From positions 15,517 to 79,516 of the forward strand of contig DAHUYN010000004.1 in assembly GCA_027315165.1 (NCBI GenBank): a DNA stretch of 64,000 nt, given 5' to 3'. The position numbers and the translations under genes were made by a program. The DNA is from Thermoplasmata archaeon (GTDB lineage Archaea > Thermoplasmatota > Thermoplasmata > Lutacidiplasmatales > UBA184). Under the pieces are notes generated by a model. That model was given only the letters and a program-made list of their open reading frames with translations. It was not told the DNA's origin and searched no databases. Positions within the stretch are counted from its first letter, which is position 1. Every line of letters begins with the position of its first letter. Positions 1-64,000 of this stretch are shown one piece after another.

Positions 1-224
1 TCGTCGAGGGCGCCCTGCTCCTGCAGTACCTCTCGACGGCCATTGCGCAGTCGACCGCCGGGAGCACGTTCAACCCGACTCCGATCTCGGAGCTCCAGGG
101 GCAGATCGCCCTCGTGGGAGCCCTCGCCATCCTGCCGAACCTGATCCTAGCGATGGCTCACTATCGGGCCCGGCGCTGGATCCTGGACGACCTCTGGGTC
201 TCCCGAGAGAGAGGCCCGCTCTGA
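1..224 (+). CDS. Partial CDS at the 5' window edge: hydrophobic C-terminal end of a membrane protein (...LLLQYLSTAIAQSTAGSTFNPTPISELQGQIALVGALAILPNLILAMAHYRARRWILDDLWVSRERGPL*)
   Basis: Reading frame open from position 3 to a TGA at 222-224. Composition is protein-like and not Arg-rich. It is absent from the ORF track because the start lies outside the window. Confidence 0.4.
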   Translation, partial: VEGALLLQYLSTAIAQSTAGSTFNPTPISELQGQIALVGALAILPNLILAMAHYRARRWILDDLWVSRERGPL

Positions 225-286
225 TCCCTCGGTCGAGGGCTACGCGCGTCCGCGGACGCCCGACCCGGGCGTCCGGTCTCTCGGCG

Positions 287-1027
287 TCACTGCCATCGGG
301 TGAGGATGTTGTCCCGCTGGAAGGTCTCCCGGCTGAGCGCGAACAGGCCGAGGACGACGAGCGCGAGGGCCCCGGAGATGTAGAGAAGGTTCGTGGTGTC
401 GAGCGGCACGACCCCGATCTCGCCGAGGACATAGAGGAGGACGAACGGGAAGAAGACGAGCGCCGAGAGCTGTTGCGCGCTCCGTACGTCGCTGACCCTC
501 GAGGAGATCAGGATCGAGGCTTCGACGGCGAAGAGGGCGACGAGCGGGGCCAGGGCGAGCAGGATGACCGCCATCTCCCAGTTGGGGAAGTAGAGGTAGC
601 CGAGCGTCTTCGAGGTCACGCGGTCCATGAGGATCATGAAGAGCGTCGCGCCGGCCCACACGGCGAGGATCGTGGGGAGCAGCGCGGCCAGGGTCTTTCC
701 CAGAAGGATCTCCCCATCGGTGGTCGGGGTCGCGAGGAGCGGCTCGAGGCTCTTCTCGACCTTCTCGCCGACGATGCTGTAGGAGGCGATCCCGACCGGG
801 ATCGTCGCGGCGCCGATCACGAAGAAGAAGCTGAAGGAATCGATGAGCCCCCCGAGGAGCGAGCTGGGGATCGCCGCGCCGGAGCGGTGCAGCAGGTAGT
901 CGACCAACAGGGGAAACCCGACGGCCACGGCGATCGGGAACCCGACGAGCCCGGCGGTGATGCTGCGACGGCGGCGCAGGAGCCCCAGATCGTGCGAGGC
1001 GACGATCCACACCTGCGAGAGCCTCAT
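287..1027 (-). CDS. ABC-2 type transporter permease
   Basis: 246 aa, MRLSQVWIVASHD..., six hydrophobic segments. Its ATG overlaps the upstream ATPase stop by 4 nt (ATGA), which is typical ABC-2 pairing. This is the C-terminal part of the long track ORF 287..2050. Confidence 0.8.
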   Translation of the reverse strand: MRLSQVWIVASHDLGLLRRRRSITAGLVGFPIAVAVGFPLLVDYLLHRSGAAIPSSLLGGLIDSFSFFFVIGAATIPVGIASYSIVGEKVEKSLEPLLATPTTDGEILLGKTLAALLPTILAVWAGATLFMILMDRVTSKTLGYLYFPNWEMAVILLALAPLVALFAVEASILISSRVSDVRSAQQLSALVFFPFVLLYVLGEIGVVPLDTTNLLYISGALALVVLGLFALSRETFQRDNILTRWQ

Positions 1028-1956
1028 GCGCCCGGCTCCTTCTCGTGGATCAGCTTGAGGTAGACGTCCTCGAGGGACGGCGCCAGCGCAGAGAGCTCGG
1101 TCAGCTTGCCACCGGCGGCGAGAACGGCTTCGGCGATCTCCGGGTTCTCCCGCTCGGCGTCGCGGACCTCGACGAGGAGGGTGCGCCCCTGCCACTCGAG
1201 GTGCCGGGGTGCGAGCCGGTCGCGGAGGGCCGCCTGGAGGGGCTCCGAGACGCTTGCGAACCGGACGAGGGTCCGGTTCCCCCAGAGCTCGGCCCGGAGC
1301 TGCTCGGGAGACCCGACCCGGAGGAGACGGGTGCGCAGGATGCCGACCCGGTCGCAGATCCGCTCGGCCTCGTCGAGGTGGTGCGTGTTGAGGAAGATCG
1401 TGCGGCGCTCCCGCTTCAGCTCGAGAATGAAGTCGCGGACCGTCTTCGCGGCCTCGGGGTCGAGGTTCGCGGTCGGCTCGTCCAGGAACAGGAGGACCGG
1501 GTCGTGTACCAAGGCTCGCGCGATGGCGACCTTCTGCTTCATCCCCTTCGAGTAGCTGCCGACGGGGAGGTCGCGCTTCTCCCAGAGCTCCATCATCCGC
1601 AGGAGACGCTCGATGTTCCCGCGAAGCGTCGCCGCGTCGAGACCCTGGAGCCGACCGAAGTACTCGAGGTTCTGATAGGCGCTCGCCGCTTCGTAGAGCC
1701 CCACGTTCTCGGGCAGGATCCCGATCTGCCGTCGCAGCCGAAGCTCGTCGCGCGCGTTGCCGACCTCGCAGCCGGCGACCGTGGCGGAGCCGCTCGATTT
1801 CGAGATGAGGCTCGTCAACATCCGCACGGTCGTCGTCTTGCCGGCCCCGTTGGGGCCGAGAAGGCCGAACACCTCGCCCTCGCGGACCCGAAGGCTGACC
1901 CGGTCGACCGCGGTGAGGTCGCCGAAGGTCTTCGTCAGCCCCTCCGCGTCGATCAT
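1024..1956 (-). CDS. ABC transporter ATP-binding protein (ABC-2/CcmA-like)
   Basis: 310 aa starting MIDAEGLTKTF. Walker A GPNGAGKTT, signature YSKGMKQKVAIARAL, Walker B LLFLDEPTANLD, H-loop NTHHLDEAERI. A TATA-like GTCTTATTCG lies about 30 nt upstream on the coding strand. Confidence 0.9.
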   Translation of the reverse strand: MIDAEGLTKTFGDLTAVDRVSLRVREGEVFGLLGPNGAGKTTTVRMLTSLISKSSGSATVAGCEVGNARDELRLRRQIGILPENVGLYEAASAYQNLEYFGRLQGLDAATLRGNIERLLRMMELWEKRDLPVGSYSKGMKQKVAIARALVHDPVLLFLDEPTANLDPEAAKTVRDFILELKRERRTIFLNTHHLDEAERICDRVGILRTRLLRVGSPEQLRAELWGNRTLVRFASVSEPLQAALRDRLAPRHLEWQGRTLLVEVRDAERENPEIAEAVLAAGGKLTELSALAPSLEDVYLKLIHEKEPGA

Positions 1957-2109
1957 CTGGGGTCCCGCGCGCAGCACCGCGGGGTCGAATAAGACCTCGA
2001 GGGCCTGAGGACGGGGGCCTCCGACGGGGGGACGCGACCGCACGACGCACTTCCCGGGGCGCACGCGCTTGGAGACGTCGCCTCGGCCCGGCAGGTTGAT
2101 GTCGCGCGG

Positions 2110-3096
2110 GTGCTCTCCGTCGGTATGACGTCCCAGCGGGTGCTCGACTGGCTCCTCGAGCCGGACGCGCCTTCGGTCCGGTATCTGACGTTGAAGAGGC
2201 TCCTCGGCCGGAGCGAGTCGGATCCCGAGGTCCGCGAGGCGAAGCGGGCGATCCCCCGCGTCGGATGGGTCGCCGAGGCGCTGGCCCGGCGCCACCCCGC
2301 GGGGTGGTGGGAGCGCGACGGGAAGCCGATGTATCCCAAGTACACGGGAACCCACTGGCAGCTGCTCGCGCTCTCGGACCTCGCGGCCACGCGAGAGATC
2401 CCCGAGGTCGAGGCGTCCTGTGAGCTCTGGATGGCTCGCTCGCCCCTGAAGGGCGGCGGTGTGGGGGGAATGTCGGGGGGGAACGGGCACCACTGCTACA
2501 CGGGGAACATGGCCCGCGCTCTGCTGCGCATGGGCTACGAGGAGGATCCGCGCGTTCGCGAAGCGCTTCGCTGGCTCGTCGTGACGGCCAACCCCCGCGG
2601 GGGCTGGTCGTGCTTCAGCTGGGGGGACAAGCCCTCGCCGGGCCGCTCCCTCGATGCCTGGGAGGGCCTCAGCGCGTTCGCCGCGTATCCTCGAGAGAAG
2701 TGGAACGCCTCGATGCAGGCGTGCGTCGAGCGGGCGGCGGAGTTCTACCTCGAGCGGGAGCTCCACCGACAGGGCTCGCGCTACGCGCCGTGGTACCGCT
2801 TCCACTGGCCGGTCCACTACTACTACGACCTGCTCGTGGGGCTGGACGTGCTTACCGAGCTCGGCTACGGCGCCGATCGCCGCCTTCGCTACGCGATCGA
2901 CCACCTCAAGCGCAAGCGTCGGAGCGATGGGCGATGGGCCCTCGAGGCGGTCCACCCGGACGTCGACGCCGGGCGCCGAGCCTGGTATCGGGCGCATCCG
3001 AAGGACCGGCCGACCCCGCTCACGTTCGAGCCCGCGCGTCGTCCGAGCAAGATGGTCACGCTTCGCGCGCTGACCGTGCTGTCGCGGGTCCCCTAA
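2110..3096 (+). CDS. Hypothetical protein with alpha/alpha-toroid-like repeats (prenyltransferase / squalene-oxidase-repeat or LanC-like); function unknown
   Basis: 328 aa. Repeated G-x-W / GGW motifs (ANPRGGWSCFSWGD, RRSDGRWALEA, GNGHHCYTGN). Composition is not Arg-biased. Confidence 0.5.
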   Translation: MLSVGMTSQRVLDWLLEPDAPSVRYLTLKRLLGRSESDPEVREAKRAIPRVGWVAEALARRHPAGWWERDGKPMYPKYTGTHWQLLALSDLAATREIPEVEASCELWMARSPLKGGGVGGMSGGNGHHCYTGNMARALLRMGYEEDPRVREALRWLVVTANPRGGWSCFSWGDKPSPGRSLDAWEGLSAFAAYPREKWNASMQACVERAAEFYLERELHRQGSRYAPWYRFHWPVHYYYDLLVGLDVLTELGYGADRRLRYAIDHLKRKRRSDGRWALEAVHPDVDAGRRAWYRAHPKDRPTPLTFEPARRPSKMVTLRALTVLSRVP

Positions 3097-3297
3097 CCCG
3101 TACCCCTCTACGTTCGCGACGGGCCGCGGCCGCGCCGGGACTGCGATCGAGGGCGCCGTGCGTGGCGCCCGTTCGAGAAGCGGTCCGGGTCGTCTTGCCG
3201 GGGATCGGGAGCGCTCCCTCGTCGTCCCGGCTCTCCGGCACGGATCGCCTCCGACGTTGAGGTCGGGACGCGGCCCACCCCACCGGGCGGAGACTCG

Positions 3298-5886
3298 GTG
3301 CGCCCGTGCGGAGGGCTTATCGGCCGACAACGAGTTGGCTCGGTCGTGTCGCGCCGAGGGCGCGGGAGGGCACTCCCGCCCGGCTCGCTGACGCTCGCCC
3401 TCCTGCTCCTGCTCGCAGGACTTCTCGCTCCGCAGGTGCTGTCGGGAGCGGCGCTCCCCTCGCACGCGCCGGGTCTCTCGGCGGCCGCCGCGGTTCCTTC
3501 GAGCCGTCTCGCGACGGCCTCGTCGGCCGGCGCGTGGAGCACGGCGAGCCATCGTCCCTCCCCAGGGCTCGCGCCCTACCGTCTCGCGACGGCTCCGAGG
3601 GCGGGCGCCTCCTGCCCGTTCTCGAGCTCTCCCGGCTGGCTCGCCTACGATCCGAACGATCAGGAGTTCTGGGTGGCCACGCCGCCCGATTGCGTCGATG
3701 TCTTCAACACCGGCTTCAACATGACGCAGCTCACCGCCGGGACGGACCCGTTCGGCGTCGCGGTCGACGCGGCCGCGCACGCGGTGTTCGTGACGAACAC
3801 GGGCTCGAACAACGTGACCGTGTTCAACGACACGACGCAGGCGAGCGTCGCCTCGATCTCGGTCGGGACCGCCCCTCTCGGCGTCGCATACGACCCGGCG
3901 ACCGACGAGCTGTACGTCGCGAACTCGGGGTCGAACTCGGTCTCCGTCATCTCGGTGTCGACGTTGACCGTGGTGGCGAACGTCTCCGTCGGGACCGGCC
4001 CCGCCGGGGTCGACGTCGATACCGCTTCCGGACAGGTATTCGTCGCGGACAACGGCTCGAATGCCGTGAGCGTGATCCGCACGAGCAACCACACCGTCGT
4101 CGCCACCCTTCCCGCGGGCACCGGTCCGCTCGGGGTCGCGGTCGCCACCGGGCTCGGGCTGGCGTTCGTGACCAACTACGGCTCCAACAACGTCACGGTG
4201 GTCAACGCGAGCCAGGATTTCGTCACCGCCACCATCCCCGTCGTCGGACCCGGTCTCGATCTGCAGGGTATCGCCTTCGACCCGCAGACGGGGTCGATGT
4301 GGATCGGCGCCGGGTTCTGGTACGCGGTCGTGCTCAACGTGAGCGCGCTGTCGGTGGGGGGCTACTACGCGACGGACCCGTCCGGTGTCGCCTACGATTC
4401 GACGACCGGAGAGGTCTGCCTGACGAACACCGGCAACTTCACGTTCGAGTGCCTTCGCTCGCCGTTCGACGCGTGGACGGCGGCCTTCGGAGAGTCGGGT
4501 CTTCCCCCCGGCACCGCGTGGACGGTGAGCCTCGGCAACGGAGCGCAGTCGTCGACGACGGCCTCGATCGACGTCGGAGTCGTTCCCTGGGTGTACGGGG
4601 CGGGCCAGGTCTCCTCCTCCTACACGATCCTCACGGCCGCGCCGTTCCTCCCGACGCCCGCCTCCGGGTCGATCGGGTTCTCGAATTTCGGCCCGTCGAC
4701 GAAGTGGTACAACGTGACGTTCGCCCCTTCCGCGGGGCTGTTTGCGGTGACCTTCCTCGAGAGCGGGCTCCCGCCCACGGCGAGCTGGTCGGTGACCCTC
4801 AACAACACGACGGTGCGCTCGAACGCCTCCTCGATCACGATCTACGAACCGAACGGGACAGCGCTGCCTTTCCAGGTGAGCCCCCCCGTCGGCTACACGG
4901 CGTCGCCGGCCACGGGACGGCTCACGATCGCCGGCGCGGCGGTGAACGTCTCCGTGACGTTCTCTCCGTCGGTCCCGTCGACCTCTCGCGTCAGCTTCTT
5001 CGAGACGGGCCTCCCCGTCAACTCGACCTGGTACCTCCTCGTCGCCGGGGTCTGGTACGGAGTCCCGACGGCCACGCTGTCGCTCTCGCTCCCGAACGGG
5101 ACCTACGCGTTCGCATTGGGACCCCTTCCAGGCTACGTCGCGAGTCCCTCCTCGGGGACCGTGGCGGTCTCCGGGGTTCCTGTGACGGTCACCCTCCGCT
5201 TCACCGCGTCGACGACCCCGTCGTACCTCGTGACGCTCTCGGAGTCCGGCCTACCCAGCGGGACGCCCTGGGGCGTCACGATCGGCGGCACGGTCGTGGC
5301 GGGCAGTTCGACCGCGTTCACGACCCAGCTCCCGAACGGCACCTACGCCTACGGGGTCCAGGTCGTGGTCGGCTACATACCGTCCGTCGCGCAGGGCACT
5401 CTCACGGTCGCGGGCGCGCCGGCGACGCTCGACGTCGTGTTCGCCCCGGCACCGCCTTCGCTCGCCCTTTCGGTGTCCCTCCATGAGCTGGTCGTGACGG
5501 CGAGCTGTCTCGCCAACGGGAACGTCTCGAACGTCGTCGCGCTGTCGGCCCAGGCGTCCGGCGGCCTCCCGCCGTACTCGTACTTCTGGAGCGTGCCCTC
5601 GGGCAACGCCTCCGGTCCTCTCGCCTACGCGACGATCGTCGTGACGGCCCCCGTCGCGCTTCGTTGGGTTTCCGTGACCGTGACCGACGCGTCGGGGAAC
5701 CAGACCTCCGCTTCCGTCCTGCCTCCGAGCGTTCTCCCGCCGTGTCCCCCGCCTCCGCCCTCCCCGAACTTCCCGAGCGCGACCCCGGCCGCGCTCACGA
5801 CCGTCTACGCCCTCGTGGCCCTCTCGGTCGTCGTGGCCGCGGTCGCGATCGCCGCGGTGCTCGTCGTCTACCGCAGAAAGCCGTAG
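3298..5886 (+). CDS. Secreted cell-surface protein: N-terminal signal peptide, about five YVTN-family 40-residue beta-propeller repeats, about five ~90-aa E[ST]GLPxGTxW repeat domains, a Pro-rich linker and a C-terminal TM anchor
   Basis: Signal-like LTLALLLLLAGLLAP. YVTN motifs FVTNTGSNNVTVF / YVANSGSNSVSVI / FVADNGSNAVSVI / FVTNYGSNNVTVV. Repeats FGESGLPPGTAWTVSL, FLESGLPPTASWSVTL, FFETGLPVNSTWYLL, LSESGLPSGTPWGVTI. C-terminus PPCPPPPPSP...VVAAVAIAAVLVVYRRKP. Many N-x-S/T sequons. The true start may be an internal GTG (the N-region is 30 aa long if it starts at 3298). Confidence 0.75.
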   Translation: MRPCGGLIGRQRVGSVVSRRGRGRALPPGSLTLALLLLLAGLLAPQVLSGAALPSHAPGLSAAAAVPSSRLATASSAGAWSTASHRPSPGLAPYRLATAPRAGASCPFSSSPGWLAYDPNDQEFWVATPPDCVDVFNTGFNMTQLTAGTDPFGVAVDAAAHAVFVTNTGSNNVTVFNDTTQASVASISVGTAPLGVAYDPATDELYVANSGSNSVSVISVSTLTVVANVSVGTGPAGVDVDTASGQVFVADNGSNAVSVIRTSNHTVVATLPAGTGPLGVAVATGLGLAFVTNYGSNNVTVVNASQDFVTATIPVVGPGLDLQGIAFDPQTGSMWIGAGFWYAVVLNVSALSVGGYYATDPSGVAYDSTTGEVCLTNTGNFTFECLRSPFDAWTAAFGESGLPPGTAWTVSLGNGAQSSTTASIDVGVVPWVYGAGQVSSSYTILTAAPFLPTPASGSIGFSNFGPSTKWYNVTFAPSAGLFAVTFLESGLPPTASWSVTLNNTTVRSNASSITIYEPNGTALPFQVSPPVGYTASPATGRLTIAGAAVNVSVTFSPSVPSTSRVSFFETGLPVNSTWYLLVAGVWYGVPTATLSLSLPNGTYAFALGPLPGYVASPSSGTVAVSGVPVTVTLRFTASTTPSYLVTLSESGLPSGTPWGVTIGGTVVAGSSTAFTTQLPNGTYAYGVQVVVGYIPSVAQGTLTVAGAPATLDVVFAPAPPSLALSVSLHELVVTASCLANGNVSNVVALSAQASGGLPPYSYFWSVPSGNASGPLAYATIVVTAPVALRWVSVTVTDASGNQTSASVLPPSVLPPCPPPPPSPNFPSATPAALTTVYALVALSVVVAAVAIAAVLVVYRRKP

Positions 5887-5958
5887 GCGAGCCCTCGGAC
5901 GCTCCCCGAGGGCTCCGCGGCACGCGCGATCGGAGGGCCGACGGCCCCGCCTACGTCC

Positions 5959-8916
5959 TCACTCCGCGGACCGGACCGCCTCGGCGGGCGGGAGACGCGC
6001 GGCGCGAACCGAGGGGACGGCGATCGCCGCGAGGACGAGCACGTAGGCCACGACCGCGATCTCGGCGATCGTGGTCCACGGACCGACGAACGTCGTGATC
6101 CCCTCGGCGGCGGCGGAGGCGCTCACGGTCAGGTTGTAGACGATGAGGACCCCGAGCACGACGCCGATCGCGACGCCGAGCAGCGTGACGACGCTGTACT
6201 CGAGCAGGTAGGCTCGAACGACCATCGCCTGCGTGAACCCGGCGGCCCGGAGCATCCCGATCTGCCGACGGCGCTCGACGACGGCGCGCAGCGCGAGGAT
6301 CCCCATCGCGGCGATGCCGACCGCGAGACCGAGGCCCACGAAGATCTCGAGGAGGCCGATGAAGCCCTCGGTCGTGTTGAACGAGGTGGCCAAGAGCGCC
6401 TTGATGTTGAAGAGGACGAGGCCGAAGGCGAAGTACGCCTTGAGGAGATTCTGCGAGGCCAGCGTCGTGCTGACGCCAGGGGCGGCCGTGATCAGGTACG
6501 CCCCCACCGTCGTGAAGCCGAGACCCGCGGCCGTCGCGGGGTTCAGCCAGACGCCGGTCAGCGCCGCCTCCTTGAGGATGCCGATGACGGTGACGTTGAC
6601 GGCACGGCCGCCCGAGACGGGTGCGACGGAGATCGTCGTGCCGACCACGAGGTGCGGGTGGGGTCCGGTCGACCCGCCCACGATCGAGGCGGTCGGGGGC
6701 GCGTACGTGTTGTCGACGATCGCGACGGTGGCGTTCGTCGAGAGCTCCTCGAAGACCGCCGCGGCGCTGAGGTCGCCGAGCGTCGAGGCGAAGGTGAACC
6801 GGTTCGTCGTGTAGAAGTCGGCCGGGCCGGTCGTGTTCACCGGGGCCGCGAGGAGCCGGTCCGAGTACGGGTTCGCATCGTAGCCGGGCACGGTGACCTC
6901 GCCCGCCCCGACGACCAGCTCCGCGGCGTTGACGAACTCGGGGGCGAGGGTCGCATTGCTCTCGATGGACCCCCAGAGGTCCGGGATCGGGGTCTGGGAG
7001 GCTCCGAAGTACGTGTAGCCACCGGCCTCGTTGGCGACGACGTTGTCGAGGTTCCCCTGGATCGTCGAGCCGAACGCGGCGGTCGCGACCATCGTGAAGA
7101 CCACGAGGGCGAAGATGGTGAGGCTCACCGCGGACCGGGTCGGCTGGCGGGTGGGATAGTCGAGTCCGACCCGGATGACCGGGCTCGATTGTCCCCGCCG
7201 GCCGAGGACGCGCCGGAGCAGCGTGGCGAGGAGCGGCGCGTTGAAGAGGAAGACCATCAGCGTCCCGCCGACCATGAGGATCCCCTCGACGAAGACGATG
7301 AAGATCCCGCCCGTGTGCGCGCTGCCGAGGAGGAGGGCGTGGAGCGGGACCCACCCGGCCCAGACGGTGAGACCGATGCCGACCGCTGTGAAGACGGGTC
7401 GGTTCCGAAGGAAGCGGGCGGCGACGAGCCCCGCCCCGAGGACCACGAGCGCCCCCGAGAGGATCGGATAGGAGATGTCCGACGCCCCGGAGTAGGTCGC
7501 CCGGAACGCGAGGAGCCCGAGGACCACGAGGGCCCCCCCGAGGTAGGCGAGCACGGTGTAGGTGCGCACGGCGGGGCGCGGCTCGGGTACATCGCGGATC
7601 GCCCGGACGATGTTGAGGCGGCTCACACGCGTGCAGGCGAAGACGACGGTCGCGACGGTGAGCAGAAAGCCGATCACGTAGGCCAGGAGCAGGCTTTGCC
7701 CGGTCACCGTGAACGACTGCAGGATCGCCGCCTCGGGGATCCCTTCGCCCTTGAGGACGCTCCCGGCGAGGTAGACCAGGAGGTAGCCGACCCCGACCCC
7801 GAGACCCGTGCCGGCCAGCGCACTGCCGGCCGCGTAGGCGACCCCTTCGAAGTAGTACGTGTAGACGAGCTCCCGCCGTCGCATCCCGATGGCCCGGAGC
7901 ATCCCCATCTCGCCCTTTCGCTCCTCGGCGAGCATGACGAAGATGCCGACGATGAGGAGGGCCCCGGCGACGATCGAGAAGAGGCCGAGGACGAGGAAGA
8001 CGGTCATCGTGCTCTGGCTGCTCTGGGCGGACTGTTCGAGGCCCGTCTCGAGCGGCGTCGCGACGCTGAGGCCGTAGGTCGCGAGGACGCTCGCGAGCGT
8101 CACGTTCAGCGACGCGCTGACGCGAGTCGAGATCGCCGCGCCGTGCGCGTTCGAGCCGGAGTTCGTCACGGCGAGGTAGTTGATCCGCCCCGAGGCGTTC
8201 TCGAGAAGCTGGGCGGTCGCGAGCGAGACGAACACGTTGCCCGGCGTGAGGCCGCCCGTGATGAAGCCCCCACGGACGTTCTCCTGTACGATCGCCTCGA
8301 CGTGAAGGGGGATCCCGACCTGGCCGAACACGAGGAGCGGGTCGCCGACGGTTGCGTTGACGGTCTGGGCGGCCTGGTCGTCCAGGAAGACGCCCGATCC
8401 GCTCGGACCTTCGAGCGGGGTCCCGTTGTCGGCGAGGAAGGGACCGAGGGCCGAGCTCTGGTTCGCGTTCACCCCGATCAGGTTGAGGGCGGTCGCGGGG
8501 ATCCCGGTGGCCCGGTCGTAGATGGCGCCGCTGTCGACGATCTCCGGCGTGACCCCGGCGATGTCCGGGTCGCCCGCGACGAGCGCCGCGGTCTGCGTGT
8601 ACGCCGCGTAGGGGAAGTAGCTCAGCCCCCCGGTCGGGCTCGTTCCCGTGACCGACTCGTCGACGTAGCCGGCGCCGATGTAGGTGTAGTGGAAGGAGAG
8701 CTGCTGGACGGTGTCGCCGACGATGAGGCTACCGGCGACGATCGTCGTGCCGACGAGGAGCCCCGCGATGAGGAGGACCGTGCGGGCCCGGCCGCGGCGG
8801 ACGTTCCGCATCGCGATGCGGAAGGAGAGTCGGTGGCGGAGCCCGAGGAGCGCGGTGGCGAGCCCGACGACGGCGAGGAGGAGGAGAAGGAGACCGACGG
8901 TCGAGAGCGTCGCCAC
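5959..8916 (-). CDS. MacB/FtsX-family ABC transporter permease with two FtsX modules and large extracytoplasmic domains
   Basis: 985 aa. N-terminal TM (LLLLLAVVGLATALL), a large extracellular domain, TM bundle, a second extracellular domain and a second TM bundle (FtsX-like ...LRAIGMRRRELVYTYYFEG... and ...LRAAGFTQAMVVRAYLLEY...). It sits immediately downstream of its ATPase. Confidence 0.8.
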   Translation of the reverse strand: MATLSTVGLLLLLLAVVGLATALLGLRHRLSFRIAMRNVRRGRARTVLLIAGLLVGTTIVAGSLIVGDTVQQLSFHYTYIGAGYVDESVTGTSPTGGLSYFPYAAYTQTAALVAGDPDIAGVTPEIVDSGAIYDRATGIPATALNLIGVNANQSSALGPFLADNGTPLEGPSGSGVFLDDQAAQTVNATVGDPLLVFGQVGIPLHVEAIVQENVRGGFITGGLTPGNVFVSLATAQLLENASGRINYLAVTNSGSNAHGAAISTRVSASLNVTLASVLATYGLSVATPLETGLEQSAQSSQSTMTVFLVLGLFSIVAGALLIVGIFVMLAEERKGEMGMLRAIGMRRRELVYTYYFEGVAYAAGSALAGTGLGVGVGYLLVYLAGSVLKGEGIPEAAILQSFTVTGQSLLLAYVIGFLLTVATVVFACTRVSRLNIVRAIRDVPEPRPAVRTYTVLAYLGGALVVLGLLAFRATYSGASDISYPILSGALVVLGAGLVAARFLRNRPVFTAVGIGLTVWAGWVPLHALLLGSAHTGGIFIVFVEGILMVGGTLMVFLFNAPLLATLLRRVLGRRGQSSPVIRVGLDYPTRQPTRSAVSLTIFALVVFTMVATAAFGSTIQGNLDNVVANEAGGYTYFGASQTPIPDLWGSIESNATLAPEFVNAAELVVGAGEVTVPGYDANPYSDRLLAAPVNTTGPADFYTTNRFTFASTLGDLSAAAVFEELSTNATVAIVDNTYAPPTASIVGGSTGPHPHLVVGTTISVAPVSGGRAVNVTVIGILKEAALTGVWLNPATAAGLGFTTVGAYLITAAPGVSTTLASQNLLKAYFAFGLVLFNIKALLATSFNTTEGFIGLLEIFVGLGLAVGIAAMGILALRAVVERRRQIGMLRAAGFTQAMVVRAYLLEYSVVTLLGVAIGVVLGVLIVYNLTVSASAAAEGITTFVGPWTTIAEIAVVAYVLVLAAIAVPSVRAARLPPAEAVRSAE

Positions 8917-8925
8917 GGGACCCCG

Positions 8926-9606
8926 TTATTCGGTCAAGAAGCGGCCGTCGCGCATGTGCAGCGTCCGGTCGCACGCGGAGGCCACCTCCGCGTCGTGGGT
9001 GACGACCACCATCGTCTGGTGGAACTCATGGTTGAGCTGTCGCAAGAGCTCGGTCACCTGCTTTGAGCCCTCGGCGTCGAGGTTCCCGGTGGGCTCGTCC
9101 GCCCAGACGATCGCCGGGTGCGCGACGAGAGCCCGGGCGAGCGAGACTCGTTGCTGCTGGCCGCCGGAGAGCTCCGACGGTCGGTGGCGCAGCCGGTCGC
9201 CGAGGCCCATCTGCGTCAGGATCGCCTTCGCGGCCTCGCGCGCCTCGCGGGCCGAGCGCCCGGCGATGAGCAGGGGCATCTCGACGTTCTCCTCGGCCGA
9301 GAGGATCGGGAGCAGGTTGTAGGACTGGAAGACGAAGCCGGTCCGCCGGGCCCGGTACTCGCTTTTCCTTGCGTCGGGCATCTTGTGGATGTCGGTGCCC
9401 TCGACGGTGACAACGCCCTTCGAGATGTCGTCGAGGCCGCTGAAGCAGTTGAGAAAGGTCGTCTTCCCGCACCCGGACGGGCCCATGACGGCCAGGATCT
9501 CCCCTCGGAAGATCTCGACGTCGATCCCGCGGAGCGCCGGCACGGCCGTCTCGCCGGAGCCGTAGACCTTCCAGACATCCCGGCCGACCACGACGGGCTC
9601 GGGCAC
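8926..9606 (-). CDS. ABC transporter ATP-binding protein, MacB/LolD-like
   Basis: Walker A GPSGCGKTT, signature LSGGQQQRVSLARAL, Walker B IVWADEPTGNLD, H-loop VVVTHD. The preferred start is the in-frame GTG giving VPEPVVVGRDVWKVYG. The track ORF extends to 9819, but its N-terminus is Arg/Pro-rich junk. The promoter lies just upstream. Confidence 0.85.
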   Translation of the reverse strand: MPEPVVVGRDVWKVYGSGETAVPALRGIDVEIFRGEILAVMGPSGCGKTTFLNCFSGLDDISKGVVTVEGTDIHKMPDARKSEYRARRTGFVFQSYNLLPILSAEENVEMPLLIAGRSAREAREAAKAILTQMGLGDRLRHRPSELSGGQQQRVSLARALVAHPAIVWADEPTGNLDAEGSKQVTELLRQLNHEFHQTMVVVTHDAEVASACDRTLHMRDGRFLTE

Positions 9607-9626
9607 GCTCGGGCGTGGCCGGGTCG

Positions 9627-9642
9627 CATATAGCCATATAGC
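9627..9642 (-). promoter_or_regulatory. Archaeal TATA-like box, direct repeat GCTATATG GCTATATG on the coding strand, about 20-35 nt upstream of the GTG start of the MacB-like ATPase
   Basis: The only AT-rich patch in about 500 bp of GC-rich DNA. Position and spacing fit a leaderless archaeal promoter. Confidence 0.4.
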
Positions 9643-10034
9643 CCGGGGTCGGGGAGTCGTAGGGTCGTGTGGCTCGAAGCCTCGTCCCTCCTCGACGAAC
9701 CCCCAGACGTTGGGCCCGCTGCCGGCGCGGGGCCCGGCCGCACGCCTCGGCGGTGGGCGCCTCGGGTCTCGTGCCCGTGGACCGAGGGCGCGAGCGACCG
9801 GAGCGGGGTACGGGCCCACGGAGCCGAGACGAACGCCTCGACAGCCTCCCCGAGGATACGAAGGACCGAAGGCCTCGGCACCCAGCGGCAGGCGCGAGGC
9901 GGAGGCGCGCCCGGGTCGGCCTCTGCGAGCCGGGCTCGTTCCGGCCCCCGGCGGCGACGAGCCGGGGCGACGCGGGGGCGGCGCTCGACGGAGGCTCTAA
10001 GGCCCCCGAGACGCTGCCGCCTTCCAGGTGCGCC

Positions 10035-10235
10035 ATGGTCCAGAAGGTGAGCGAGGTCGTCGGGACGTCGCGAGAGAGCTTTGCCAAGGCCGCGGAGAAC
10101 GCCGTCGTGACCGCGGCGAAGACGGTCCGGAACATCCGTTGGTTCCGGGTCACTGAGTTCGAGGGGTCGGTGAAGGACCAGAAGGTCGCCGAGTATCACA
10201 CGACGGTCAAGATCTACTTCGACCTCGAGCCGTAG
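10035..10235 (+). CDS. Dodecin (flavin-binding dodecameric protein)
   Basis: 66 aa, MVQKVSEVVGTSRESFAKAAENAVVTAAKTVRNIRWFRVTEFEGSVKDQKVAEYHTTVKIYFDLEP. This matches the dodecin pattern (VGTS..S...A...A...A......W.EV.....V.....Y.V.V...F). Confidence 0.75.
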   Translation: MVQKVSEVVGTSRESFAKAAENAVVTAAKTVRNIRWFRVTEFEGSVKDQKVAEYHTTVKIYFDLEP

Positions 10236-10517
10236 GCGTGCAACGCGATCGGCGACGAGCGGCTCGACGCGCGCGCAGCCCTCGAACGGGGCCGAGACGC
10301 TCCTACGCCGCCTCGCCCTCGCGTCCCGGTGCCTCTCGGCGGAGCTCTCGAGCTCCGACGGGACCCACGAGCGGCGCCGAGTCGGCGCAGGCACGTCGGG
10401 CGGGTGAGCCGGCTGGCTAGCGCGAGACCCGGCGCTCGCTCCCTCCCGCGCAGGGGCCGTGGCCCTCACGCCTCGGCAGGGCCGCCCGTCGACCTCGACA
10501 CGGTCGTACCGCGCGCG

Positions 10518-11252
10518 GTGACGCTCGATGCCTGGTACACGCTGATCTATCTGAGGACGCAGGATCGCGAGCGGCTCGAGCGCCTCCGGACGCGCGCCTG
10601 GAGCGGCCCGCTCGTCGCCGCCGGTCTCGACCGGGCGGCGGCCTTGAGGGCGGTCGAGGAGTTGTTCGCCCACGGTGCCGTCGTCGAAGCCCTCGGTCGC
10701 ACGCCCCCGATCCCGGTCCAATGCGCCTGGCTCGCGCGCCACGTCGGCCGACGGGTCCGCTTTGGCGACGTGGCCGACCGCCTCGACGCGGCCCTCTCTC
10801 GGTCCCGCGTCCGTACCGCCCCCGGGGCGCTCGAGGCCCTCGAACGGCTCGCCTCGTCCGGAGTCCGCCTGGGGGTGGTGTCGAACGTGCGCTTCGAGTC
10901 CGGAGCGGCCACGCGGGGCGTTCTCTCCGTCGCCGGAGTGCTCGAGCACGTGGGCCCGCTCGTGCTCTCGTGCGAGCAGCCCTGGTCGAAGCCGCGCCCG
11001 GAGCCGTTCCGACTCTGCCTCCGACAACTCCGGGTCCGGGCCGCCGAAGCCCTCCACGTCGGCGACCTCCCGTACGACGCGATCGGGGCGCGACGCGCCG
11101 GTCTCGAGCCCGTGCTCTACACCGGGCTCCATCGGTGGGAGGTGCCGCGGCCCCGGTTTCCTCGCTTGGTGAGGCCGCAGCGGACGTTCGCCCGGTGGGT
11201 CGACGCGCCGACCGTGCTCTTGCGAGGGTCGACCTCGCGGCGAGCTCGATAG
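10518..11252 (+). CDS. HAD-superfamily hydrolase (subfamily IA-like)
   Basis: Motif II GVVSNV, motif III SKPRPEPF, motif IV VGDLPYDAIGARRAG. The first motif reads TLDAWYTL rather than DxDxT. The start is taken at an in-frame GTG; the 5' end is uncertain. Confidence 0.5.
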   Translation: MTLDAWYTLIYLRTQDRERLERLRTRAWSGPLVAAGLDRAAALRAVEELFAHGAVVEALGRTPPIPVQCAWLARHVGRRVRFGDVADRLDAALSRSRVRTAPGALEALERLASSGVRLGVVSNVRFESGAATRGVLSVAGVLEHVGPLVLSCEQPWSKPRPEPFRLCLRQLRVRAAEALHVGDLPYDAIGARRAGLEPVLYTGLHRWEVPRPRFPRLVRPQRTFARWVDAPTVLLRGSTSRRAR

Positions 11253-11381
11253 CGGACCGCCGACGGTCCCCGACGTACCGGGTCGTGCGCGAGGGGCGTC
11301 CGAAGGGAGGCCCGGGGAGGTCGGGAGCTCCCGTCCCGACGGTCAGACGCTATCATCTTCTCCGCGTCCTCTCGGGCGGAC

Positions 11382-11921
11382 GTGGACCCGATCTCCTGGC
11401 TCCTCGCCTCGGCCGAGGATCCGTACCTCTACCTTCCGTTGCTGTTCCTCTTCGCGACCCTCGCGGCGGTGCTCCTTCCCGTCCCGGTCGAGATCGGACT
11501 GCTCAACCCGTTCCTCTCCCCGGTCCTCCTCGTCCTCGTCGCCTCAGCGGGGAAGGCCTTCGGGGGCGCCCTCGTCTTCCCTCTCGGACGCCGGATCGGA
11601 TCGAGGCTCGAACGCGAGATGGCACGCAGCCCTCGCGCCGCTCGGGTCCATGGGTGGGTCGAGCGGCTGGTCGGCGCGTACGGCTACTGGGCCCTCTTCG
11701 GACTGCTCTCGGTGCCGTTCATGACCGACTCGATCCCGGTCTACGTCTTCTCGATCCTCGGCCCGACCGACCGCTCCGGCGCGCCGTCGGCGGCGGCCGC
11801 CGGGTCCGGCCGTCGCGTCCACGGCTGGCGGGTGGGCCCCTTCGTGGCCGTCAACTTCGCCGCCGCCGTCGTGCGGTGCTCGGCGTTCCTCGTCGTGCCG
11901 TGGCTCCTCGGCTGGCGGTAG
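11382..11921 (+). CDS. DedA/VTT-domain-like membrane protein
   Basis: 179 aa with a GTG start and four hydrophobic segments. ...YWALFGLLSVPFMTDSIPVYVFSIL resembles the DedA/SNARE-associated family. Confidence 0.45.
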   Translation: MDPISWLLASAEDPYLYLPLLFLFATLAAVLLPVPVEIGLLNPFLSPVLLVLVASAGKAFGGALVFPLGRRIGSRLEREMARSPRAARVHGWVERLVGAYGYWALFGLLSVPFMTDSIPVYVFSILGPTDRSGAPSAAAAGSGRRVHGWRVGPFVAVNFAAAVVRCSAFLVVPWLLGWR

Positions 11922-11933
11922 GACGGGTCGTCG

Positions 11934-13163
11934 TTACCGGCGGCGTCGACGCGCGAGAACGACGGCCACGGCGACGACCGCGACGATCGCGACCGCACCG
12001 ACCGCCGCGTAGAGAAGGAGCGTGTCGCCCGGCGCCGTCGTGCCCGGGAGGTGGATCGGCGTGCCGGGGGTATAGGGGATGAGCTGGTCGCCGGGGAAGG
12101 TGCTCACGTAGTAGCCGCTCGAGACCTGTCCGAGGAAGAAGCCGAAGACCGAGGCGCCCGGCAGCTGGCCGGTGCTGTGCGGCGCGTCCGGCTCGTAGAG
12201 GTCGACCCAACTGTAGGCCGACGGGTCGGCCTTCGCGAGGGTCGGGATCGTGACCGTGCAGTTCGCCGGCTCGCCGAGGTCGGCGGCGACCTGGCAGGTC
12301 GTGTTGACGAAGGTGTTGTTGACGTTCGCGTACGGCCACCGGTAAAAGTTGTTCGGGGCCCTCGTGTCCTGGCCGCCTCCGGAGACGAACAGCGGGATCC
12401 CCGAGAAGTTCTCGGGATGGAAGCGGAGGACGCTGAGGAAGCTCCAGACCCGGTCGACCGAGGTGTTCTGGGGGCTCGGGTAGGCCCCGCACTCGTCGTA
12501 GAAGAGTCCCGTCGGCGCCGAGCCCGTGGCCTCGTTGTAGTCGACCGTCTCGAAGATGTCCGAGATGGTCCCCGCGGTCGCGACGGCCGTGAACATGCCG
12601 GGGTGGTGGCCCGCGAGCGAGAGCACACCGAGACTTCCCATGCTGAACCCGATGAGGTAGATGTGCGAGAGGTGCCGAAGCGAGGACTCGTGGGCGATCG
12701 CGTCGAGGACGTCCTGCTCCTGCGGGCCGCCGCAGGGCGAGTTCACGTAGAACCCCTCGGCGGAGCGCGTGTTGATCGAGATCAGGATGAAGCCGTCCTT
12801 CGAGGCGTTGTCGACGAGCGACGTCGTCATGTCGACGGCGCCCCCGATCCCCCCGCGCACCCAGGTGGTCGAGGTCCCGACGCCGTGGAGGAACACGGCG
12901 AGCGGGTAGCTCTGGCTCGCGGCGTAGCCCGCGGGCAGCCACTCGAGGTACGAGAGCGGGAAGCCGTCGACGCTCGAGGTGTAGCTCTCGTTGTCGGTCG
13001 GCGGAGGGCTGGCGGCCGTCCGGGCCTGCGCGAGCACGAGCCCCGTACGCGACGGCGGTGCCGTCGGGCCGAGCGCGACCGAGGAGGTCGTCGGAACGGC
13101 CGCGAGCAGCGAGACGAGGAGCAGCACCGTTCCGAGGCGAACGAGCGACCTACGGTGCGACAT
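11934..13163 (-). CDS. Secreted alpha/beta-hydrolase (esterase/lipase-like) with a C-terminal TM anchor
   Basis: Signal peptide MSHRRSLVRLGTVLLLVSLLAAVP. Nucleophile elbow GFSMGS (GxSxG). Many sequons. C-terminal TM LLLYAAVGAVAIVAVVAVAVVLARRRRR. A TATA-like CCTAATAG lies about 50 nt upstream. Confidence 0.7.
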   Translation of the reverse strand: MSHRRSLVRLGTVLLLVSLLAAVPTTSSVALGPTAPPSRTGLVLAQARTAASPPPTDNESYTSSVDGFPLSYLEWLPAGYAASQSYPLAVFLHGVGTSTTWVRGGIGGAVDMTTSLVDNASKDGFILISINTRSAEGFYVNSPCGGPQEQDVLDAIAHESSLRHLSHIYLIGFSMGSLGVLSLAGHHPGMFTAVATAGTISDIFETVDYNEATGSAPTGLFYDECGAYPSPQNTSVDRVWSFLSVLRFHPENFSGIPLFVSGGGQDTRAPNNFYRWPYANVNNTFVNTTCQVAADLGEPANCTVTIPTLAKADPSAYSWVDLYEPDAPHSTGQLPGASVFGFFLGQVSSGYYVSTFPGDQLIPYTPGTPIHLPGTTAPGDTLLLYAAVGAVAIVAVVAVAVVLARRRRR

Positions 13164-13305
13164 CGAAGTCCTCGGGGGCCCGGTGGGTCCCTCGGGGTCG
13201 GTCGGAGCACGGCGCTATTAGGGCGTTTCCCGCCCCTACACACACGCACGGCCCCGGCCCGCTCCGGCGCTCCGGGTCGGCGTTCGGCGCGACCGAGGGC
13301 GCCGA

Positions 13306-14112
13306 CTACTCGAAGGAGACGTCCGAGCGGAGGTAGGCGCGGACGGCCAGGAGGAGCGCGACGCCGGTCTCGATGCCGAGCACGAGAAGCTGCAGCCAGT
13401 CCGTCGGGGTGAGGCTGCCGTTGTAGGCCCCCCGAACGGCGTCGGCGACGTAGGTGAGCGGGTTCAGTCGGAAGAGGACCTGCAGCGCCACCGGCAGGCG
13501 GTTCGAGAGCGGGTAGAAGACGGTGCTCGCGAAGTTCACGACGAAGATGATCAGGATCTGCACGCTGTTGTAGGCGGTGTTCGACTTGACGAGGGCGGCG
13601 AGCAGGAGCATCACGGCCCCGAAGAAGATCGAGCCGAGCGTGATCGTTGCGAGCATGCCGAGGACACCTACGAGGCCCACGGGGACGGCCCCGAGGAGGG
13701 CGAAGGCGATGCCGAGCATCACGACCGCCCCGCCGAGACCGAAGAGGAGCGACGTCAGCATGATCCCGAGCAGGTAGTCGAGGCGGGTGATCGGTCCCAC
13801 GAGGAGCTGCGAGAGCATCCCCCAGCGTCGATCGGCCCACAGCATGCCGCCGCCGACGGTCCCCGCCATCACGGCCTGGAACGCCATGATCCCGGGCGTG
13901 AGGAAGTCGAGGTAGCTTCCCCCGCCCGAGCCGGCGGAGCCGAGCGACTGGAAGCCGAAGCCGAAGAACACGAGGTAGAGGCCCGGGAGCCCGACCAGGA
14001 TGATCAGGCTCCCCGGATCCGTGTTGACGACGGTGTTCCGGTAGACGAGCCGGAGCAGGTTAGGGAGCCTCGTTCGTCTCCCCCCTGTGCCCGACGGATC
14101 TGAGGAAGACAT
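13306..14112 (-). CDS. ABC-2 type transporter permease
   Basis: 268 aa with six TM segments and an ABC-2 signature region. It follows its ATPase directly. The annotated ATG overlaps the ATPase stop by 53 nt, so the real start may be internal. Confidence 0.75.
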   Translation of the reverse strand: MSSSDPSGTGGRRTRLPNLLRLVYRNTVVNTDPGSLIILVGLPGLYLVFFGFGFQSLGSAGSGGGSYLDFLTPGIMAFQAVMAGTVGGGMLWADRRWGMLSQLLVGPITRLDYLLGIMLTSLLFGLGGAVVMLGIAFALLGAVPVGLVGVLGMLATITLGSIFFGAVMLLLAALVKSNTAYNSVQILIIFVVNFASTVFYPLSNRLPVALQVLFRLNPLTYVADAVRGAYNGSLTPTDWLQLLVLGIETGVALLLAVRAYLRSDVSFE

Positions 14113-15064
14113 CCTCGAGCGTGTTCTTCCGGACGTTGAGCCACTCGAGCGCCACCCCGTCGCTCCGCGACAGCTCGGCGACGAGCGCGAGGACCTCCTT
14201 GGGATCGTCGCTCAGGACGACCGCCGAGTCCCCCGAGGTCGTCACCGTCGCGCCGGGGGCGAGCCGTCGCGAGAGCGCGCCGTAGAACGCCGGCCCGTGT
14301 CCGGCTCCGACCGTGAGCTCGACGGTCTTCCGGCCTCCGTAGAGCCGCTTGAGGTTCTCGAGCGAATCGAGGACGAGGATCTTCCCCTCGTCGATCACCG
14401 CCACCCGGTCGCACAGGTAGTCGGCCTCCTCGAGATTGTGGGTCGTGAAGAGGACCGTGAGGCCCCGACGGGCCTCCGCCCGGATCGAGTCGAGGAGGGT
14501 CCGGCGCATGATGACGTCGAGACCGACCGTCGGCTCGTCGAGGAAGAGGAGGTCCATGTCGTGCATGAACTCCCTCGCGACCTGGACACGGCGCTTCTGG
14601 CCGCCCGACAGGTCGAACGCCCGCTTGCGCCGGATGTCGGTGAGGCCGAACCGCTCCAAGAGCGTCTCGCGCCGCCGGGCCCGCTCGGCCTTGGGGACCC
14701 CCCAGAGGAGGCCGTACAGGTCGAGGTTCCCCTGGACGGTCGTGAAGTCGAACGACTCCCCCTGCTGGACGACACCGATGCGTTCGCGGATGCGGCGGCC
14801 GTCCCGGGCCGGGTCGAGGCCGAGCACCCGCAGCGTTCCCTCCGACGGGCGGAGCAGGGTCGTCATCAGCTTGATCAGGGTCGACTTGCCGGCGCCGTTG
14901 CGCCCGAGCAGGCCGAAGACCTCGCCCCGCCGGACGCTGAAGCTCACGCCGTCCACGGCGTACCGCGTGCGGTCGTAGCTGAACCGGAGACCCTCGGCGC
15001 GGATCGCCGGCGTCGTGGCCGACCCGTCGGGCGCGGGGGAGGTGGAGGCGCTCGTGGCGGCCAT
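14060..15064 (-). CDS. ABC transporter ATP-binding protein
   Basis: Walker A GRNGAGKST, Q-loop, signature LSGGQKRRVQVAREF, Walker B LLFLDEPTVGLD, H-loop FTTHNLEEADY. A TATA-like CCATTTACCG lies about 27 nt upstream of the ATG. Confidence 0.85.
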   Translation of the reverse strand: MAATSASTSPAPDGSATTPAIRAEGLRFSYDRTRYAVDGVSFSVRRGEVFGLLGRNGAGKSTLIKLMTTLLRPSEGTLRVLGLDPARDGRRIRERIGVVQQGESFDFTTVQGNLDLYGLLWGVPKAERARRRETLLERFGLTDIRRKRAFDLSGGQKRRVQVAREFMHDMDLLFLDEPTVGLDVIMRRTLLDSIRAEARRGLTVLFTTHNLEEADYLCDRVAVIDEGKILVLDSLENLKRLYGGRKTVELTVGAGHGPAFYGALSRRLAPGATVTTSGDSAVVLSDDPKEVLALVAELSRSDGVALEWLNVRKNTLEDVFLRSVGHRGETNEAP

Positions 15065-15289
15065 CGACGCGCGGGGAGGGAGCGGCCACGGTAAATGGCT
15101 TGGGGGACCCGCCCGACCGCCCTCGTTCCCAGCCCTCGGAAGACCGGCGGTCGACCGAGGTCGAGGGGCGCGACGAGCGCCTCGGTGCCCGAGCGCCGAG
15201 GCGCCGCGGAGGGCCTACCTTGAATAGCGCGGAATGGTGAACCCTCCGCCGAAGCCGGCGGGCGCCTCCGGGGGAGTCAGAGCGAACGG

Positions 15290-17068
15290 GTGTCGGCGGT
15301 CCTCGAAAGTCCGCGCGAGACGACGCGGAAGAACATCCCGTGGGTCTACCTGAGCACCTTCTCGTTCTTCCTCGCCGGCGCGGTGTTCTACCTCTCGCTG
15401 GCCCGTCTTCTCTCCCCCGACCAGTTGGGAACGGTCGTCGTCGTCCTCGCGGTCGTGACCCTCGTCAGCGCGGTCTTCTCCCTCGGTCTCGGCCAGGGTT
15501 TCCAGCACTTCCTCTCCTACTACCTTGGCCGCCGCGAGGGGGCGACCCTCCGGACGCTCGTGAGGAGCGGTCTCCTCGCCGCGCTCGTCCTCGCGCTCGC
15601 GGCGGGAGCCACGACCTACCTGCTCGCGCCCGTGCTGAGCAGCGCGTTCCTGCACGACTCCGCCTACACGGGCCTCATCCAGTCCGTCTCCCTCTACGGG
15701 GCCCTCCTGACGGCGGGGACCTTGCTCCAATCGGTCCTTCTCGGACTCCAACGCTTCGTCCTCTACTCCGCGCTCTCGGTCGTCAACAACGTCGCGATCT
15801 ACGGATTCCCGTTCCTCTTCCTCCGTGACCGGGTCGGCGTGGATTCGGTGATCATGGGGTGGACGGTCGGCGCCGCCCTCGGCTTCGCGCTGTACTTCGT
15901 GGCCGTCATCCGCGACATCTGGACGCGCCCGGGAACGCCGACCGGGCCGCCCTCGCTCCGCGGGGCCGAGCTCTACCGGACCGTCCTCACCTACTCCCTC
16001 CCGCTGTTCGCCGCGTCGGTCATCGCGACGGGGGCCACCTACATCGACCGACTCATCCTCGCGACGCTCTCGAACCTCTCGAGCGTCGGGGTCTACAACT
16101 ACGCGATCCTGGTCGGGACCGGGAGCGTCATCGTCGTCGCGCCGTTCGCCACGATCCTGATCCCGAAGATCTCGGAACAGTTCGGCCGGGGGGACCGCGC
16201 GGCGATCCGGGGGACGGTCCGCACCGCGATCTCCCTCATCGTCCTCCTCTACGCGCCGATCGCGCTCGCCCTCGCGGCGATCGGTCCCGTCCTGCTCCGC
16301 TACCTGGTCGGTCCGAGCTTCGTCCCCGCCGCGGGTCCGATGGCCGTGCTCGTCATCGTCGGCGCCGTCGCCATCCCCTACTCGGTGCTCTCGAGCCTCG
16401 CCGCCGGCGTCCGTCGGACCGGCGCCCTCGTCTACGCCTCCCTTTTCGCGATCGGCGCGAACGCCGCGCTCTCCTTCCTGCTCGTGCCCCGCTTGGGAAT
16501 GATCGGAGCCGCGGCCGGCAACTCCTCGATGACCTGGGGGATCGCGCTCGTCCTCCTGCTCGTTCTGAGGGACACCGGGCTCGTCGAGTTCGACCGAGCC
16601 GCGCTCGCGCGCATCTGGGTCTCCTCCGCGGTGCTCGGTGCGGTGGTCGGCGTCCCGCTCTACCTGCTCGACGACCCGGCCTGGCTCGTGCCTCCGCTGC
16701 TCCTCGTCGGGCTCGGGGTTCTCTTGGTCCTCCTGCGGTACACGAGGGCCGTGTCGGGCGAGGTCCGGGACTTCCTCGAGGAGATGCTGCCCCATCCCCT
16801 CGGGTTCGTCCGCCCGGTCCTCCGCTGGGTGGCCCCAACTGTGGCACCGACAACGGCGATCGGGCTCCCGTCGTCGCTCGCGGCCCCGGCCGGAGCGACG
16901 GAGCCACCGGTCCGAGGCGGCGAGGACCCGGACGGTTCCGCCGTGAGGACCCTCCCGGCCGACTCCGACGCCCTCGGGCCCGGTGGTAGGCCGGCGAGGG
17001 CGGCGAACGTCCGCGGCGACGCCGGGAGCGCCTCGACGGACCCACCACCTCTGCCAAGGGCGCGGTAG
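15290..17068 (+). CDS. Polysaccharide biosynthesis protein / oligosaccharide flippase (MOP superfamily, Wzx-like) with a C-terminal extension
   Basis: GTG start. 12 or more TM helices across about 480 aa, with the layout typical of Wzx/MurJ-type flippases. The low-complexity Pro/Ala-rich tail may not all be translated. Confidence 0.75.
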   Translation: MSAVLESPRETTRKNIPWVYLSTFSFFLAGAVFYLSLARLLSPDQLGTVVVVLAVVTLVSAVFSLGLGQGFQHFLSYYLGRREGATLRTLVRSGLLAALVLALAAGATTYLLAPVLSSAFLHDSAYTGLIQSVSLYGALLTAGTLLQSVLLGLQRFVLYSALSVVNNVAIYGFPFLFLRDRVGVDSVIMGWTVGAALGFALYFVAVIRDIWTRPGTPTGPPSLRGAELYRTVLTYSLPLFAASVIATGATYIDRLILATLSNLSSVGVYNYAILVGTGSVIVVAPFATILIPKISEQFGRGDRAAIRGTVRTAISLIVLLYAPIALALAAIGPVLLRYLVGPSFVPAAGPMAVLVIVGAVAIPYSVLSSLAAGVRRTGALVYASLFAIGANAALSFLLVPRLGMIGAAAGNSSMTWGIALVLLLVLRDTGLVEFDRAALARIWVSSAVLGAVVGVPLYLLDDPAWLVPPLLLVGLGVLLVLLRYTRAVSGEVRDFLEEMLPHPLGFVRPVLRWVAPTVAPTTAIGLPSSLAAPAGATEPPVRGGEDPDGSAVRTLPADSDALGPGGRPARAANVRGDAGSASTDPPPLPRAR

Positions 17069-17124
17069 CCGCGCTCGCCGCGGCCCCGGAAACGGCTTAT
17101 CCGACGCCCGCGCTTCTCGCGACC

Positions 17125-17529
17125 GTGGCGTTCCCCTACCTCGACCTCGTCCCGCTCCTCATCTTGGCCTACGTCGTGTACCTCGGGGTCACTCGGAAGG
17201 ACGGACGGTACCCGATCGGGCTCGCCCTCGTCCTGCTCGTCATCGCGGCGATCGTCGATGCCGCGGGGGACCCGAGCGGCGCGAACACGCTCGCCACGTT
17301 CGTCTTCTACCTGCTCGCGGGCGGGGTCCTGCTCCTGCTTGTCGAGCACGTTCGAGAAGCTCGCTCGGGGCCGGATCGGTCGCCGGGGTCGGAGCCTCGA
17401 GCCCCGGAGACCTACGGCGCCACGGACCCCGCCCGGAGCGACCCCGGGCCGCAGAACGGATCGACCCCGGCCCCCTCGGACATCGAGGAGCCGACCGACG
17501 GCCCCGCGCTAGGCTCCGGCACCGTCTAG
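17125..17529 (+). CDS. Small membrane protein, hypothetical
   Basis: 134 aa. Three hydrophobic helices followed by an acidic Pro-rich tail. Confidence 0.35.
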   Translation: MAFPYLDLVPLLILAYVVYLGVTRKDGRYPIGLALVLLVIAAIVDAAGDPSGANTLATFVFYLLAGGVLLLLVEHVREARSGPDRSPGSEPRAPETYGATDPARSDPGPQNGSTPAPSDIEEPTDGPALGSGTV

Positions 17530-18747
17530 CAGCATCGAGCAGACCTCGCAGAGGGGCTCTCCGCTCGGCCCCTGGCGGCCCGCCGCGCAGGTCTTGCACA
17601 GGGGGCGTCCACAGGAACCGCAGGCCCCTGCCCCCGACCTTCCGTGGGGATCGAGCGTCCGGCCGCACGCGGCGCAGGTGCCCTCGGCCGACGTCGGGGC
17701 CGGCACGGGGGGTCGGCGACGCACGATCGTCGCGAGCTCCGAGGCCAGCGCGTCGAGCGCCTCGACGGGTCGGTCGCCGTCCGCGAACGGCGCGGGCGCC
17801 TCGTGGTCCCGCTCGGTCTCCTCGTAGATGGGCCGCCGTTCGTGGAGGTGCGCCCTCGAGGGCCGGTGTGGGGGGCCGTGGCGCGGGACGCTCGGGGCCG
17901 TCGGCGGGGGGCGCGGGGTCGCGCCGCGCGCGAGGGCGTCGAGCGTCTCGAGCACCTGGGCGAGGTCCGCCTCCGAGAGACGTCGGTCCCGCGCCAATCC
18001 CTCGAGGACGCCCTCCTTGCGCGCCTGCTCGACGGCGTTCTCCCACCAGTCCGTGGGGGGCTTGGCCGTCGAGGGCTCAGGGCGACCGAGCTCTCGGGGC
18101 CGCGAGGGTGGCGACGGGCGGGGAGGGGGGGCCGTGGGACGGCTCAAGGGCGCGCCTGGGGGCGGAGCCATCGGCCCCCTCGCGACGTCATCGAAGGGTC
18201 GGACCGCCCGCACGGTCGACCGCATCGCCTCCCACTCCTCGGCGGGAACGGCGACCATCCCCTCGCCGACGCGGTCGCCCGGACGGGGGGACGCGGAGGT
18301 GTCCTCGTGCACGGCCGCGGCAGCGACGCCGCCCCCGACCGCGATCGCCCCGAGGCCGCTGAAGTAGATCCATAGGGGGATCCGGGTCCCGAACGCCCCG
18401 GTGTGGAAGAGGTAGCTATAGACGGCGAGCCCCAGGCAGGTCCCCCCGAACAGGAGGAGCGGGAGGCTTTCCTCCCAGGGTCCCTGGGGGCGCTCCGGTT
18501 TGGCGCGGGCCCTCGTCTCCCGCCGCCGTGGGGGGACGGAGCGGCCGGCGAGCCCGGCCGGTCGCAGCCGACCGCTCGCATCGACGGTACCGGCCCTCGC
18601 GCTCGGGGCCGGGTCCGGCCCACGGGATGCCATTGAGGGTCTATCGGAGGCCGGGCGGCTCGTTAACTCTTCCCTCGAGAGGGCCGGGGGGTTGGGCTCC
18701 GAAGAAGAAGGCCCCCCCGAGGGGGGGAAAGGGTTCGGGGGCGCCAC
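17509..18747 (-). CDS. Hypothetical membrane protein with Pro-rich linkers and a C-terminal double zinc-ribbon
   Basis: TM segments LLLFGGTCLGLAVYSYLF and IPLWIYFSGLGAIAVGGGVAAAAV. C-terminus CAACGRT...CGSCGRPLCKTCAAG...CEVC (four CxxC pairs). The real start is probably an internal Met, because the N-terminus of the track ORF is Pro-rich. Confidence 0.4.
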   Translation of the reverse strand: MAPPNPFPPSGGPSSSEPNPPALSREELTSRPASDRPSMASRGPDPAPSARAGTVDASGRLRPAGLAGRSVPPRRRETRARAKPERPQGPWEESLPLLLFGGTCLGLAVYSYLFHTGAFGTRIPLWIYFSGLGAIAVGGGVAAAAVHEDTSASPRPGDRVGEGMVAVPAEEWEAMRSTVRAVRPFDDVARGPMAPPPGAPLSRPTAPPPRPSPPSRPRELGRPEPSTAKPPTDWWENAVEQARKEGVLEGLARDRRLSEADLAQVLETLDALARGATPRPPPTAPSVPRHGPPHRPSRAHLHERRPIYEETERDHEAPAPFADGDRPVEALDALASELATIVRRRPPVPAPTSAEGTCAACGRTLDPHGRSGAGACGSCGRPLCKTCAAGRQGPSGEPLCEVCSMLLDGAGA

Positions 18748-18784
18748 TCGCCCCCACTCCTCGGTCTCCGAGCGGGTGGGCCGA

Positions 18785-19348
18785 TCAGCAGGAGCCCACG
18801 CTCGTACACTGCGTGACGAGGTCGCTGACCGCGGTGATCGTCACGGGGGACGACCCGGCGCCGAGGTCGTAGACGACCGAGACGATCTGAACGCCCGGGG
18901 CGGCGAACGTCGCGCTCGTCTCGACCCAGAGCGTGATCGGGCTCGCCGTCACGCCGTTGATGAAGACCTGGACCTGGTACTCCAGGTTCGCGGTCGGAGC
19001 GGGGCTGCCGGCCGTGATCGTCAGGTTGATCTTCTGGAGGAAGTCGCCGACGTTCGCGACCGCGTTGAGGTAGTAGAAGTCGGTCGTCGTCGCGGTCGTC
19101 GCGGTGAGGATCGCCGGGACCCCCGCGCTGCTCGTCGACACCGGCGAGGTCGCCGACGCCTGCAGGATGAGGATCGCGGAGGTCGAGACGCCCGCGGGTG
19201 GGGCGCCCGTCGCCGCGTACGAGCCGCCCTGAGGCGGCGGGCTCGTCAGCGTCGTGATCGTCGTTGCCATCACAAATCCCCCCGTCATCGCGATCATCGC
19301 GGCGACGGTCGCCAGATAGATCGTTCGGCGTCGAAGACGTTCTCCCAT
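18785..19348 (-). CDS. Secreted/anchored hypothetical protein (signal-anchor plus Thr/Ser-rich beta-rich domain, two C-terminal Cys)
   Basis: 187 aa, MGERLRRRTIYLATVAAMIAMTGGFVMATT.... Composition is protein-like. An AT-rich promoter lies about 50 nt upstream. Confidence 0.4.
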   Translation of the reverse strand: MGERLRRRTIYLATVAAMIAMTGGFVMATTITTLTSPPPQGGSYAATGAPPAGVSTSAILILQASATSPVSTSSAGVPAILTATTATTTDFYYLNAVANVGDFLQKINLTITAGSPAPTANLEYQVQVFINGVTASPITLWVETSATFAAPGVQIVSVVYDLGAGSSPVTITAVSDLVTQCTSVGSC

Positions 19349-19391
19349 GGTTACCCTGCCCGGACCGGGCGAAAGAACATCCTATGCCTAT

Positions 19392-19401
19392 GTATTAATA
19401 C
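19392..19401. promoter_or_regulatory. Perfect palindrome GTATTAATAC inside the only AT-rich patch between divergent genes (secreted protein on the minus strand, NUDIX on the plus strand); candidate bidirectional TATA or regulator site
   Basis: Sequence cctatgcctatGTATTAATACgtattcttg. It is about 50 nt from the ATG at 19348 and about 110 nt from the ATG at 19509. Confidence 0.35.
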
Positions 19402-19508
19402 GTATTCTTGCGGCGGCGGCCGTCCGAGCGGCGGTCGAGGGGGTGCCGGGGAATCTTCGAGGCGGGCGGTGCGACCACCGTTATGCGTCCCTCGTCCCTC
19501 GGACGGCG

Positions 19509-19916
19509 ATGCCCAGGTACCCGCCCGGCCCGAAGCTCACGGTCGACGCCGTGTGGATCCGCAGGGGCCGCGTGCTGCTGGTGCGCCGGGGCCGCGAGCC
19601 GTTCCGGGGCCGGTGGGCGTTCCCGGGAGGGTTCGTCGAGGTCGGGGAGACGATGGAGGCGGCCGTCAGCCGCGAGCTCTTGGAGGAGACGGGCCTCGAG
19701 GCCCGGCCCCGAGGCGTCGTCGGGGTCTTCTCGAGGCCGGACCGGGACCCCCGGGGGCACTCCGTGAGCGTCGCCTACCGGATGGTGGGTCGGGCCGGAA
19801 CGCCCGTCGGCGGCGACGACGCCGCGGAGGCCGCCTGGGTCCCGGTCGAGCGTGCGACGACGCTCGCCTTCGACCATGACGAGATCCTGCGGGCCGCCCT
19901 CCGGTCGCGTCGTTAG
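19509..19916 (+). CDS. NUDIX hydrolase
   Basis: Nudix box GGFVEVGETMEAAVSRELLEETGL (G-x5-E-x7-REUxEExGU). 135 aa from the internal ATG. The track ORF starts at 19347, but that N-terminus overlaps the divergent promoter. Confidence 0.75.
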   Translation: MPRYPPGPKLTVDAVWIRRGRVLLVRRGREPFRGRWAFPGGFVEVGETMEAAVSRELLEETGLEARPRGVVGVFSRPDRDPRGHSVSVAYRMVGRAGTPVGGDDAAEAAWVPVERATTLAFDHDEILRAALRSRR

Positions 19917-20563
19917 ACCGCGGTCTTCGACGGCGCGAACGACGGCAGCCGCATCAGGTGTGCGCCGGCCAGGATCGCCCAGAGCAGGATGGGCGCGATG
20001 ATGAGCCGCTCCCACAGGCCGAGGTAGCCCGCCCCGCCGGGGTCGACCTCGAAGAGGACGAGCGCGACGAGCGTGACGACGCCCGAGAGGAACGTGTAGC
20101 CGCGGTAGCCGTCCCAGCGGGTGTCGCGGAAGGTGCCGACACCGAGGCAGAGGAGCGCGATGCCCGAGGCGATGAACGTCGAGGCGCTGACGGCCGTGTG
20201 GATGTGGTCCTGCAGGTCCCCGTTGTTCGTCTCGTGGAAGATGCCGACGAGGATCGCCGACAGCTCCGCGACGACGAGGAAGGCGAGTCCGAGCCTCGCG
20301 AGGGTCTTGGCGGGGAACGCCCGTCGTGCGAGGAGCGTGCCGACGACGCCGGCGAGGCCCAAGAGAATGATGGAGCCGTTGAAGAGCCCGGCGGTCGGGG
20401 ACTGGGGACCGCCGAGGTCGCTCACGTAGTTGGCGAGATCGGAGTAGCCCGGATACCGCAGCTGGACGACGACCATCGCGAGGACGAACTGGAGGGAACC
20501 GAGGGCGAGGAGGGCGCCCCCGAGCCGGGCCGTGCCGGGGACGAGGGGCCCGAGCCGCGTCAT
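19913..20563 (-). CDS. DUF998-like integral membrane protein
   Basis: 216 aa with six TM segments. YPGYSDLANYVSDLG resembles DUF998-family proteins. Confidence 0.55.
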   Translation of the reverse strand: MTRLGPLVPGTARLGGALLALGSLQFVLAMVVVQLRYPGYSDLANYVSDLGGPQSPTAGLFNGSIILLGLAGVVGTLLARRAFPAKTLARLGLAFLVVAELSAILVGIFHETNNGDLQDHIHTAVSASTFIASGIALLCLGVGTFRDTRWDGYRGYTFLSGVVTLVALVLFEVDPGGAGYLGLWERLIIAPILLWAILAGAHLMRLPSFAPSKTAV

Positions 20564-20597
20564 CGGGGGAGCCGCTTCTCCTTCGGCCGTTGCGCGC

Positions 20598-20741
20598 TCA
20601 CTCGTCGCGCGCGTTCCGCTCGTAGGAGGCGTCGCTCGTCTTCTTCAGTCGGGCGCCGTCCCGGTCGCAGACGGGTCGGGCGCTCGGGGGCACGTCGATC
20701 ACGTAGCCGCCTCCGCACTTGGGGCACTCGTAGTAGGGCAT
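20598..20741 (-). CDS. Tiny zinc-ribbon protein (47 aa): MPYYECPKCGGGYVIDVPPSARPVCDRDGARLKKTSDASYERNARDE
   Basis: It has its own near-leaderless promoter, TTATATAT, 29 nt upstream of the ATG. CPKC plus a downstream Cys/Asp. It is the C-terminal part of an otherwise junk 411-aa shadow ORF. Confidence 0.45.
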   Translation of the reverse strand: MPYYECPKCGGGYVIDVPPSARPVCDRDGARLKKTSDASYERNARDE

Positions 20742-20768
20742 CGAAGGCCTCGGGCCAGGGTAGGTTCT

Positions 20769-20780
20769 GGATATATAAGG
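20769..20780. promoter_or_regulatory. Palindromic TATA box (gATATATAAgg / ccTTATATATc) serving divergent genes
   Basis: It is 29 nt upstream of the minus-strand zinc-ribbon ATG and about 55 nt upstream of the plus-strand methyltransferase GTG. Confidence 0.45.
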
Positions 20781-20831
20781 CGGTCCGGCCGGGCGCCCGG
20801 GCCCACGAACGGCTATCTGGCGCGGCGGTTC

Positions 20832-21785
20832 GTGTCGGCCACGACCGCGCCTTCTCCGCCGAAGCTCCGACCGCGATCTTCCCGCGGCGTCGCCCGTCCG
20901 AGGCCTGCGAGCGGCCACCGCCCGGTCCCGGCGACGCAGGCCCGGTTCCGTGACCTCGACCGCTACCGGGTCGAGCGGGAGTGGCTCCGGTACGAGGGGA
21001 CGCCACAGCGCGACCTGTTCCGGGAGCTCCGAGCCCGGTTCCTCGAGCGGCACCGCGACCGTCAGGGCTGGTCGCTGGACCTCGGCTCCGGACCGGGCCG
21101 GTTCGCGCCCTACATCGGCGCTGGCGACGCGACGACGGTGCTCGTCGACCTCTCGCTCGAGATGCTCCGGTTCGCCCACGAGGTCGCGCCGGGACCTCGA
21201 GCCCCGTCCCTCGTGCGGGCCGATGCGCTCGCTCCGCCGTTCCGTCCGGCCGCGTTCACGGCGGTGGTCGCGCTCGGCAACCCGCTCGGCTTCGCGGGCG
21301 GGCTCGCCGAGAAGCTCTTGGACCACGCGTCCCGGCTCGTCCGCCCGGGCGGCGTTCTCCTCCTCGAGGCGGTCGCGGGGCCCGGGGAGTCGTCGACGTA
21401 CCTGCGGCGCCTCCCGCCCAGCGCGGTCGCGCGCCTGCTCGCCGCCCCCCTCAATCTCGTCCGCAGTCGCCTGCTGCGGGAGGGCTTTCGGTCCGGGGTC
21501 CCGCGCAAGGAGGAGACGGGCGAGTTCCGGCGTTTCTCCCCGGACGAGCTGGCCCGCGCGCTCGCAGCGCGCGGGTTCAAGGTCGAGGAGCGTCTCGCCG
21601 TCGCCCCCTGTCTCGGAGGCGATCCCGAGCGCGTCGCCGCGGTGCGCCCGGACGGGCACGCCTGGCGAAACCTCCTCGAGCTCGAGGAGACGGTCGGGCG
21701 GCTTCCCGACCGGTGGCCGAGGGCGGCGGCGTGGCTCGTGGCCGCTCGACGCGCGGATGTCCCACGCGCCGATGCGAGCGATTAA
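20832..21785 (+). CDS. Class I SAM-dependent methyltransferase
   Basis: Motif I WSLDLGSGPGRF, motif II VLVDLS, post-I acidic loop ADALAPPF. The start is set at the first in-frame GTG after the bidirectional promoter. The track ORF extends to 20532, which would overlap the divergent genes. Confidence 0.6.
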   Translation: MSATTAPSPPKLRPRSSRGVARPRPASGHRPVPATQARFRDLDRYRVEREWLRYEGTPQRDLFRELRARFLERHRDRQGWSLDLGSGPGRFAPYIGAGDATTVLVDLSLEMLRFAHEVAPGPRAPSLVRADALAPPFRPAAFTAVVALGNPLGFAGGLAEKLLDHASRLVRPGGVLLLEAVAGPGESSTYLRRLPPSAVARLLAAPLNLVRSRLLREGFRSGVPRKEETGEFRRFSPDELARALAARGFKVEERLAVAPCLGGDPERVAAVRPDGHAWRNLLELEETVGRLPDRWPRAAAWLVAARRADVPRADASD

Positions 21786-21808
21786 GTAGCCCCCCCACCC
21801 CTGAATCA

Positions 21809-24439
21809 GTGGGCCAGGGGCGTCCCGTGGCACGAACGAAGGCGAGCGGCCGCACGAACGCCCCGGCGTCGGGCCGGTCCCCCTCCCGCGCCGCCCCGTT
21901 GCCCCCGAAGGTCCGGGTCCCCTCCGAGGAGGACCTCGAGCTCGCGCGGAGCGACGCCCTCCTGCAGCTCCGCATCGGGCGCTCCGCGCACTACTACTCG
22001 ATCCTCGTCGCGATGGCGCTGCTGTTCGACGCGGCGCTCGTCCTCTACATCCAGCCGAACATCACGTCGGTCGAGCCGGCGCAGATCCGGTCGGTCTTCT
22101 TCCTGCTCTTCCCGCTGATCGGTGGGATTTTCCTGGCGCTCTTCGGGCTCCGTGTGAAGTGGGAGACCTACCAGCTCTGGCCGTGGGAGGCCCACTTCTC
22201 GATGAGCCTCGCCGCGGTCGCCTACAACGGGGTGCTCGTCTACATCTTCTTCGCCTCGCTGCTCCACTTCGGCCCCACCGGCCACTGGTCGCTCCTCCCG
22301 TGGTTCTACCCCGGCGTTCTCGGCGGCCTCTCCCTCGCCCTCCTCGGGCTGTCGCTCACCTGGAGCGAGTGGACGCAGCGAAAGACGGTGAGCCTGGTCG
22401 CGGCGCTCCTCCCCGTGCCGTTCGCCGCGGTCGTCTACGGCTTCGGGCTCACGGCGTCGTCCATCGTCGATGCGCTGGCCCTCTCGCTCAGCACCGCCGC
22501 GGTCCTCTACCTGATCTCGGGAGGCTTCCTCCACATCATCTCCTCGGGCACGCGGACCCACGAACGGGAGGTGATCACCTCGGGACAGAGCCGCCTGTTC
22601 CAGGTCGCCGAGGAGGTCCGCCAGAAGGAGGAGGCGTTCCGGTTCCGCGAGGGGACGCTCCTCAAGCGCGAGGCCGACGCGGAGGACCTCGAGGCGAGCC
22701 TCTCGAGACAGCATCAGGCGCTCGACGAGGCCCGCGCGCAGCTCGCCCAGCAGGAGACCGAGCTCGGACAGCGGCTCGCCGACCTCCGCACGGCGGAGGA
22801 GAGCTGGGCGACGCGGTCGGCCGAGGCGAACGCTCTCCAACAGGCGGCGAAGGACCGCGAGTCGGCGCTCGCGCTCCGCGAGAAGGACCTCGCGGGCCAG
22901 AGCCCGCGGCTGGCGGAGCGGGAGCGCACCGTCACGCAGCGCGAGGGCGAGCAACGACAGCGGGAGGTCGAGCTCGGGCGGCGCGAGCAGGAGCTGCAAC
23001 GACGGCTCTCGGGGATCCCCGAGAGCGAGGCCGCCCTTGAACGCCGACGTCAGGAGGTCGACCGGCGCACCGCGGAGCTTCTTCAGCGGGAGAGCACGCT
23101 GCGCACGCGGGAGGCCGCGGCCGGGAACGCCGCCGCGTCCACCGCGGGAGCCACCCCCGGCGGGCTCGAGGAGCGTGAGGCGCACCTCGCGCAGCTGAAG
23201 ATGACGCTCGACGAGCAGAACCTCGCGCTCGGACGACGCGCCCGCCAGATCGACGAGATGCTCAAGGACGTCCTGCGGCGCGAGGAGGGCCTCGGCCGCC
23301 GGGAGTCCGACCTCACCGGGCGCGAGGGTGCCCTCACGCAGCGCGAGACGGACGCGAAGGGGCAGTTCGACCTCGGCGAGAGCCGCCGCCAGCAGTACGA
23401 GGGCGCGATGCAGCAGTACGCCGACCGCCTCAAGCAGGTCGACGTCAAGGAGGCGACCGTCAACGCTCGGCGCCTCGAGATCGAACGCCAGGGCACGCTC
23501 GCGCAACAGCGCGAGGCCCAGCTCAAGGAAAGGGACCAGCAGCTCGCCGTTCAGCGGACCTCGCTCGATCGGCTGCAGCGGGTCCTCGCCGAGCGGCAGA
23601 AGAGCCTCGAGGCGCGCGAGGACGAGCTCGCGCTCCGCCGACAACAGACGGGCGGCGTCGCGGCGCCGACCGCCGAGCTCGCCGAGGCGGAGCCGCTCGC
23701 CCGGCCCGTCGCCACACGCTTTAAGGACCGCGAACCCACCGGAACGCCCCGGCTCGACGACCTGCTCCAGGGCGGGCTCGGCGCGAAGAGCCACCTGCTC
23801 CTGCTCGGCGACGCGTTCGTCGGGAAGGAGGTCGTCCTCTACGCGTTCCTCGCCGAGGGGCTCAAGCGGGGCGAGCCGGCCGTCATCGTGACGACCTCCC
23901 GCTCCCCCGAGGAGGTCGGCCAGCAGATCGGGCTCGTCGCGCCCCAGTTCCGCGAGTACGAGCAGATGGGCAAGGTCGCGTGGGTCGATGCCACAGCCTC
24001 GACACAGACCGGGACCTCGAGCCGGAAGATCTCCGGCCCGGACGACCATGCCGGGATCCTTTCGGCCGTCGTCGCCGCCTGCAAGCGGTTTGACGGCGCC
24101 GGCGCGAAGGCCGTCCGGGTCGGGTACCTCGGGCTCACCTCGACCCTGGCCCACGCCGACGACCGGGCGGCGACGGTCTTCGTCCAGAACTTCGTCGGGA
24201 TCCTCAAGCCTCGAGCGGCGCTCGCGATGTACACGGTCGAGGCCGGGGCGCTCCCCGAGGCCCGCGTCGAGGGGATCCTCTCGCGGATGGACGGGGCGAT
24301 CCGCTTTCGGCAAGAGCGCGACAAGACGTTCCTCCAGGTCGCCGGTCTCGGCGAGGTCGAGACGCGCGAGTGGGTCGAGTGCCGGGCCACGAACCGGGCT
24401 CTCGTCATCGGGTCGTTCACGCTCGAGCGCATCCGATAA
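21809..24439 (+). CDS. Large membrane protein: N-terminal 6-8 TM domain, about 470-aa charged coiled-coil, and a C-terminal KaiC/RecA-like domain with degenerate Walker A/B (predicted pseudo-ATPase)
   Basis: TM region ILVAMALLFDAALVLYI...VPFAAVVYGFGL. Coiled-coil heptad-like ERE/QRE repeats (LAQQETELGQRLADLRTAEE...). C-terminal HLLLLGDAFVGKEVVLYAFLAEGLKRGEPAVIVTT, where Walker A is GxxxxGKE rather than GKS/T, and the Walker B position reads VRVGYLGLTS with no Asp. The GTG start is uncertain by a few tens of nucleotides. Confidence 0.7.
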   Translation: MGQGRPVARTKASGRTNAPASGRSPSRAAPLPPKVRVPSEEDLELARSDALLQLRIGRSAHYYSILVAMALLFDAALVLYIQPNITSVEPAQIRSVFFLLFPLIGGIFLALFGLRVKWETYQLWPWEAHFSMSLAAVAYNGVLVYIFFASLLHFGPTGHWSLLPWFYPGVLGGLSLALLGLSLTWSEWTQRKTVSLVAALLPVPFAAVVYGFGLTASSIVDALALSLSTAAVLYLISGGFLHIISSGTRTHEREVITSGQSRLFQVAEEVRQKEEAFRFREGTLLKREADAEDLEASLSRQHQALDEARAQLAQQETELGQRLADLRTAEESWATRSAEANALQQAAKDRESALALREKDLAGQSPRLAERERTVTQREGEQRQREVELGRREQELQRRLSGIPESEAALERRRQEVDRRTAELLQRESTLRTREAAAGNAAASTAGATPGGLEEREAHLAQLKMTLDEQNLALGRRARQIDEMLKDVLRREEGLGRRESDLTGREGALTQRETDAKGQFDLGESRRQQYEGAMQQYADRLKQVDVKEATVNARRLEIERQGTLAQQREAQLKERDQQLAVQRTSLDRLQRVLAERQKSLEAREDELALRRQQTGGVAAPTAELAEAEPLARPVATRFKDREPTGTPRLDDLLQGGLGAKSHLLLLGDAFVGKEVVLYAFLAEGLKRGEPAVIVTTSRSPEEVGQQIGLVAPQFREYEQMGKVAWVDATASTQTGTSSRKISGPDDHAGILSAVVAACKRFDGAGAKAVRVGYLGLTSTLAHADDRAATVFVQNFVGILKPRAALAMYTVEAGALPEARVEGILSRMDGAIRFRQERDKTFLQVAGLGEVETREWVECRATNRALVIGSFTLERIR

Positions 24440-24463
24440 GGCGGCCCGCGGGTCCGGGCGCGC

Positions 24464-25165
24464 ATGTCGTCGTCCGCCTCGGGCGAGCCGCTCGCGACGC
24501 CCCCCGACGGCCTCGAGGCCGCGCGGGGGAACGCGTTCGGGCTCGGCGTGGGGGCGCGCACGCTCACCGTCTACGCGGCGACCTCGCTCGTCTTCGCGTT
24601 CGCGGCGCTCGTCGTCGAGCTCGCGGTCGGCGACCCGCTGGCCTCACGGCATCCGGGCTCGTTGTACTACAGCGTCGCCGATGCCGTGTGGCACCTGGCG
24701 ACGGGCCTCGCCCTCGCGCTGCCGACACGAAAGCGCGCGCTGATCGTCACGATGCCGTTCCTCTCGCTCGCGATCGACGTGGACCACGTCTTCGGGGCCG
24801 CGCTGCCGAGCGTCGTGGGCCGCGAGTCGCACGACCTCTTCTTCCTCGCCCTCGTCACGGCGGTGCTGTGGCGGTTCCTCGGTCGGACCCCCGCCCTCCT
24901 CGGCGCGGCCGCGACGCTCCTCCACCTCGGCGTCGACGGCGGCTCCTTCCCGCTCCTCGCCCCGATCACGACCTCCGTGTGGCCGTTCCCCGCCGGCGTC
25001 GCGATCGCCTCGATCGCGCTCTCCGCGCTGCTCGTCGCGTCGACCCAGCGATCGCTGCGAGAGCTCGCCCGGCCCCGCGAGGCCCTCCCGCTCGTCGTCG
25101 CGGTCGCGGCGATCGTCGTCGTCGGGGCGTTCGTCCCCTGGGTGAGGGTCTTCAACGGCGCCTGA
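24464..25165 (+). CDS. Integral membrane protein, possibly a membrane-bound metal-dependent hydrolase (YdjM/DUF457-like)
   Basis: 233 aa with 5-6 TM segments. Conserved His/Asp near TM ends (WHLATG, IDVDHVFG, LLHLGVDG). Confidence 0.5.
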   Translation: MSSSASGEPLATPPDGLEAARGNAFGLGVGARTLTVYAATSLVFAFAALVVELAVGDPLASRHPGSLYYSVADAVWHLATGLALALPTRKRALIVTMPFLSLAIDVDHVFGAALPSVVGRESHDLFFLALVTAVLWRFLGRTPALLGAAATLLHLGVDGGSFPLLAPITTSVWPFPAGVAIASIALSALLVASTQRSLRELARPREALPLVVAVAAIVVVGAFVPWVRVFNGA

Positions 25166-25189
25166 GCGGGGCCGCCGGCCGGCGCCGGC

Positions 25190-25531
25190 TCAGACCCGGT
25201 GCCGGCAGTGCGCCTGGATCTTTTCCGAGAGCGCGGGGAACTGCCAGTGGGGGCCGAACTCGTCCAGGTGCGCGTGCGGGGCCGTCCGCGACCAGTAGAA
25301 CCAGTCGTCGCAGACCCCCTCGCTCCGCTCGACCATCATGCCGGACGAGTAGATGCGGTTGCGCCGCGTGAGGTGGTTCAGGGCGTGCTGCGTCTCGACG
25401 AGCATGTCCTCGCCCATGATCTTCGAGCCGACGGCATCGTAGAGCTCGTGAACGCACCACGGACGGTCCGGGTGCTCGTCGAGGTATCCCTGCAGCCTCG
25501 CCATCAGGTTCTCCGAGGAGGTCGTGGCCAT
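25190..25531 (-). CDS. Hypothetical protein
   Basis: 113 aa. Natural composition (MATTSSENLMARLQGYLDEHPDRPWCVHELYDAVGSKIMGEDMLVETQHALNHL...). No family recognised. Confidence 0.45.
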   Translation of the reverse strand: MATTSSENLMARLQGYLDEHPDRPWCVHELYDAVGSKIMGEDMLVETQHALNHLTRRNRIYSSGMMVERSEGVCDDWFYWSRTAPHAHLDEFGPHWQFPALSEKIQAHCRHRV

Positions 25532-25658
25532 GCTCCCCCAAAGTCGCCGGGGCTACTTGAACCCCAGAGGTCCCGCGGAATCGGGATTCCCGGCCCGCCG
25601 TCGCTCGGTCGGGCGAGCGGCCGACGCGCCCCGAAGCGCCGAGGCGGTGAGAGGGCCG

Positions 25659-26114
25659 TCAGTCCTTGTGCACGACGACCTGGACGAGGGTGTCGTGCCA
25701 CGCCTTCGGGTTCTTCCAGGGATTGTCCTCGTAAACCTCCCGATAGATCCCCGCACGTCGGATCGTCCCCTCCTTGCGACGCCACCGGAGCCAGTCGGTG
25801 AGCCCGTGGTAGACGACGCGCGGTGAGACCTGCTCCGGGTCGAATCGCACCTCGGCCACGGCGGACGCCTTGTACGTTCGCCGCGTCATCCGTCCCTCGG
25901 GGCGCGCCCGGCCGAAGACCTCGACGGCGACCTCCCAGGTCCTCTCCCGAGGCTGTTGGAAGAACCAGCGCCCGGTGCGGAGCTTGTGGGCCTTGGCCCA
26001 ACGGCCGACCCCCTCGAGCTCCCGCTTGATGCGGGCCTCGTTCCACGGCCCCACCCAGCGCACCGCGACCACCTTCGCCGCCTTCGCCCGCCCGAAGCGG
26101 AAGTCCACGAGCAT
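25659..26114 (-). CDS. GyrI-like / AraC-effector-binding-like small-molecule-binding domain protein
   Basis: 151 aa. C-terminal AGIYREVYEDNPWKNPKAWHDTLVQVVV fits G.Y.E.Y..DP...P.E..T.I..PV of GyrI-like domains. Confidence 0.45.
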   Translation of the reverse strand: MLVDFRFGRAKAAKVVAVRWVGPWNEARIKRELEGVGRWAKAHKLRTGRWFFQQPRERTWEVAVEVFGRARPEGRMTRRTYKASAVAEVRFDPEQVSPRVVYHGLTDWLRWRRKEGTIRRAGIYREVYEDNPWKNPKAWHDTLVQVVVHKD

Positions 26115-26187
26115 GTCTCCTCGAAGGCCCGTCGCCCGGACCTACCCGACGGGAAGGAGCCGAGGTAGATGCGGGTTTCGCCGCGCC

Positions 26188-27456
26188 TCAGGTGTGCGCC
26201 GCGCGCGTTTCGTCGGTCCGCGGCGACAGGTAACCGATCTGTCGCTCGACGGCGTGGGCTGCCCGCTCGGCGCTCGCGCGGGCCGCGCCGACGGTAGCGC
26301 CCCGGGCGACGGCCACGCCGAGGCGACGCGCCTCGTAGCCCTCGGGCTTTCCGAAGAGAAAGAGCCGGACGGAGGGGTCCGCGAGCGCCTCGGAGACCCC
26401 GCCGAACACCGGGGCCCAGCCGGCGTCGGCCCCGAGGATGACGTGCGCGGCCGCGGGGACCGTCGGTTCCGGACCCTGGTAGGGAAGGCCGAGGATCGCC
26501 CGGGCGTGGAGCGCGAACTCGCTGTTCCACTGGCTCCCCAGCGTGACCAGACCGGTATCGTGCGGTCGCGGCGAGACCTCGCTGAAGAGCACGTCCGTGC
26601 CGCGGACGAAGCACTCGACCCCGAAGACGCCGAACCCGCCGAGCCGATCGGTGACCTGGGTCGCGGTCGATGCGAGGGTCGCGCGGACGTCCCGCGCGAG
26701 GTCTGCCGGCTGCCAGCTCTCGTGGTAGAGCGTCGAGGGACGCTCGTGCGCGATCGGCTCGAGGGTCGTGGTCGTCGAGCGGCCCGCCGAGTCGTAGTGA
26801 CGGACGGCGAGAACGGTGACCTCGAGGTCGAAGCGGACGAACTCCTCGAGCATCACGCGGGGCCGGGGAACGCGCCCGCCGTGCGCGGCCGCCTCGTACG
26901 CGGCCGGGACCTCGTCGGAGGAGCGGACGACGCTCATGCCATGGCCCGAGCTGCTCGTCATCGCCTTGACGAGGCAGGGGAACCCGAGATCGCGCGCGGC
27001 CTTGCGGGCCGTGCCGACGTCGTCGGCGAAGGCGTAGCGGGAGCTCCGCACTCGGGCCTGCTCGACGGCCAGCCGACGGATCCGCTCGCGGTCCATCGTG
27101 GCGCGCGTCGCCTCGGCGCCGGGGATCACCGTCCAGCCCTCCCGCTCGAGGTCGACGAGCGCGTCGGTGTCGATCTGCTCGATCTCGGGGACGAGGAGGT
27201 CCGGCTGCTCCCGGCGCACGAGCGCCTTGAGGGCGGCGCCGTCGGTCATCGGCAGCACGTGGTGGCGGTGCGCCACCTGCATCGCGGGCGCGCCCTCGTA
27301 GCGGTCGACCGCGACGACCTCGGCGCCGAGGCGCATGGCCTCGAGCGCGACCTCGCGGCCGAGCTCGCCGCTCCCGAGCAGAAGGAGCCGGGGCGCGTCG
27401 CCGACGAGAGGGGTTCCGAGCTGCCGGCGGAACGGCACGCCCCGGGACGGCGGCAC
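26188..27456 (-). CDS. purT: Formate-dependent phosphoribosylglycinamide formyltransferase (GAR transformylase 2)
   Basis: 422 aa with an ATP-grasp domain. N-terminal LGTP...RLLLLGSGELGREVALEA, FPCLVKAMTSSSGHGMSVV. Overall collinear with PurT. Confidence 0.85.
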   Translation of the reverse strand: MPPSRGVPFRRQLGTPLVGDAPRLLLLGSGELGREVALEAMRLGAEVVAVDRYEGAPAMQVAHRHHVLPMTDGAALKALVRREQPDLLVPEIEQIDTDALVDLEREGWTVIPGAEATRATMDRERIRRLAVEQARVRSSRYAFADDVGTARKAARDLGFPCLVKAMTSSSGHGMSVVRSSDEVPAAYEAAAHGGRVPRPRVMLEEFVRFDLEVTVLAVRHYDSAGRSTTTTLEPIAHERPSTLYHESWQPADLARDVRATLASTATQVTDRLGGFGVFGVECFVRGTDVLFSEVSPRPHDTGLVTLGSQWNSEFALHARAILGLPYQGPEPTVPAAAHVILGADAGWAPVFGGVSEALADPSVRLFLFGKPEGYEARRLGVAVARGATVGAARASAERAAHAVERQIGYLSPRTDETRAAHT

Positions 27457-27463
27457 GACCCGA

Positions 27464-27748
27464 CTACTCGTCGTCGGAGATCTGGCGGGGCTTCGGGATC
27501 ACCTTCGGCTGCTCGGCCAGGGTCGGCATGCCGGTCTTCCCCTCGACGATCTCGCAGTCCTGCCAGTTGACGCCGACGGTGACGGCGGGGAAGGCGACCT
27601 TGAGCGTATAATTGGCGAGCTTGCCGACGACGAGGCCCTGGGCACCCTCGACGAGGTTGCCGTTCATCACGGAGAGGTCCCGTGTGACCGTGACGCGGGT
27701 CTGGCCGATGACGATCCGTTCGAGCTCGCTGCGGTCCCGCATGGTCAC
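27464..27748 (-). CDS. Small beta-rich hypothetical protein (possibly PRC-barrel/TRAM-like), directly upstream of purT
   Basis: 94 aa. An 8-nt gap to purT suggests an operon. Natural composition. Confidence 0.45.
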   Translation of the reverse strand: MTMRDRSELERIVIGQTRVTVTRDLSVMNGNLVEGAQGLVVGKLANYTLKVAFPAVTVGVNWQDCEIVEGKTGMPTLAEQPKVIPKPRQISDDE

Positions 27749-27803
27749 GTGCGCGCGCGATGGCGGGTACCGCTCTTAAGCGCTCGCTCGAGGGCGCCCC
27801 CTC

Positions 27804-27819
27804 AAAGACTTTAGGTAGG
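27804..27819 (+). promoter_or_regulatory. Promoter motif AAAGACTTTAGGTAGG (BRE-like AAAG plus TATA-like TTTAGGTA), 29 nt upstream of the ATG at 27849
   Basis: A near-identical motif in reverse orientation (AAAGTCTTTAGTAGGT) sits upstream of the giant surface-protein gene at 33766-33781. Confidence 0.45.
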
Positions 27820-27848
27820 ACCCCTCGTTAACGGCCCTGCCGGAACTC

Positions 27849-28058
27849 ATGGGGGAGACGGGACGGTCGCCCGAGAAACCGGAGAAGACGGTCCATCTGC
27901 GCATCGACCCGAACGATGAGAGCACGACCCTCGAGGACGTCCTCACGAAGATCTCGGAGCTCCAGCGCCGGCACCCCGACCGCGAGGTCTTCTTCGACGG
28001 CGATGAGTACGCGATCTGCTCCCGCCCCAAGCGTCCCCGTGCCGCGGTCTCCCACTAG
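27849..28058 (+). CDS. Small acidic protein (69 aa), hypothetical
   Basis: MGETGRSPEKPEKTVHLRIDPNDESTTLEDVLTKISELQRRHPDREVFFDGDEYAICSRPKRPRAAVSH. It lies immediately downstream of the strong promoter motif. Its 3' end overlaps the proposed tpiA start. Confidence 0.35.
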   Translation: MGETGRSPEKPEKTVHLRIDPNDESTTLEDVLTKISELQRRHPDREVFFDGDEYAICSRPKRPRAAVSH

Positions 28059-28749
28059 GCCCCGGGGGCTCGGGTCCCCGCTCCTCCTGCTCAACCTCAA
28101 GGCCTATCCGAACGCCTTCGGACCCGCGGCCGAGCGCCTGGGCCGGCTCTTGGAGGCGCGGGGCGTCGAGCACGGGGTCGAGGTGGCGATCGCTCCCGCG
28201 GCCCCGGACGTGGGGCTCCTCGCGAGGTCGCTCGGGATCCCGGTGCTCGCGCAACACGTCGACCCGGGCGGACCCGGCGCGCGCACGGGCTGGCTTCCCG
28301 CGGCCGCCCTGCGAGGCGCGGGCGCCACCGGCAGCCTGTTGAACCACTCCGAGCACCGGACCCCGCTGGCCGAGCTCCGTGCCGCGGTCGCCGCGTTGCG
28401 AGAGGTGCATCTCGTCTCGGTCGTCTGCGCCAAGGACGCGGTCGAGGCCCGGCGCCTCGCCGCCCTCGAGCCCGAGTTCCTCGCGGTCGAGCCGCCCGAG
28501 CTGATCGGCGGCACGATCTCGGTCTCGAGCGCGAGACCCGAGGTCGTCTCGGAGAGCGTCGTGGGCGTGCATCGAGCGTCGCCGACGACCCGCGTCCTCT
28601 GCGGCGCGGGCGTGCACGACCGGGCCGACGTCCGAAAGGCGCTCGAGCTCGGCGCGGCGGGCGTCCTCGTCGCGAGCGCCGTCACGAGGGCTTCCGACCC
28701 CAAGGCCGCGCTCGACGAGCTCCTCGCCGGGTTCCCGCCACGCCGCTAG
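28003..28749 (+). CDS. tpiA: Triosephosphate isomerase, archaeal short type
   Basis: ...LLLLNLKAYPNAFG..., active-site region GSLLNHSEHR, CGAGV (the C-terminal loop motif). The archaeal-sized body is about 225 aa. The ATG at 28003 is the first in-frame ATG; the start could also be a non-ATG codon near 28060. Confidence 0.8.
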   Translation: MSTRSAPAPSVPVPRSPTRPRGLGSPLLLLNLKAYPNAFGPAAERLGRLLEARGVEHGVEVAIAPAAPDVGLLARSLGIPVLAQHVDPGGPGARTGWLPAAALRGAGATGSLLNHSEHRTPLAELRAAVAALREVHLVSVVCAKDAVEARRLAALEPEFLAVEPPELIGGTISVSSARPEVVSESVVGVHRASPTTRVLCGAGVHDRADVRKALELGAAGVLVASAVTRASDPKAALDELLAGFPPRR

Positions 28750-29105
28750 CCCTCCTCCCCGACGAGCCCGAGAGGCTTTGACCCGGGAGCGTCTCCCGAT
28801 GGTCGGGGGGGCATGAGCACGAAGTTGACGGCGGACGCGTACGGCCTCCTCGACGGCCGATGAGCCCCGAACGGCGCTCGCGCGCCCGAGCGGGGGGACA
28901 ACGACGGGCTCGCGGACGGCCCCGACCTCGGGTCCGGTCGAGCCGCGCCGGCGCGAGTACGAGCACCCGCACTCCGAAGCGAGGGGCCCGGGTCCCGCTG
29001 CGCGACGAGCTCGAGTCGCTCACCCGGCGTCTTCAGTGGGAGCGGCCTCCCGCCCCGCCCGCCACGACGCGGGCCCCGCGCCCGGTCGGGTCGCTTCGGA
29101 TCCTG

Positions 29106-30248
29106 ATGGTCGGCTGGGAGTTCCCGCCGCACCACACCGGCGGGCTCGGCGTGCACTGCTACGAGCTCTGCCGCGAGCTGACCCGGCTCGGCCACAAGGT
29201 CACCTTCCTCACGCCGTTCCACGGCCCCTTCACGCCCGTCGAGGGGGTAACGTTCCGCTGGCCCGGCAGCGACCCGGCCGTCGACGCGCGGCTTCCGGGG
29301 ACCTACGACTTCGGTCCCGGGCCGGGGCCGTCCGCGCTCGCGGCGATCGACCTCTACAACGACTGGATCGGTGCGCTCCCCGAGGTCGCCGAGCACGACC
29401 TCCTCCATGTTCACGACTGGTTCGGGACCGTCGGAGCCGTCCGAGCGGCGCACCGGACCCGCCTGCCCCTCGTGATGACCGTCCACTCGACGGAGTACGA
29501 CCGCTCGCTGGGCCATCCCTGGGCCCACATTCTCGCGCGCGAGCAGACGGGACTCGACCACGCCGACCGAGTGATCGCGGTGAGTCGCCACCTCGGCCAG
29601 CAGCTGAGAGAGCGCTACGGGGTCCCCGAGGGGAAGCTGAGGGTCGTCTACAACGCCGTGCGCCCGAGCCCGAGGCTGGCGCGGCTCGAGCACTCGAGGT
29701 CGATCGTGCTGTACGTCGGCCGCCTCGCCGCGATGAAGGGCGTCGACACCTTCCTGCGCGCGGCCCAGCGCGTCTCCGAGCACGCCCCGGGGACGCTGTT
29801 CATCGTGGCCGGCGAGGGGCCGGAGTATCCGCGACTCCTCACGCTCGCGGCCCACCTCGGGATCTCCGACCGGGTCCTGTTCCTCGGGCACGTCTCCGAG
29901 GAGGAGCGGGACCTCCTGCTCGCCTCCGCCTCGGTGTTCGTCCTCCCGTCCGTCGTCGAGCCGTTCGGCATCGCCGCGCTCGAGGCGATGGCCGCCGGGG
30001 TCCCGGCCGTCGTGTCGAAGACGAGCGGTGTCGCCGAGATCGCCGACAGCGTCTTCGCGGTCGACTTCTGGGACACCGAGGAGTTCGCGAGCCGGATCAC
30101 CGAGCTGCTGCGATACCCCGAGCTCCGGAGCGCCATGGGGGCGCGCGCCCAATGGACGGCGCTCAAGGAGGGCTGGGCCGAGCGGGCGCTCCAGACGGTC
30201 CAGGTCTACGGGGAGCTGACGGGCGGGAAAGGCGCCCGGACGCGCTGA
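29106..30248 (+). CDS. Glycosyltransferase family 4 (GT-B fold)
   Basis: N-terminal ILMVGWEFPPHHTGGLGVHCYEL. EX7E motif SVVEPFGIAALEAMAAGVP. 380 aa from the ATG. The upstream part of the track ORF is Arg-rich junk. Confidence 0.8.
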   Translation: MVGWEFPPHHTGGLGVHCYELCRELTRLGHKVTFLTPFHGPFTPVEGVTFRWPGSDPAVDARLPGTYDFGPGPGPSALAAIDLYNDWIGALPEVAEHDLLHVHDWFGTVGAVRAAHRTRLPLVMTVHSTEYDRSLGHPWAHILAREQTGLDHADRVIAVSRHLGQQLRERYGVPEGKLRVVYNAVRPSPRLARLEHSRSIVLYVGRLAAMKGVDTFLRAAQRVSEHAPGTLFIVAGEGPEYPRLLTLAAHLGISDRVLFLGHVSEEERDLLLASASVFVLPSVVEPFGIAALEAMAAGVPAVVSKTSGVAEIADSVFAVDFWDTEEFASRITELLRYPELRSAMGARAQWTALKEGWAERALQTVQVYGELTGGKGARTR

Positions 30249-30360
30249 GCCAACCGCCCGCGCGCCCGCCCGAAAGACGACCCCCTCGAGGAACCCCGGA
30301 CCGCCGGCGGCCCGAGCGCCGGGCGGACCCGGGTTCCTCGACCCGGGATCCTGTGGACCT

Positions 30361-33300
30361 CTACGGGGGCGGCGTCGGACCGGTGGGCCCACCGCTCGGC
30401 GGCGCCGAGGCGGCGGCGGCGCCCGCGGGAGGCTGCGCCGGGACACCGGAGCCGGGGCGCTTGCGACCGAGGAAGAGGAGCCACCCGATGACGGCGACGA
30501 CGAGCGCCAGGAGCAGCCCGGCGGCCAGCCCGTAGACTTCGGTGCTCGAGGTCGAGCTCGTCCCGGTCTTCGTCGTCCCCGACGGGGTCGAGGGGGTCGC
30601 GTACGCCGCGAGGTAGACCGTGACGCCGTTCCCGGCGACCACGACGGTCCCGCTCGCCGAGCTGACGTTGTAGCCCGAGGGCACCGTCACCGTGTAGGGG
30701 TAGCGGCCCGCCGAGACGTGGAACGTCACGGTCGTCGAGGTGGCGGACTGGCTCGAGCCGTTGAGGTTCACCGACCACGAGCTCCCGGACGGGAGTCCGC
30801 TCAAGACGAACTGGACCGAGAAGCTCACCGACGTCGACACGGTGAACGCGATGGGGACGTCCACCGCCGCGCCACCGACCGTGACCGTGCCGGAGGCAGG
30901 GGCGATCGTGAAGCCCGAGATCGCGCCGACCGTGAAGGCGTAGGTGCCGTTCGTCTCGTTGAAGGTGAGGTTGTCGCTCGTGGACGACTGGGTCACGCCC
31001 GCGAGCGTCACGGACCAGCTCGCACCCGCCGGCAGGGACGTCTCGGTGAAGGTCACCGCGTAGACGACCGGCGAGAAGGAGACCGCGACGACCTGGCTGA
31101 GGCCGTTCTCGATCCCCGTCCCCGACGCCGGGCTCGGCGCGTAGCGCGTGTCGGAAGAGGCGACCGAGTACGAGTAGGGCGTGTCGGCCCCGTTGGTCTG
31201 CGAGACGACGATCGTCCCGCCGCCGACCCCGCTCTGGGCGACCCCGTTGAGCGTGACCGACCACGGCGTGCCCGAGGGCAGCCCGTTGGACGTGAACGTC
31301 ACGGTCGCCGAGGTCCACGGGGTCATCAGCGGATACGCATCCGTCGCGCCCGAGACCGTGTAGGACGTGTCGCCGATCCCGTCGCTCCCCGGGAGCGTCT
31401 GCTGGGGTCCCGAGTAGTGGTCGAGCCCGCTGTAGCCGGTCCAGTAGTTCCCGCCGATCGGGTAGGGGGCGTTCCAGGTGCCGGCGACGGTGTTCCCGGA
31501 CTGGGTGAACGCGGTCGAGTTGACGTTGTTGTGGTAGAACTGTCCCACCGAGGACACCGTGATCGTCACCGACGAGACGTCGCGGAGGTCGTTCCCCGAG
31601 ACCGTCGCGAGGTTGTCCCCGTAGAGATAGACGCTGGAGCCGCCGCCGAACCGGTTGTTCGTGAGCTCGGAGGGGTAGCTGCTGTACTCGAGGTCGAGGG
31701 CGTAGCCGACCGCCCCCTGAAGGAGGTTCTGCGTGATGTCGACGCCGAAGGAGTTGGAGTAGTCGTAGACGGCGTCGTAGCCCGCGTTGCGGAGGTCGTT
31801 GCCGCTGATGAGGTCCAGACCGGCGTCGTGCTCGAGGTCGACGGCGGTGTTCGTGACGTTGACGGCCCGGTTGTCCGAGACGGTCACGCCGAGGCCCGAG
31901 TACGAGTAGATTCCCTCGTACCCCGCGTAGGAGAGGTCGTTGCCCGAGACGACGGTAGGCGCGTAGTCGCAGTACTCGAGGTAGACGGCGTCGGTACCGG
32001 CATGCGTGATATTGTTGCCGAGGATCGAGACGGCCCCCTCGGACTCGTAGACGTAGACCCCGTAGAGGAGGGCGTGGGTGATGTTGTTGTCCGTGACGTT
32101 CAGCGCGGCGGTCGAGTAGGCGAAGTTGTCGTAGTAGACGCCGGCGTACCCGGCCCCGGCGAGGTCGTTCCCGGCGATCGTGAGCGCGGCGCCGCCCGAC
32201 TGGTACGCGTCGTAGATCGAGGTCGAGGACGTGTTCGCGAGAACGCTGTCGGTGATCGTGACCGGTCCGTAGCTCAGGTAGAGGTAGACCGCGTCCGACG
32301 AGGCGTTGCTGATGTGGTCGGAAACGACGCTCAGGGAGCCGTAGGAGCTGTCCGAGTAGATCCCATAGCCGGCGTTGTCCATCACATTCCCCTGGACGAG
32401 CGTCGGGCCGTAGGCGGAGTAGACCTCGACGGCCGAGCCGTAGGTGGGGGCGTAGGACATGCTGTTGTTGACGATCCAGGTCGGGCCGTAGCTCGCATCG
32501 ACGTACACGGCCTCGTTCGTGAAGTTCGTGACGACGTTGTTCGAGACCGTTACCGCGGTCGTCTCGTAGAGGTAGACGCCCACGTTCTGAGCGCCCGTGA
32601 GGTTGTTCCCATCGAGGAGGACCCCGCTGGAGAGGGCGACCTCGATGCCGTCGCCCAGCGCGCCGGAGACCGGGATGTCGTTGCCGGTCACGAGGAGGTT
32701 GTGGTCGTTGGAGTCGTAGATGCCGTAGGAGTCGTGCCCGAGGAAGTTGTCGTGCTCGGAGACGTTGGTGCTCGCGCTCGCCCAGACGCCTTCGGACGAG
32801 ACGGAGGTGGCGGCGGTCTCCGTGATGAGGACGTTCGTCGAGCCGTAGACGCCGACCCCGGTGTAGGTCGAGGAGGCGTTGTTCCCCTCGAAGACCACAT
32901 TGAGGCACGTGCTCGCCTGGAAGCCGTAGTAGGTCGAGGCCCCGTTGTTCCCGATCACCGAGAGGTCGCTGACGAGGTAGGCCGCGAGGGCGTAGTCGAA
33001 GAGACCCGCGCCGCCCTCGAGGTAGTTGTTCTCGACGAGGAGCCCGCTCGAGCTGAACAGGTCGATGGCGTGGTTGGCCGTCGCGTTCGCGACATTGCCC
33101 GAGATGGTGACGCCGCTCGCGTCGATGACGTAGATCCCCTCGTAGGCTCCGGTCGCGTTGTTGCCGGTCACCGAGCCACCGGTGGTGCCCGCCTCCGCGA
33201 TGGCGATGTTGCCGGCGCGCTCGACGTGGTTGCCGGAGACGACCGTTCCGGTCGAGTTCAGGACCTCGATGTCGATGTTCGAACCGGCGACCGCGTTCCC

Positions 33301-33720
33301 GGAGACCGTCGCGTACGTCGAGTTCTCGACGAGGATCCCGAGGGTGGCGTTCGTGCTCGCGAAGTCCTCGACGGTGACCGCCGTTGCGTTCGCGACCGTG
33401 ACGGCCGCGCCGTCGCCGCCCAGCAGGCCCACCGTGTAGTTGACCGCAAAGCCGCTGCCGTTGACGACGACCCCGCTCGCCAGGACGACCAGGGCGCCGC
33501 TGAAGGGGGCCGTCAGGTGATAGACACCCGCCGAGACCGAGATCGGGGCCAACGGGTTGCTCACCGAGCCGTTCGGATCGATCGTGACGACCCCGAGGCT
33601 CGCGGCGGGGGAGACGAGGGTGCCCGGCGATCCGGCCCGGGCGGACCCGACGACGGCGAATCCGGCGACGAGCAGCACTGCGACGATCGCGAGCGAGGTC
33701 CACATCGAAGAGATCTTCAT
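30361..33720 (-). CDS. Giant secreted cell-surface protein: signal peptide, right-handed parallel beta-helix (pectin-lyase-fold/NosD-like) repeats, four ~90-aa GLPxGTxWSVTL repeat domains, a Thr/Ser-rich stalk and a C-terminal TM anchor
   Basis: MKISSMWTSLAIVAVLLVAGFAVVGSARA signal. Dozens of PbH1-like repeats (GNNxxG/IxxxxSxNN). Repeats TFTSNGLPSGTPWSVTLNGV, FTETSLPAGASWSVTLAGV, FVLSGLPSGSSWSVNLNGS. C-terminus GLAAGLLLALVVAVIGWLLFLGRKRP followed by a Pro/Ala tail. Extremely sequon-rich. Confidence 0.8.
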   Translation of the reverse strand: MKISSMWTSLAIVAVLLVAGFAVVGSARAGSPGTLVSPAASLGVVTIDPNGSVSNPLAPISVSAGVYHLTAPFSGALVVLASGVVVNGSGFAVNYTVGLLGGDGAAVTVANATAVTVEDFASTNATLGILVENSTYATVSGNAVAGSNIDIEVLNSTGTVVSGNHVERAGNIAIAEAGTTGGSVTGNNATGAYEGIYVIDASGVTISGNVANATANHAIDLFSSSGLLVENNYLEGGAGLFDYALAAYLVSDLSVIGNNGASTYYGFQASTCLNVVFEGNNASSTYTGVGVYGSTNVLITETAATSVSSEGVWASASTNVSEHDNFLGHDSYGIYDSNDHNLLVTGNDIPVSGALGDGIEVALSSGVLLDGNNLTGAQNVGVYLYETTAVTVSNNVVTNFTNEAVYVDASYGPTWIVNNSMSYAPTYGSAVEVYSAYGPTLVQGNVMDNAGYGIYSDSSYGSLSVVSDHISNASSDAVYLYLSYGPVTITDSVLANTSSTSIYDAYQSGGAALTIAGNDLAGAGYAGVYYDNFAYSTAALNVTDNNITHALLYGVYVYESEGAVSILGNNITHAGTDAVYLEYCDYAPTVVSGNDLSYAGYEGIYSYSGLGVTVSDNRAVNVTNTAVDLEHDAGLDLISGNDLRNAGYDAVYDYSNSFGVDITQNLLQGAVGYALDLEYSSYPSELTNNRFGGGSSVYLYGDNLATVSGNDLRDVSSVTITVSSVGQFYHNNVNSTAFTQSGNTVAGTWNAPYPIGGNYWTGYSGLDHYSGPQQTLPGSDGIGDTSYTVSGATDAYPLMTPWTSATVTFTSNGLPSGTPWSVTLNGVAQSGVGGGTIVVSQTNGADTPYSYSVASSDTRYAPSPASGTGIENGLSQVVAVSFSPVVYAVTFTETSLPAGASWSVTLAGVTQSSTSDNLTFNETNGTYAFTVGAISGFTIAPASGTVTVGGAAVDVPIAFTVSTSVSFSVQFVLSGLPSGSSWSVNLNGSSQSATSTTVTFHVSAGRYPYTVTVPSGYNVSSASGTVVVAGNGVTVYLAAYATPSTPSGTTKTGTSSTSSTEVYGLAAGLLLALVVAVIGWLLFLGRKRPGSGVPAQPPAGAAAASAPPSGGPTGPTPPP

Positions 33721-33765
33721 TCGAACGGCTCCTAGAGCGGGTTCCGCGTAGAACTCCGCTGAGCG

Positions 33766-33781
33766 ACCTACTAAAGACTTT
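33766..33781 (-). promoter_or_regulatory. Promoter motif AAAGTCTTTAGTAGGT, about 48 nt upstream of the surface-protein ATG (33720)
   Basis: It matches the 27804-27819 motif at 14 of 16 positions. The core AAAGNCTTT is itself palindromic. Confidence 0.4.
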
Positions 33782-34173
33782 GGGCGCGGACGAGCGGGCG
33801 TCGGCGGCTCTCGGCGGTCTCGGCGAGACCGTTCGGGAAGGGATCGCGTCCGCAGGCCTGCCCCGATAGGTTACGGACCTCTCGACGGGGCGTCGGCGTC
33901 CCGGCGCGGACGAGCGCCCACCGCTTCCGGTCAGGCCCTGATATAGCCCCCGCCGGCCTTGCGCACGCGCCGGGAGCGCATGAGCGAGTACCGGGCCTTT
34001 GCGCCCCGCGACACAGCCCCGACCCCTGGGGGGGGAATTCTCGGTACCGCGCGGCCCTCTCCGACGCCGGAGGGGGAGGCCGGGTCGACGGGGTCCGCCC
34101 CTCCCCGGACCGTGCTCGTTCGACAGAGCCCTCCCACGGCGGGTCGCCCGGGACGACCCTCGTAGGAGCCCGA

Positions 34174-35352
34174 ATGCAGATCGTCCTCTACCTCCACCTG
34201 CACCAGCCGTGGCGCCTCGCCCGGTTCCGCTACCTCGACCTCGGCAGCGGTCGGTCCTACTTCGACGAGCCGAGGAACCTCGAGCTGTTCCGCGGCATCG
34301 CCGAGAGGTCGTACCGACCCGCGCTGGGCCGGCTGCTCTCGGCCCTCGAGGCCCACCCGGAGTTCCGGTGTAGCCTTTCGATCACCGGAACGTTCGTCGA
34401 GCAGGCCGACCGGGCGGCCCCCGACGTGCTCGAGCTGGTCCGCGCGCTCGTACGGACCGGCCGGGTCGCGCTCGTCGCCGAGACGTACTACCACTCCCTC
34501 GCCTTCCTGCTCCCTCCGCCCGAGCTCGCCGAGGAGGTGGCGCTGCACCGCCAGATGCTCTGGGACCGGTTCGGGGCCCGTCCGAAGGTGCTCCGCATGA
34601 CCGAGCTCGCCTACTCGGACGAACTGGCGCGCTTCGCGGAGTCCCAGCGATTCCACGGCATGCTCGCGGAGGGCTGGGAGGGGATCCTCCACGGGCATCC
34701 CCCGACGCATGTCTACTGTGCCGCGAGCGCTCCGACGGTGCAGCTCCTGCTGCGACACTACCCGCTCAGCGACGACGTCGGGTTCCGCTTCTCCTCGAGG
34801 GAATGGAGCGAGTACCCGCTCACGAGCGAGAAGTACGCGGGCTGGATCGCGGCGACTCCGGGAGAGGTCGTCAACCTCTTCATGGACTTCGAGACGTTCG
34901 GGGAGCATCACAAGGCCGACACCGGTATCCTCGAGTTCCTGAGCGCGCTGCCCGAGGCCGTCGCGGTGCACCCCCGCCTCGGCTGGGCCACGGTCGAGGA
35001 GGCGATCCACCTCCCCCCACGCGAGTCCGTCTCCGCGCCCGTGACCGTGAGCTGGGCCGACCAGAACCGGGACCTCGGTGCCTGGCTGGGCAACGACCTC
35101 CAGCGCTCGGCGTTCGAGGCCGCCAAGAAGGTGGGTGTGCTCGTCGAGAAGGCGGGGGATCCCGAGCTCCTCACGAGCTGGCGTCGGCTTCTCACCTCGG
35201 ACCACTTCTACTACATGTACGTGAGCGGGCACGGCGCCGACGCCGGCGTCCACCAGTACTTCAGCTCCTACGGGAGTCCGTACGACGCGTACGCCAACTA
35301 CATGAACGCGCTCACTGACCTGCGGCAGAGGGCCGTGGCCCGGCTCCGGTAG
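34174..35352 (+). CDS. Glycoside hydrolase family 57 (alpha-amylase / alpha-glucan-active enzyme)
   Basis: N-terminal MQIVLYLHLHQPWR (the GH57 HxHQP region). 392 aa. Confidence 0.75.
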   Translation: MQIVLYLHLHQPWRLARFRYLDLGSGRSYFDEPRNLELFRGIAERSYRPALGRLLSALEAHPEFRCSLSITGTFVEQADRAAPDVLELVRALVRTGRVALVAETYYHSLAFLLPPPELAEEVALHRQMLWDRFGARPKVLRMTELAYSDELARFAESQRFHGMLAEGWEGILHGHPPTHVYCAASAPTVQLLLRHYPLSDDVGFRFSSREWSEYPLTSEKYAGWIAATPGEVVNLFMDFETFGEHHKADTGILEFLSALPEAVAVHPRLGWATVEEAIHLPPRESVSAPVTVSWADQNRDLGAWLGNDLQRSAFEAAKKVGVLVEKAGDPELLTSWRRLLTSDHFYYMYVSGHGADAGVHQYFSSYGSPYDAYANYMNALTDLRQRAVARLR

Positions 35353-35366
35353 GACCTCGCGCCCCC

Positions 35367-37232
35367 ATGATCTCGCATCTCGCTGGGAACGGCCGGGTCC
35401 TTCTCACCGTCGACGAGGACGGTGTCTGGACGGACCTGTTCTACCCGTATCCGGGCCAGTTCCAGAACCTTCGCGAGGCTCGGCTGGGCCTGTACGATGT
35501 GGGGGGCCGACGGTTCGCCTGGCTTCAAGGGGAGACCGGCTGGCTCGCGCGGAGCGCGGTCCTCGACCGCGGTGAGAGCCCCGAGTTCCGCTGGAGCGGA
35601 GACGGGCTCGTCCTCACGGTCGAGGATCGCGTCCATCCGAACCACGACCTCGTGATCCGAACGCTCCGCCTCGCCAGCGACCGACCCCGGGAGCTCCGCC
35701 TGTTCGCCTACCACTCGCTCAAGATCGCGGAGTCGATGTACCAGGAGACCGCGTACGTCGACCCGGACCGACACGCGCTCGTGCACTACAAGCGGGGTCT
35801 CTACTTCGAGTTCTTCAGCGACCCGACGTTCACGGGAGCGGCCTGCGGCGAGCACACGCTCAAGGGGCTGCAGGGCTCCTACGTCGACGCCGAGGACGGC
35901 CGCCTCGAGGGACGCGCGATCGCGCACGGCGCCGCCGACAGCGTCCTCGAGTGGGACGTCCACCCGACCCCCGGACACCCGGCGCTCGTGCGCCTCATGC
36001 TCGCCCTCGGGCGCGGGCCCGAGGCTGCGCGGCGCGTGCACCAGTACGTGGCGACGGGGGGCGCGGAGCGGTTCGAACGAGAGGCGGCGGCGTTCTGGCG
36101 GGGCTGGGCCACGCGAGCCTGGCCCGAGCTGCCTCGGGACCTCTCGGACCGGGCCAAGACGCTCTACCGAAGCTCTACGAGAGTGATGCGGCTCGCCACG
36201 GGTACGAACGGGGCGATCATCGCCTCGCCGGACACGACCTCGCTCGTCGTCGGCGGCGACACCTACAACTACTGCTGGTGGCGCGACGGCGCCTACGTGA
36301 GCAAGGCGATGGACGAGGCCGGCCTCTATCAGCAGGCCCAGCGGTTCCTCTCCTTCGCGCAGCACTGCCAGAGCCCCGACGGCTCTTGGGTCCACCGACA
36401 CTTCCCGGACGGCGCCATCGGCAGCACCTGGCATCCTCCCCCGTTCCTGCAGATCGACCAGACGGCCTCGGTCATCGCCGCCACCTGGCACCATTTCAAG
36501 CGGGCCGGTGACGCCGACGTCCTCCTCGACCTCTGGCCGATGGTGAAGGGGGCGGCGAACTTCCTCACGGAGTTCCGCGATGCCGAGACCGGCCTGCCGG
36601 CCCCGTCGTTCGACCTCTGGGAAGAGCGCCGGGCCATCCATCTCTACTCGAGCGCGGCGGTCGTGCACGCCCTCGAACGTGCCGCCCGCGTCGCCGAGCA
36701 GCTCGGCAAGGACCCCGAACGCTGGCGACAGGCCTCTCGCGACTATCACGACCGAGCGCTCGAGCGGTTCTGGGACGCGGCCGAAGGACGGTTCGTCCGG
36801 TCCCTCTCGCCTCGGGACGACCGGAAGGACGCATCGACGCTCCTCGCGCTGAAGCTCGGCCTGCTCCCGCCGGAAGACCCGAGGTTCCGGACGACGGTCG
36901 ACACCCTCGAGCAGCGGCTTTGGAACCCCACGCAAGGCGGTCTCGCCCGGTACGAGGGGGACAGCTACTACGGCACGGAGAACCCGTGGATCGTCTGCAC
37001 GCTCTGGCTCGCCGAGGCCCGGCTCGCCCTGGGTGACCGGGAGCGCTGCCGGCAGCTCCTCGAGTGGGCGGCGGCGCATGCCACGGCGACGTTCCTTCTC
37101 CCCGAGCAGGTCGATGCCGCCACGGGCGGCCCCAAGAGCGCGACGCCGCTCACCTGGTCGCACTCGACGTTCGTCGATGTCGCCCACAAGTACTCTCGCG
37201 CCCAGGTCGGCGCGCCGTCGGAGGAGGACTAG
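35367..37232 (+). CDS. Glycoside hydrolase family 15 (glucoamylase/trehalase-like)
   Basis: N-terminal HLAGNGRVLLTVDEDGVWTDLFYP matches the GH15 LIGNGR...W start. The (alpha/alpha)6 region carries ...YNYCWWRDGAYV... and ...ENPWIVCTLWLAEA.... 621 aa. Confidence 0.8.
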   Translation: MISHLAGNGRVLLTVDEDGVWTDLFYPYPGQFQNLREARLGLYDVGGRRFAWLQGETGWLARSAVLDRGESPEFRWSGDGLVLTVEDRVHPNHDLVIRTLRLASDRPRELRLFAYHSLKIAESMYQETAYVDPDRHALVHYKRGLYFEFFSDPTFTGAACGEHTLKGLQGSYVDAEDGRLEGRAIAHGAADSVLEWDVHPTPGHPALVRLMLALGRGPEAARRVHQYVATGGAERFEREAAAFWRGWATRAWPELPRDLSDRAKTLYRSSTRVMRLATGTNGAIIASPDTTSLVVGGDTYNYCWWRDGAYVSKAMDEAGLYQQAQRFLSFAQHCQSPDGSWVHRHFPDGAIGSTWHPPPFLQIDQTASVIAATWHHFKRAGDADVLLDLWPMVKGAANFLTEFRDAETGLPAPSFDLWEERRAIHLYSSAAVVHALERAARVAEQLGKDPERWRQASRDYHDRALERFWDAAEGRFVRSLSPRDDRKDASTLLALKLGLLPPEDPRFRTTVDTLEQRLWNPTQGGLARYEGDSYYGTENPWIVCTLWLAEARLALGDRERCRQLLEWAAAHATATFLLPEQVDAATGGPKSATPLTWSHSTFVDVAHKYSRAQVGAPSEED

Positions 37233-37235
37233 CCT

Positions 37236-38282
37236 GTGCCGCGCGCGAGCCCCCGACGGTCCGCCGGCTCGGGACGGCTGGAGGGATCCGTGCTCGGGAT
37301 CGACCTCGGCGCGACGAAGGTCGTCGCGGGTCTCGTCTCACCCGAGGGGAAGGTCACCGCGGAGGCGGACCGCCGCGTACATCGGAACGACGGTCCACGA
37401 GGGGTCCTCGCGACGCTTCTTGAGGTCGCGCAAGGGCTTGCACAAGAGGGCCGACGCGTCGACGCCGTCGGCGTGGCGGTCGCCGCACAGGTCGACTCCG
37501 AGAGCGGCCGGGTCCTCTACGCCCCCAACCTCCGGTGGAGGGACGTTCCCCTGGGCGCCTGGCTCGCTCGACGCCTCGCCGTTCCGGTCCTTCTCGAGAA
37601 CGACGTCCGGTCCGCGACGTGGGGGGAGTGGCGCCACGGGGGCCACGAAGGCATCGGCAATCTCGCCTGCCTCTACGTCGGGACGGGCGTCGGGGGCGGC
37701 TTCGTCGTCGACGGTCGGCTGCTCGGAGGGGCCTGCCAGGCGGCCGGCGAGGTCGGACACCTCACGGTCGTCGCGGAGGGGAGGAAGTGCTCCTGCCCGA
37801 ACCGTGGGTGTCTCGAGGCGTACGTGGGCGGCTGGGCGATCGGCGCGCGCGCCCGCGAGGAGGCCCGGGCCCACCCGCGAGAGGCGGCGGCGATGCTCGA
37901 GCGCGCGGGAGGCCTTCGCCAGCTCGATGCGACGGTCGTGACCGCACTCGCGCGAGAGCGGGACCCCGCGGCGCACCGCCTGATGGAGGAGACGGGCACC
38001 TGGCTCGCCGCCGGCGCCGTCTCGATCGTGAATGCGTTCAATCCCGAGCGACTCTTGCTCGGAGGCGGCGTCCTCGAGGGCTACCCCGACCTGGCCCGCT
38101 CCGTCGCGCGCGCCGTGGCCCGTCGAGCCCAGCCCCCCGCGGCCGCGGCCGTTCGGGTCGGCCGGGTGCGCCTCGGCGCCTGGGGGCCCGTGATCGGCGC
38201 GGCGTCGAGGGTTCGCGACCGCCTCGAGGCCCGCGGGCCTCACGGCGGTGCGCCTCGCGCGAGAGGGAGGTCGCGCCGTTGA
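37236..38282 (+). CDS. ROK-family sugar kinase (glucokinase-like)
   Basis: LGIDLGATKV (ATP-binding), CxCGxxGCxE zinc motif KCSCPNRGCLEAY. GTG start at 37236 or at 37290. The stop overlaps the next gene's TTG start (TTGA). Confidence 0.8.
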   Translation: MPRASPRRSAGSGRLEGSVLGIDLGATKVVAGLVSPEGKVTAEADRRVHRNDGPRGVLATLLEVAQGLAQEGRRVDAVGVAVAAQVDSESGRVLYAPNLRWRDVPLGAWLARRLAVPVLLENDVRSATWGEWRHGGHEGIGNLACLYVGTGVGGGFVVDGRLLGGACQAAGEVGHLTVVAEGRKCSCPNRGCLEAYVGGWAIGARAREEARAHPREAAAMLERAGGLRQLDATVVTALARERDPAAHRLMEETGTWLAAGAVSIVNAFNPERLLLGGGVLEGYPDLARSVARAVARRAQPPAAAAVRVGRVRLGAWGPVIGAASRVRDRLEARGPHGGAPRARGRSRR

Positions 38283-40699
38283 AGGTCCGGGGCGACCGAG
38301 TCGCGTTCGGGGGACCCGGGATCGCCCCGCGCTGGAGCCACGGCAACAAGGAGGGGGTCGGGACCGCCTATTCGCAGGACAGCCGGCTCTGGTACACGCT
38401 GCATCGAGGGATCGTCACCGAGGTCTACTACCCCCTGATCGACCATCCGCAGACCCGCGACCTCCAGTTCCTCGTGACCGACACCGAGGGCCGTTTCCAG
38501 GAGGAGCGGCATCAGCTCGATACCCACATCGAGCGCATGACCGACCACACCCTCGGCTACCGTCTCGAGAACCGGGACCCTAGCGGGCGCTACACGATCT
38601 TCAAGGAGGTGATCGGCGCGCCCCACCTCCCGTGCCTGCTCCAGCGGAGCCGCCTCGAGGACCACCGTCCCGGCGGGCCGCCGCTCTCGTTGTACCTCCT
38701 CGCCGCCCCGCACCTCGACGTCGGAGGCTACGGCAACAACGCCTACGTCATCGAGATGCCCGGCCGAACGCTCCTCGCGGCGGAGCGGAACGGCACCTGG
38801 CTCGCCCTCGGGGCGAGCGTCCCGTTCCGCGCGAGCTCCGTCGGCTACGTCGGCGCGTCGGACGGCTGGACCGATCTCAACGCGCACCGGGCACTGACCT
38901 GGCAGTTCGACCGCGCCCCCGAGGGTAACACCGCCCTCGTGGCCGAGCTCGAGATGACTCCCGGGACCGAGTTCACCGTCGGACTCGCCTTCGGTCGCGG
39001 GCTCCCGCACGCCGTGGCGGCGCTCCTCGAGGCGCTCCGACTGCCCTATAGCGAGCACCGGAGCCGCTTCCGCGCCCAGTGGGACCGTGTGAGCCACCGA
39101 CTCAAGCCGCTCAAGGACCGCTCGCACGACGAGGGGAACCTCCTCCACTCGAGCTACAGCCTCCTGCTCGCCCACGAGGACAAGACGTTCCCCGGTGCGT
39201 TCGTCGCCTCCCTCTCGATCCCGTGGGGCCACGCCAAGAGCGACAACGACCGGGGCGGCTACCACCTCGTGTGGACGCGCGACCTCGTCCAGATCGCCCT
39301 CGGACTCCTCGCGGCCGGCGACGAGGTGACACCGCTGCGGACGCTCGCCTACCTGATGGCGAGCCAGGGCGCGGACGGGGGGTTCCCGCAGAACTTCTGG
39401 CTCGATGGAACCCCGTACTGGACGGGCGTGCAGCTCGACGAGGTCGCGTTCCCGATCCTGCTGGCCTTCCGGCTGCACCGGGCGAGAGCGCTCGGAGAGC
39501 TCGACCCCTACCCGATGGTCCTGGCGGCCGCGAGATTCCTCCTGACGCGGGGCCCCGCGACGCAGCAGGACCGATGGGAGGAGGTCGGCGGCTACTCGCC
39601 GTCGACGCTTGCGATCGTCACGACGGCGCTCCTGGGCGTCGGCGCGATGGCGCGCGAGCGCGGCGACAGCGCCTCGGCCGCGCTCGTCGAGGGCTACGCG
39701 GACTTTCTCGAGGCGCACGTCGAGCGGTGGACGGTCACGAATCGCGGCACGCTCGTCCCGGGCATCTCCCGACACTACGTTCGCATCCTCCCGATCGACC
39801 GGGGCGACCCCTCCCCCGATGAGGATCTCGAGTCCGCGGTCGTGCGTCTCGAGAACCTTCCGCCCGGTCACGCGACGGAGTTCCCGGCGCGCGAGATCGT
39901 CGACGCCGGCTTTCTCGAGCTCGTACGATACGGTCTCCGGCGTCCCGACGACCCGTTGGTCGTCGACTCCCTCCGGGTCGTCGACGCGCTCCTGCGCGTC
40001 GAGACCCCCGAGGGAGCCGCCTGGCGGCGCTATCCGCATGACGGCTACGGCGATCGCGACGACGGATCCGCCTACGACGAGTGGGGCGTCGGCCGGGCCT
40101 GGCCCCTCCTCACGGGCGAGCGGGGCCACTACGAGCTCGCTCGAGGCGCCGACCCGTCCCCGTACCTCCGCGCCCTCGAGCGCTTCGCCGGCTCCACCGG
40201 TCTCCTGTCCGAGCAGGTCTGGGACGGGGACGACCTGCCCGCCGTGCATCTGTGGCGGGGTGGCCCGACGGGGTCGGCCCGACCTCTCGCCTGGGCGCAC
40301 GCGGAGTACCTCAAGCTGCTGCGGTCGGCGCACGACGGCCACGTCTTCGACCGCCTCCCCGAGGTCCACGACCGATACCGGTCCCCGCGGCGGCGCGGGC
40401 GCTCGGAGGAGTTCTGGACCGCGGCGAGGGCCCCGAAGGCGGTCGACGCGGGCGCTCGCCTGTGGATCGTCGCGGAGGAGCCGTTCCGGCTCCACGCCTC
40501 GACCGACGATTGGGGCCACGTCCTCGACACCGACAGCGTCGAGGCCCCGCTCGGCCTCCACTACGTGAGGCTCGACGAGATGCCGGCGGCGGGGGGCCGC
40601 CTCGATTTCACGCGACGCTGGCTCCGGACGGGAGCCTGGGAGGGCACGGACCACGCCGTCGAGGTCGTCGCACCCCCCGTCGTCGCATCCCGCCTCTAG
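38279..40699 (+). CDS. Glucoamylase / glucodextranase, GH15 with an N-terminal beta-sandwich domain
   Basis: TTG start giving LKVRGDRVAFGGPGIAPRWSHGNKEGVGTAYS...LWYTLHRGIVTEVYYPLIDHPQTRDLQFLV, which is the bacterial/archaeal glucoamylase N-domain. The catalytic (alpha/alpha)6 domain carries ...GGYHLVWTRD... and ...WEEVGGYSPSTLA.... 806 aa. Confidence 0.8.
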   Translation: MKVRGDRVAFGGPGIAPRWSHGNKEGVGTAYSQDSRLWYTLHRGIVTEVYYPLIDHPQTRDLQFLVTDTEGRFQEERHQLDTHIERMTDHTLGYRLENRDPSGRYTIFKEVIGAPHLPCLLQRSRLEDHRPGGPPLSLYLLAAPHLDVGGYGNNAYVIEMPGRTLLAAERNGTWLALGASVPFRASSVGYVGASDGWTDLNAHRALTWQFDRAPEGNTALVAELEMTPGTEFTVGLAFGRGLPHAVAALLEALRLPYSEHRSRFRAQWDRVSHRLKPLKDRSHDEGNLLHSSYSLLLAHEDKTFPGAFVASLSIPWGHAKSDNDRGGYHLVWTRDLVQIALGLLAAGDEVTPLRTLAYLMASQGADGGFPQNFWLDGTPYWTGVQLDEVAFPILLAFRLHRARALGELDPYPMVLAAARFLLTRGPATQQDRWEEVGGYSPSTLAIVTTALLGVGAMARERGDSASAALVEGYADFLEAHVERWTVTNRGTLVPGISRHYVRILPIDRGDPSPDEDLESAVVRLENLPPGHATEFPAREIVDAGFLELVRYGLRRPDDPLVVDSLRVVDALLRVETPEGAAWRRYPHDGYGDRDDGSAYDEWGVGRAWPLLTGERGHYELARGADPSPYLRALERFAGSTGLLSEQVWDGDDLPAVHLWRGGPTGSARPLAWAHAEYLKLLRSAHDGHVFDRLPEVHDRYRSPRRRGRSEEFWTAARAPKAVDAGARLWIVAEEPFRLHASTDDWGHVLDTDSVEAPLGLHYVRLDEMPAAGGRLDFTRRWLRTGAWEGTDHAVEVVAPPVVASRL

Positions 40700-40760
40700 C
40701 GCGACCCTCGGGCCGCCGCGCTCGCGGCGCGATCGCCCCTTCGACGGGTCGACGTTCGCG

Positions 40761-42158
40761 TCAGAGGAGCGATACGATCGGCTTCCCCTGCATCCGCTCC
40801 GGGAGCTCGAGCCCCATCCGCTTGAGGATCGTCGGCCCCATGTCGAGGATCGACTCCTCGCCGACCCGGCCTCGCGGCGCCCGTCCCGGCTCCGACATCA
40901 GGTAGATCCCGTCGAAGGAGTGGACGGAGTCGTCCGGTCCCGTGTCGTTCTCCGTGAGGAACAGGCTGTTGTGGCCGAGGGTTCCGGCGGACCGCCACTT
41001 GAGGTTGGCGAAGTAGACCATGAGGTCGGGCGCGTCGCCCTGGACCTCCCGATAGATCTTCGCGGGCGCGCGGACGTCCGGCCGGAGGGGCTGGCCGTTG
41101 GGCAGCGTGACCTCGGAGAGCTGCGTCGTGATCCGCTGCGTGATCGCCGGGATCTGGAAGGAGGGCAGGATCCCCTCGGGCTCGCGTCCCTTCACGTTGA
41201 AGAAGATGCGGGCATAGTAGCCGCCCGCGCCCCAGGCCGTCGTCTTGGACCAGTCGACCGAGAGCTTCTCGATCGGCGTCCCCCGCGCCGGGGCCGGAGC
41301 CTTGAGGGCGAGGTAGCCCTTCTGAATGAGCCATTCGTTGATGCAGAAGCAGCCGTCCATCGCCATGCTCCCGTGGTCCGACAGCACGAACGTCGTCACG
41401 TCGTCGCCGACGAGCTCGAGGAGCTTTCCGATCTCCTCGTCGAGCATCGTGTAGTAGCGGTCGACGAGGGCCCGGTACGAGGGGACGTCCTCGTAGCGCG
41501 GGTGGGTCGTGTCGAAGAACTTCCAGAAGGTGTGGTGGATGCGGTCCGGCCCGATCTCGTGGAGCGCGAAGAGGTCCCAAGGCTCCTTCTTCCACAGGTG
41601 GCGCGCGACGGCCCATCGCTTCTGCGTCATGTCGATGAGCTCGTTCCCGATCCTCTCCCGGTCCTCGGCCCGGAACGTGACGTCGAACTCGTAACCGCCC
41701 GCGACGCCGAGGATCTCGGGGATGAGCGAGGCCGGGGTCGCGAAGTCCTTCGCCCCGTCCGGCGTGAGGAAGTCGGAGATGTAGACGCCGTTGAGGGTGG
41801 GCGGCGGGTACCCGGGGGGCATCCCGATGACGCAGACCCGCTTGCCGGCGCGCGAGAGCAGTTCCCAGGCCGGCGGGTGCGGCAGCATCTGGGGCGTGGG
41901 CGAGTAGGTGTCCCAATAGGTCCCCGGCCTTCGGTGACGGAACCCGTAGATCCCGAGAGAACCCGGGTCCATTCCCGTGAACATGACGGCCCAGGCGGGC
42001 ACCGTGATCGGCGGGTCGCAGCTTCGCAGGACGCCGTAGCTCGCGCGAGCCATGAGCGCCCTCATGTGGGGCATCTTGGGGAGGAACTTGTCGTAGAGCA
42101 GCTCGGGAGGCATCGAGTCGAGCCCCAGCACCAGCGTGCGCGCCTTCGGGTCGGCCAT
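40761..42158 (-). CDS. Alkaline-phosphatase-superfamily type I phosphodiesterase / nucleotide pyrophosphatase-like protein
   Basis: MADPKARTLVLGLDSMPPELL start. Metal-site-like TVPAWAVMFTG and VLSDHGSMAMD. 465 aa. Confidence 0.75.
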   Translation of the reverse strand: MADPKARTLVLGLDSMPPELLYDKFLPKMPHMRALMARASYGVLRSCDPPITVPAWAVMFTGMDPGSLGIYGFRHRRPGTYWDTYSPTPQMLPHPPAWELLSRAGKRVCVIGMPPGYPPPTLNGVYISDFLTPDGAKDFATPASLIPEILGVAGGYEFDVTFRAEDRERIGNELIDMTQKRWAVARHLWKKEPWDLFALHEIGPDRIHHTFWKFFDTTHPRYEDVPSYRALVDRYYTMLDEEIGKLLELVGDDVTTFVLSDHGSMAMDGCFCINEWLIQKGYLALKAPAPARGTPIEKLSVDWSKTTAWGAGGYYARIFFNVKGREPEGILPSFQIPAITQRITTQLSEVTLPNGQPLRPDVRAPAKIYREVQGDAPDLMVYFANLKWRSAGTLGHNSLFLTENDTGPDDSVHSFDGIYLMSEPGRAPRGRVGEESILDMGPTILKRMGLELPERMQGKPIVSLL

Positions 42159-42267
42159 CGAGAGGGGCCGGCCACACTACGGTTAAAAACCTGACTCCGG
42201 CGGCAGCAGTCCGGGGTGGCGCGCGCATACGAGGGCGCGCTCGCTCGGACCCGAGCGCACCCGCCCC

Positions 42268-42777
42268 TCAGTCCATCTGACGGCGGAAGCGCTCCTCGAG
42301 CTCGCTCGCGAACCGCTTGAGCCGGTCGGCCCGGTCGGGATGGCTCGGATGGACGACCAGCTCGGCTACCTGGGCGCCGTGCCGAAGCGTCAGCCGCTCC
42401 TCGTCGGGGAGCCGCTCGTCGGGGCTCCCGTTCCAGCTGAGCCCACGGATCGACAGGCGGCGTCGAGGAAGATCCGGGTCGCGAACGATGAGGTACAGGT
42501 GCCCCCAGTGCTCCGCCCCTCGAAGCGGGATGCGCTCGAGCACGGCCCGCTTCCACGCCCGGACCCCCTCGGGCAGGTCGGTGAGCTCCCACCACGGGGA
42601 CAGGTACACGAGCGCGTACCGCTCGTACTCGAGCGCCCCGCGGATCGCCAGATCGAGGTAGCCGAGCATCATCGTCGGAGGCACGGGCGACGAGGAGGAC
42701 GACGTCTCGGTGCGCGCCGCTCCCCCGCCGGCGCCTCCGCGTTCCGGTAGGGGCTCCTCCTCAGGCATTCCCGGCAC
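42268..42777 (-). CDS. Hypothetical protein
   Basis: 169 aa. The likely real start is the internal MMLGYLDLAIRG. Natural composition. Confidence 0.4.
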   Translation of the reverse strand: MPGMPEEEPLPERGGAGGGAARTETSSSSSPVPPTMMLGYLDLAIRGALEYERYALVYLSPWWELTDLPEGVRAWKRAVLERIPLRGAEHWGHLYLIVRDPDLPRRRLSIRGLSWNGSPDERLPDEERLTLRHGAQVAELVVHPSHPDRADRLKRFASELEERFRRQMD

Positions 42778-43005
42778 ACAACCGGGTTCACCTCTTGAGC
42801 CTAGTCAACGAGAAAGACGGCCCGCCCTTCACGGGGAATGAAGGGTGGAGCGAGCGAGTGGCGGACGTCCGCACCATGGGGCTTGGACCCCGTCGCTAGT
42901 CTGCCCGCCGTCGACCCGTTGTCCTGGGGTTCGCCCCCGAAGAGGAGTTTGTCGGGTTCTGCCCGCACGCTCCACCCTGACCACCACCGAGGAGGAGGTG
43001 ATCGG

Positions 43006-43242
43006 GTGTACGTAGGCATCGATGCCCATCAACGCGACTGTCACGCCACCGTGCTGAACGACGCCGGGGAGACCGTTTCGACGGCCCGCTTTCCGACAAC
43101 CCCGAAGGCGCTCACCCAGTGGGCGGAGAGACTTCCGAAGGGATCAGTGCTCGCCCTCGAGGCGAGCACCGTGGGCCCCGTCCGACCCTGGGGGTCACCA
43201 CAAGCCAGCACTCTCCGCGAACGCTGCGGCCAGCCCCTCTAA
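43006..43242 (+). pseudogene. IS110-family transposase, N-terminal (DEDD) fragment, truncated
   Basis: A GGAGGAGGTGA RBS-like run, then GTG and VYVGIDAHQRDCHATVLNDAGETVSTARFPTTPKALTQWAERLPKGSVLALEASTV (the IS110 N-terminal signature). It diverges after EASTVG and stops at 43240-43242. Confidence 0.6.
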
Positions 43243-43371
43243 CCGTCCTTCACTCGACGCCGGCCCTTTGGTTCCTCCGCGTCGCCCTCATGGCTTTGAC
43301 GTGTACCCCGCCGGGTTGCACCGGGTGAGGGGTGCGCGGAGAGGGTGGTTCGGCCATGGGTCCAGCTCCGG

Positions 43372-44385
43372 TCATGCTTCCTTTTTCATCTTCTTCGAGA
43401 GCTCCGCGGGCGCGAGGTAGTTCAGCGAGGAGTGCGAGCACTCCTCGTTGTAGTGGCGTGGCGATGTCACCAGATGGTCTCGGGTTTCCGTGAACGGCCT
43501 CGGTGGGGGCGTCCAGAGGTAGTCCATCTTGAGGTGACCGTGGTAGCTCTCGATCATCCCGTTGTCCTCCGGCCTCTTCTTGCGGATCGCCTCCACCTCG
43601 ATCCCCCCCACCTTCATGCTCTCCCGGAACACGTGTGCGATGAACTGGCTCCCGGCGTCCGACCGCAGGACCACCCCGTCGGCGCGCAGGCACCGAGGGA
43701 ACTCCCGAGCGACCGCCGCCAGGACCACGTCGATGGCCTCGGTCGCCCCGCAGTTCGGGAGGAAGCTGTACGCCAGCACCTCGCGCGTGCAGCCGTCGAG
43801 GATCGAGGTCAGCGGGCACGGACCCCGATCGGTGGTGTCGATGTAGGTGAGGTCGGTGTACCATTTCTGGTTCGGTCGATCCGCCTCGAGGACTCCCGTC
43901 GATGGAAGACGAGGGCGAGGGAAGTGGGCCGGTCGGAGGAGCCGCTCTTCCTTCATCAGCCGGTAGACCCGCTTGCGGTTGATTGTGCGACCCTCGCGCC
44001 GGAGCATCGCCCATACCCGACGGTGACCGTACGTCACCAGCTGGAGGGCGACCCGACGGACTGCGGTCCGGGTCTCGGCCTCGTCCGGCCATCGGTGCGC
44101 GACATGAGGCCGAGGTGCACAGTAGAGGGCCCGACGAGAGATCCCGGACATCCGGGTGGCCCTCGAGAGGGAGCTGATCCCGCGCTCCCGCATCGTGGTC
44201 ACGAGCTCCCTCCGTCGTTTTTTCCCACGGTGCCCTCCAGGTGCTACCGGAGGACGTCGTTGGCGATTGCGTAATCGGCGACGAGCTTCTTCAGACGCGA
44301 GTTCTCGTGTCGGAGGGCGGTCCCCGCGCTGCCCTCGCGGTTCTTCAGTCCGACCTTCATCCCGGTGAGGGCCTTTTGCTTCCAC
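43372..44385 (-). CDS. IS3-family transposase OrfB (integrase core, rve domain)
   Basis: DDE triad context: QKWYTDLTYI, VLRSDAGSQF, EDNGMIESYHGHLK. Confidence 0.85.
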   Translation of the reverse strand: MEAKGPHRDEGRTEEPRGQRGDRPPTRELASEEARRRLRNRQRRPPVAPGGHRGKKRRRELVTTMRERGISSLSRATRMSGISRRALYCAPRPHVAHRWPDEAETRTAVRRVALQLVTYGHRRVWAMLRREGRTINRKRVYRLMKEERLLRPAHFPRPRLPSTGVLEADRPNQKWYTDLTYIDTTDRGPCPLTSILDGCTREVLAYSFLPNCGATEAIDVVLAAVAREFPRCLRADGVVLRSDAGSQFIAHVFRESMKVGGIEVEAIRKKRPEDNGMIESYHGHLKMDYLWTPPPRPFTETRDHLVTSPRHYNEECSHSSLNYLAPAELSKKMKKEA

Positions 44386-44510
44386 TCATAGAACGCTGTG
44401 GAGCTGATGCCGTGACGCCGACAGATCTCGGAGACGTTCGCTCTGGGTTGGAGGCCTTCCAGGACGACCTGGAGCTTCTCCTCGGTCGACCAGACCTTGC
44501 GGGTCGTCAT
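44244..44510 (-). CDS. IS3-family transposase OrfA (HTH / leucine-zipper)
   Basis: MTTRKVWSTEEKLQVVLEGL...ISSTAFYEWKQK...LKKLVADYAIANDVLR. It overlaps orfB by 142 nt with orfB in the -1 frame. Confidence 0.75.
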   Translation of the reverse strand: MTTRKVWSTEEKLQVVLEGLQPRANVSEICRRHGISSTAFYEWKQKALTGMKVGLKNREGSAGTALRHENSRLKKLVADYAIANDVLR

Positions 44511-44730
44511 GGATACCCCGGAGGCCGGCACGAAGCCGGCAGCCCTCTTTGAGGTTCGGTCTCCCCCCAGACCCTCCTCAGCCACCCGGGCAGGTCCAAC
44601 CTACGTACGTGTGCAGTTCTGCAGGGGTACGCGCCAGCTTCCCTGCGCTCGGCCGGGCCGGTCCCTCGGTGCTTTGAACCCTTATGAACGGCTCGGGATA
44701 GGAGCGGGTCGACGTTGCGTCGGGGGGAGG

Positions 44731-45201
44731 CTACGCCGGAGTCGTCGAAATGACGACTTCCCCTACGAGATTGAACGTCCCTGCGACCGAGGGCGTCTGG
44801 ATTGTTACAACAACTGCTTGGCAGCCCAAGCACGCCTCGCCGAATGGTGCCACGCCCGTCACAGAAAACGGTGCACCTACAGACGCATTCGCAATCGTCG
44901 CCAGGACATACTGGCCGCCTGCAGCATGCTGCGGCTGCGTCTGTCCAATCAGGGTGCAGTTGAACAATGCTCCCGGGGGGAAATCCAACGGCCCGGTCGC
45001 GTAGCAGGTGCCCGAAAGAGCCGGGAACACGAGCCCTGTCGAGTTTACCGAGACGGCCCAGACCGGGGTCCACGAGAGACTGGATACCGTCATAGAACCG
45101 GGCGATTCCGCAACGTGCTGTGCGCTGAGGATGACTAGGATCACGACCGCGCTAGCGGCGAAGCCGCCGCCAATGCCCGTCATTGTGGAGCTCCTCGGCA
45201 T
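44731..45201 (-). CDS. Small secreted Cys-containing hypothetical protein (cargo between the IS fragments)
   Basis: Signal peptide MTGIGGGFAASAVVILVILSAQHVAES. Local GC is lower. A TATA-like ATTTAGCTACTATGG lies about 35 nt upstream. A same-locus plus-strand ORF is a less likely alternative. Confidence 0.4.
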   Translation of the reverse strand: MPRSSTMTGIGGGFAASAVVILVILSAQHVAESPGSMTVSSLSWTPVWAVSVNSTGLVFPALSGTCYATGPLDFPPGALFNCTLIGQTQPQHAAGGQYVLATIANASVGAPFSVTGVAPFGEACLGCQAVVVTIQTPSVAGTFNLVGEVVISTTPA

Positions 45202-45276
45202 GTCCCTCAGGCCCCTTAGCTCACGTCCATAGTAGCTAAATCGCCTCGCCTCTAGTTGAACAATTGGTGGCCCCGC

Positions 45277-45480
45277 CTATGGATACCTGTAGCCGGAGCT
45301 TACGGTAGTCCCGACGCTGAACTCCGGATGGCCAGAAACCTCGGGGCCCCAGAATGAGGTAGCGAGGCGGTAGGTGTGCCACGAGCCGCTCCACCAGTAC
45401 GGCATAGTAGCGTTGAATGTCCCTATCGGGCCGGACAGCCCCACATACGACGGCGACCCCTGGGCTGAGTTCGTAGACAT
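45277..45480 (-). CDS. Small hypothetical Trp/Tyr-rich protein (67 aa)
   Basis: MSTNSAQGSPSYVGLSGPIGTFNATMPYWWSGSWHTYRLATSFWGPEVSGHPEFSVGTTVSSGYRYP. This is the only non-junk segment of a long shadow ORF. Confidence 0.25.
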   Translation of the reverse strand: MSTNSAQGSPSYVGLSGPIGTFNATMPYWWSGSWHTYRLATSFWGPEVSGHPEFSVGTTVSSGYRYP

Positions 45481-45546
45481 ATTCCAAATCAAAGCGGGTC
45501 CGCTTTGAAGCGGTTGCCCGTAGAAGCTGACCAAGGGCTCCTCTAG

Positions 45547-46131
45547 CTGGCCCAACTCGACCTCCCGGGGAAGCAGATCGAGGAGGTCGAGGGGCAGCTG
45601 GTCCAGCTCGGGGTCGACGACCCGGCGGTCCAGAGGCTGATGACGCTCCCTGGGCTCGACTTCTATTCGGCGCAGGTGATTCTCGAGGAGATCGGGGACA
45701 TCACACGGTTCCCGACGGAGAGGCACCTCTCGAGCTACGCGGGGCTGGTGCCGCGCGTGATGCAGAGCGGAAACACGCTGCGCATGGGCCGGATCCACAA
45801 GCAGGGACCCCGAGCCCTTCGGTGGATTCTCACGACGTGCGCCCACGCAGCGGTGAAGGCCCCCGGGAAGTTCCAGCGGCTCTTCCGGCGGTGGGAGAAG
45901 CGGCTCGGGAAGGGGAAGGCGATCGTGGCCGTGGCGCATCGGATGATCGAGGTCATCTTCGCGCTCCTCGCACGCAACGAGGCGTACTCGGAGGAGCGGG
46001 CGGAGAAGACCCACGCCAAGATCGTCCGGATGAGAAGCCGGGCGCGAGCGCTGCCGGCTCGCGACCCTGAGACACGATGGAACGCGCTCGGCGCCGAGGC
46101 CCAGCAAGTACTAAGAGGAGCGAGAGGATGA
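45547..46131 (+). pseudogene. IS110-family transposase, C-terminal fragment (no start; begins right after an in-frame TAG)
   Basis: LAQLDLPGKQIEEVEGQLVQL...LPGLDFYSAQVILEEIGDITRFPTERHLSSYAGLVPRVMQSGN...RWILTTCAHAAV is the IS110 C-terminal domain signature. Confidence 0.7.
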
Positions 46132-46222
46132 CCGCCCGTCAGCGGGCAGGACCGCTTTCAGAGGAGTGCCGGGGGCCCGAACGCTTCCGGCCCCGCATCG
46201 GCTCCCCCGAAGGCCTTAAGCA

Positions 46223-46233
46223 CCACATATGTA
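46223..46233. repeat. 11-mer CCACATATGTA (copy 1), followed by the palindrome ATGCATATGCAT, immediately upstream of vapB
   Basis: The same 11-mer recurs at 47719-47729, and again as CCACATATGT at 47731-47740. Confidence 0.3.
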
Positions 46234-46244
46234 GATGCATATGC

Positions 46245-46457
46245 ATGTCGTCGAGGAACATCGCCGTTCGCAAGGACGTCTACGACGCACTTCGCCGGGA
46301 GAGACGACCGAACGAGAGCTTCACGAAGGCCCTCCTTCGGCTGCTCAACCAGAGGGGGCCGCTCGACGACCTTGTCGGCGTCTGGCCCGAGAAGGCGCCT
46401 GCCTCAGAACACCGGCTCCTGGCGGCCTCGAGGGTCGTTACGGGCGGTCGACGATGA
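46245..46457 (+). CDS. vapB: Type II antitoxin, VapB-like (archaeal putative-antitoxin family)
   Basis: MSSRNIAVRKDVYDALRRERRPNESFTKALLRLL is the archaeal VapB-type signature. A 4-nt ATGA overlap with vapC. Confidence 0.7.
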   Translation: MSSRNIAVRKDVYDALRRERRPNESFTKALLRLLNQRGPLDDLVGVWPEKAPASEHRLLAASRVVTGGRR

Positions 46458-46864
46458 AGGCGCTCGACACCCCTGCGCTGCTCGAGATCCTTCGAGGGCG
46501 CCCGCCCGCGAAGGCGCTCCTCCGGTCGCTCGCCGGCGAGGAGCTCGCGACGACGGAGCTGAACCTCTACGAGCTCGACAGCCTCGCCCGCATCGAGGGA
46601 CCTCGAGGCCTCGAGCGGCGCCTCACGGCGATCGAGAGGCTCCGCCGCCGCCTCACGACCCTCCCGATCGACGAGCGGGCCACGCGGGCCGCCGCCGCGG
46701 TCTCGAGAGGGCACCGACGGGGCAACGCTCGTGAGCTGTCCCTCATGCTCGGAGCCGCGGTCGCCGCCGGGTGCTCCGAGTGGATCACGACCCGGTCGCT
46801 CGCGCCGACTGAGATGCCTGGGCACCTCAAACTGAGGCTGGTCGGCCAAAGGGCCACTACGTAG
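46454..46864 (+). CDS. vapC: PIN-domain toxin VapC
   Basis: MKALDTPALLEIL (LDT..L), acidic residues at ELNLYELD, PIDERAT, LMLGAAVAAGCSEWITT. 136 aa. Confidence 0.8.
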   Translation: MKALDTPALLEILRGRPPAKALLRSLAGEELATTELNLYELDSLARIEGPRGLERRLTAIERLRRRLTTLPIDERATRAAAAVSRGHRRGNARELSLMLGAAVAAGCSEWITTRSLAPTEMPGHLKLRLVGQRATT

Positions 46865-47141
46865 TGCCTATTGCGTAACTCACACTCCTACGATAGCTAT
46901 GTCGGACAAACGGAGCGCGTTTGTCAGAGGAAACGGGCGGAAACGGCCCCCGGGCGCGTTTTCGCAGGGGAGGGGCCTACCAGGGGCCTCGACGGTCGGA
47001 TCGGTGGTTGTACTAAAGAAGGGAGTCACAGCATCGATAGATACGTTCCTGACAAGGCCCAGTAGCCCATCTCACGCACTCACCTGTCGCGTAGGGCTCT
47101 CGAGCAGAAGCCGCCGAGCGCCTGCCTCTCCTCGAGAAGTG

Positions 47142-47170
47142 GTATAACTGGAGTTATACGAACCCCTTTT
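47142..47170 (+). terminator. Perfect 7-bp hairpin GTATAAC-TGGA-GTTATAC followed by gaaccCCTTTT: candidate intrinsic terminator-like element or protein-binding palindrome in the ORF-free tract
   Basis: Read directly from the sequence. T-tracts are rare in this GC-rich DNA. Confidence 0.25.
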
Positions 47171-47718
47171 CGGCCCCCGATCGCCCTCGAGAGCCCCCCT
47201 CTCTGGACGGACGGAGAGCCCGGCCAGGGCCCCTCGCACTCGACTGGGGGGCCCGAGGGGCCGCGCTCGCTCCCCGCACCCTCACCTTGCGTATCGACCT
47301 CCCCTGGCGCGGCGGCTCGCGGGGACTGTGGCGGCTACGCCGCCCGTCGCGGACTCGCCAGGACCGGGGACGCGATGTCCGCCGAGGACGACCGCGCGTC
47401 TCGCGGATCGCGCCGCGAGTTTCGACTGCCTACCGAGGTTTGCGTGTCGCCACGCCGCGTCATACGCGGTCAGGGGGAGATCACGTGGCCAGATCCCCGT
47501 CGTGAAGCCACCTCGACTCCCCTCCCTCTGCCGAGCCGTTGCGAGTGGTGAGCTCGGTCGATGGCCGTCGCGAGTTGGAGAATATGCACTCTACAGTCAC
47601 GGTGGGTGCGCAACGGTCACGACTAAGGCATCTAGATGGCTCATCGCACCATCGGCGACTCCCGTCCTCGACCCGGACCGGACGCCGGCCAACCCGGGCT
47701 TCTCGTGGCCTCCAGAGT

Positions 47719-47743
47719 CCACATATGTATCCACATATGTGGA
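47719..47743. repeat. CCACATATGTA tCCACATATGT gga: tandem copies of the 11-mer seen at 46223; the second copy is embedded in the perfect palindrome TCCACATATGTGGA
   Basis: It lies just downstream of the stop of the minus-strand GNAT gene, at the right edge of the 880-bp ORF-free tract. Confidence 0.3.
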
Positions 47744-47751
47744 GTCGTAAC

Positions 47752-48318
47752 CTACGTTCGCGTACGCGTCTTTCGCGCTCGTTGCCACTCCCGCTTGAGC
47801 AGGCCGAAGACGAGGTCGTCGCGGGCGACACCGTCCTTGACGATCGCGCCTCGAAGCCGTCCCTCGAGGCGGAAGCCCGCCTTTTCCAAGACGTGCGCGG
47901 AGCGGTCGTTGCCGGGGAAGGTGCCCGCCTCGACGCGCTCGAGCGCGAGGGGTCCGAAGGCGAGCTCGAGCAGGCCCTCCAACATCTCGCTCGCGTAGCC
48001 GTGGCCCCAGTGCCGCACGCCCAGCCAGTAGCCCGCCTCGCCCCGCCGGTGCTCACGGTGGATCTCGTGCAACGACACGCCGCCGACCAGACGACCGCTC
48101 GAGCGCTCGATCGCCCACAGGGACAGGGCTTGACCGCGCCGGTGCTTGAGGCGCGTGCGCGCGAGCCACTCACGCTCCTGCGAGAGGGTGAGCGGATAGG
48201 GTACACCGAGGAGCCATCGAGAGACCCGGCGGTCCCGAAGCATCGCGTAGGCCTCGGGGAGGTGCCGCTCGCCCGGTCTCTCGAGACGAAGGCGCGCGAG
48301 CTCTCGAGGAAGTCTCAC
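47752..48318 (-). CDS. GNAT-family N-acetyltransferase (RimJ/RimL-like)
   Basis: 188 aa with a GTG start. ...GEAGYWLGVRHWGHGYASEML... (acetyl-CoA motif A) and ...HVLEKAGFRLEG.... Confidence 0.8.
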   Translation of the reverse strand: MRLPRELARLRLERPGERHLPEAYAMLRDRRVSRWLLGVPYPLTLSQEREWLARTRLKHRRGQALSLWAIERSSGRLVGGVSLHEIHREHRRGEAGYWLGVRHWGHGYASEMLEGLLELAFGPLALERVEAGTFPGNDRSAHVLEKAGFRLEGRLRGAIVKDGVARDDLVFGLLKREWQRARKTRTRT

Positions 48319-48534
48319 CGAAGCGAAGGAGCCAGGAGGGTCTACGATGTCGAGCTCAGCGTTCTCCGCGCTATACGGTTTCCCGACAGAGTCCCTCGAA
48401 GCCGTTGTTCAGACTCGCGCGAGGGAGACGGGAGGCGCTGGACATTCGACCTCCGGTAAAAAGCCCTATTATCTCCCGGCGCGCATGGGCCCGTGCAGCC
48501 GGGACTCCCGTCCACGCGTTGCAGAGAGACAGCA

Positions 48535-49503
48535 ATGATGGCAGCGGAGGCGAAGAAGGTCTGGATGGATGGGAAGCTCGTCGACGGCGCCGACGCGAAG
48601 GTGCACGTCCTGAGCCACACGCTCCACTACGGTGTGGGGGTCTTCGAGGGCATCCGCTGCTACGATACCCCGAGGGGGCCGGCGATCTTCCGTCTCGAGG
48701 AGCACGTCGCGCGGCTTCTCGCGTCGGCCAGGGTCTACCGGATGCCGAGCCCGTACTCGCACGAGCAGATCTGCCGCGCGATCGTCGATACGCAGGCCGC
48801 CAACGGGATCACCCCGTCCTACATCCGACCGATCCTCTACCGTGGCGAGCCCGCTCTCGGTGTGAAGAACCAGAAGGGGAAGGTCTCGCTCGCGGTCGCC
48901 GCGATCCCCGCGAAGAAGTACCTCGGTGAGTCCTCGGACTCTGGTGTCCGGGCCAAGATCTCGCCGTTCCGAAAGTTCCACTCCGACTCGATCCCGAGCT
49001 TCGCCAAGACCTGTGGCAACTACATCAACAGCTACCTCGCCGGCATCGACGCGGCCGAGGACGGCTACGAGGAGGCGATCCTCCTCGACCACAACGGCTT
49101 CCTGGCCGAGGGGACGGGAGAGAACCTCTTCCTCGTTCGGGACGGCGTACTCTACACGCCGGGGCCGGAGTCGGATATCCTCCTCGGGATCACGAGGGCC
49201 TCCGTGATCGAGATCGCGAACGACCTCGGGCTCAAGGTGGTCGAGAAGCTGCTCACGGTCAACGAGCTGCTCGTCGCCGAGGAGGCGTTCTTCTCGGGGA
49301 CCTACGCCGAGATCGCTCCGATCCGCGAGGTCGGGCATTATCCGATCGGGACCGGCAAGCCGGGTCGCCTCACACGCGACATCCAGGACGTCTTCTACAA
49401 GCTCGTACGAGGAGAGGAGCCCCGCTACGCCAAGTGGCTCCACCCGGTCACGACGACCGCCGCCCCCGTGGCGCGGACCGCGCGACGGGCCGGGACCGCC
49501 TAG
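48535..49503 (+). CDS. ilvE: Branched-chain amino acid aminotransferase
   Basis: MMAAEAKKVWMDGKLVDGADAKVHVLSHTLHYGVGVFEGIRCY..., PLP-lysine region FRKFHSDSIPSFAKTCGNYINS, EGTGENLFLV. Start set at the internal Met doublet. Confidence 0.85.
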   Translation: MMAAEAKKVWMDGKLVDGADAKVHVLSHTLHYGVGVFEGIRCYDTPRGPAIFRLEEHVARLLASARVYRMPSPYSHEQICRAIVDTQAANGITPSYIRPILYRGEPALGVKNQKGKVSLAVAAIPAKKYLGESSDSGVRAKISPFRKFHSDSIPSFAKTCGNYINSYLAGIDAAEDGYEEAILLDHNGFLAEGTGENLFLVRDGVLYTPGPESDILLGITRASVIEIANDLGLKVVEKLLTVNELLVAEEAFFSGTYAEIAPIREVGHYPIGTGKPGRLTRDIQDVFYKLVRGEEPRYAKWLHPVTTTAAPVARTARRAGTA

Positions 49504-49976
49504 CGCGACCGACGGCGCGCGGGCGGTGCCGTCGGCTCCTCGACGTCGGGGTCCTCGACGACGGCCGGCGGAGGCTGGGGGAAGCCCCGGCGAGAGGTGT
49601 GGAGGTGCGGGTCCGGCCGCCAGACCAGCTCGACGCGGAGCCCGTCCGGCCCCTTGAGGAAGAGCGAACGCGAGTCATCCCGCTCCTTCTCGCCGACGAC
49701 GACGATACGGGCCCGTCGAACGCGGTTCTGAAGGCCGGTCCAGGTCGCGACACGCAGGGCGAGGTGGTGAATGCCGTCCGGCTTTCGTCCCTTCTCGGCG
49801 TCGCGCAGCCCGAGGACCTGGTCCCCGAAGAGGAGGAACGTGTGGTCCGGCCCCTCCCCGATCACGTCGAGGCCGAGCTGGTCGACGAAGAAGTGCCGGG
49901 CCTTGGCCCGGTCCGGGACGAGCAGGTCGACGTGGTCGAATCCGGTGAGCTCTATCTGCGAGACGGGCGGAGACAC
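49500..49976 (-). CDS. VOC-family (glyoxalase / bleomycin-resistance / dioxygenase fold) protein
   Basis: GFDHVDLLVPDRAKARHFFVDQLGL...IHHLALRV...GLRVELV. GTG start. The upstream 500 nt of the track ORF is non-coding. Confidence 0.65.
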   Translation of the reverse strand: MSPPVSQIELTGFDHVDLLVPDRAKARHFFVDQLGLDVIGEGPDHTFLLFGDQVLGLRDAEKGRKPDGIHHLALRVATWTGLQNRVRRARIVVVGEKERDDSRSLFLKGPDGLRVELVWRPDPHLHTSRRGFPQPPPAVVEDPDVEEPTAPPARRRSR

Positions 49977-50181
49977 ACGATCCCTCGAGCCAAAGGCTCG
50001 CCGCGGCGGAGCCGGCCACCGTATTTGGGCTCTTGGAGGTCCCGCGCCGGCGACACGACCCCGGTCGGGGACCGGGCCCGGTCCTCGCCGAAGCCACGCC
50101 AGTAGAGGAATTAAATAGGCGAAGAGAAGGGCGGCGTACCACCGGGTGTCGCCGTTGGAGAGGGAGGGGTCCGCGGAGCCC

Positions 50182-50226
50182 GAGCCCGCCCCGAACGAGC
50201 CCGCCCCGAACGAGCCCGCCCCGAAC
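50182..50226. repeat. Perfect tandem repeat, 3 x 15 bp (GAGCCCGCCCCGAAC)
   Basis: Read directly. It would encode EPAPN x3 if translated in the flippase frame. It sits between the divergent VOC and flippase genes. Confidence 0.9.
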
Positions 50227-50247
50227 GCCTCCCGTCTCGACGAGACG

Positions 50248-51837
50248 CTCCGCAGCATGAGCCGCGGGACGTCGGTGATGGTCGTCGCAACGCTCCTCGT
50301 CGTCGTCCTGCAGTTCTTCACACGCGCGATCGTCACGCGCAACGTCACGACGGACCAGTGGGGCGAGTTCAACCTCGGCTTCTCGCTCGCCTCCCTCCTC
50401 GCCCTCACCGCCGCCTTCGGGATCCCGACCGCGACCGCGAGGTCGCTCGCCTTCGAGCAGACGCTCGAGGCGCGGTTCGCGCTCGTGCGCAAGGCGATCT
50501 ACGTGAGCGTCCCGGTCGGGGCCGTCGCGGGCATCTTGGTCTACGTCTTCGCCGGCGCGATCGCCGCGCCGTTCGCCAAGGCCGGCCAACCGAGCCTGAC
50601 GCCCGTCTTCCAGCTGTTCTCGGTGAGCATCGCCCTGACGATGCTCTCGAACGTCCTCGTCGGGATCTTCCAGGGGCTCGAGCGGGCCGAGCCGTACGCG
50701 ATCTTCATCCAGATCGTCAACCCCGCGCTGTTCCTCGCCTTCACCGCGGCGCTCCTCGGGCTCCGGGCCGGGTTCGAGGGTGTGCTGATCGGCTACGTGC
50801 TCTCCTGGGTCGGCTCGTTCGCCGGGCTGGCCGTCTACACCTATCGCCGACTGCCCCCGCTCCTCCGCCGCCTCTCGACGAAGGAGTTTACGGGGGATGC
50901 GAGCGGTCGCGTCCCCTTCGTGGCCCTCTCGGTGACGCTGTTCGGCGTCGCCGCGCTCTCCTACGTCACCTCCTACGCCGACACGCTCTTGCTCGGCGTG
51001 TTCCGCGCGGCGACCCCCGTCGGCGAGTACTCCTCGGCGATGACGCTCACGCGGCTCCTCCTGGTCGGGACCGGTACGGTGACGTTCATCTACCTCCCGA
51101 TCACCTCGAGGCTGCGACGGCAGCGCGACTTCGAGGGCCTCCGGTCGACCTACATCACCGTGACGCGCTGGATGACCCTGCTCGCGGTCCCGTTCACGTT
51201 CGTCTTCTTCTTCGATGCCCGGTTCTCGCTCGCGTTCTCCTTCGGCCCCCTCCAGGTCGGCGGGAGCCAGGCCCTGATGATCCTCGTGGTCGCGAACACG
51301 CTCGCGATCGCGCTCGGCCCCTCCGTCTCGACCCTCGGCGGGCTCGGAGAGACGCGCCTGGTCCTGTGGTTCACCGTTGTCTCCGCCCTCTCGAACGTGG
51401 TGCTCTGCTTCGTCCTCATCCCGCCCTACGGGCTCGTCGGGGCCGCCGTGGCCTGGTCCGTCGCCCGGCTCGTGTTCCCCGCGCTCGCCCTCGCGAGGAT
51501 CTACCAGGAGCACCGCATCACGCCCTTCGGGCGCACCTTCGTCCGGCCCTCCCTGCTGAGCCTCGCCATCCTGCTGCCCGTCTTCGTCTTCCTCCTCCCC
51601 CGTCCGACCCTGATCTGGCTCCCGATCCTCGTCCTGTTCCCGCTCGTCGTCTTCCTCGGCTCGATTCTCCTCCTCCGGTGCGTCGAGCCGGGGGACCTCC
51701 ACTTCGCGATGACCCTCGAACGCCGCCTCGGCCCGGTCGCACGACCCATCCGTCGGCTCCTAGAGGCCCGCCTGGTCCCCGGCTCCGTGGTCCCCGAGAG
51801 CCTCCCGCCGCGTCGTCCGCGCGGACCGCCGCCCTAG
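50248..51837 (+). CDS. Polysaccharide biosynthesis protein / oligosaccharide flippase (MOP superfamily, Wzx-like), second copy
   Basis: 12 or more TM helices, a few tens of residues longer than the gene at 15290, with the same family layout. The start could instead be at 50146, which would include the tandem repeat. Confidence 0.7.
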   Translation, partial: LRSMSRGTSVMVVATLLVVVLQFFTRAIVTRNVTTDQWGEFNLGFSLASLLALTAAFGIPTATARSLAFEQTLEARFALVRKAIYVSVPVGAVAGILVYVFAGAIAAPFAKAGQPSLTPVFQLFSVSIALTMLSNVLVGIFQGLERAEPYAIFIQIVNPALFLAFTAALLGLRAGFEGVLIGYVLSWVGSFAGLAVYTYRRLPPLLRRLSTKEFTGDASGRVPFVALSVTLFGVAALSYVTSYADTLLLGVFRAATPVGEYSSAMTLTRLLLVGTGTVTFIYLPITSRLRRQRDFEGLRSTYITVTRWMTLLAVPFTFVFFFDARFSLAFSFGPLQVGGSQALMILVVANTLAIALGPSVSTLGGLGETRLVLWFTVVSALSNVVLCFVLIPPYGLVGAAVAWSVARLVFPALALARIYQEHRITPFGRTFVRPSLLSLAILLPVFVFLLPRPTLIWLPILVLFPLVVFLGSILLLRCVEPGDLHFAMTLERRLGPVARPIRRLLEARLVPGSVVPESLPPRRPRGPPP

Positions 51838-52490
51838 CCCGACCGGACGGTCCCGGGCGCCTGGCGCTGCCGCTGGAACTCGAGGGCGCGCCGCAGCACC
51901 TCGTCGAGGTCCTCGATCCCCTCGAGGGTGGCGACCCCTCCCGGAGCCCGACGGTCGGGCTCGGCCGACGGGACCATGTGGAAGCCGAACCGCTCGACGA
52001 TGGTCCTCGAGGCGGCGTTGTCACCGAGGACCGTCCCGCCCCCTCGCCGAACGCCGAGCTCGAGGCAGCTCCGGTACATCTCGATCGCGAGCGCTGTGCC
52101 GATCCCCCGACCCCGGTGGCCGTCGGCGACGAGGTAGCCGAAGCGGCCCCAGACGGGTTGCCCCGGTCGGGCGACGAACCGGATCGTCGCGTAGGCGCAG
52201 GGGGCCGCAATCGTCTCGGGGACGGCGACGAACACGAGGAACGTCAGGTTCGGCACGCGACGGAGAAGTCGGCGCGCCCAGCGCCTCGTACCCACCATCC
52301 AGAGGAAGAGCGGCACGAGGCGGAGCCGGTCCCGCGGGTACGGGTGGTGGAACCGACGGGCCTCGGCGGAGATCCCTCGGTAGAGTCGAACGAGCGCCGG
52401 GACGTCGCGAAGCCTCGCGGCCCGCCATTGGTAGCCGCGAGGGAACGGCCACGGCGCCGGGGGGTCGATGCGGGACGAATCGGCAGCCAT
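51834..52490 (-). CDS. GNAT-family acetyltransferase with a ~100-aa N-terminal extension (paralog A)
   Basis: HRGRGIGTALAIEM (motif A), FGF. A TATA-like CTTCTATACT lies 26-33 nt upstream of the ATG. Confidence 0.7.
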   Translation of the reverse strand: MAADSSRIDPPAPWPFPRGYQWRAARLRDVPALVRLYRGISAEARRFHHPYPRDRLRLVPLFLWMVGTRRWARRLLRRVPNLTFLVFVAVPETIAAPCAYATIRFVARPGQPVWGRFGYLVADGHRGRGIGTALAIEMYRSCLELGVRRGGGTVLGDNAASRTIVERFGFHMVPSAEPDRRAPGGVATLEGIEDLDEVLRRALEFQRQRQAPGTVRSG

Positions 52491-52515
52491 TCCTCACCCG
52501 GAGCGGAGGTTCGCG

Positions 52516-52525
52516 AGTATAGAAG
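52516..52525 (-). promoter_or_regulatory. TATA-like box (cTTCTATACt on the coding strand) for GNAT paralog A
   Basis: It is 26-33 nt upstream of the ATG at 52490. Confidence 0.35.
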
Positions 52526-52632
52526 GCATGGCTCTTGAACGCTCCCAGTAGCTTCTCCCAAACGAGCCCTTTCCCGCGACCGCGAGCTCCCGCGGTCGCT
52601 CCGGTCGAGGCGGCGAGATTCCCCGTCGCACT

Positions 52633-52640
52633 CTATATAC
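52633..52640 (+). promoter_or_regulatory. TATA-like box CTATATAC for GNAT paralog B
   Basis: It is about 45 nt upstream of the ATG at 52683. Confidence 0.35.
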
Positions 52641-52682
52641 CGGGAGACCGCGACCGGGCCGAGCCCAGGGAGCCGTCCGACG

Positions 52683-53339
52683 ATGCCCACCGAGCCCACG
52701 ACCCCGGCCGCCCCTCCGCCGAGCGGGCCGCGTCCCGAGGTCGACATCCGCCCGGCCCGATGGCGGGACCTGCCGACGCTCGTCCGGCTCTATCGGAGCC
52801 AGCCTCCCGCGTCGCGGGCCCTCTACCATCCCTTCCCGTTCGACCGACCTCGGCTCTACGCGATCTTCGCCTACATGGTCGCGACGCGGCCGTTCCTCAA
52901 GGGGATGGTCCGCCGAGGACGGTCGCGGACCGCCGTCCTCCTCGTCGCCCGCGTCGGGGGGTCTCGCCGCCCGATCGGCTACGGCAACGTGGCGTTCCAT
53001 CACGTCGAGGGCCACCCGCACGCGATCTTCGGCTACCTCGTCGACGAGCGCGCTCGCGGCCACGGCGTCGGGACCCGGCTCCACGAGGTGATGATCGACG
53101 AGGCGCTCCGCCTCGGCGTCACGAAGGGCGGCGGAATGGTCGTGGTCGAGAACACCGCGAACGTGCGGATCCTCGAGAAGCTCGGATTCCTCCTCACGCG
53201 CTCGGACATCGTCGACGCCGGAGCGCCCACCTCCGCCAACTACGTCTCCGAGGGCGACCTCGAGGCGATCGCCCGTCGGATCCGCGAGGGGCGCGTCGCC
53301 CCGAGCGGCCCGGACGCGGGCACCCCGGCTCCGCACTAG
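52683..53339 (+). CDS. GNAT-family acetyltransferase with an N-terminal extension (paralog B)
   Basis: It shares ARWRDLPTLVRLYR...YHPFPFDRPRLYAIFAYMVATR with paralog A (ARLRDVPALVRLYR...HHPYPRDRLRLVPLFLWMVGTR). Motif A ARGHGVGTRL. Confidence 0.7.
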   Translation: MPTEPTTPAAPPPSGPRPEVDIRPARWRDLPTLVRLYRSQPPASRALYHPFPFDRPRLYAIFAYMVATRPFLKGMVRRGRSRTAVLLVARVGGSRRPIGYGNVAFHHVEGHPHAIFGYLVDERARGHGVGTRLHEVMIDEALRLGVTKGGGMVVVENTANVRILEKLGFLLTRSDIVDAGAPTSANYVSEGDLEAIARRIREGRVAPSGPDAGTPAPH

Positions 53340-54355
53340 GCCTTGGCGCCGGCGAGCTGGGCTCGCGACCAGGTGATCGTGCGGTCCACGCCCTGCTCGA
53401 AGCCGACCCTCTCGGACCAGCCCAGCCTCTGGAGCCGGCCGTTGTCCGAGACGAGCGCCGGGCTCCCGACGACCTTCTTCTTGAGGTCGACGATCGGGAG
53501 CGAGCCCCCGACCTTCCGCCCGATCATCGCGGCCAGGTCCCCGACGGTCGTGCCCCGACCCGTCCCGAGGTTGATCGGGCCGGCGTCCTCGCTCGCGGCG
53601 ACCTGGACGAGCGCATCGATCGTGTCGTCGATGTACATCAGGTCGCGGACCGTGCTCGGGTCCCACAGCTCCATCCGACCCTCGGTCAGCGCCTGCCGGA
53701 TCAGCTGCGGGACGATGTAGTCGCCCGCCTGACCGACCCCGAAGGTGTTGAAGTTGCGGACGATCGCGACCGACCGGCCGTAGTTGCGCTTGTAGGAGCC
53801 CGCGAGGTCCTCACCGATGATCTTCGTCACCGAGTACGGATCGCTCCCCTTCCTCGGGTGGCCCTCGTCGATCGGAAGCCGCTCGGGCGCGCCGTAGACC
53901 GCCGCGCTCGACATGAAGACGACCCGCGAGGTCGCGGGCGCGTGCCGCAGGATGTTCTCGAGCCCGACGACGTTCACGTCGAAGGCGAGGGGGAAGTCCT
54001 GCTTGCAGGCGCGCGGGTTCGCGACGGCGGCGAGATGGAAGACGACCTCGGGGGAGCGCTCGGCCATCCCGCGTCGTACCTCCTCGCCGTGGCGGATGTC
54101 GAGCGGGACCGTCTCAAAGCCGTTCTGCGAAGCGAGCGAGGCCCAGTCCGGCCTCGCGACGGAGAGGTTGTCGGCCCCGGTGACACTCGCCCCCGCCTTC
54201 GAGAGCCGGAGGCAGAGGTGCGAGCCGAGGAACCCCGCGGCGCCGGTGATCAGGACCCGCTTGCCGGAGAAGCTCCGCTCGGCCTCGTCGATCGTGGGCG
54301 CCACGGGCCGTCGCGTGCGGGGCGGGGGTATAATGGTGGCGGAACGGTCTCGCAC
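53336..54355 (-). CDS. NAD-dependent epimerase/dehydratase (extended SDR; UDP-sugar epimerase or decarboxylase-like)
   Basis: Rossmann motif VLITGAAGFLGSHL, catalytic triad region MSSAAVYG...YSVTK. The real start may be internal (the N-terminal 25 aa are Pro/Arg-rich). Confidence 0.85.
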   Translation of the reverse strand: MRDRSATIIPPPRTRRPVAPTIDEAERSFSGKRVLITGAAGFLGSHLCLRLSKAGASVTGADNLSVARPDWASLASQNGFETVPLDIRHGEEVRRGMAERSPEVVFHLAAVANPRACKQDFPLAFDVNVVGLENILRHAPATSRVVFMSSAAVYGAPERLPIDEGHPRKGSDPYSVTKIIGEDLAGSYKRNYGRSVAIVRNFNTFGVGQAGDYIVPQLIRQALTEGRMELWDPSTVRDLMYIDDTIDALVQVAASEDAGPINLGTGRGTTVGDLAAMIGRKVGGSLPIVDLKKKVVGSPALVSDNGRLQRLGWSERVGFEQGVDRTITWSRAQLAGAKA

Positions 54356-54466
54356 GCCTGGGGCCGTCGGGACCCCGCACGGGCGCCGAGTCCGGTGTAG
54401 GTCTTACATAGGCTTCCCGTCTCTCCTCGCCAAGACCCGGGGCTCGCCGGGCGGACGCAGAGCCTG

Positions 54467-56950
54467 ATGCCTCGAGAGGCGGTAGCGGCGGAACCGGCGC
54501 GCGACGCCGTCGACGCGCCCGTCGCTCGCCCGTCGGTCCGAACCCGGCTCCGTCGGATCTCCGCCTACTGGTTCCCCAAGCGCCCCGTCCCCGCGCGCGC
54601 CGACGGGCTCCTCGTGCCCCCAGGACGCGAGCGCTGGGGCTACCTCGTCGCGGTCCTGCTCGCGCTCGCGGCCGCGGCGTTGTACGAGCACTTCTCGCTC
54701 GTCGCCCCGGTCCCGCCCGGCGGTGACGAGGGGTCGTGGCTCGTCCTCTCCTACCCGTATGTGGGCCTGCCGTTCCCGACGCAGGCCGTGCCCTGGACCT
54801 ACCCACCCGCCTCGATGCCGTTCCTCGGCCTCTCGGTGATCGCGGCGGGCGGGCCTCTTGGCGGGGCCCGGCTCTTCGCGGGGCTTCTCATCGTCGGCCT
54901 CGGCGTCTCCCTCTACGAGATGGGCCGGTCCCTGTTCCAGCTGCGGACGGTCGCCCTCGTCGTCGAGGCGACGCTGTTCGTCCAGCCCGACTTCCAGCAG
55001 CTCTACTACTTCGGCTCGTTCCCCAACATGTTCGGCCTGATCTTCTTCTTCCTCGCCATCGCCTACGCCGCGCGCTTCGTGCGCTCCCGTCGCGACCGGT
55101 ATCTCGCGCTGTTCTGGGTCTCGATGACGATCGCCGTGCTCGCCCACGAGCTCGTCGCGGTGTTCCTCCTCGGACTCGTCCTCACGACGGCGGTCCTCCT
55201 CCTGCTCTACCAGCGGCTCCCGCGCGAGCTGTTCGTGCGCCCCGCGGGGTATCTCGGCCTCGCCGGCTTCGGGGCCGCCACGCTCGCCTACTACGAGGGG
55301 ACCCGCCTCGCCAAGACGGCGACACCGAACTACACGACGACCGCCTCGCTCGCCCAGACGATGAGCCGGCAGCTGTTCCCGACGGTCCTCAAGCCGTTCT
55401 ACCTCCAGAACTTCTCGTCGACCGTGAACGGCTCGGGGTTCGCGGTGACGCCGATCTGGTCGCTCGAGCTCGTCCTCGTCGTGGTCGGGCTCCTGCTCGG
55501 CGTCTTCCTGTTCGTCCGCTGGGCCCGCCCCCGGCTGGTCGAGGTGCGCCACATCCTCCTCGCGGCCTGGCTGATCTCGGTCTTCGGCGTCGCCATCGCC
55601 TGCTGGGTCCTCGGGCTCGGGGCGGACTACCGGCGGTTCGCCTACTTTCTCTACCCGCTCACGATCGTCTCGGCCGGCCTCGGGCTCGACCTGTTCCTCT
55701 CCTGGCTCCTCACGCCCCCCCTTCCCGTCGTCGCCGTCAACGACTCCGCCCCCCTCTTCCGGGGCCTCCGGCCGGGCCCGTGGAGCCCGCGAGACCCGTC
55801 GCCGCGTCCGCGCGCCGTGGCCTTCGTCCTCATCGTCCTCACGCTGCTCCTCCTGACCTCGACCCTCGCCTACACCGTGCCGCAGGCCTCGAGCTACGCG
55901 AAGTTCTTCACGGCGACCGGGCATGACGGACAGTTCGTCTCCGCGATGCAGGCGATCTCGGCGTCGACCGTGTCGGGGGCGATCTACTCGTCGACGGAGT
56001 CCGTCGACCGATGGCCCGCGACCCTCACGGCACGCAATGTTTTCGAGGCGCGGGCCCCGACCGGCTTCACCTACACGCCGTCCCAGCTCCTGGGTGACGA
56101 GGAGGCGAACCTCGCTCTCTCCTACCGGTACACCGTGACGAACGGGCACGTGGCCGCGTCGATCCCCGGGGTCACCCCGGCGTACTTCAACGCCTCCCCC
56201 GTGATGTCGATCTACCTCTACGGGGTCCTCTACCAGGTCCTCTCGCTCACGCCGCAGAACATCTTCGTCGGCCTCGGGACGAACGCGACGACCTCGATCT
56301 TCACGAAGGGCGTCACGCCGGCGCCGCAGATCACGCTCCCGACGGACCCGACGAACGCGACCCTCACGCTCACCTACCCGGAGCCCGGCTACGAGGTCGT
56401 CGAGCAGGTCGCGACGCCGCCCGGCACCGACCAGCTCTCGATCACGCTCTCCGCGATCTCGAACGGCTCGGTCGCCTTCGGCGCCCTCCGTACGAAGCTC
56501 ACGTCGGCGACCGGTTCGTTCTCGAACGCGACCGCCCTCGGCCCCACGGGCTTCTCCTGGTTCACGAACACGACGGGCGGCAACGTGACCTCGTTCGGGA
56601 ATCTCACCTCCGGCGCTCTCACGGCCGTCGTGCCGGCGAACGCGACCACCGGCCGCGGGACGTCGGTGTCGATGCAGGTCAACGCGACGATCCCCGTCCC
56701 CGTGCTCTCGCTCTCGTTCACGATCGCCGCCCCCGGCACGTCGAACCCGACCTCGCAGATGAGCGGGTTCTTCAGCACCCCCGCGCTCTTTGAGACGTGG
56801 GGGGTCCGGTTCGCCCTCCTCTCGCTCGCCAACTCGAACACCGGCAGCGCGCCCAAGGCGTTCTACATGAACGAGTACGGCGGGACCGTCTTCTGGTCGG
56901 GGACCCTGTGGGTCGTCCTGCTCCTCCCCGTCGTTCTCGGTCCGGGCTGA
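54467..56950 (+). CDS. GT-C-fold-like integral membrane glycosyltransferase candidate (about 12 TM) with a ~400-aa sequon-rich extracytoplasmic C-terminal domain (paralog 1)
   Basis: First-loop acidic residue PPGGDEGSWLVLSYPYVGL, then MPFLGLSVIAAGGPLGGARLF, QQLYYFGSFPNMFGLIFFF, DYRRFAYFLYPLTIV. No WWDYG motif, so not a canonical AglB. Confidence 0.65.
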   Translation: MPREAVAAEPARDAVDAPVARPSVRTRLRRISAYWFPKRPVPARADGLLVPPGRERWGYLVAVLLALAAAALYEHFSLVAPVPPGGDEGSWLVLSYPYVGLPFPTQAVPWTYPPASMPFLGLSVIAAGGPLGGARLFAGLLIVGLGVSLYEMGRSLFQLRTVALVVEATLFVQPDFQQLYYFGSFPNMFGLIFFFLAIAYAARFVRSRRDRYLALFWVSMTIAVLAHELVAVFLLGLVLTTAVLLLLYQRLPRELFVRPAGYLGLAGFGAATLAYYEGTRLAKTATPNYTTTASLAQTMSRQLFPTVLKPFYLQNFSSTVNGSGFAVTPIWSLELVLVVVGLLLGVFLFVRWARPRLVEVRHILLAAWLISVFGVAIACWVLGLGADYRRFAYFLYPLTIVSAGLGLDLFLSWLLTPPLPVVAVNDSAPLFRGLRPGPWSPRDPSPRPRAVAFVLIVLTLLLLTSTLAYTVPQASSYAKFFTATGHDGQFVSAMQAISASTVSGAIYSSTESVDRWPATLTARNVFEARAPTGFTYTPSQLLGDEEANLALSYRYTVTNGHVAASIPGVTPAYFNASPVMSIYLYGVLYQVLSLTPQNIFVGLGTNATTSIFTKGVTPAPQITLPTDPTNATLTLTYPEPGYEVVEQVATPPGTDQLSITLSAISNGSVAFGALRTKLTSATGSFSNATALGPTGFSWFTNTTGGNVTSFGNLTSGALTAVVPANATTGRGTSVSMQVNATIPVPVLSLSFTIAAPGTSNPTSQMSGFFSTPALFETWGVRFALLSLANSNTGSAPKAFYMNEYGGTVFWSGTLWVVLLLPVVLGPG

Positions 56951-57022
56951 GCCACGAGCCTCAGGTCGCGCGTCGTCCTCGGAGCCGCCGAGGTGCCGGG
57001 CCCCCCTCGTCGGGAGGAGGGA

Positions 57023-59581
57023 CTACCGGGTCACCGGCCCGGTGGGAGGGCCGGCGCCGGCGATCGTGACGGGCCCGGGGATGGGGGACGGGAGGAGCAG
57101 CAGCCACCAGGGGCCCGCCACCGTCTCGACGGTCGCGCCGTACTCGGTCTCCAGATAGGCGACCAGAGGGAGGCCCGGCGAGGCCGCCGAGTTGTACACG
57201 AGGATCCACCGGACGCTCCAGTTCTCCCACTGCTGGTCCGCGGCGATCCACGGGCCGGGCCTCGGGAAGACGTTGACGAGCCCCGGCGTCGTCAGGTTGA
57301 GCGAGAAGGCGAGGCTCGAGTCGTTGCTCGCGGTCGCGGGCACGCTCTTGATCAGGATCGACGGACTGATGTTCAGCGCGGCGTTGTACGGCGTCACCTT
57401 GGCGAGCGCGGACGCCGGCGTCAGATTCGCGAACGTCGACACGTTCCCGCTCCGGAACTCCGTCAACCACGAGAAGCTCCCGTTCGTCGGGCCGTTGGCG
57501 ACGATCGTGCGGACCCCCGAGATCGTCGCGAGACGCGCCTCGAGATAGGAAAGGTGGAGGCCGGGCGCCGCCGTTGCGTTGAAGTTGACGAGGGCCGTCG
57601 GGGAGCTCGAGAGCGTCGTCACGGTCTCGTTGACGGTCACGAGCGGATTGACGAAGGTGAGCGAGTAGCCGAGCCCGCCCGCGATCGGGACGATCGGTGG
57701 GGCCGCCTGCCCCGAGGGAGAGACGATGACCGAGGCGCCGGTCGAGAACCCGACGAGGACCGAGCTCGACTGGAGGCGGAGGACCTGTCGGTAGGCATCC
57801 GAGGAGAACACGCCGTAGAGGGGGGTCGAGTTGAAGTTCGTCCCCGCGGCGCCCGGGATCGACGCCGACACGTACCCGTCCGTCGCCGTGTAGCGGGCTC
57901 CGAGCGTGATCGAGGCGAGCTCGCCGTCGAGGACCTGGATCGGCGTGTACTGCTGGCCGGTGCTGGCGAGGAGTGGCACCTCGTAGGTGATGCGGGACTG
58001 CGAGAGGGCGGACGGCCAGTGGCCGGCGTAGATCGAGGCGCTCAGGACGTTGCCGGGGATCCCGGACGCGGTCATCGCGTTGATCGCGTCGAGCATTGCC
58101 TGGTCGTGGCCCGTCTTGGCGTAGTAGCTCTCGTACGAGAGGCCCAGCGGGACCGTGTAGACGACCGCCGAGGCGCCGACGATCCCGACGAGCGCGAGCG
58201 TCAGGAGGACGTCGAGCCACGCGGCCCGGCGCCCGCTTCGCGTGAACCGCCAGCGGCGGCGCGTGTGACCGGGAAGGGGCGGGAGCGCGTCCACCGCCCG
58301 CTCGCTCGCCCAGTGGGTCAGCGCGAGGTCCGCGAAGTACATCAGGAGAAGGATCGCCGGGACGTAGAGGAAGTACTGGAACCGACGGTAGTCGGTGACG
58401 ACGTTGAGGACGTAGGCGGCCGTGATCCCGGCGAACGGCGCGAGGAACATCGCGGCGAGAAGGATCCAGGGCGTCGTGAGGTACTTCGGGGCCATCCACC
58501 GGAAGCCCAGGAAGAGGAGGAGCATCGCGACGGACGCACCGACAACGAAGTCGAAGCCCGCCGTCGTGCTCACCTGGGAGGTCGAGCCCGCGAGGACGTC
58601 GTAGATCGTCGAGAGATAGAGCGGCGTGAGCGCCGACGGGAGCAGGGAGCTCGACGTCGTCCCGCCGGTGACGAAGTAGCTGGGATGCCCGATGTTCGAG
58701 AGCGCGGTGATCCCGTAGTAGGCGCCGAGTCCGGCGGCGACGATGCCGGCGCCGAGGGCACCGGCCCGGCTCACCAGGAGCGTCCTCGGTAGACGGCCGG
58801 CGACGACGAGCCCCAGAGAGGCGAACAGGAGCGTCGCTGCGAGGACGACGGCGGAGAGCGAGTGAGCGAGCACGCAGCCGGCGACCGCGAGCCAGAAGCC
58901 GAGAAGGTGGCTCTGTCGGCGCGAGCGGAGGAACCGCATCAGAAAGCCGAGCGAGATCACGAGAAAGACGAGGGCGAAGAGATTCGGGTACCCGCCGAAG
59001 TAGTAGATCTGCAGGAAGTGGGGCTCGGCGAGCATCAGCCCCTCGGTCAGCAGCGCCAGTGACGGCCGCACCAGCAGGCTACGGGCCAGGAAGAAGACCC
59101 CGAAGCCGAAGGCGAGCATCACCGCGGCGATGTAGAGGCGGCCGCCGTTGAGCGGACCCCCGCCCGCGATCGTCGCGAGGCCGAGGAACGGGAACGAGAG
59201 CGGCGGATACCCGAACAGGGAGGAGACCGAGGCGTGCGCGAGCCCGACGTACGCGTACGAGGTGAGCAGCCAGGTCGACGGGTCCACTCCCGGTGGGATC
59301 GGATACGCCTCGGTCGACACGACCCAGAGGACGGCGAACACGACCCCGAGCGCGAGCGCGAAGACCGTGTACAGCCAGCCGTACGGGACATCGGCGGCGA
59401 GGCCCGAGGGCGTCCGGGGCTCGTCGGTATCGGTCGGAAAGACCCGCCCGACCCACGCGGAGAACGAGCGCCAGCGCTGGCGGATCCCCCCGACGACCCG
59501 CCGCGGGAACGAGCGCCTCTCCGCCACCGGGGCCGGTGCGGGGGCCGGCGGCGCCCCGGGGGCCGCAGGTGTCGCCGGCAT
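57023..59581 (-). CDS. GT-C-fold-like integral membrane glycosyltransferase candidate with a sequon-rich C-terminal domain (paralog 2, convergent with paralog 1)
   Basis: PPGVDPSTWLLTSYAYVGL, FPFLGLATIAGGGPLNGGRLY, LQIYYFGGYPNLFALVFLV, DYRRFQYFLYVPAIL. Collinear with paralog 1 along its entire length. Confidence 0.65.
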   Translation of the reverse strand: MPATPAAPGAPPAPAPAPVAERRSFPRRVVGGIRQRWRSFSAWVGRVFPTDTDEPRTPSGLAADVPYGWLYTVFALALGVVFAVLWVVSTEAYPIPPGVDPSTWLLTSYAYVGLAHASVSSLFGYPPLSFPFLGLATIAGGGPLNGGRLYIAAVMLAFGFGVFFLARSLLVRPSLALLTEGLMLAEPHFLQIYYFGGYPNLFALVFLVISLGFLMRFLRSRRQSHLLGFWLAVAGCVLAHSLSAVVLAATLLFASLGLVVAGRLPRTLLVSRAGALGAGIVAAGLGAYYGITALSNIGHPSYFVTGGTTSSSLLPSALTPLYLSTIYDVLAGSTSQVSTTAGFDFVVGASVAMLLLFLGFRWMAPKYLTTPWILLAAMFLAPFAGITAAYVLNVVTDYRRFQYFLYVPAILLLMYFADLALTHWASERAVDALPPLPGHTRRRWRFTRSGRRAAWLDVLLTLALVGIVGASAVVYTVPLGLSYESYYAKTGHDQAMLDAINAMTASGIPGNVLSASIYAGHWPSALSQSRITYEVPLLASTGQQYTPIQVLDGELASITLGARYTATDGYVSASIPGAAGTNFNSTPLYGVFSSDAYRQVLRLQSSSVLVGFSTGASVIVSPSGQAAPPIVPIAGGLGYSLTFVNPLVTVNETVTTLSSSPTALVNFNATAAPGLHLSYLEARLATISGVRTIVANGPTNGSFSWLTEFRSGNVSTFANLTPASALAKVTPYNAALNISPSILIKSVPATASNDSSLAFSLNLTTPGLVNVFPRPGPWIAADQQWENWSVRWILVYNSAASPGLPLVAYLETEYGATVETVAGPWWLLLLPSPIPGPVTIAGAGPPTGPVTR

Positions 59582-59695
59582 AGGCGTAGGGCTGCGAGCG
59601 GCCCTCGTATCTAAGTCTTGGGGAAACGCTGCGCCGCTTCGCTTCCGGCGCGCCTTGCGGTGCGTCGGAACGGCCTCCTCCTGGACCTTTCGGCC

Positions 59696-59710
59696 AAAGC
59701 GTTATAATGA
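59696..59710 (+). promoter_or_regulatory. BRE/TATA-like element AAAGCGTTATAATGA, about 30 nt upstream of the sulfatase-like ATG
   Basis: An AT-rich patch in GC-rich DNA at the appropriate spacing. Confidence 0.35.
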
Positions 59711-59738
59711 GGGCGAAGTCGGACTCCCCTTCGCACCG

Positions 59739-61178
59739 ATGGCGCCGCGCAATCTCGTCGTGATCGTCGCCGACACCCTCCGGGACCCGAAGGGCCTGCA
59801 AAGGGGGGGTCCGTCGTTGATGCCGTTCCTCGACGCGTTCGCCAAGAGCGGCGCCCGGTTCGAGCGCCTCCTCGCCAGCTCCTCCTGGACCGCTCCCAGC
59901 CACGTGAGCCTCCTCACGGGCCTCGACCCCTGGGAGACCCACTTCGAGGTCCCGGGGGCCTCGCGACGGCCGCCCCCTGCCGAGAGCGTCGCCGATGCCT
60001 GGGGGAAGGCGGGCGGCGTCTCCGCAGCCTTCTCGGCGAACTTCGTCGTCACGCCCGTCCTCGGGACGGCGACCGGCTACACGAGATTCAACCCGGGGTT
60101 CCCGTCGGGCACGGCGGGCAAGCTCCAGCTCGCGCTGCAGTTCAGCGGCTACGAGCGGCTCCTGTACTGGGCGGTCGAGGCGGGGTACCGCCCGACGGGG
60201 GGCCCGCTCGGCCGTCTCGGCTCGGCGGCGCTGAGCTGGGGGGGTACGGGTTTCTGCCGGTCGATCGGTGGGCTCCGCAACGGCGACACGATGGCCCGCT
60301 CGCTCGCGTCGTTCCTGCGCCGCCGCCGTCGAACGGGCGCGACGAAGCCCCTCCACCTGTTCTTCAACCTCGTCGAGGCCCACGAGCCCTACCTCCCTGG
60401 AGACAACGGAGGCCCGGCGGGAGGCCCTCGGGACCTCGCCCACCTGCCGAGCATCAACCTCGCGCGTCTCACCGATGCCCTGTCGCCCTACGGCTCTCCC
60501 GAGCGCTTCCAGGAGGTCTACCGGGCCTCGCTCCCCGTGCTCGACCGAGCGCTCGAGCGGATCGTCCGCGTCCTCCAGCGCTCGGGCGTCCTCGATAACG
60601 CGGTGCTCCTCTTCCTCTCCGACCACGGCCAGAGCCTCGGCGAGCAGGGGTTCTACGGCCACGGCTACTACCTCTTCGACGAGCTCGTCAAGGTCCCCGC
60701 CTACCTCTGGGAGTTCAAGGACGGCAAGCCGCTGCCCGCCCCTTCGCTGCCGACGGAGTGGGTCGACCACCGGCACCTGTTCGACCTCCTGCGGTCGGTC
60801 GCGCCCGACGGGGCCCCCGTGGCGCCTCAGGAGATCCTCACGGACAGCCTCGTCCGACGGGGGCCCGCCTGCTCCTACTTCGAGGGGCCGAGACCCCGGC
60901 CGCCCGGCGGCTTCGTCTTCAAGACCCCGCGCAGCCAGGTCTACCGCATGCTCCGGGTCCAGGCCGGCGAGGCCGCCGTGATGGGCATGTCGGACGGCGA
61001 GGGAAAGAATCTCCGCTCCGTCCCGACGCACAGTCTCGACCCGACCTCCCCCGAGCTCGAGGCGATCGCGCACCAGATCCTCGGGTCGATCCAGGGCGTG
61101 ACGGCCGCGACCTCGGGTCCCCAGAGCGCGCTCGATGCCCAGGTCGACGCCCGGCTCAAAAGCTGGGGCTACGACTGA
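59739..61178 (+). CDS. Sulfatase-like hydrolase/transferase (alkaline-phosphatase superfamily) with Thr at the nucleophile position
   Basis: VIVADTLRDP (metal site), SSSWTAPSHVSLLTG aligning to the sulfatase C-T-P-S-R-AALLTG with Cys replaced by Thr and Arg by His, FLSDHGQSLGEQG. The track ORF's upstream extension is junk. Confidence 0.75.
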   Translation: MAPRNLVVIVADTLRDPKGLQRGGPSLMPFLDAFAKSGARFERLLASSSWTAPSHVSLLTGLDPWETHFEVPGASRRPPPAESVADAWGKAGGVSAAFSANFVVTPVLGTATGYTRFNPGFPSGTAGKLQLALQFSGYERLLYWAVEAGYRPTGGPLGRLGSAALSWGGTGFCRSIGGLRNGDTMARSLASFLRRRRRTGATKPLHLFFNLVEAHEPYLPGDNGGPAGGPRDLAHLPSINLARLTDALSPYGSPERFQEVYRASLPVLDRALERIVRVLQRSGVLDNAVLLFLSDHGQSLGEQGFYGHGYYLFDELVKVPAYLWEFKDGKPLPAPSLPTEWVDHRHLFDLLRSVAPDGAPVAPQEILTDSLVRRGPACSYFEGPRPRPPGGFVFKTPRSQVYRMLRVQAGEAAVMGMSDGEGKNLRSVPTHSLDPTSPELEAIAHQILGSIQGVTAATSGPQSALDAQVDARLKSWGYD

Positions 61179-61391
61179 GCGGCGGCCCCATCCGGGGCGG
61201 CGCGCCGGGCCGAATGCGACGAGCCCCTCTCGCCAACACAGCCCTTAAGAGACACCGGACCCATCCGCGGCGGAACGGATGCGGGCTCACCGGAGGGGAT
61301 TCGGGGTCCCCCGTGGGGGTGCGGACCTCCATCGGGTTTCCGTCGCCACAACGGGGTCCAGCCCGGGACGGTCCGGTCTCAGGCAAGGGAC

Positions 61392-62864
61392 ATGAGACCC
61401 TCCAAGCGACGCGACTCGCTCCGGGCGCCCGTCGTCGTCGCGCTCTCGATCGTCGCCCTCATGACCATCGCCGGGACCGGCGTGAGCGGGGCCGCGGTCT
61501 CCGCTTCGGGCGGTGCGGGGGTCTCGGTCACCGTGACGCCGTCGCTCTCCTCGCTGCCGATCGGACCCTTCTCGAAGATCCAGCACGTCGTCATCGTGAT
61601 GATGGAGAACCGGCCGTACGACAACTACTACGGCGTGTACTGCACGGCCAAGACCAAGACCTGTCCGATGACGGCGAACGGTCTCCCCGCCAACCTCTGC
61701 GTCCCGCTCTACCCCTCGAAGGCCGGCTCGGCGTGCGAAGCTCCGTACAACTTCACGAGCTCCCACCTGGGTGGCGACCCGGACCTCCCCCATGCCTGGC
61801 AGAACGAGCACACGGCCTACGCGAACGGGTCGATGAACGGGTTCTACGGGGCCGAGGGGAACTCCAACCTGACGTTCGGCCACTTCAACGGGACGACGAT
61901 CCCGACCTACTGGGACCTGGCCCAGGAGTTCGGTCTGTCGGACGAGTTCTTCTCGAGCGTGATGTCGTTCAGCCTGCCCAACCACTGGTACCTCGTCGCC
62001 AGCCAGGCCCCCGCCATCGTCCTCGGGAGCTCCATCTGGAACGCCTCCTCGAACTTCGTGTATCTCAACGAGGCGAACTCGACCCCGACGATCGAGCAGG
62101 AGCTCAGCGCGCATCCCTCGGTCTCCTGGGCGTACTACGACTCGTCGCTCACGTCCTACCCGCGCGCCCTGTCGCTTCCCAGATACGACCCGCAGAGCGC
62201 CTACACCTTCTGGAATCCGCTCGCCGCGAAGAACCAGTCCTACTCCGGCACCGCCCCTTCGCACTTCCAGCCCCAGCAACAGTTCTTCTCCGACGTCTCG
62301 AACGGCGCCCTGCCCAACATCTCCTGGGTGATCCCGAACGGCCTCTACTCGGACCACACACCGGCGAACGTGACGTGGGGCGAGGACTTCGTCGCGTCGC
62401 TCGTGAACCTCGTCGAGACCTCCTCCTACTGGAACAGCACCGCCATCTTCCTCACGTGGGACGACTACGGCGGGTTCTACGACCACGTCGCGCCGCCCCA
62501 GGTCGACTCCGCCGGCCTGGGGATGCGGACCCCGCTGCTCGTGATCAGCCCGTGGACCCCGGCGGGGGTCGTCGGTCACAAGACGCTGTCGTTCGACTCC
62601 CTGTTGGCGTTCGTCGAGTGGCGCTGGGGACTCGGCTGCCTCGTCACGCGAGACTGCAACGCGACCATGCCTATCGGCTTCTTCAACTTCCACCTTCACC
62701 GGAATCCGGTGGGCTTCGAGCCCCCGAACGCGTCGACGTACCCCTATACCGCGCCCCCGACGGGGTCGCAGCCGTACATCATTTTGCCGAACACATTGCT
62801 ACAGATGATCCTCAACAAGACCTCGCCCGGCATCGTCGACCAGATCCCGGCCGACTACGACTAA
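61392..62864 (+). CDS. Secreted phosphoesterase-family protein (phospholipase C / acid phosphatase AcpA-like)
   Basis: Signal peptide. Hallmark [19 protein letters not shown]. ...[12 protein letters not shown].... More than 20 N-x-S/T sequons. Confidence 0.85.
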
Positions 62865-62957
62865 CGGTTTCGACGGGGTCCGTTGCCGTCCTCCGTACCC
62901 CGAGCTCCGCGCCGGCACGCCCGGGACGCCCGAACGCGACCTACATGCCAAAGCCTC

Positions 62958-64000
62958 ATGAACCGTGCACGCCTGCCCGACGAACGCATGCGCGCCTTGG
63001 GCCGGCCCGTCCTCGCGGCGCTCGCCGCCATCGCGCTCGTCCTCCTTCTGCTGCCGACGGCGACCGCGGCGAGCCCCTCGACCTCGAGCGCGGGGCACTA
63101 CACGGCCCCGAAAGCGCCGACCCCGTCGACCTTCCCGATCACCCACATCGTCTTCCTCATGCAGGAGAACCATGCCTACGACAACTTCTTTGGCGCCTAC
63201 TGCCCGACCCGCACGACCCTCTGCCAGCTCACGGGGAACGGGATCCCGGCGGGGACCTGCATTCCGACCTCGCTCACGAACCCGAACGCCAGCTGCATCG
63301 CGCCCTTCCCGCTCAACGAGAGCTTTGTGAACCACTCGTCGGGCGGAACGCACAACTGGCAGTCGTCGCACCTCGCCTACAACTCGGGGAAGATGAACGG
63401 CTTCTACGTGGCCTCACCGAACAACCGCTACGTGATGGGCTACTACAACGGCTCGACGATCCCGGAGTACTGGAACCTCGCCGAGCAGTACGCTCTCGGG
63501 GACTACTTCTTCTCGAGCGTCCTCGACTTCTCCCCGCCGAACCACTGGTACGCGCTCGCCGGCCAGGCGCCGAACGAGTCGTTGATCAACTACGCCCCGT
63601 CGCAGTCCGGCGGCTTCGGCGGACCGCTCACCGGGCCCCAGGAGATCTACCTCAACGAGTCGAACGCGACGACGACGCTGAACGACGCGCTCCAGCGCGC
63701 GAACCTCTCGTGGAACTACTACGATGACAGCCTCAACAACCAGAGCTACCAGCAGGCGCTGAACCTCACCCAGGCCGGCAGCCCGACACAGGTCAGCGTC
63801 TTCAACTACTGGAACCCGCTCGTCGCGAAGGCGGAGAGCTACACGAGCCCGATCGACTCCCACCTCCTGGACCGAAGCCGGTTCTTCACCGACGCCGCGA
63901 GCGGCAACCTGCCCTCGGTCTCCTGGGTGATCCCCGCGATCAACCAGTCGGACCACCCGATCGCCAGCATCGCCGCGGGGATGTCGTTCGTCGGCTCGGT
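62958..64000 (+). CDS. Secreted phosphoesterase-family protein, second paralog (3' end beyond the window)
   Basis: Signal MRALGRPVLAALAAIALVLLLLPTATAAS, hallmark ITHIVFLMQENHAYDNFFG. Collinear with the upstream paralog (PNHWYALAGQAP versus [12 protein letters not shown]). Open to the window end. The alternative start is the ATG at about 62988. Confidence 0.8.
   Translation, partial: MNRARLPDERMRALGRPVLAALAAIALVLLLLPTATAASPSTSSAGHYTAPKAPTPSTFPITHIVFLMQENHAYDNFFGAYCPTRTTLCQLTGNGIPAGTCIPTSLTNPNASCIAPFPLNESFVNHSSGGTHNWQSSHLAYNSGKMNGFYVASPNNRYVMGYYNGSTIPEYWNLAEQYALGDYFFSSVLDFSPPNHWYALAGQAPNESLINYAPSQSGGFGGPLTGPQEIYLNESNATTTLNDALQRANLSWNYYDDSLNNQSYQQALNLTQAGSPTQVSVFNYWNPLVAKAESYTSPIDSHLLDRSRFFTDAASGNLPSVSWVIPAINQSDHPIASIAAGMSFVGS

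Follow-up and report, generated by a model that had tools for sequence, protein, structure and literature searches.

A vapBC toxin-antitoxin operon of a Thermoplasmata archaeon is followed by a tract that lacks credible genes, and copies of a short repeat stand at both ends of the operon and the tract. The locus raises the questions of what the repeats are, i.e. operators of the antitoxin or ends of a mobile cassette, and what the tract between them does. The window, i.e. the whole stretch of DNA that was analysed, has a length of 64 kb. The positions of the features are compiled in Table 1.

Table 1. Features of the vapBC locus and their positions in the window
Feature	Position	Strand	Remarks
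TATA-like box CTTAAG, putative vapB promoter	46215..46220	+	-30 to -25 from the vapB ATG
Left array CCACATATG-TAGATG-CATATG-CAT, putative VapB operator	46223..46246		overlaps the vapB ATG
vapB antitoxin, 70 aa	46245..46457	+	PF02697, E 7e-9
vapC PIN-domain toxin, 136 aa	46454..46864	+	PF01850, E 2.8e-9
Box 1, degenerate AT-rich dyad AGTAAYG-N7-CRTWAC (consensus)	46860..46879		overlaps the vapC stop; alignment columns 65-84
Motif A, relatives' consensus GGAGAACGTCGGAAA, here AGAGGAAACGGGCGGAAA	46926..46943		from the alignment of relatives
Box 2, AT-rich dyad (second copy), here AGCATCG-ATAGATA-CGTTCCT	47030..47050		alignment columns 328-348
Motif Z, consensus TTCTCTGACGGAGCGGC, here CCTCTCCTCGAGAAGTG	47125..47141		directly left of the palindrome
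dif-like 28-mer AAGTGGTATAA-CTGGAG-TTATACGAACC, candidate XerA site	47137..47164		11+6+11
Variable slot	47165..47717		gene-free here, GC at genome level, sequence not conserved
Right array TCCACATATG-TATCCA-CATATGTGGA	47718..47743		perfect 10-bp arms, 6-bp spacer; right end of the conserved module

The vapBC operon and its two CATATG arrays

The antitoxin gene and the PIN toxin gene form one operon, as is characteristic of VapBC systems, and the start and stop codons of the two genes overlap (ATGA). About 90 loci show this gene order, and the identity of vapB across them ranges from 47 to 89%. The VapB homologs are named CopG-family or VapB antitoxin in the source databases. The assignment of VapB to the ribbon-helix-helix proteins rests on this family annotation, because the AF2 model is of low confidence (pLDDT 64.7) and a Foldseek search with that model was uninformative; a PDB profile search with VapB gave one marginal match only. 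Among 78 homologs of VapC, the acidic residues D5, E30, and E40 are invariant, and D73 and E109 are present in at least 94%, while the Asp motifs that usually come third and fourth in the PIN active site are hard to discern at the level of sequence. In every relative examined, an AT-rich box (TTAAAT, CTAATAC, TTTATCA, or similar) is found at an equal distance from the vapB ATG. The position of this TATA-like box indicates that the vapB mRNA would be leaderless or near-leaderless, if the box acts as the promoter.

The first-pass annotation had reported one copy of the 11-mer CCACATATGTA upstream of vapB and two tandem copies at the far end. Exact copies are indeed present at 46223-46233 and 47719-47729, whereas the “second tandem copy” at 47731-47741 reads CCACATATGTG and carries one mismatch. 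The two palindromes that had been noted, ATGCATATGCAT (46235-46246) and TCCACATATGTGGA (47730-47743), are both present. In the window, the 11-mer has four matches with no more than one mismatch, whereas dinucleotide shuffles lead one to expect 0.02. CATATG-N6-CATATG, with two hexamers 12 bp apart, is a better description of each site, and all four CATATG hexamers of the window (0.92 expected) fall in these two sites. Taken as an inverted repeat, the left and the right site are identical at 19 of 21 positions, which tells little about orientation, because each site is near-palindromic by itself.

The left array is located between the TATA-like box and the vapB ATG, and in 83 of the 86 unique related loci it starts at exactly position -19 from the ATG. 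In 35 of 39 loci a right array follows 1.2-2.1 kb after the vapB ATG; a TATA box is absent there in most genomes, and no conserved gene adjoins it. The orientation of the right array relative to the left one is direct in 22 cases, inverted in 16, and equal in four. Only two comparable matches were found outside the module in 459 kb. The two arrays of a genome vary in concert (permutation p about 0.0004). In the preferred reading, both arrays would be the binding sites of one module-specific protein, the top candidate being the CopG-family VapB, alone or with VapC. Given the location of the left array between TATA box and start codon, a protein bound there would repress vapBC, and VapB (or VapBC) at this site would thus repress its own leaderless transcript. 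At the other end of the module, the right array would offer this protein a second site. The position and conservation of the arrays support the earlier idea of antitoxin operators, with VapB as the predicted ligand.

The module was found in about 90 related Thermoplasmata loci, and the closest genomes are labelled Lutacidiplasmatales. In 13 genome loci that were anchored at the BCAT gene, the product of which is 67-80% identical to that of the window, vapBC, both arrays, and the palindrome described below are present; the module was likewise found in 80 metagenome loci. The neighbourhood (phosphodiesterase ... BCAT) and the orientation are constant across the order. A comparison with insertion-free strains had been suggested, and the relatives that lack the IS110 relic and the IS3 element were found to match the window in the arrays, in their order, and in the neighbours. 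Both elements are absent from the relatives and are thus later insertions upstream of the vapB promoter. A scan of viral contigs with VapB gave no match, and neither did a blastn search with 46100-47800 against plasmids and phages. The palindrome had four matches in viral contigs, which is about the number estimated for chance, and the one that was inspected lies in unrelated DNA of 51% GC. An exact-protein look-up for the GNAT gave no match. The module is vertically inherited, chromosomal, and conserved across an order of soil Thermoplasmata.

The gene-free tract and the dif-like palindrome

The tract at 46865-47751 is free of genes, as had been proposed: a third-position GC periodicity is absent in all frames, the ORFs are without Pfam match, and no relics of vapB, vapC, the DUF429 gene, or the membrane-protein gene (see below) were found. 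The GC content that had been described as lower is 65.3% for the whole tract versus 70.3% for the window, but only the first 277 nt are low (60.3%), and the remainder has 70.3%. About 260 bp after vapC are AT-enriched and contain conserved motifs at a fixed spacing, and this part ends in an invariant palindrome.

The distance from Box 1 to motif A is 60-63 nt in 49 of the 66 sequences, that from motif A to Box 2 is 108-110 nt in 50 of them, and that from Box 2 to the palindrome is 86-87 nt, also in 50 (98 nt here). The spacing is fixed while the intervening sequence varies, and the alternative distances differ by about 10-12 or about 30 nt. The CG core of Box 2 is kept in 65 of the 66 sequences. 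The first-pass annotation had suspected a function of the tract, and the tract is in fact conserved in the relatives, the conserved features resembling phased DNA sites plus a recombinase-type palindrome. The gene-free tract would act as DNA, with short motifs at distances that roughly preserve the helical phase. The phased motifs would represent accessory or boundary DNA, as in cer/psi or in the boundary region that surrounds the Thermococcus dif.

The palindrome is a 28-bp imperfect inverted repeat with a TATAA-N6-TTATA centre and the core GTATAAC-TGGA-GTTATAC at 47142-47159. The consensus of the 28-mer is GCGGCGTATAA-CACGAG-TTATACGnCC, and the degenerate pattern is GNGGCGTATAA-N6-TTATRCGNCC. 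It is unique in the window (0.01 expected), and 710 kb of related DNA contain it once per locus, in intergenic position. Across 65 distinct sequences, GTATAA and TTAT do not change; the four bases at the centre are free to vary, and the two bases that flank these four differ in some sequences. Archaeal dif sites have an 11+6+11 structure with the hallmark TAA-N(6-8)-TTA, which is present here as TAA-N6-TTA, and the 28-mer matches the ChIP-validated dif of T. kodakarensis, TTTTGATATAA-TGTACC-TTATATGACAA, at 14 of 22 arm positions (PMC11840125).

The palindrome is a candidate for the dif site of the chromosome, the target of XerA. The 28-bp repeat would be the place at which the XerA tyrosine recombinase would resolve chromosome dimers. 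The ten flanking ORFs that were scanned within about 9 kb do not include xerA; dif and xerA are usually unlinked. The GC skew does not switch clearly in the window and is uninformative for the terminus, and an inversion of the 4-mer (oligomer) skew around the site is confounded by the synteny that the loci share. In a genome of 70% GC, a bidirectional TATA element or an operator would explain TATAA-N6-TTATA equally well.

Past the palindrome, as far as the right array, the DNA is a slot whose gene content depends on the clade; in this genome it is empty. In other clades the slot contains a DUF429 gene on the plus strand or a membrane-protein gene on the minus strand. Two public contigs of the same organism break within the slot, at 47370 and 47395.

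Alternative explanations

The first-pass annotation had considered that the arrays could be boundaries of a mobile cassette of about 1.5 kb. Such a mobile or Xer-mobilised cassette, with vapBC as its cargo, could be MITE-like, resemble a dif module, or be related to the IS110 relic. The arrays are built like recombinase sites (10-bp arms and a 6-bp spacer in the right one), they coincide with the limits of conservation while the flanking genes differ among genomes, and the gene content inside the module differs between clades. However, the chromosomal neighbourhood and orientation are the same across the order and the module, which occurs once per locus, is syntenic in all genomes; viral contigs, phages, and plasmids yielded no copy of it. 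The hallmarks of an IS- or MITE-like element were not found: the arrays are not surrounded by a target-site duplication, their relative orientation is inconsistent, and the left array is in exact register with the vapB start codon. Ends or attachment sites related to IS110 are contradicted by the relatives, which are devoid of the IS110 relic and of IS3 and keep both arrays. A mobile cassette is thus largely refuted and has become very improbable. Another explanation sees ordinary transcription signals, i.e. a symmetric TATA element and operators, in the palindrome and the AT-rich boxes, which would serve variable downstream genes or be left from them; the right array would then be what remains of a second promoter under VapB control. 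The TATA boxes of this lineage are similar to TATAA and TTATA, the DUF429 gene of one clade begins 70-130 nt past the palindrome on the plus strand, and in some genomes a TATA-like box similar to that of the vapB promoter precedes the right array (GTTATAATCCACATATG in locus L014, CCCTTACTCCACATATG in locus L013). Yet the palindrome is invariant also where a downstream gene is absent and where the next gene converges on it, and its distance to the DUF429 start can be as short as about 70 nt or as long as about 500 nt. A TATA box is absent from most right arrays, which stand beside genes of differing identity and direction; furthermore, a mere relic would not stay so conserved that it is present in 35 of 39 loci. 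We regard such transcription signals as improbable.

A non-coding RNA had also been suspected in the tract. A structured plus-strand RNA, either an independent ncRNA or a long 3′-UTR of vapBC, would then extend over roughly 280 nt between the vapC stop and the palindrome, which would be its terminal hairpin or terminator. This is compatible with the fixed length and variable sequence, with a folding energy below that of dinucleotide shuffles (mean z = -1.70 on the plus strand, 29 sequences), and with a small GC hairpin after motif A that keeps its pairing potential despite changes (GGC:GCC, CGC:GCG, CCG:CGG, GGCC:GGCC) and is followed by a U-rich stretch in the window and several relatives. 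In addition, G-U pairs outnumber A-C mispairs on the plus strand (121 vs 71). However, the mean z of the minus strand (-1.64) is the same as that of the plus strand. The covariance-model scan that had been proposed yielded no Rfam family for the tract: there was no match at the gathering score in the window, and only two chance-level matches at E up to 10 in 46100-48500. With 66 sequences, RNAalifold predicted seven pairs, all in the invariant palindrome and none of them changed on both sides; subsets of 17 and of 36-38 sequences (MAFFT and anchored ungapped alignments) revealed nothing beyond the palindrome. Box 1 pairs in only 67% and Box 2 in only 57% of the cells, and the central pair is A-A in one third of the sequences. 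The named helices pair in 74.7% of the cells versus 73.6% after shuffling, and double-sided changes are no commoner than in shuffled data. A terminator-like site was not found, and ARAGORN detected neither a tRNA nor a tmRNA. Averaged pair probabilities had hinted at long-range pairing of motif A with motif Z; this helix was rejected, as its duplex energy was no better than with a shuffled partner (-14.1 vs -13.8 kcal/mol). As the variable parts are poorly aligned, weak RNA structure could escape detection, and we consider an RNA to be unlikely, with an appreciable residual probability. The tract could also be a replication origin, in which the AT-rich boxes would serve for unwinding or for binding of the initiator. 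One might cite for this the AT-enriched dyad motifs in a conserved intergenic region and the purine and A/T skews, the sign of which changes from one side of the site to the other. However, a few syntenic genes that recur in every locus produce the skew signal, no AT-rich stretch is long, and an ORB-like repeat with a G-string is missing. Moreover, orc1/cdc6 is absent from the ten flanking ORFs scanned (about 9 kb), the family matches of which are all metabolic or IS. An origin is therefore extremely improbable.

Preferred reading and comparison with known systems

The reading that we prefer, tentatively and at slightly less than even chances, is a vapBC operon whose VapB operators would bracket a dif-like XerA site and its accessory DNA, the whole being vertically inherited and not mobile. 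It builds on the anatomy of the locus, its conservation, the spacing of the motifs, the local uniqueness, and the absent support for coding or RNA; within it, the identity of the binding proteins and the occurrence of recombination are the parts that we infer. A more far-reaching version, which we judge to be rather unlikely, would combine a dif site with cer/psi-like accessory DNA and a coupling to VapBC, with the antitoxin on the arrays at both ends and the slot as the counterpart of an IMEX or dif-module insertion. Antitoxin bound to both arrays could loop or insulate the dif region, or it could tie toxin expression to dimer resolution as a checkpoint.

If the palindrome is dif, it would be the first dif assignment in this uncultured lineage of high-GC soil and peat Thermoplasmata, and the first archaeal Xer site with an accessory region of fixed geometry beside a vertically inherited toxin-antitoxin operon. 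XerA works independently of FtsK. A conserved set of phased sites beside dif and a locally encoded candidate for a DNA-binding partner would make the open question of how XerA is confined to chromosome dimers directly testable. Irrespective of dif, an apparently single-copy vapBC operon that is syntenic across an order and has two co-evolving putative operator arrays at a distance of 1-2 kb is unusual in a family that is normally viewed as patchy and mobile. Should the palindrome turn out to be something other than dif, the mobile-cassette reading is still removed, and about 260 bp of strongly constrained non-coding DNA remain.

The site resembles the dif/XerA systems of Pyrococcus abyssi, Thermococcus kodakarensis, and Thermoplasma acidophilum (dif2) in the 28-bp repeat, the 11-bp arms, the 6-bp spacer, and TATAA-N6-TTATA. 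It is also similar to archaeal dif sites in its intergenic position, its local uniqueness, and its strong conservation with a variable spacer. In Thermococcales, AT-rich flanks and inverted repeats are conserved at the dif sites (PMC2958812, PMC4640148), and the dif of T. kodakarensis is located in an AT-rich, gene-free intergenic region of roughly 1.9 kb, in which the surrounding DNA has a function of its own (PMC11840125). A large AT-enriched gene-free region with conserved flanking motifs is thus common to these sites and the present locus (PMC2958812, PMC4640148, PMC11840125). In contrast, the outer arms differ, being TTTTGA.../ATTGGA... in Thermococcales and GCGGCG... in the candidate site. 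Unlike archaeal dif sites, the candidate has about 260 bp of motifs at fixed spacing on one flank, is coupled to a vapBC operon, and is bracketed by CATATG arrays. To our knowledge, no archaeal dif with a one-sided flank of fixed-spacing motifs has been described.

In cer and psi, an accessory sequence of about 180 bp is bound by ArgR/PepA or ArcA/PepA, and the spacing between the accessory sites matters. The present locus shares with them a (here putative) recombinase core with a few hundred bp of one-sided non-coding DNA, in which the spacing of the sites is fixed (49-50 of the 66 sequences) and the sequence is variable; a XerCD core plus accessory sequence has been described for cer (PMC5357621). 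This likeness is architectural only, since cer and psi are plasmid sites, whereas the site analysed here is chromosomal and archaeal, and its motifs are unrelated in sequence.

The combination of the dif-like site with the slot recalls other known elements. In the pdif modules of Acinetobacter plasmids and in IMEX at dif, a Xer-type site stands beside a variable gene slot, and toxin-antitoxin genes are among the linked genes. In contrast to these, the far side of the slot lacks a second dif-like site in the 710 kb of related DNA, there is no sign of movement, and the bracketing repeats differ in kind from the dif-like palindrome.

The operon itself is similar to type II VapBC systems (e.g. FitAB), in which a small gene for a DNA-binding antitoxin overlaps the gene of a PIN toxin. 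Ribbon-helix-helix repressors, e.g. omega of omega-epsilon-zeta with its heptad arrays, bind to arrays of short repeats, which can be direct or inverted. The left array resembles autoregulated toxin-antitoxin operators in that palindromic repeat units cover the promoter and the start site. The module differs from typical VapBC systems, which are patchy or mobile, in being apparently single-copy and syntenic across the order, and from known toxin-antitoxin operators in having a second array at a distance of 1.2-2.1 kb that is not tied to a promoter. In comparison with these operators, the putative operator units of the present locus are hexamers of the CATATG type with a periodicity of 6 or 12 bp.

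Conservation of the vapBC module and origin of its neighbours

The 11-mer CCACATATGTA, which the first-pass annotation had placed once before vapB and twice in tandem beyond the gene-free tract, has exact copies at 46223 and 47719, but the tandem copy at 47731 has a final G instead of A. With up to one mismatch, 4 matches were found versus 0.02 expected in the window; the repeats are real and of more interest than a chance repeat. All four CATATG hexamers of the 64-kb window (0.92 expected) lie within two array sites, two per site and 12 bp apart, and the left and right sites match at 19 of 21 positions as an inverted repeat.

With BCAT, the aminotransferase encoded downstream of the module, we retrieved 19 Thermoplasmata genome loci (protein identity 67-80%; one labelled Candidatus Lutacidiplasmatales). 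In 13 of the 19, vapBC precedes BCAT and has the same orientation. A VapB profile search added 80 loci of soil and peat metagenomes and had no match in viral contigs. Three non-coding landmarks recur in the relatives, i.e. a CATATG array directly before vapB, the palindrome GTATAAY-N4-RTTATRC 855-908 nt past the vapB ATG, and a second CATATG array beyond. Outside the module, only 2 comparable array matches occur in 459 kb. Comparison with these 13 genome and 80 metagenome loci shows that the module is conserved, not inserted as initially considered.

The proposals that the repeats are boundaries of a mobile cassette or ends related to IS110 were rejected, because the module is syntenic in the relatives, no target duplication was found beside the arrays, and blastn of 46100-47800 against plasmids and phages gave no match. 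In the relatives, a phosphodiesterase-family gene stands left of the vapB promoter, and the IS3 element, the 156-aa ORF and the IS110 relic have therefore been inserted later, upstream of this promoter, and are unconnected with the repeats. The IS3 element, with the usual frameshift arrangement of overlapping orfA and orfB, is missing at the corresponding position in related genomes.

VapB homologs are labelled "CopG family antitoxin" or "VapB family" in the source databases. A ribbon-helix-helix fold of VapB is putative; the low-confidence AF2 model (coil, helix, helix; pLDDT 64.7) gave no confirmation, and Foldseek on it was uninformative. In VapC, D5, E30, E40, D73 and E109 are kept across 78 homologs, while an obvious canonical fourth Asp is lacking (the sequence there is ...WITTRS); VapC may be a catalytically active toxin. 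One related locus with broken vapBC (L011) retains the palindrome and both CATATG arrays (left with one mismatch, right with two).

Coordinates of features in the window and in related Thermoplasmata loci (L handles)
Feature	Locus	Position	Strand	Remarks
Phosphodiesterase-family gene	window	40764-42158		counterpart of the gene in relatives
IS3-family element	window	43372-44585	-	apparently complete
IS3 orfB	window	43372-44385	-	HTH_21, rve, rve_3
IS3 orfA	window	44244-44585	-	HTH_Tnp_1; from Logan gene call
156-aa ORF	window	44731-45201	-	between the two IS pieces; hydrophobic N-terminus; no Pfam match
IS110 relic	window	45640-46131	+	C-terminal Transposase_20 domain only; N-terminal catalytic domain missing
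AT-rich box	window	46215-46220		CTTAAG
vapB	window	46245-46457		clear Pfam match, PF02697
vapC	window	46454-46864		clear Pfam match
Gene-free tract	window	46865-47751
dif-like 28-mer	window	47137-47164		palindrome core 47142-47159
Slot	window	47165-47717
Right array	window	47718-47743		TCCACATATG-TATCCA-CATATGTGGA; perfect 10-bp arms, 6-bp spacer
GNAT acetyltransferase paralogs	window	47752-48318, 51837-52490, 52683-53336		three within 6 kb
Polysaccharide-biosynthesis protein, N-terminus	window	50146-50260		N-terminus opens with tandem peptide repeat EPAPNEPAPNEPAPN
Broken vapBC	L011	4437-4841		vapB frameshifted; vapC matched only as two separate pieces
DUF429 gene	L008	5039-5833	+	directly after palindrome
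DUF429 gene	L009	8921-9538	+	directly after palindrome
DUF429 gene	L010	9042-9620	+	directly after palindrome
DUF429 gene	L011	5773-6465	+	directly after palindrome
DUF429 gene	L017	413-1042	+	directly after palindrome
DUF429 gene	L047	3221-3871	+	directly after palindrome
Membrane-protein gene	L052	1682-2365	-	also in ~15 loci not listed
Membrane-protein gene	L062	5055-5738	-
Membrane-protein gene	L075	1176-1856	-
Membrane-protein gene	L094	5001-5705	-

CATATG arrays as putative operators

In 83 of 86 unique loci, the left array begins at -19 from the vapB ATG. Every locus has an AT-rich box 25-30 nt before the ATG, and the left array occupies the whole gap from this box to the start codon. 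An archaeal repressor at such a position keeps polymerase from being recruited to a leaderless gene. The right array is found 1.2-2.1 kb past the vapB ATG in 35 of the 39 unique loci with sufficient sequence. In other clades the arrays consist of three to five hexamers at a 6-bp period, e.g. CATATTCATATGCATATACATG or ATTCATATTCATATGAATATGAAT, and arrays were found nowhere else in ~0.7 Mb of lineage DNA. The left and right arrays within one genome are more alike than arrays of different genomes (19.1 versus 18.4 of 28 positions, permutation p ~0.0004), suggesting that one locally encoded protein co-evolves with both, and pointing to VapB as the obvious candidate binder. The constant register, the recurrent right array and the left/right co-variation support the earlier reading of the arrays as putative antitoxin operators.

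Relative to the left array, the right one is direct in 22 loci and inverted in 16, with 4 ambiguous cases, and this mixed orientation rules out a terminal inverted repeat. A TATA-like box is missing from most right arrays, and the genes that follow vary in identity and direction.

The gene-free tract and its palindrome

The description of the tract as ORF-free was confirmed: a codon-position GC signal is absent in any frame, and the tract ORFs have no Pfam match. Searches of the tract for tRNAs and for a vapBC relic were negative. Its lower GC content holds overall (65.3% versus 70.3% for the window), but only the first 277 nt, at 60.3%, account for the deficit; GC in the remainder is 70.3%. 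Between the vapC stop codon and the palindrome, 66 distinct sequences share conserved islands: Box 1 (AGTAAYG-N7-CRTWAC), which overlaps the stop codon, motif A (GGAGAACGTCGGAAA), Box 2, which repeats the dyad of Box 1, and motif Z (TTCTCTGACGGAGCGGC). The sequence between the islands varies freely while the distances stay constant. Box 1 and motif A are separated by 60-63 nt in 49 of 66 sequences (in others mainly by 30, 38-39, 48-50 or 72 nt), motif A and Box 2 by 108-110 nt in 50, and Box 2 and the palindrome by 86-87 nt in 50 (in others mainly by 55-60 nt, i.e. in 8 sequences including L013-L016; in the window, L003 and L039 by 98-99 nt). The offset of the alternative distances from the usual ones is about one to three turns of the helix, and single-base length changes between the islands rule out coding.

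The palindrome is the most conserved element of the entire module. All 65 distinct sequences have GTATAA and TTAT unchanged, whereas VapB identity drops to about 47%; the four central bases vary freely, and the two bases flanking these vary in some sequences. This points to a housekeeping partner that is itself conserved, rather than to the local protein proposed to co-evolve with the arrays. Archaeal dif sites, at which XerA resolves chromosome dimers, have an 11+6+11 organization, e.g. ATTGGATATAA-TCGGCC-TTATATCTAAA in P. abyssi (PMC4640148) and TTTTGATATAA-TGTACC-TTATATGACAA in T. kodakarensis, a site bound by XerA in ChIP (PMC11840125). Their most conserved feature is TAA-N(6-8)-TTA within imperfect inverted repeats (PMC11840125). 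Read in this way, the window has AAGTGGTATAA-CTGGAG-TTATACGAACC and the consensus is GCGGCGTATAA-CACGAG-TTATACGnCC; the window 28-mer has 14 of 22 arm positions in common with T. kodakarensis dif. In this reading, changes that would break the closing pair of a hairpin (C to T, G to A) lie within the spacer. The gene-free setting is also similar. T. kodakarensis dif lies in a gene-free, unusually AT-rich intergenic region of ~1.9 kb, and the DNA surrounding it functions itself as a chromosome-domain boundary (PMC11840125), and the conserved AT-rich flanks and inverted repeats of Thermococcales dif sites have been proposed to bind partners (PMC2958812). The palindrome is unique in the window (0.01 expected) and has a single copy at each locus across 710 kb of related DNA. 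Skews of the window and the related flanks were uninformative on its position relative to the terminus.

We tentatively regard the tract as the lineage's dif locus with accessory DNA of fixed geometry, beside a vertically inherited vapBC and with VapB-type arrays at both ends. Proteins would bind at the arrays and the palindrome, and the toxin-antitoxin pair might be linked to dimer resolution. The main rival, a structured RNA, had been raised by the first-pass annotation as a hidden non-coding RNA and appears unlikely. A small GC hairpin 3′ of motif A retains pairing through differing sequences, plus-strand mispairs are more often G-U than A-C (121 versus 71), and some genomes have a U-rich stretch after the palindrome. 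However, Rfam covariance models gave no match to the tract even at E up to 10, and RNAalifold on the 66 sequences predicted only the palindrome, with 0 pairs changed on both sides; subsets and anchored alignments gave the same outcome. As helices, Box 1 is paired in 67% of cells and Box 2 in 57%, with a central A-A in about a third of sequences, and overall pairing (74.7%) hardly exceeds the shuffled value (73.6%). Folding of the element is more stable than that of dinucleotide shuffles, but to the same degree on either strand (z = -1.70 and -1.64), as dyad-symmetric DNA sites would. A long-range A-Z helix, derived from averaged pair probabilities, was dropped, being no stabler than with a shuffled partner.

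Two related loci (L013 ~19095, L014 ~19101) have a further but weaker TAA-N6-TTA dyad, CTAATATAAGATTCCTTATTCTATCC, at a distance of 11-14 kb downstream of the module, recalling the two XerA-binding sites reportedly present in T. acidophilum.

The variable slot beyond the palindrome

The palindrome and the right array are about 330 to about 1,180 nt apart, depending on the locus. In the clade of the window, this slot contains no gene and no conservation. In the L008-L011/L017/L047 clade it harbours a DUF429 gene, which is clearly coding (substitutions 59:15:14 by codon position; Pfam E 6.9e-11). DUF429 is a predicted RNase H-fold nuclease, and its position beside a putative recombination site may be more than coincidence. 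In another clade, with ~20 metagenome loci, the slot contains a gene for a conserved membrane protein of ~240 aa (MANKGRR..., several hydrophobic segments, Pro/Thr-rich tail; no Pfam match above threshold), which converges on vapBC and has its stop codon 30-80 nt from the palindrome. The slot content has changed over the history of the order, with the right array remaining at the distal end. Insertion beside a recombination site and differential loss fit this equally well; a search of the other slot border for a second dif-like site was negative.

Two independent public Logan assemblies of practically this sequence (SRR13766252 and SRR10333326, 99.9-100% identical) both end within 47370-47395, in the part of the empty slot with 77-78% GC; coverage may have been lost at extreme GC, or strains may vary here. 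The first GNAT gene is not at the corresponding position in any of the 13 related genome loci examined; in the window it adjoins the right array, and 8 nt separate the array from the stop codon of the gene.

Follow-up and report, generated by a model that had tools for sequence, protein, structure and literature searches.

In Haloferax volcanii, dolichyl phosphate is charged by the GT2 enzyme AglD, translocation requires the MOP-like flippase AglR, and AglS, a membrane mannosyltransferase that uses Dol-P-mannose, extends on the outer side the glycan that the protein already carries (PMC3871713, PMC3827465). Bacterial systems such as GtrABC, ArnC/ArnEF/ArnT and CsbB/GtcA/YfhO consist of a GT-A polyprenyl-phosphate-sugar synthase, a flippase and a GT-C glycosyltransferase, and the large GT-C proteins AftD and probably YfhO bear external carbohydrate-binding domains (PMC8035078). 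Oligosaccharyltransferases (OSTs) of the STT3/AglB/PglB type (GT66) have 13 TM helices. Both EmbA-EmbB and Pmt1-Pmt2 are paralogous GT-C pairs.

The surface-sugar gene cluster described here belongs to a Thermoplasmata archaeon from soil and lies at 50.1–64.0 kb of the window (the whole stretch of 64,000 nucleotides that was analysed; G+C content approximately 70%), in which third-position GC was used for gene calling. All the components listed in the original prediction, namely a flippase, two GNAT acetyltransferases, an SDR enzyme, two GT-C-like proteins, a sulfatase-like enzyme and two phosphoesterases, could be found in this region. By analogy, the locus would follow the same logic as the AglD/AglR/AglS step, in Thermoplasmata instead of Halobacteria; it differs in that it encodes two transferases, together with tailoring enzymes of the amino-sugar type and an enzyme of the sulfatase fold. 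The GT-A synthase, flippase and GT-C architecture is common to the bacterial systems and these archaeal loci, whose SDR, DegT and GNAT genes also have a parallel in the Arn pathway with its SDR, DegT and N-acyl tailoring steps. However, the flippase belongs to the MOP/Wzx type, in place of GtrA or EmrE; dolichol would serve as the lipid, there are two copies of the GT-C gene, and no match to the YfhO profile was found.

GTC1, a GT-C-fold glycosyltransferase of 827 aa (54467..56950, forward strand), and GTC2, of 852 aa and like architecture (57023..59581, reverse strand), are convergent with a gap of 72 bp. As had been proposed, they are true paralogues (34% identity across 822 aa, E 2e-112), and the GTC2 clade is sister to the GTC1 clade. 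The structural model suggests about 11 TM helices instead of the 12 or so first expected, and the external domain is about 345–360 aa long instead of 400 aa. In GTC1, this C-terminal beta-supersandwich domain spans about residues 483–827 with 10 sequons, and fold comparison revealed a resemblance to GH/PL supersandwiches, not to the periplasmic domains of OSTs; a GH-type fold is in itself no proof of carbohydrate binding. Sequon enrichment supports a location of the domain outside the cell. The sequon richness of external domains was real, at 2.3–3.2 per 100 aa (about 2.4–6 SD above composition shuffles), and cytoplasmic proteins had 0–0.3 per 100 aa. Asp87 of GTC1, in the first outer loop after TM1, is invariant in 21 sequences, kept in both paralogue clades and shared by at least 90% of 56 family representatives with a mean identity of 17%; model confidence is low (pLDDT below 50) for the first-loop residues 83–110, D87 included. 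The two clades (7+7 orthologues) have D87, D387, R389, R390, D408, H486, W516 and P517 in common.

The only links found at sequence level were to PF10131, PF13231 and PF20176, whose gathering thresholds neither GTC1 nor GTC2 of the window reached. Among the 56 representatives, PTPS_related (PF10131) matched 18, PMT_2 (PF13231) 11 and DUF6541 (PF20176) three, and such GT-C matches span only ~150 residues of the membrane domain. GTC1 scored 23.3 bits against PF10131, below the gathering threshold, three orthologues carry PF10131 as a prior annotation, the GTC2 orthologue in one related locus (L005) matches PF20176 DUF6541, and one distant relative has been named GT39. PF10131 and PF13231 are both in the GT-C clan CL0111, and PF10131 counts among its families without a known function (PMC7801869). 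Since no PF10131 member is characterised in the literature consulted, this link indicates a fold class and not a function. Taken together, the sequence links point weakly to families using polyprenyl-monophosphate sugars.

The sulfatase-fold enzyme of the alkaline phosphatase superfamily (59739..61178, forward strand; Pfam Sulfatase, 1.7e-19) reads W-T-A-P-S-H at the position of the sulfatase C/S-x-P-x-R motif. The expectation of a Thr at the nucleophile position was borne out: the putative nucleophile is Thr51 (motif W-T-x-P-S-H), with D12, D295 and H296 as metal ligands, and the Thr is kept in 22 of 23 orthologues. A formylglycine sulfatase could be ruled out by the missing C/S-x-P-x-R motif and conserved Lys. 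Its reaction is more likely to be a phosphoryl-type transfer than the hydrolysis of a sulfate ester. No signal peptide, TM segment or sequons were found in this protein, which is therefore considered cytoplasmic. Among the Thr-nucleophile phosphotransferases (EptA/MCR-1, LtaS/LtaP, BcsG, GacH), EptA and LtaS act outside the membrane, and the protein differs from these two in lacking a membrane anchor and a secretion signal. Given its cytoplasmic location and the lack of a membrane domain, it is thus unlikely to carry out the decoration outside the membrane that had been suggested for it.

The putative lipid-linked glycan flippase of the MOP superfamily (Wzx/AglR-like; 50146..51837, forward strand) matched Pfam Polysacc_synt (1.6e-17) and, weakly, NCBIfam WZX_like, and has about 11 hydrophobic segments; its start codon is either GTG at 50146 or ATG at 50257. 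Its orthologues (58–67% identity) are syntenic in the related loci L001–L007. GNAT1 (51834..52490, reverse strand; Pfam Acetyltransf_3/_1) and GNAT2 (52683..53339, forward strand; Pfam Acetyltransf_1, 6.8e-10) are paralogues judging from their 39% identity. GNAT1 orthologues adjoin the flippase/DegT genes in L003, L004 and L006, and GNAT2 orthologues (51–60% identity) occur directly upstream of the SDR gene in all loci covering that position (L001–L007 and L009). The NAD-dependent SDR nucleotide-sugar epimerase/dehydratase/decarboxylase (53336..54355, reverse strand; Pfam Epimerase, 5e-44; orthologues 62–66% identical) had a LegB-like 4,6-dehydratase as its best NCBIfam match, below the cut-off, and UDP-Glc 4-epimerases, MoeE5 and UDP-GlcA decarboxylase as its closest PDB relatives.

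Every independent Thermoplasmata contig that spans the core has its genes in the order GNAT-SDR-GTC1-GTC2-sulfatase-like, and the clustering is therefore not due to chance. The genes thus stay together in related genomes, and the large membrane proteins matched no non-glycosyltransferase family, so neither of the two outcomes that would speak against the original prediction was found. Most related loci also contain a Dol-P-sugar GT2 of the AglJ kind (AglJ, 1e-41; Dol-P hexose transferase, 9e-25; Pyrococcus Dol-P-Man synthase 5mlz, 2e-10; ArnC also matched) and a GT4, often a PseC/ArnB-like aminotransferase (DegT) and sometimes an APS kinase. No homologues of their GT2, GT4 and DegT were found within the window. 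These AglJ/DPMS-like GT2, second GT4 and DegT genes of related loci, outside the window, are the most informative on the donor. The distant locus L011 (23–27% identity) keeps two adjacent GT-C paralogues, a GT2, a GT4 and a sulfatase-like gene together, the last with the motif NWTVPSH. The GT4 gene of the window at 28860–30248, previously counted with the glycan system, has GH57 and GH15 genes around it and gives a further match to a starch-synthase domain, and therefore probably belongs to alpha-glucan metabolism.

The GT-C pair could be a divergent, AglB-independent OST. In that case, the AglJ-like GT2 and the GT4 would assemble a complete oligosaccharide on dolichol phosphate, and the pair would transfer it en bloc to surface proteins. 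The AglJ-like initiating GT2, GT4, sugar-modifying enzymes and MOP flippase resemble the make-up of archaeal agl clusters, in which aglB usually occupies the place that the GT-C pair has here, the external proteins are strongly enriched in sequons, and the conserved W516-P517 follows the final TM helix at a distance of ~32 residues, close to the position of WWDYG in OSTs. A precedent also exists in H. volcanii, where AglB-independent N-glycan transfer is documented, with the enzyme not identified in that paper (PMC3892788). In the fold comparison, the best matches came from OST catalytic subunits and not from PMT or ArnT, which counts against the pathway proposed below. Nevertheless, we regard an OST as unlikely, as the W[WYF]D[YFW]G motif is absent from GTC1, GTC2 and 12 orthologues (14 sequences), in line with the missing WWDYG already reported, Pfam STT3 matched 0 of the 56 representatives, even a profile detected no similarity in sequence to an OST of solved structure, and the GTC2 clade does not keep Asp514, which precedes W516. 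The obligate pairing and the GH/PL-like C-terminal domain likewise set the proteins apart from STT3/AglB/PglB. A PMT/GT39-like protein O-glycosyltransferase, acting as a heterodimer and attaching single sugars from a Dol-P-sugar donor to Ser/Thr residues on secreted proteins, would agree with the PMT_2 and PMT profile matches and the GT39 name among distant family members, the D87-E88 'DE' pair in loop 1 of the GTC1 clade, as in PMTs, the obligate pairing like Pmt1-Pmt2, the Dol-P-hexose-synthase-like GT2 of the cluster and the 18–25% Ser/Thr of the external domains. It appears improbable, however, since the pair reaches no PMT threshold and has no sequence-level membership, no MIR domain was detected in the window proteins or the 56 representatives, GTC2 carries D-P and not D-E, and the GT4, aminotransferase and GNATs suggest a sugar or oligosaccharide more elaborate than PMT-type donors.

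The extent of the functional unit is a separate matter, and it is possible, though somewhat doubtful, that only the core (GNAT, SDR, GT-C pair, sulfatase-like enzyme and flippase) forms one unit, with the sulfatase-like protein a hydrolase outside glycan decoration and the phosphoesterase, BCAT and VOC genes mere neighbours serving, for example, phosphate scavenging and amino-acid metabolism. The PLC/AcpA-family phosphoesterase 1 (61392..62864, forward strand; PF04185, 1e-68), secreted or membrane-anchored with 13 sequons, and phosphoesterase 2 (62958..64000, forward strand, cut by the window end; PF04185, 5e-46) are 39% identical and have a single N-terminal hydrophobic segment each (residues 14–32 in phosphoesterase 1). 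PF04185 members are generic phospholipases C and acid phosphatases, and the gene varies in side, copy number and domain fusions among loci, is often fused to fn3/Kelch/PKD domains, forms a tandem pair again in L010 and is missing from the covered stretch of L005 and L011. The class IV (branched-chain) aminotransferase (BCAT; 48535–49503, forward strand; Pfam Aminotran_4, 7e-50) and the VOC/glyoxalase-fold protein (49500–49964, reverse strand; Pfam Glyoxalase, 1e-10) are always beside the flippase, with orthologues 76–80% and 64–71% identical in the same position, and the BCAT identity is housekeeping-like. Against this narrower unit, the sulfatase-like gene adjoins GTC2 in every close locus reaching that far and accompanies the GT-C pair again in L011 (27% identity), and phosphoesterase 1 orthologues lie a few kb or less from the core in seven loci (L001–L004, L006, L009, L010). 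The tie of the phosphoesterases to the glycan pathway is only positional.

We lean modestly towards the locus being the visible part of a conserved Thermoplasmata 'multi-component transmembrane glycosylation' pathway, in which the GT-C pair transfers a dolichol-phosphate-linked sugar outside the cell; we infer its donor, acceptor and order of steps as follows. In the cytoplasm, a nucleotide sugar would be remodelled by the SDR and the GNAT paralogues, and in many relatives also by the PseC/ArnB-like aminotransferase. An AglJ/DPMS-like GT2 would then charge dolichyl phosphate with the sugar, which the GT4 may extend; these two genes, adjacent in related loci, may sit just past the window end. 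The cytoplasmic Thr-type sulfatase-fold enzyme would modify an intermediate via a covalent Thr adduct; any phospho- or sulfo-decoration, like a role of the phosphoesterases, is likewise putative. The MOP flippase would bring the dolichol-linked sugar to the outer face. In bacteria, the cargo of MOP/Wzx flippases is usually oligosaccharide units, and the MOP/Wzx flippase and GT4 fit en-bloc oligosaccharide transfer as well as transfer of a single sugar.

In the last step of the proposed pathway, the GT-C paralogues would pass the sugar to a surface acceptor via the invariant first-loop Asp87. The C-terminal beta-supersandwich domains would most likely hold a glycan acceptor, for instance N-glycan chains on heavily glycosylated surface proteins or a lipoglycan. 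Both paralogues are predicted to be catalytically intact, and neither is retained without the other; they may therefore form different linkages or act as a heterodimer in the manner of Pmt1-Pmt2. The GT-C enzyme fold is already well known; the family of GTC1 and GTC2, with its pairing and its partner enzymes, is an uncharacterised one.

The genes of the window, which has a GC content of about 70%, were called by third-position GC, since mechanical ORF lists were crowded with spurious frames. The region from 50.1 kb to the window end encodes a MOP/Wzx-type flippase (Pfam Polysacc_synt, 1.6e-17), two GNAT acetyltransferases (GNAT1 and GNAT2, 39% identical to each other), an SDR nucleotide-sugar epimerase/dehydratase (Epimerase, 5e-44) and two large convergent membrane proteins, GTC1 (54467–56950, forward strand, 827 aa) and GTC2 (57023–59581, complementary strand, 852 aa). 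These are followed by a sulfatase-family protein (59739–61178, forward strand) and two PF04185 phosphoesterases (61392–62864 and 62958–64000), which are 39% identical to each other and each carry an N-terminal hydrophobic anchor. All components of the original inventory were present, minor corrections aside. The nearest database proteins belonged to metagenome-assembled genomes named "Thermoplasmata archaeon", and an identical copy of GTC1 was present on a 161,847-bp NCBI contig. No tRNA gene was found in the 64-kb window.

Across 49500–54466 the strands alternate gene by gene, and the convergent partners share exactly 4 bp in each of the pairs BCAT/VOC (an aminotransferase and a glyoxalase-fold gene flanking the locus), flippase/GNAT1 and GNAT2/SDR. 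The divergent gaps of this stretch and the gap between GTC2 and the sulfatase-like gene measure 111–192 bp and contain isolated AT-rich TATA-like boxes amid GC-rich DNA, such as GTATAGAAGG and CTATATACC in 52491–52682 and GTTATAATGAGG in 59582–59738. A search for a shared regulatory motif found no k-mer of 11 or more bases common to the intergenic regions, in which only the AT-rich boxes were conspicuous. The flippase may start at a GTG (50146) or at an ATG (50257), and between these two candidates, at about 50190–50235, the 15-bp unit GAGCCCGCCCCGAAC occurs in three tandem copies encoding PAPNE three times.

Contigs bearing homologues of these genes were collected from JGI, ENA, Logan, NCBI and GTDB genomes and compared with the window by tblastn. 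The consensus gene order, with elements in parentheses as bracketed in the comparison, was GT2 – GT4 – GNAT3 – (esterase) – (PF04185 phosphoesterase) – GNAT2 – SDR – GTC1 -> <- GTC2 – sulfatase-like – (DegT aminotransferase – GNAT1) – flippase – (APS kinase) – (VOC) – BCAT. The core GNAT2-SDR-GTC1-GTC2-sulfatase-like was intact in every related locus covering it (L001–L007), and two partial loci (L008 and L009) were consistent with it; the unbroken core order bears out the proposal of a conserved glycan locus. Identity to the window was 76–80% for BCAT, 58–67% for the flippase, 62–66% for the SDR and 55–71% for the sulfatase-like protein, and only 39–58% for the GT-C proteins. In a far more distant Thermoplasmata locus, L011, two adjacent and divergently oriented members are 23–27% identical to the GT-C proteins of the window, and their neighbours include orthologues of GT2 (43%), GT4 (39%) and the sulfatase-like gene (27%, motif NWTVPSH). 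Co-occurrence as deep as L011 is the strongest evidence that these genes constitute one functional module.

The flanking blocks of the window are rearranged relative to the consensus. The window holds the flippase and the GT-C pair, and GT2 is adjacent in L001–L003, L005–L007 and L011. No homologues of GT2, GT4, DegT or APS kinase were found within the 64-kb window; those of this genome may lie beyond position 64,000. A GT4 at about 29 kb had been counted as a member of the system, and this assignment was rejected on its alpha-glucan gene context: it matches a starch-synthase domain and its neighbours are GH57, GH15 and glucodextranase-type genes. This alpha-glucan metabolism cluster spans 28860–40699 and comprises the GT4/GT5-like glycogen-synthase-type enzyme (28860–30248), GH57 (34174–35352), GH15 (35367–37232) and a glucodextranase-N+GH15 protein (37424–40699), and is interrupted by a beta-helix/NosD surface protein of 1119 aa with 26 sequons (30361–33720, complementary strand).

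Several further features were recorded elsewhere in the window. A cytoplasmic NPP-type phosphodiesterase (PF01663, 2e-40; 40761–42158, complementary strand) is encoded 18 kb from the locus; its orthologue in L011 (1627–3108, 52% identical) stands directly beside the sulfatase-like gene and GT2, and the enzyme may be part of the same module as the GT-C pair. A second MOP flippase (15290–17068, forward strand), with Polysacc_synt, MurJ and MatE matches, adjoins an ABC-2 transporter pair (13306–15064, complementary strand) and a sequon-bearing esterase (11934–13163); in L001 and L010 an orthologue of that esterase lies within the glycan locus. Insertion-sequence debris occupies a GC dip (0.64) at 42838–46864. 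It consists of an IS110-type DEDD N-terminal ORF (42838–43242, forward strand), an IS110 Transposase_20 C-terminal ORF (45640–46131, forward strand), an IS3-type HTH_Tnp_1 ORF between the two (44244–44585, complementary strand) and a PIN-domain ORF after the C-terminal one (46235–46864). The IS110 ORFs at 42838–46131 appear to be parts of a single transposase gene that a second insertion has interrupted.

GTC1 and GTC2 could be aligned end to end with 34% identity (E 2e-112) and are therefore true paralogues, as had been predicted. In a neighbour-joining tree, the GTC1 and GTC2 orthologues formed sister clades; the duplication is therefore older than the split of these lineages, and both copies were retained. 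An AlphaFold2 model of GTC1 built from 21 homologues was usable (pLDDT 78.7, pTM 0.70), and an independent Foldseek comparison placed eukaryotic STT3 on top, followed by PglB, ArnT and DPY19. The N-terminal multi-spanning membrane domain has the GT-C fold, in agreement with the architecture originally suggested, and this fold evidence excludes a transporter identity for the pair. The helices of the model indicate about 11 transmembrane segments and place the N-terminus inside, the C-terminus outside. An exterior position of the C-terminal domain of GTC1 is supported by its 10 sequons in 345 aa, compared with 0–1 in each cytoplasmic protein of the window.

Conserved residues of the pair were assessed at three depths of sampling. 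In the 21 aligned sequences, the motif P-V-P-P-G-G-D-E-G-x-W directly after TM1 holds an invariant Asp87, which sits 8 residues past the helix (55–79) in a part of the model with low local confidence. The GT-C clan (PMC7801869) has as its signature an acidic residue in this position, the first outer loop, and Asp87 occupies this first extracytoplasmic loop. Further invariant residues include Y112-P113-P114, G183/P186/N187, R206, D387-Y388-x-R390, D408, H486 and W516. Across 7 GTC1 and 7 GTC2 orthologues from the related loci, 70 positions were identical in both clades, D87, D387, R389, R390, D408, H486, W516 and P517 among them; both paralogues therefore look catalytically competent. Among 56 divergent representatives of the family (mean identity only 17%), G183, R390 and W516 were invariant, and at least 90% retained D87.

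Scanned in full with HMMER, a set of 1.84 billion cluster representatives yielded 295 relatives at E<=1e-3, of which 106 also passed E<=1e-30; a further protein search with the 56-sequence alignment yielded no new relatives and no new names. All family members with a named source are archaeal. The named core members are hypothetical proteins of Thermoplasmata, and distant members occur in Thermoprotei (one labelled "glycosyltransferase family 39"), Thermosphaera and Nitrososphaerota. No NCBIfam model matches GTC1 or GTC2. The only Pfam match of GTC1 was to PF10131 PTPS_related, at 23.3 bits (E 2.6e-5) and so below the gathering threshold of 26.4 bits, and GTC2 had none; three orthologues (P0008, P0016 and P0018) were pre-annotated as PF10131. 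Sequence searches of solved structures in the PDB returned nothing with GTC1 alone or with the 21-sequence profile, and the profile retrieved no OST. When the 56 representatives were scanned against Pfam (E<=0.01), PTPS_related was matched by 18, PMT_2 by 11, DUF6798 by 4, DUF6541 by 3 and PMT by 1; at the level of sequence, the family thus inclines towards the PMT_2/PTPS_related side of the GT-C clan. The fold comparison of the predicted model, in contrast, slightly favours STT3. The locus defines an archaeal GT-C family of 295 cluster representatives, with an obligate paralogue pair and a combination of domains not described before; none of its members has been solved or characterised.

In the related loci, GT2 finds its closest matches in AglJ (TIGR04182, 1e-41, under the cut-off), haloarchaeal dolichyl-phosphate hexose transferase (9e-25), the Pyrococcus Dol-P-mannose synthase 5mlz (2e-10) and ArnC, all of which are polyprenyl-phosphate sugar synthases. 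To judge by the context of an AglJ/DPMS-like GT2 and a flippase in the conserved neighbourhood, GTC1 and GTC2 would use a polyprenyl-phosphate-linked sugar donor. The SDR is nearest to UDP-hexose 4-epimerases, UDP-GlcA 4-epimerase/decarboxylases and LegB-type dehydratases, and the DegT protein of the related loci is PseC/ArnB/LegC-like. An SDR, an aminotransferase and a GNAT form the usual route to an N-acetylated amino-deoxy sugar. In three lineages (L001/L002, L005 and L007) the slot separating the flippase from BCAT holds an APS kinase (PF01583, 4e-57; L001 18569–19126), a weak hint that activated sulfate is relevant, and perhaps a connection with glycan sulfation.

The sulfatase-like protein was aligned to a carrageenan sulfatase, in which GLCSPSR corresponds to SWTAPSH; this places Thr at the formylglycine position and His in place of the Arg of the motif. 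Among 23 orthologues, D12, W50, P53, H55, H215-E216-P217-Y218, S294-D295-H296-G297 and H308 were invariant, and position 51 was Thr in 22 and Ser in one, which upholds the putative Thr nucleophile. Neither the C/S-x-P-x-R motif nor conserved sulfate-binding Lys residues could be detected in this protein, which rules out a formylglycine sulfatase. The Thr nucleophile is accompanied by a D/E, D, H metal site, and the invariant residues together with Thr51 thus predict an intact metallo-enzyme of the alkaline-phosphatase superfamily. The enzyme shares its Thr nucleophile with phosphoethanolamine and phosphoglycerol transferases (EptA/MCR-1, LtaS) but, unlike them, has no membrane domain, signal peptide or sequons, and must therefore act in the cytoplasm. 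No hydrophobic segment was found in it, and its orthologues are all 450–490 aa long and start alike. The external phospho- or sulfo-decoration first envisaged for this enzyme is accordingly not supported. Haloferax Agl7, needed for sulfation of Dol-P-hexose, is perhaps sulfatase-like; the parallel was dropped as evidence, as no paper was found tying Agl7 to the term "sulfatase".

The two phosphoesterases scored 232.6 and 157.9 bits against PF04185 (cut-off 23), and their NCBIfam PC_PLC and acid_phos_Burk matches were under the equivalog cut-offs. The PF04185 phosphoesterase of related loci forms fusions with fn3, Kelch beta-propeller and PKD domains (921–1269 aa; L001 5230–7995, L003 3560–7369); in the window, two shorter paralogues in tandem take its place. 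Any role of these enzymes in the system would be inferred from their location, and the phosphoesterases, BCAT and VOC may be mere neighbours of the glycan genes because their position and presence vary more than those of the core.

In multi-component transmembrane glycosylation, a cytoplasmic GT-A charges polyprenyl phosphate, a flippase translocates the product and the sugar is then passed to a polymer at the surface by a GT-C enzyme (PMC8035078). An archaeal precedent is AglD/AglR/AglS, in which a glycan that is already N-linked receives mannose from Dol-P-Man through AglS (PMC3871713, PMC3827465). The arrangement of the locus appears to match the logic of both, and GTC1 and GTC2 are therefore proposed as putative outside-the-membrane transferases of a pathway using a dolichol-phosphate-linked sugar or short glycan. 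Given the GH-like supersandwich domain and the parallel to AftD/YfhO-type enzymes, a glycan is favoured as the likely acceptor, and the retained pair may act sequentially or as a heterodimer.

The top fold matches to STT3/AglB and the agl-cluster-like gene composition suggest another reading, in which the pair is an AglB-independent OST. AglB-independent N-glycan transfer by an unassigned enzyme is documented in Haloferax volcanii (PMC3892788), where the genetics imply a "second OST". This reading is weakened by the apparent absence of an OST-type external domain from the pair and by the lack of the two hallmarks of canonical AglB, an identity which is thereby ruled out. A W[WYF]D[YFW]G regex found no match in GTC1, GTC2 or 12 orthologues (14 sequences), confirming the predicted lack of WWDYG, whose nearest positional equivalent is x-[D/G]-[R/H]-W-P about 32 residues past the last transmembrane helix; STT3 (PF02516) was matched by neither GTC1 nor GTC2 and by none of the 56 representatives (E<=0.01). 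An extended form of this reading, a GTC1+GTC2 heterodimer that passes a Dol-P-oligosaccharide, phospho- or sulfo-modified in the cytoplasm by the Thr-type sulfatase-fold enzyme, to surface proteins or lipids, appears quite improbable; if true, it would be the kind of second OST implied in H. volcanii. The PMT_2 links and the pairing are also compatible with a PMT-like O-glycosylating heterodimer, but neither GTC1 nor GTC2 matches PMT (PF02366) or PMT_2 (PF13231) at threshold, and no MIR domain was reported.

Throughout the window, every predicted external protein or domain shows a strong excess of N-x-S/T sequons (at the peak, 22 observed against 7.4 +/- 2.3 expected), which are near absent from cytoplasmic proteins; examples are found at 3298–5886, 11934–13163, 30361–33720 and 61392–62864. 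The suggestion that the two giant surface proteins of the window are the targets did not gain support, although both are present and sequon-rich. By implication, N-glycosylation would be pervasive in this organism. No study on the glycosylation machinery of uncultivated high-GC soil Thermoplasmata was found in the literature search. That GT-C enzymes act in concert with flippases and dolichol-linked donors is well established, and the locus overturns none of this; what is new is the GT-C family, its domain combination and the unusual partner enzyme, cytoplasmic and with a Thr nucleophile, in a kind of system already known. The archaeal GT-C system encoded here is real and conserved, and is as yet uncharacterised. 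The Thr-type cytoplasmic sulfatase-fold enzyme is a candidate new activity in the alkaline-phosphatase superfamily, and the GT-C pair is possibly a candidate for AglB-independent glycan transfer. With their external proteins packed with sequons, these uncultivated soil Thermoplasmata clearly invest heavily in surface glycosylation, and the locus supplies candidates for outside-the-cell glycan elaboration in wall-less or S-layer archaea.
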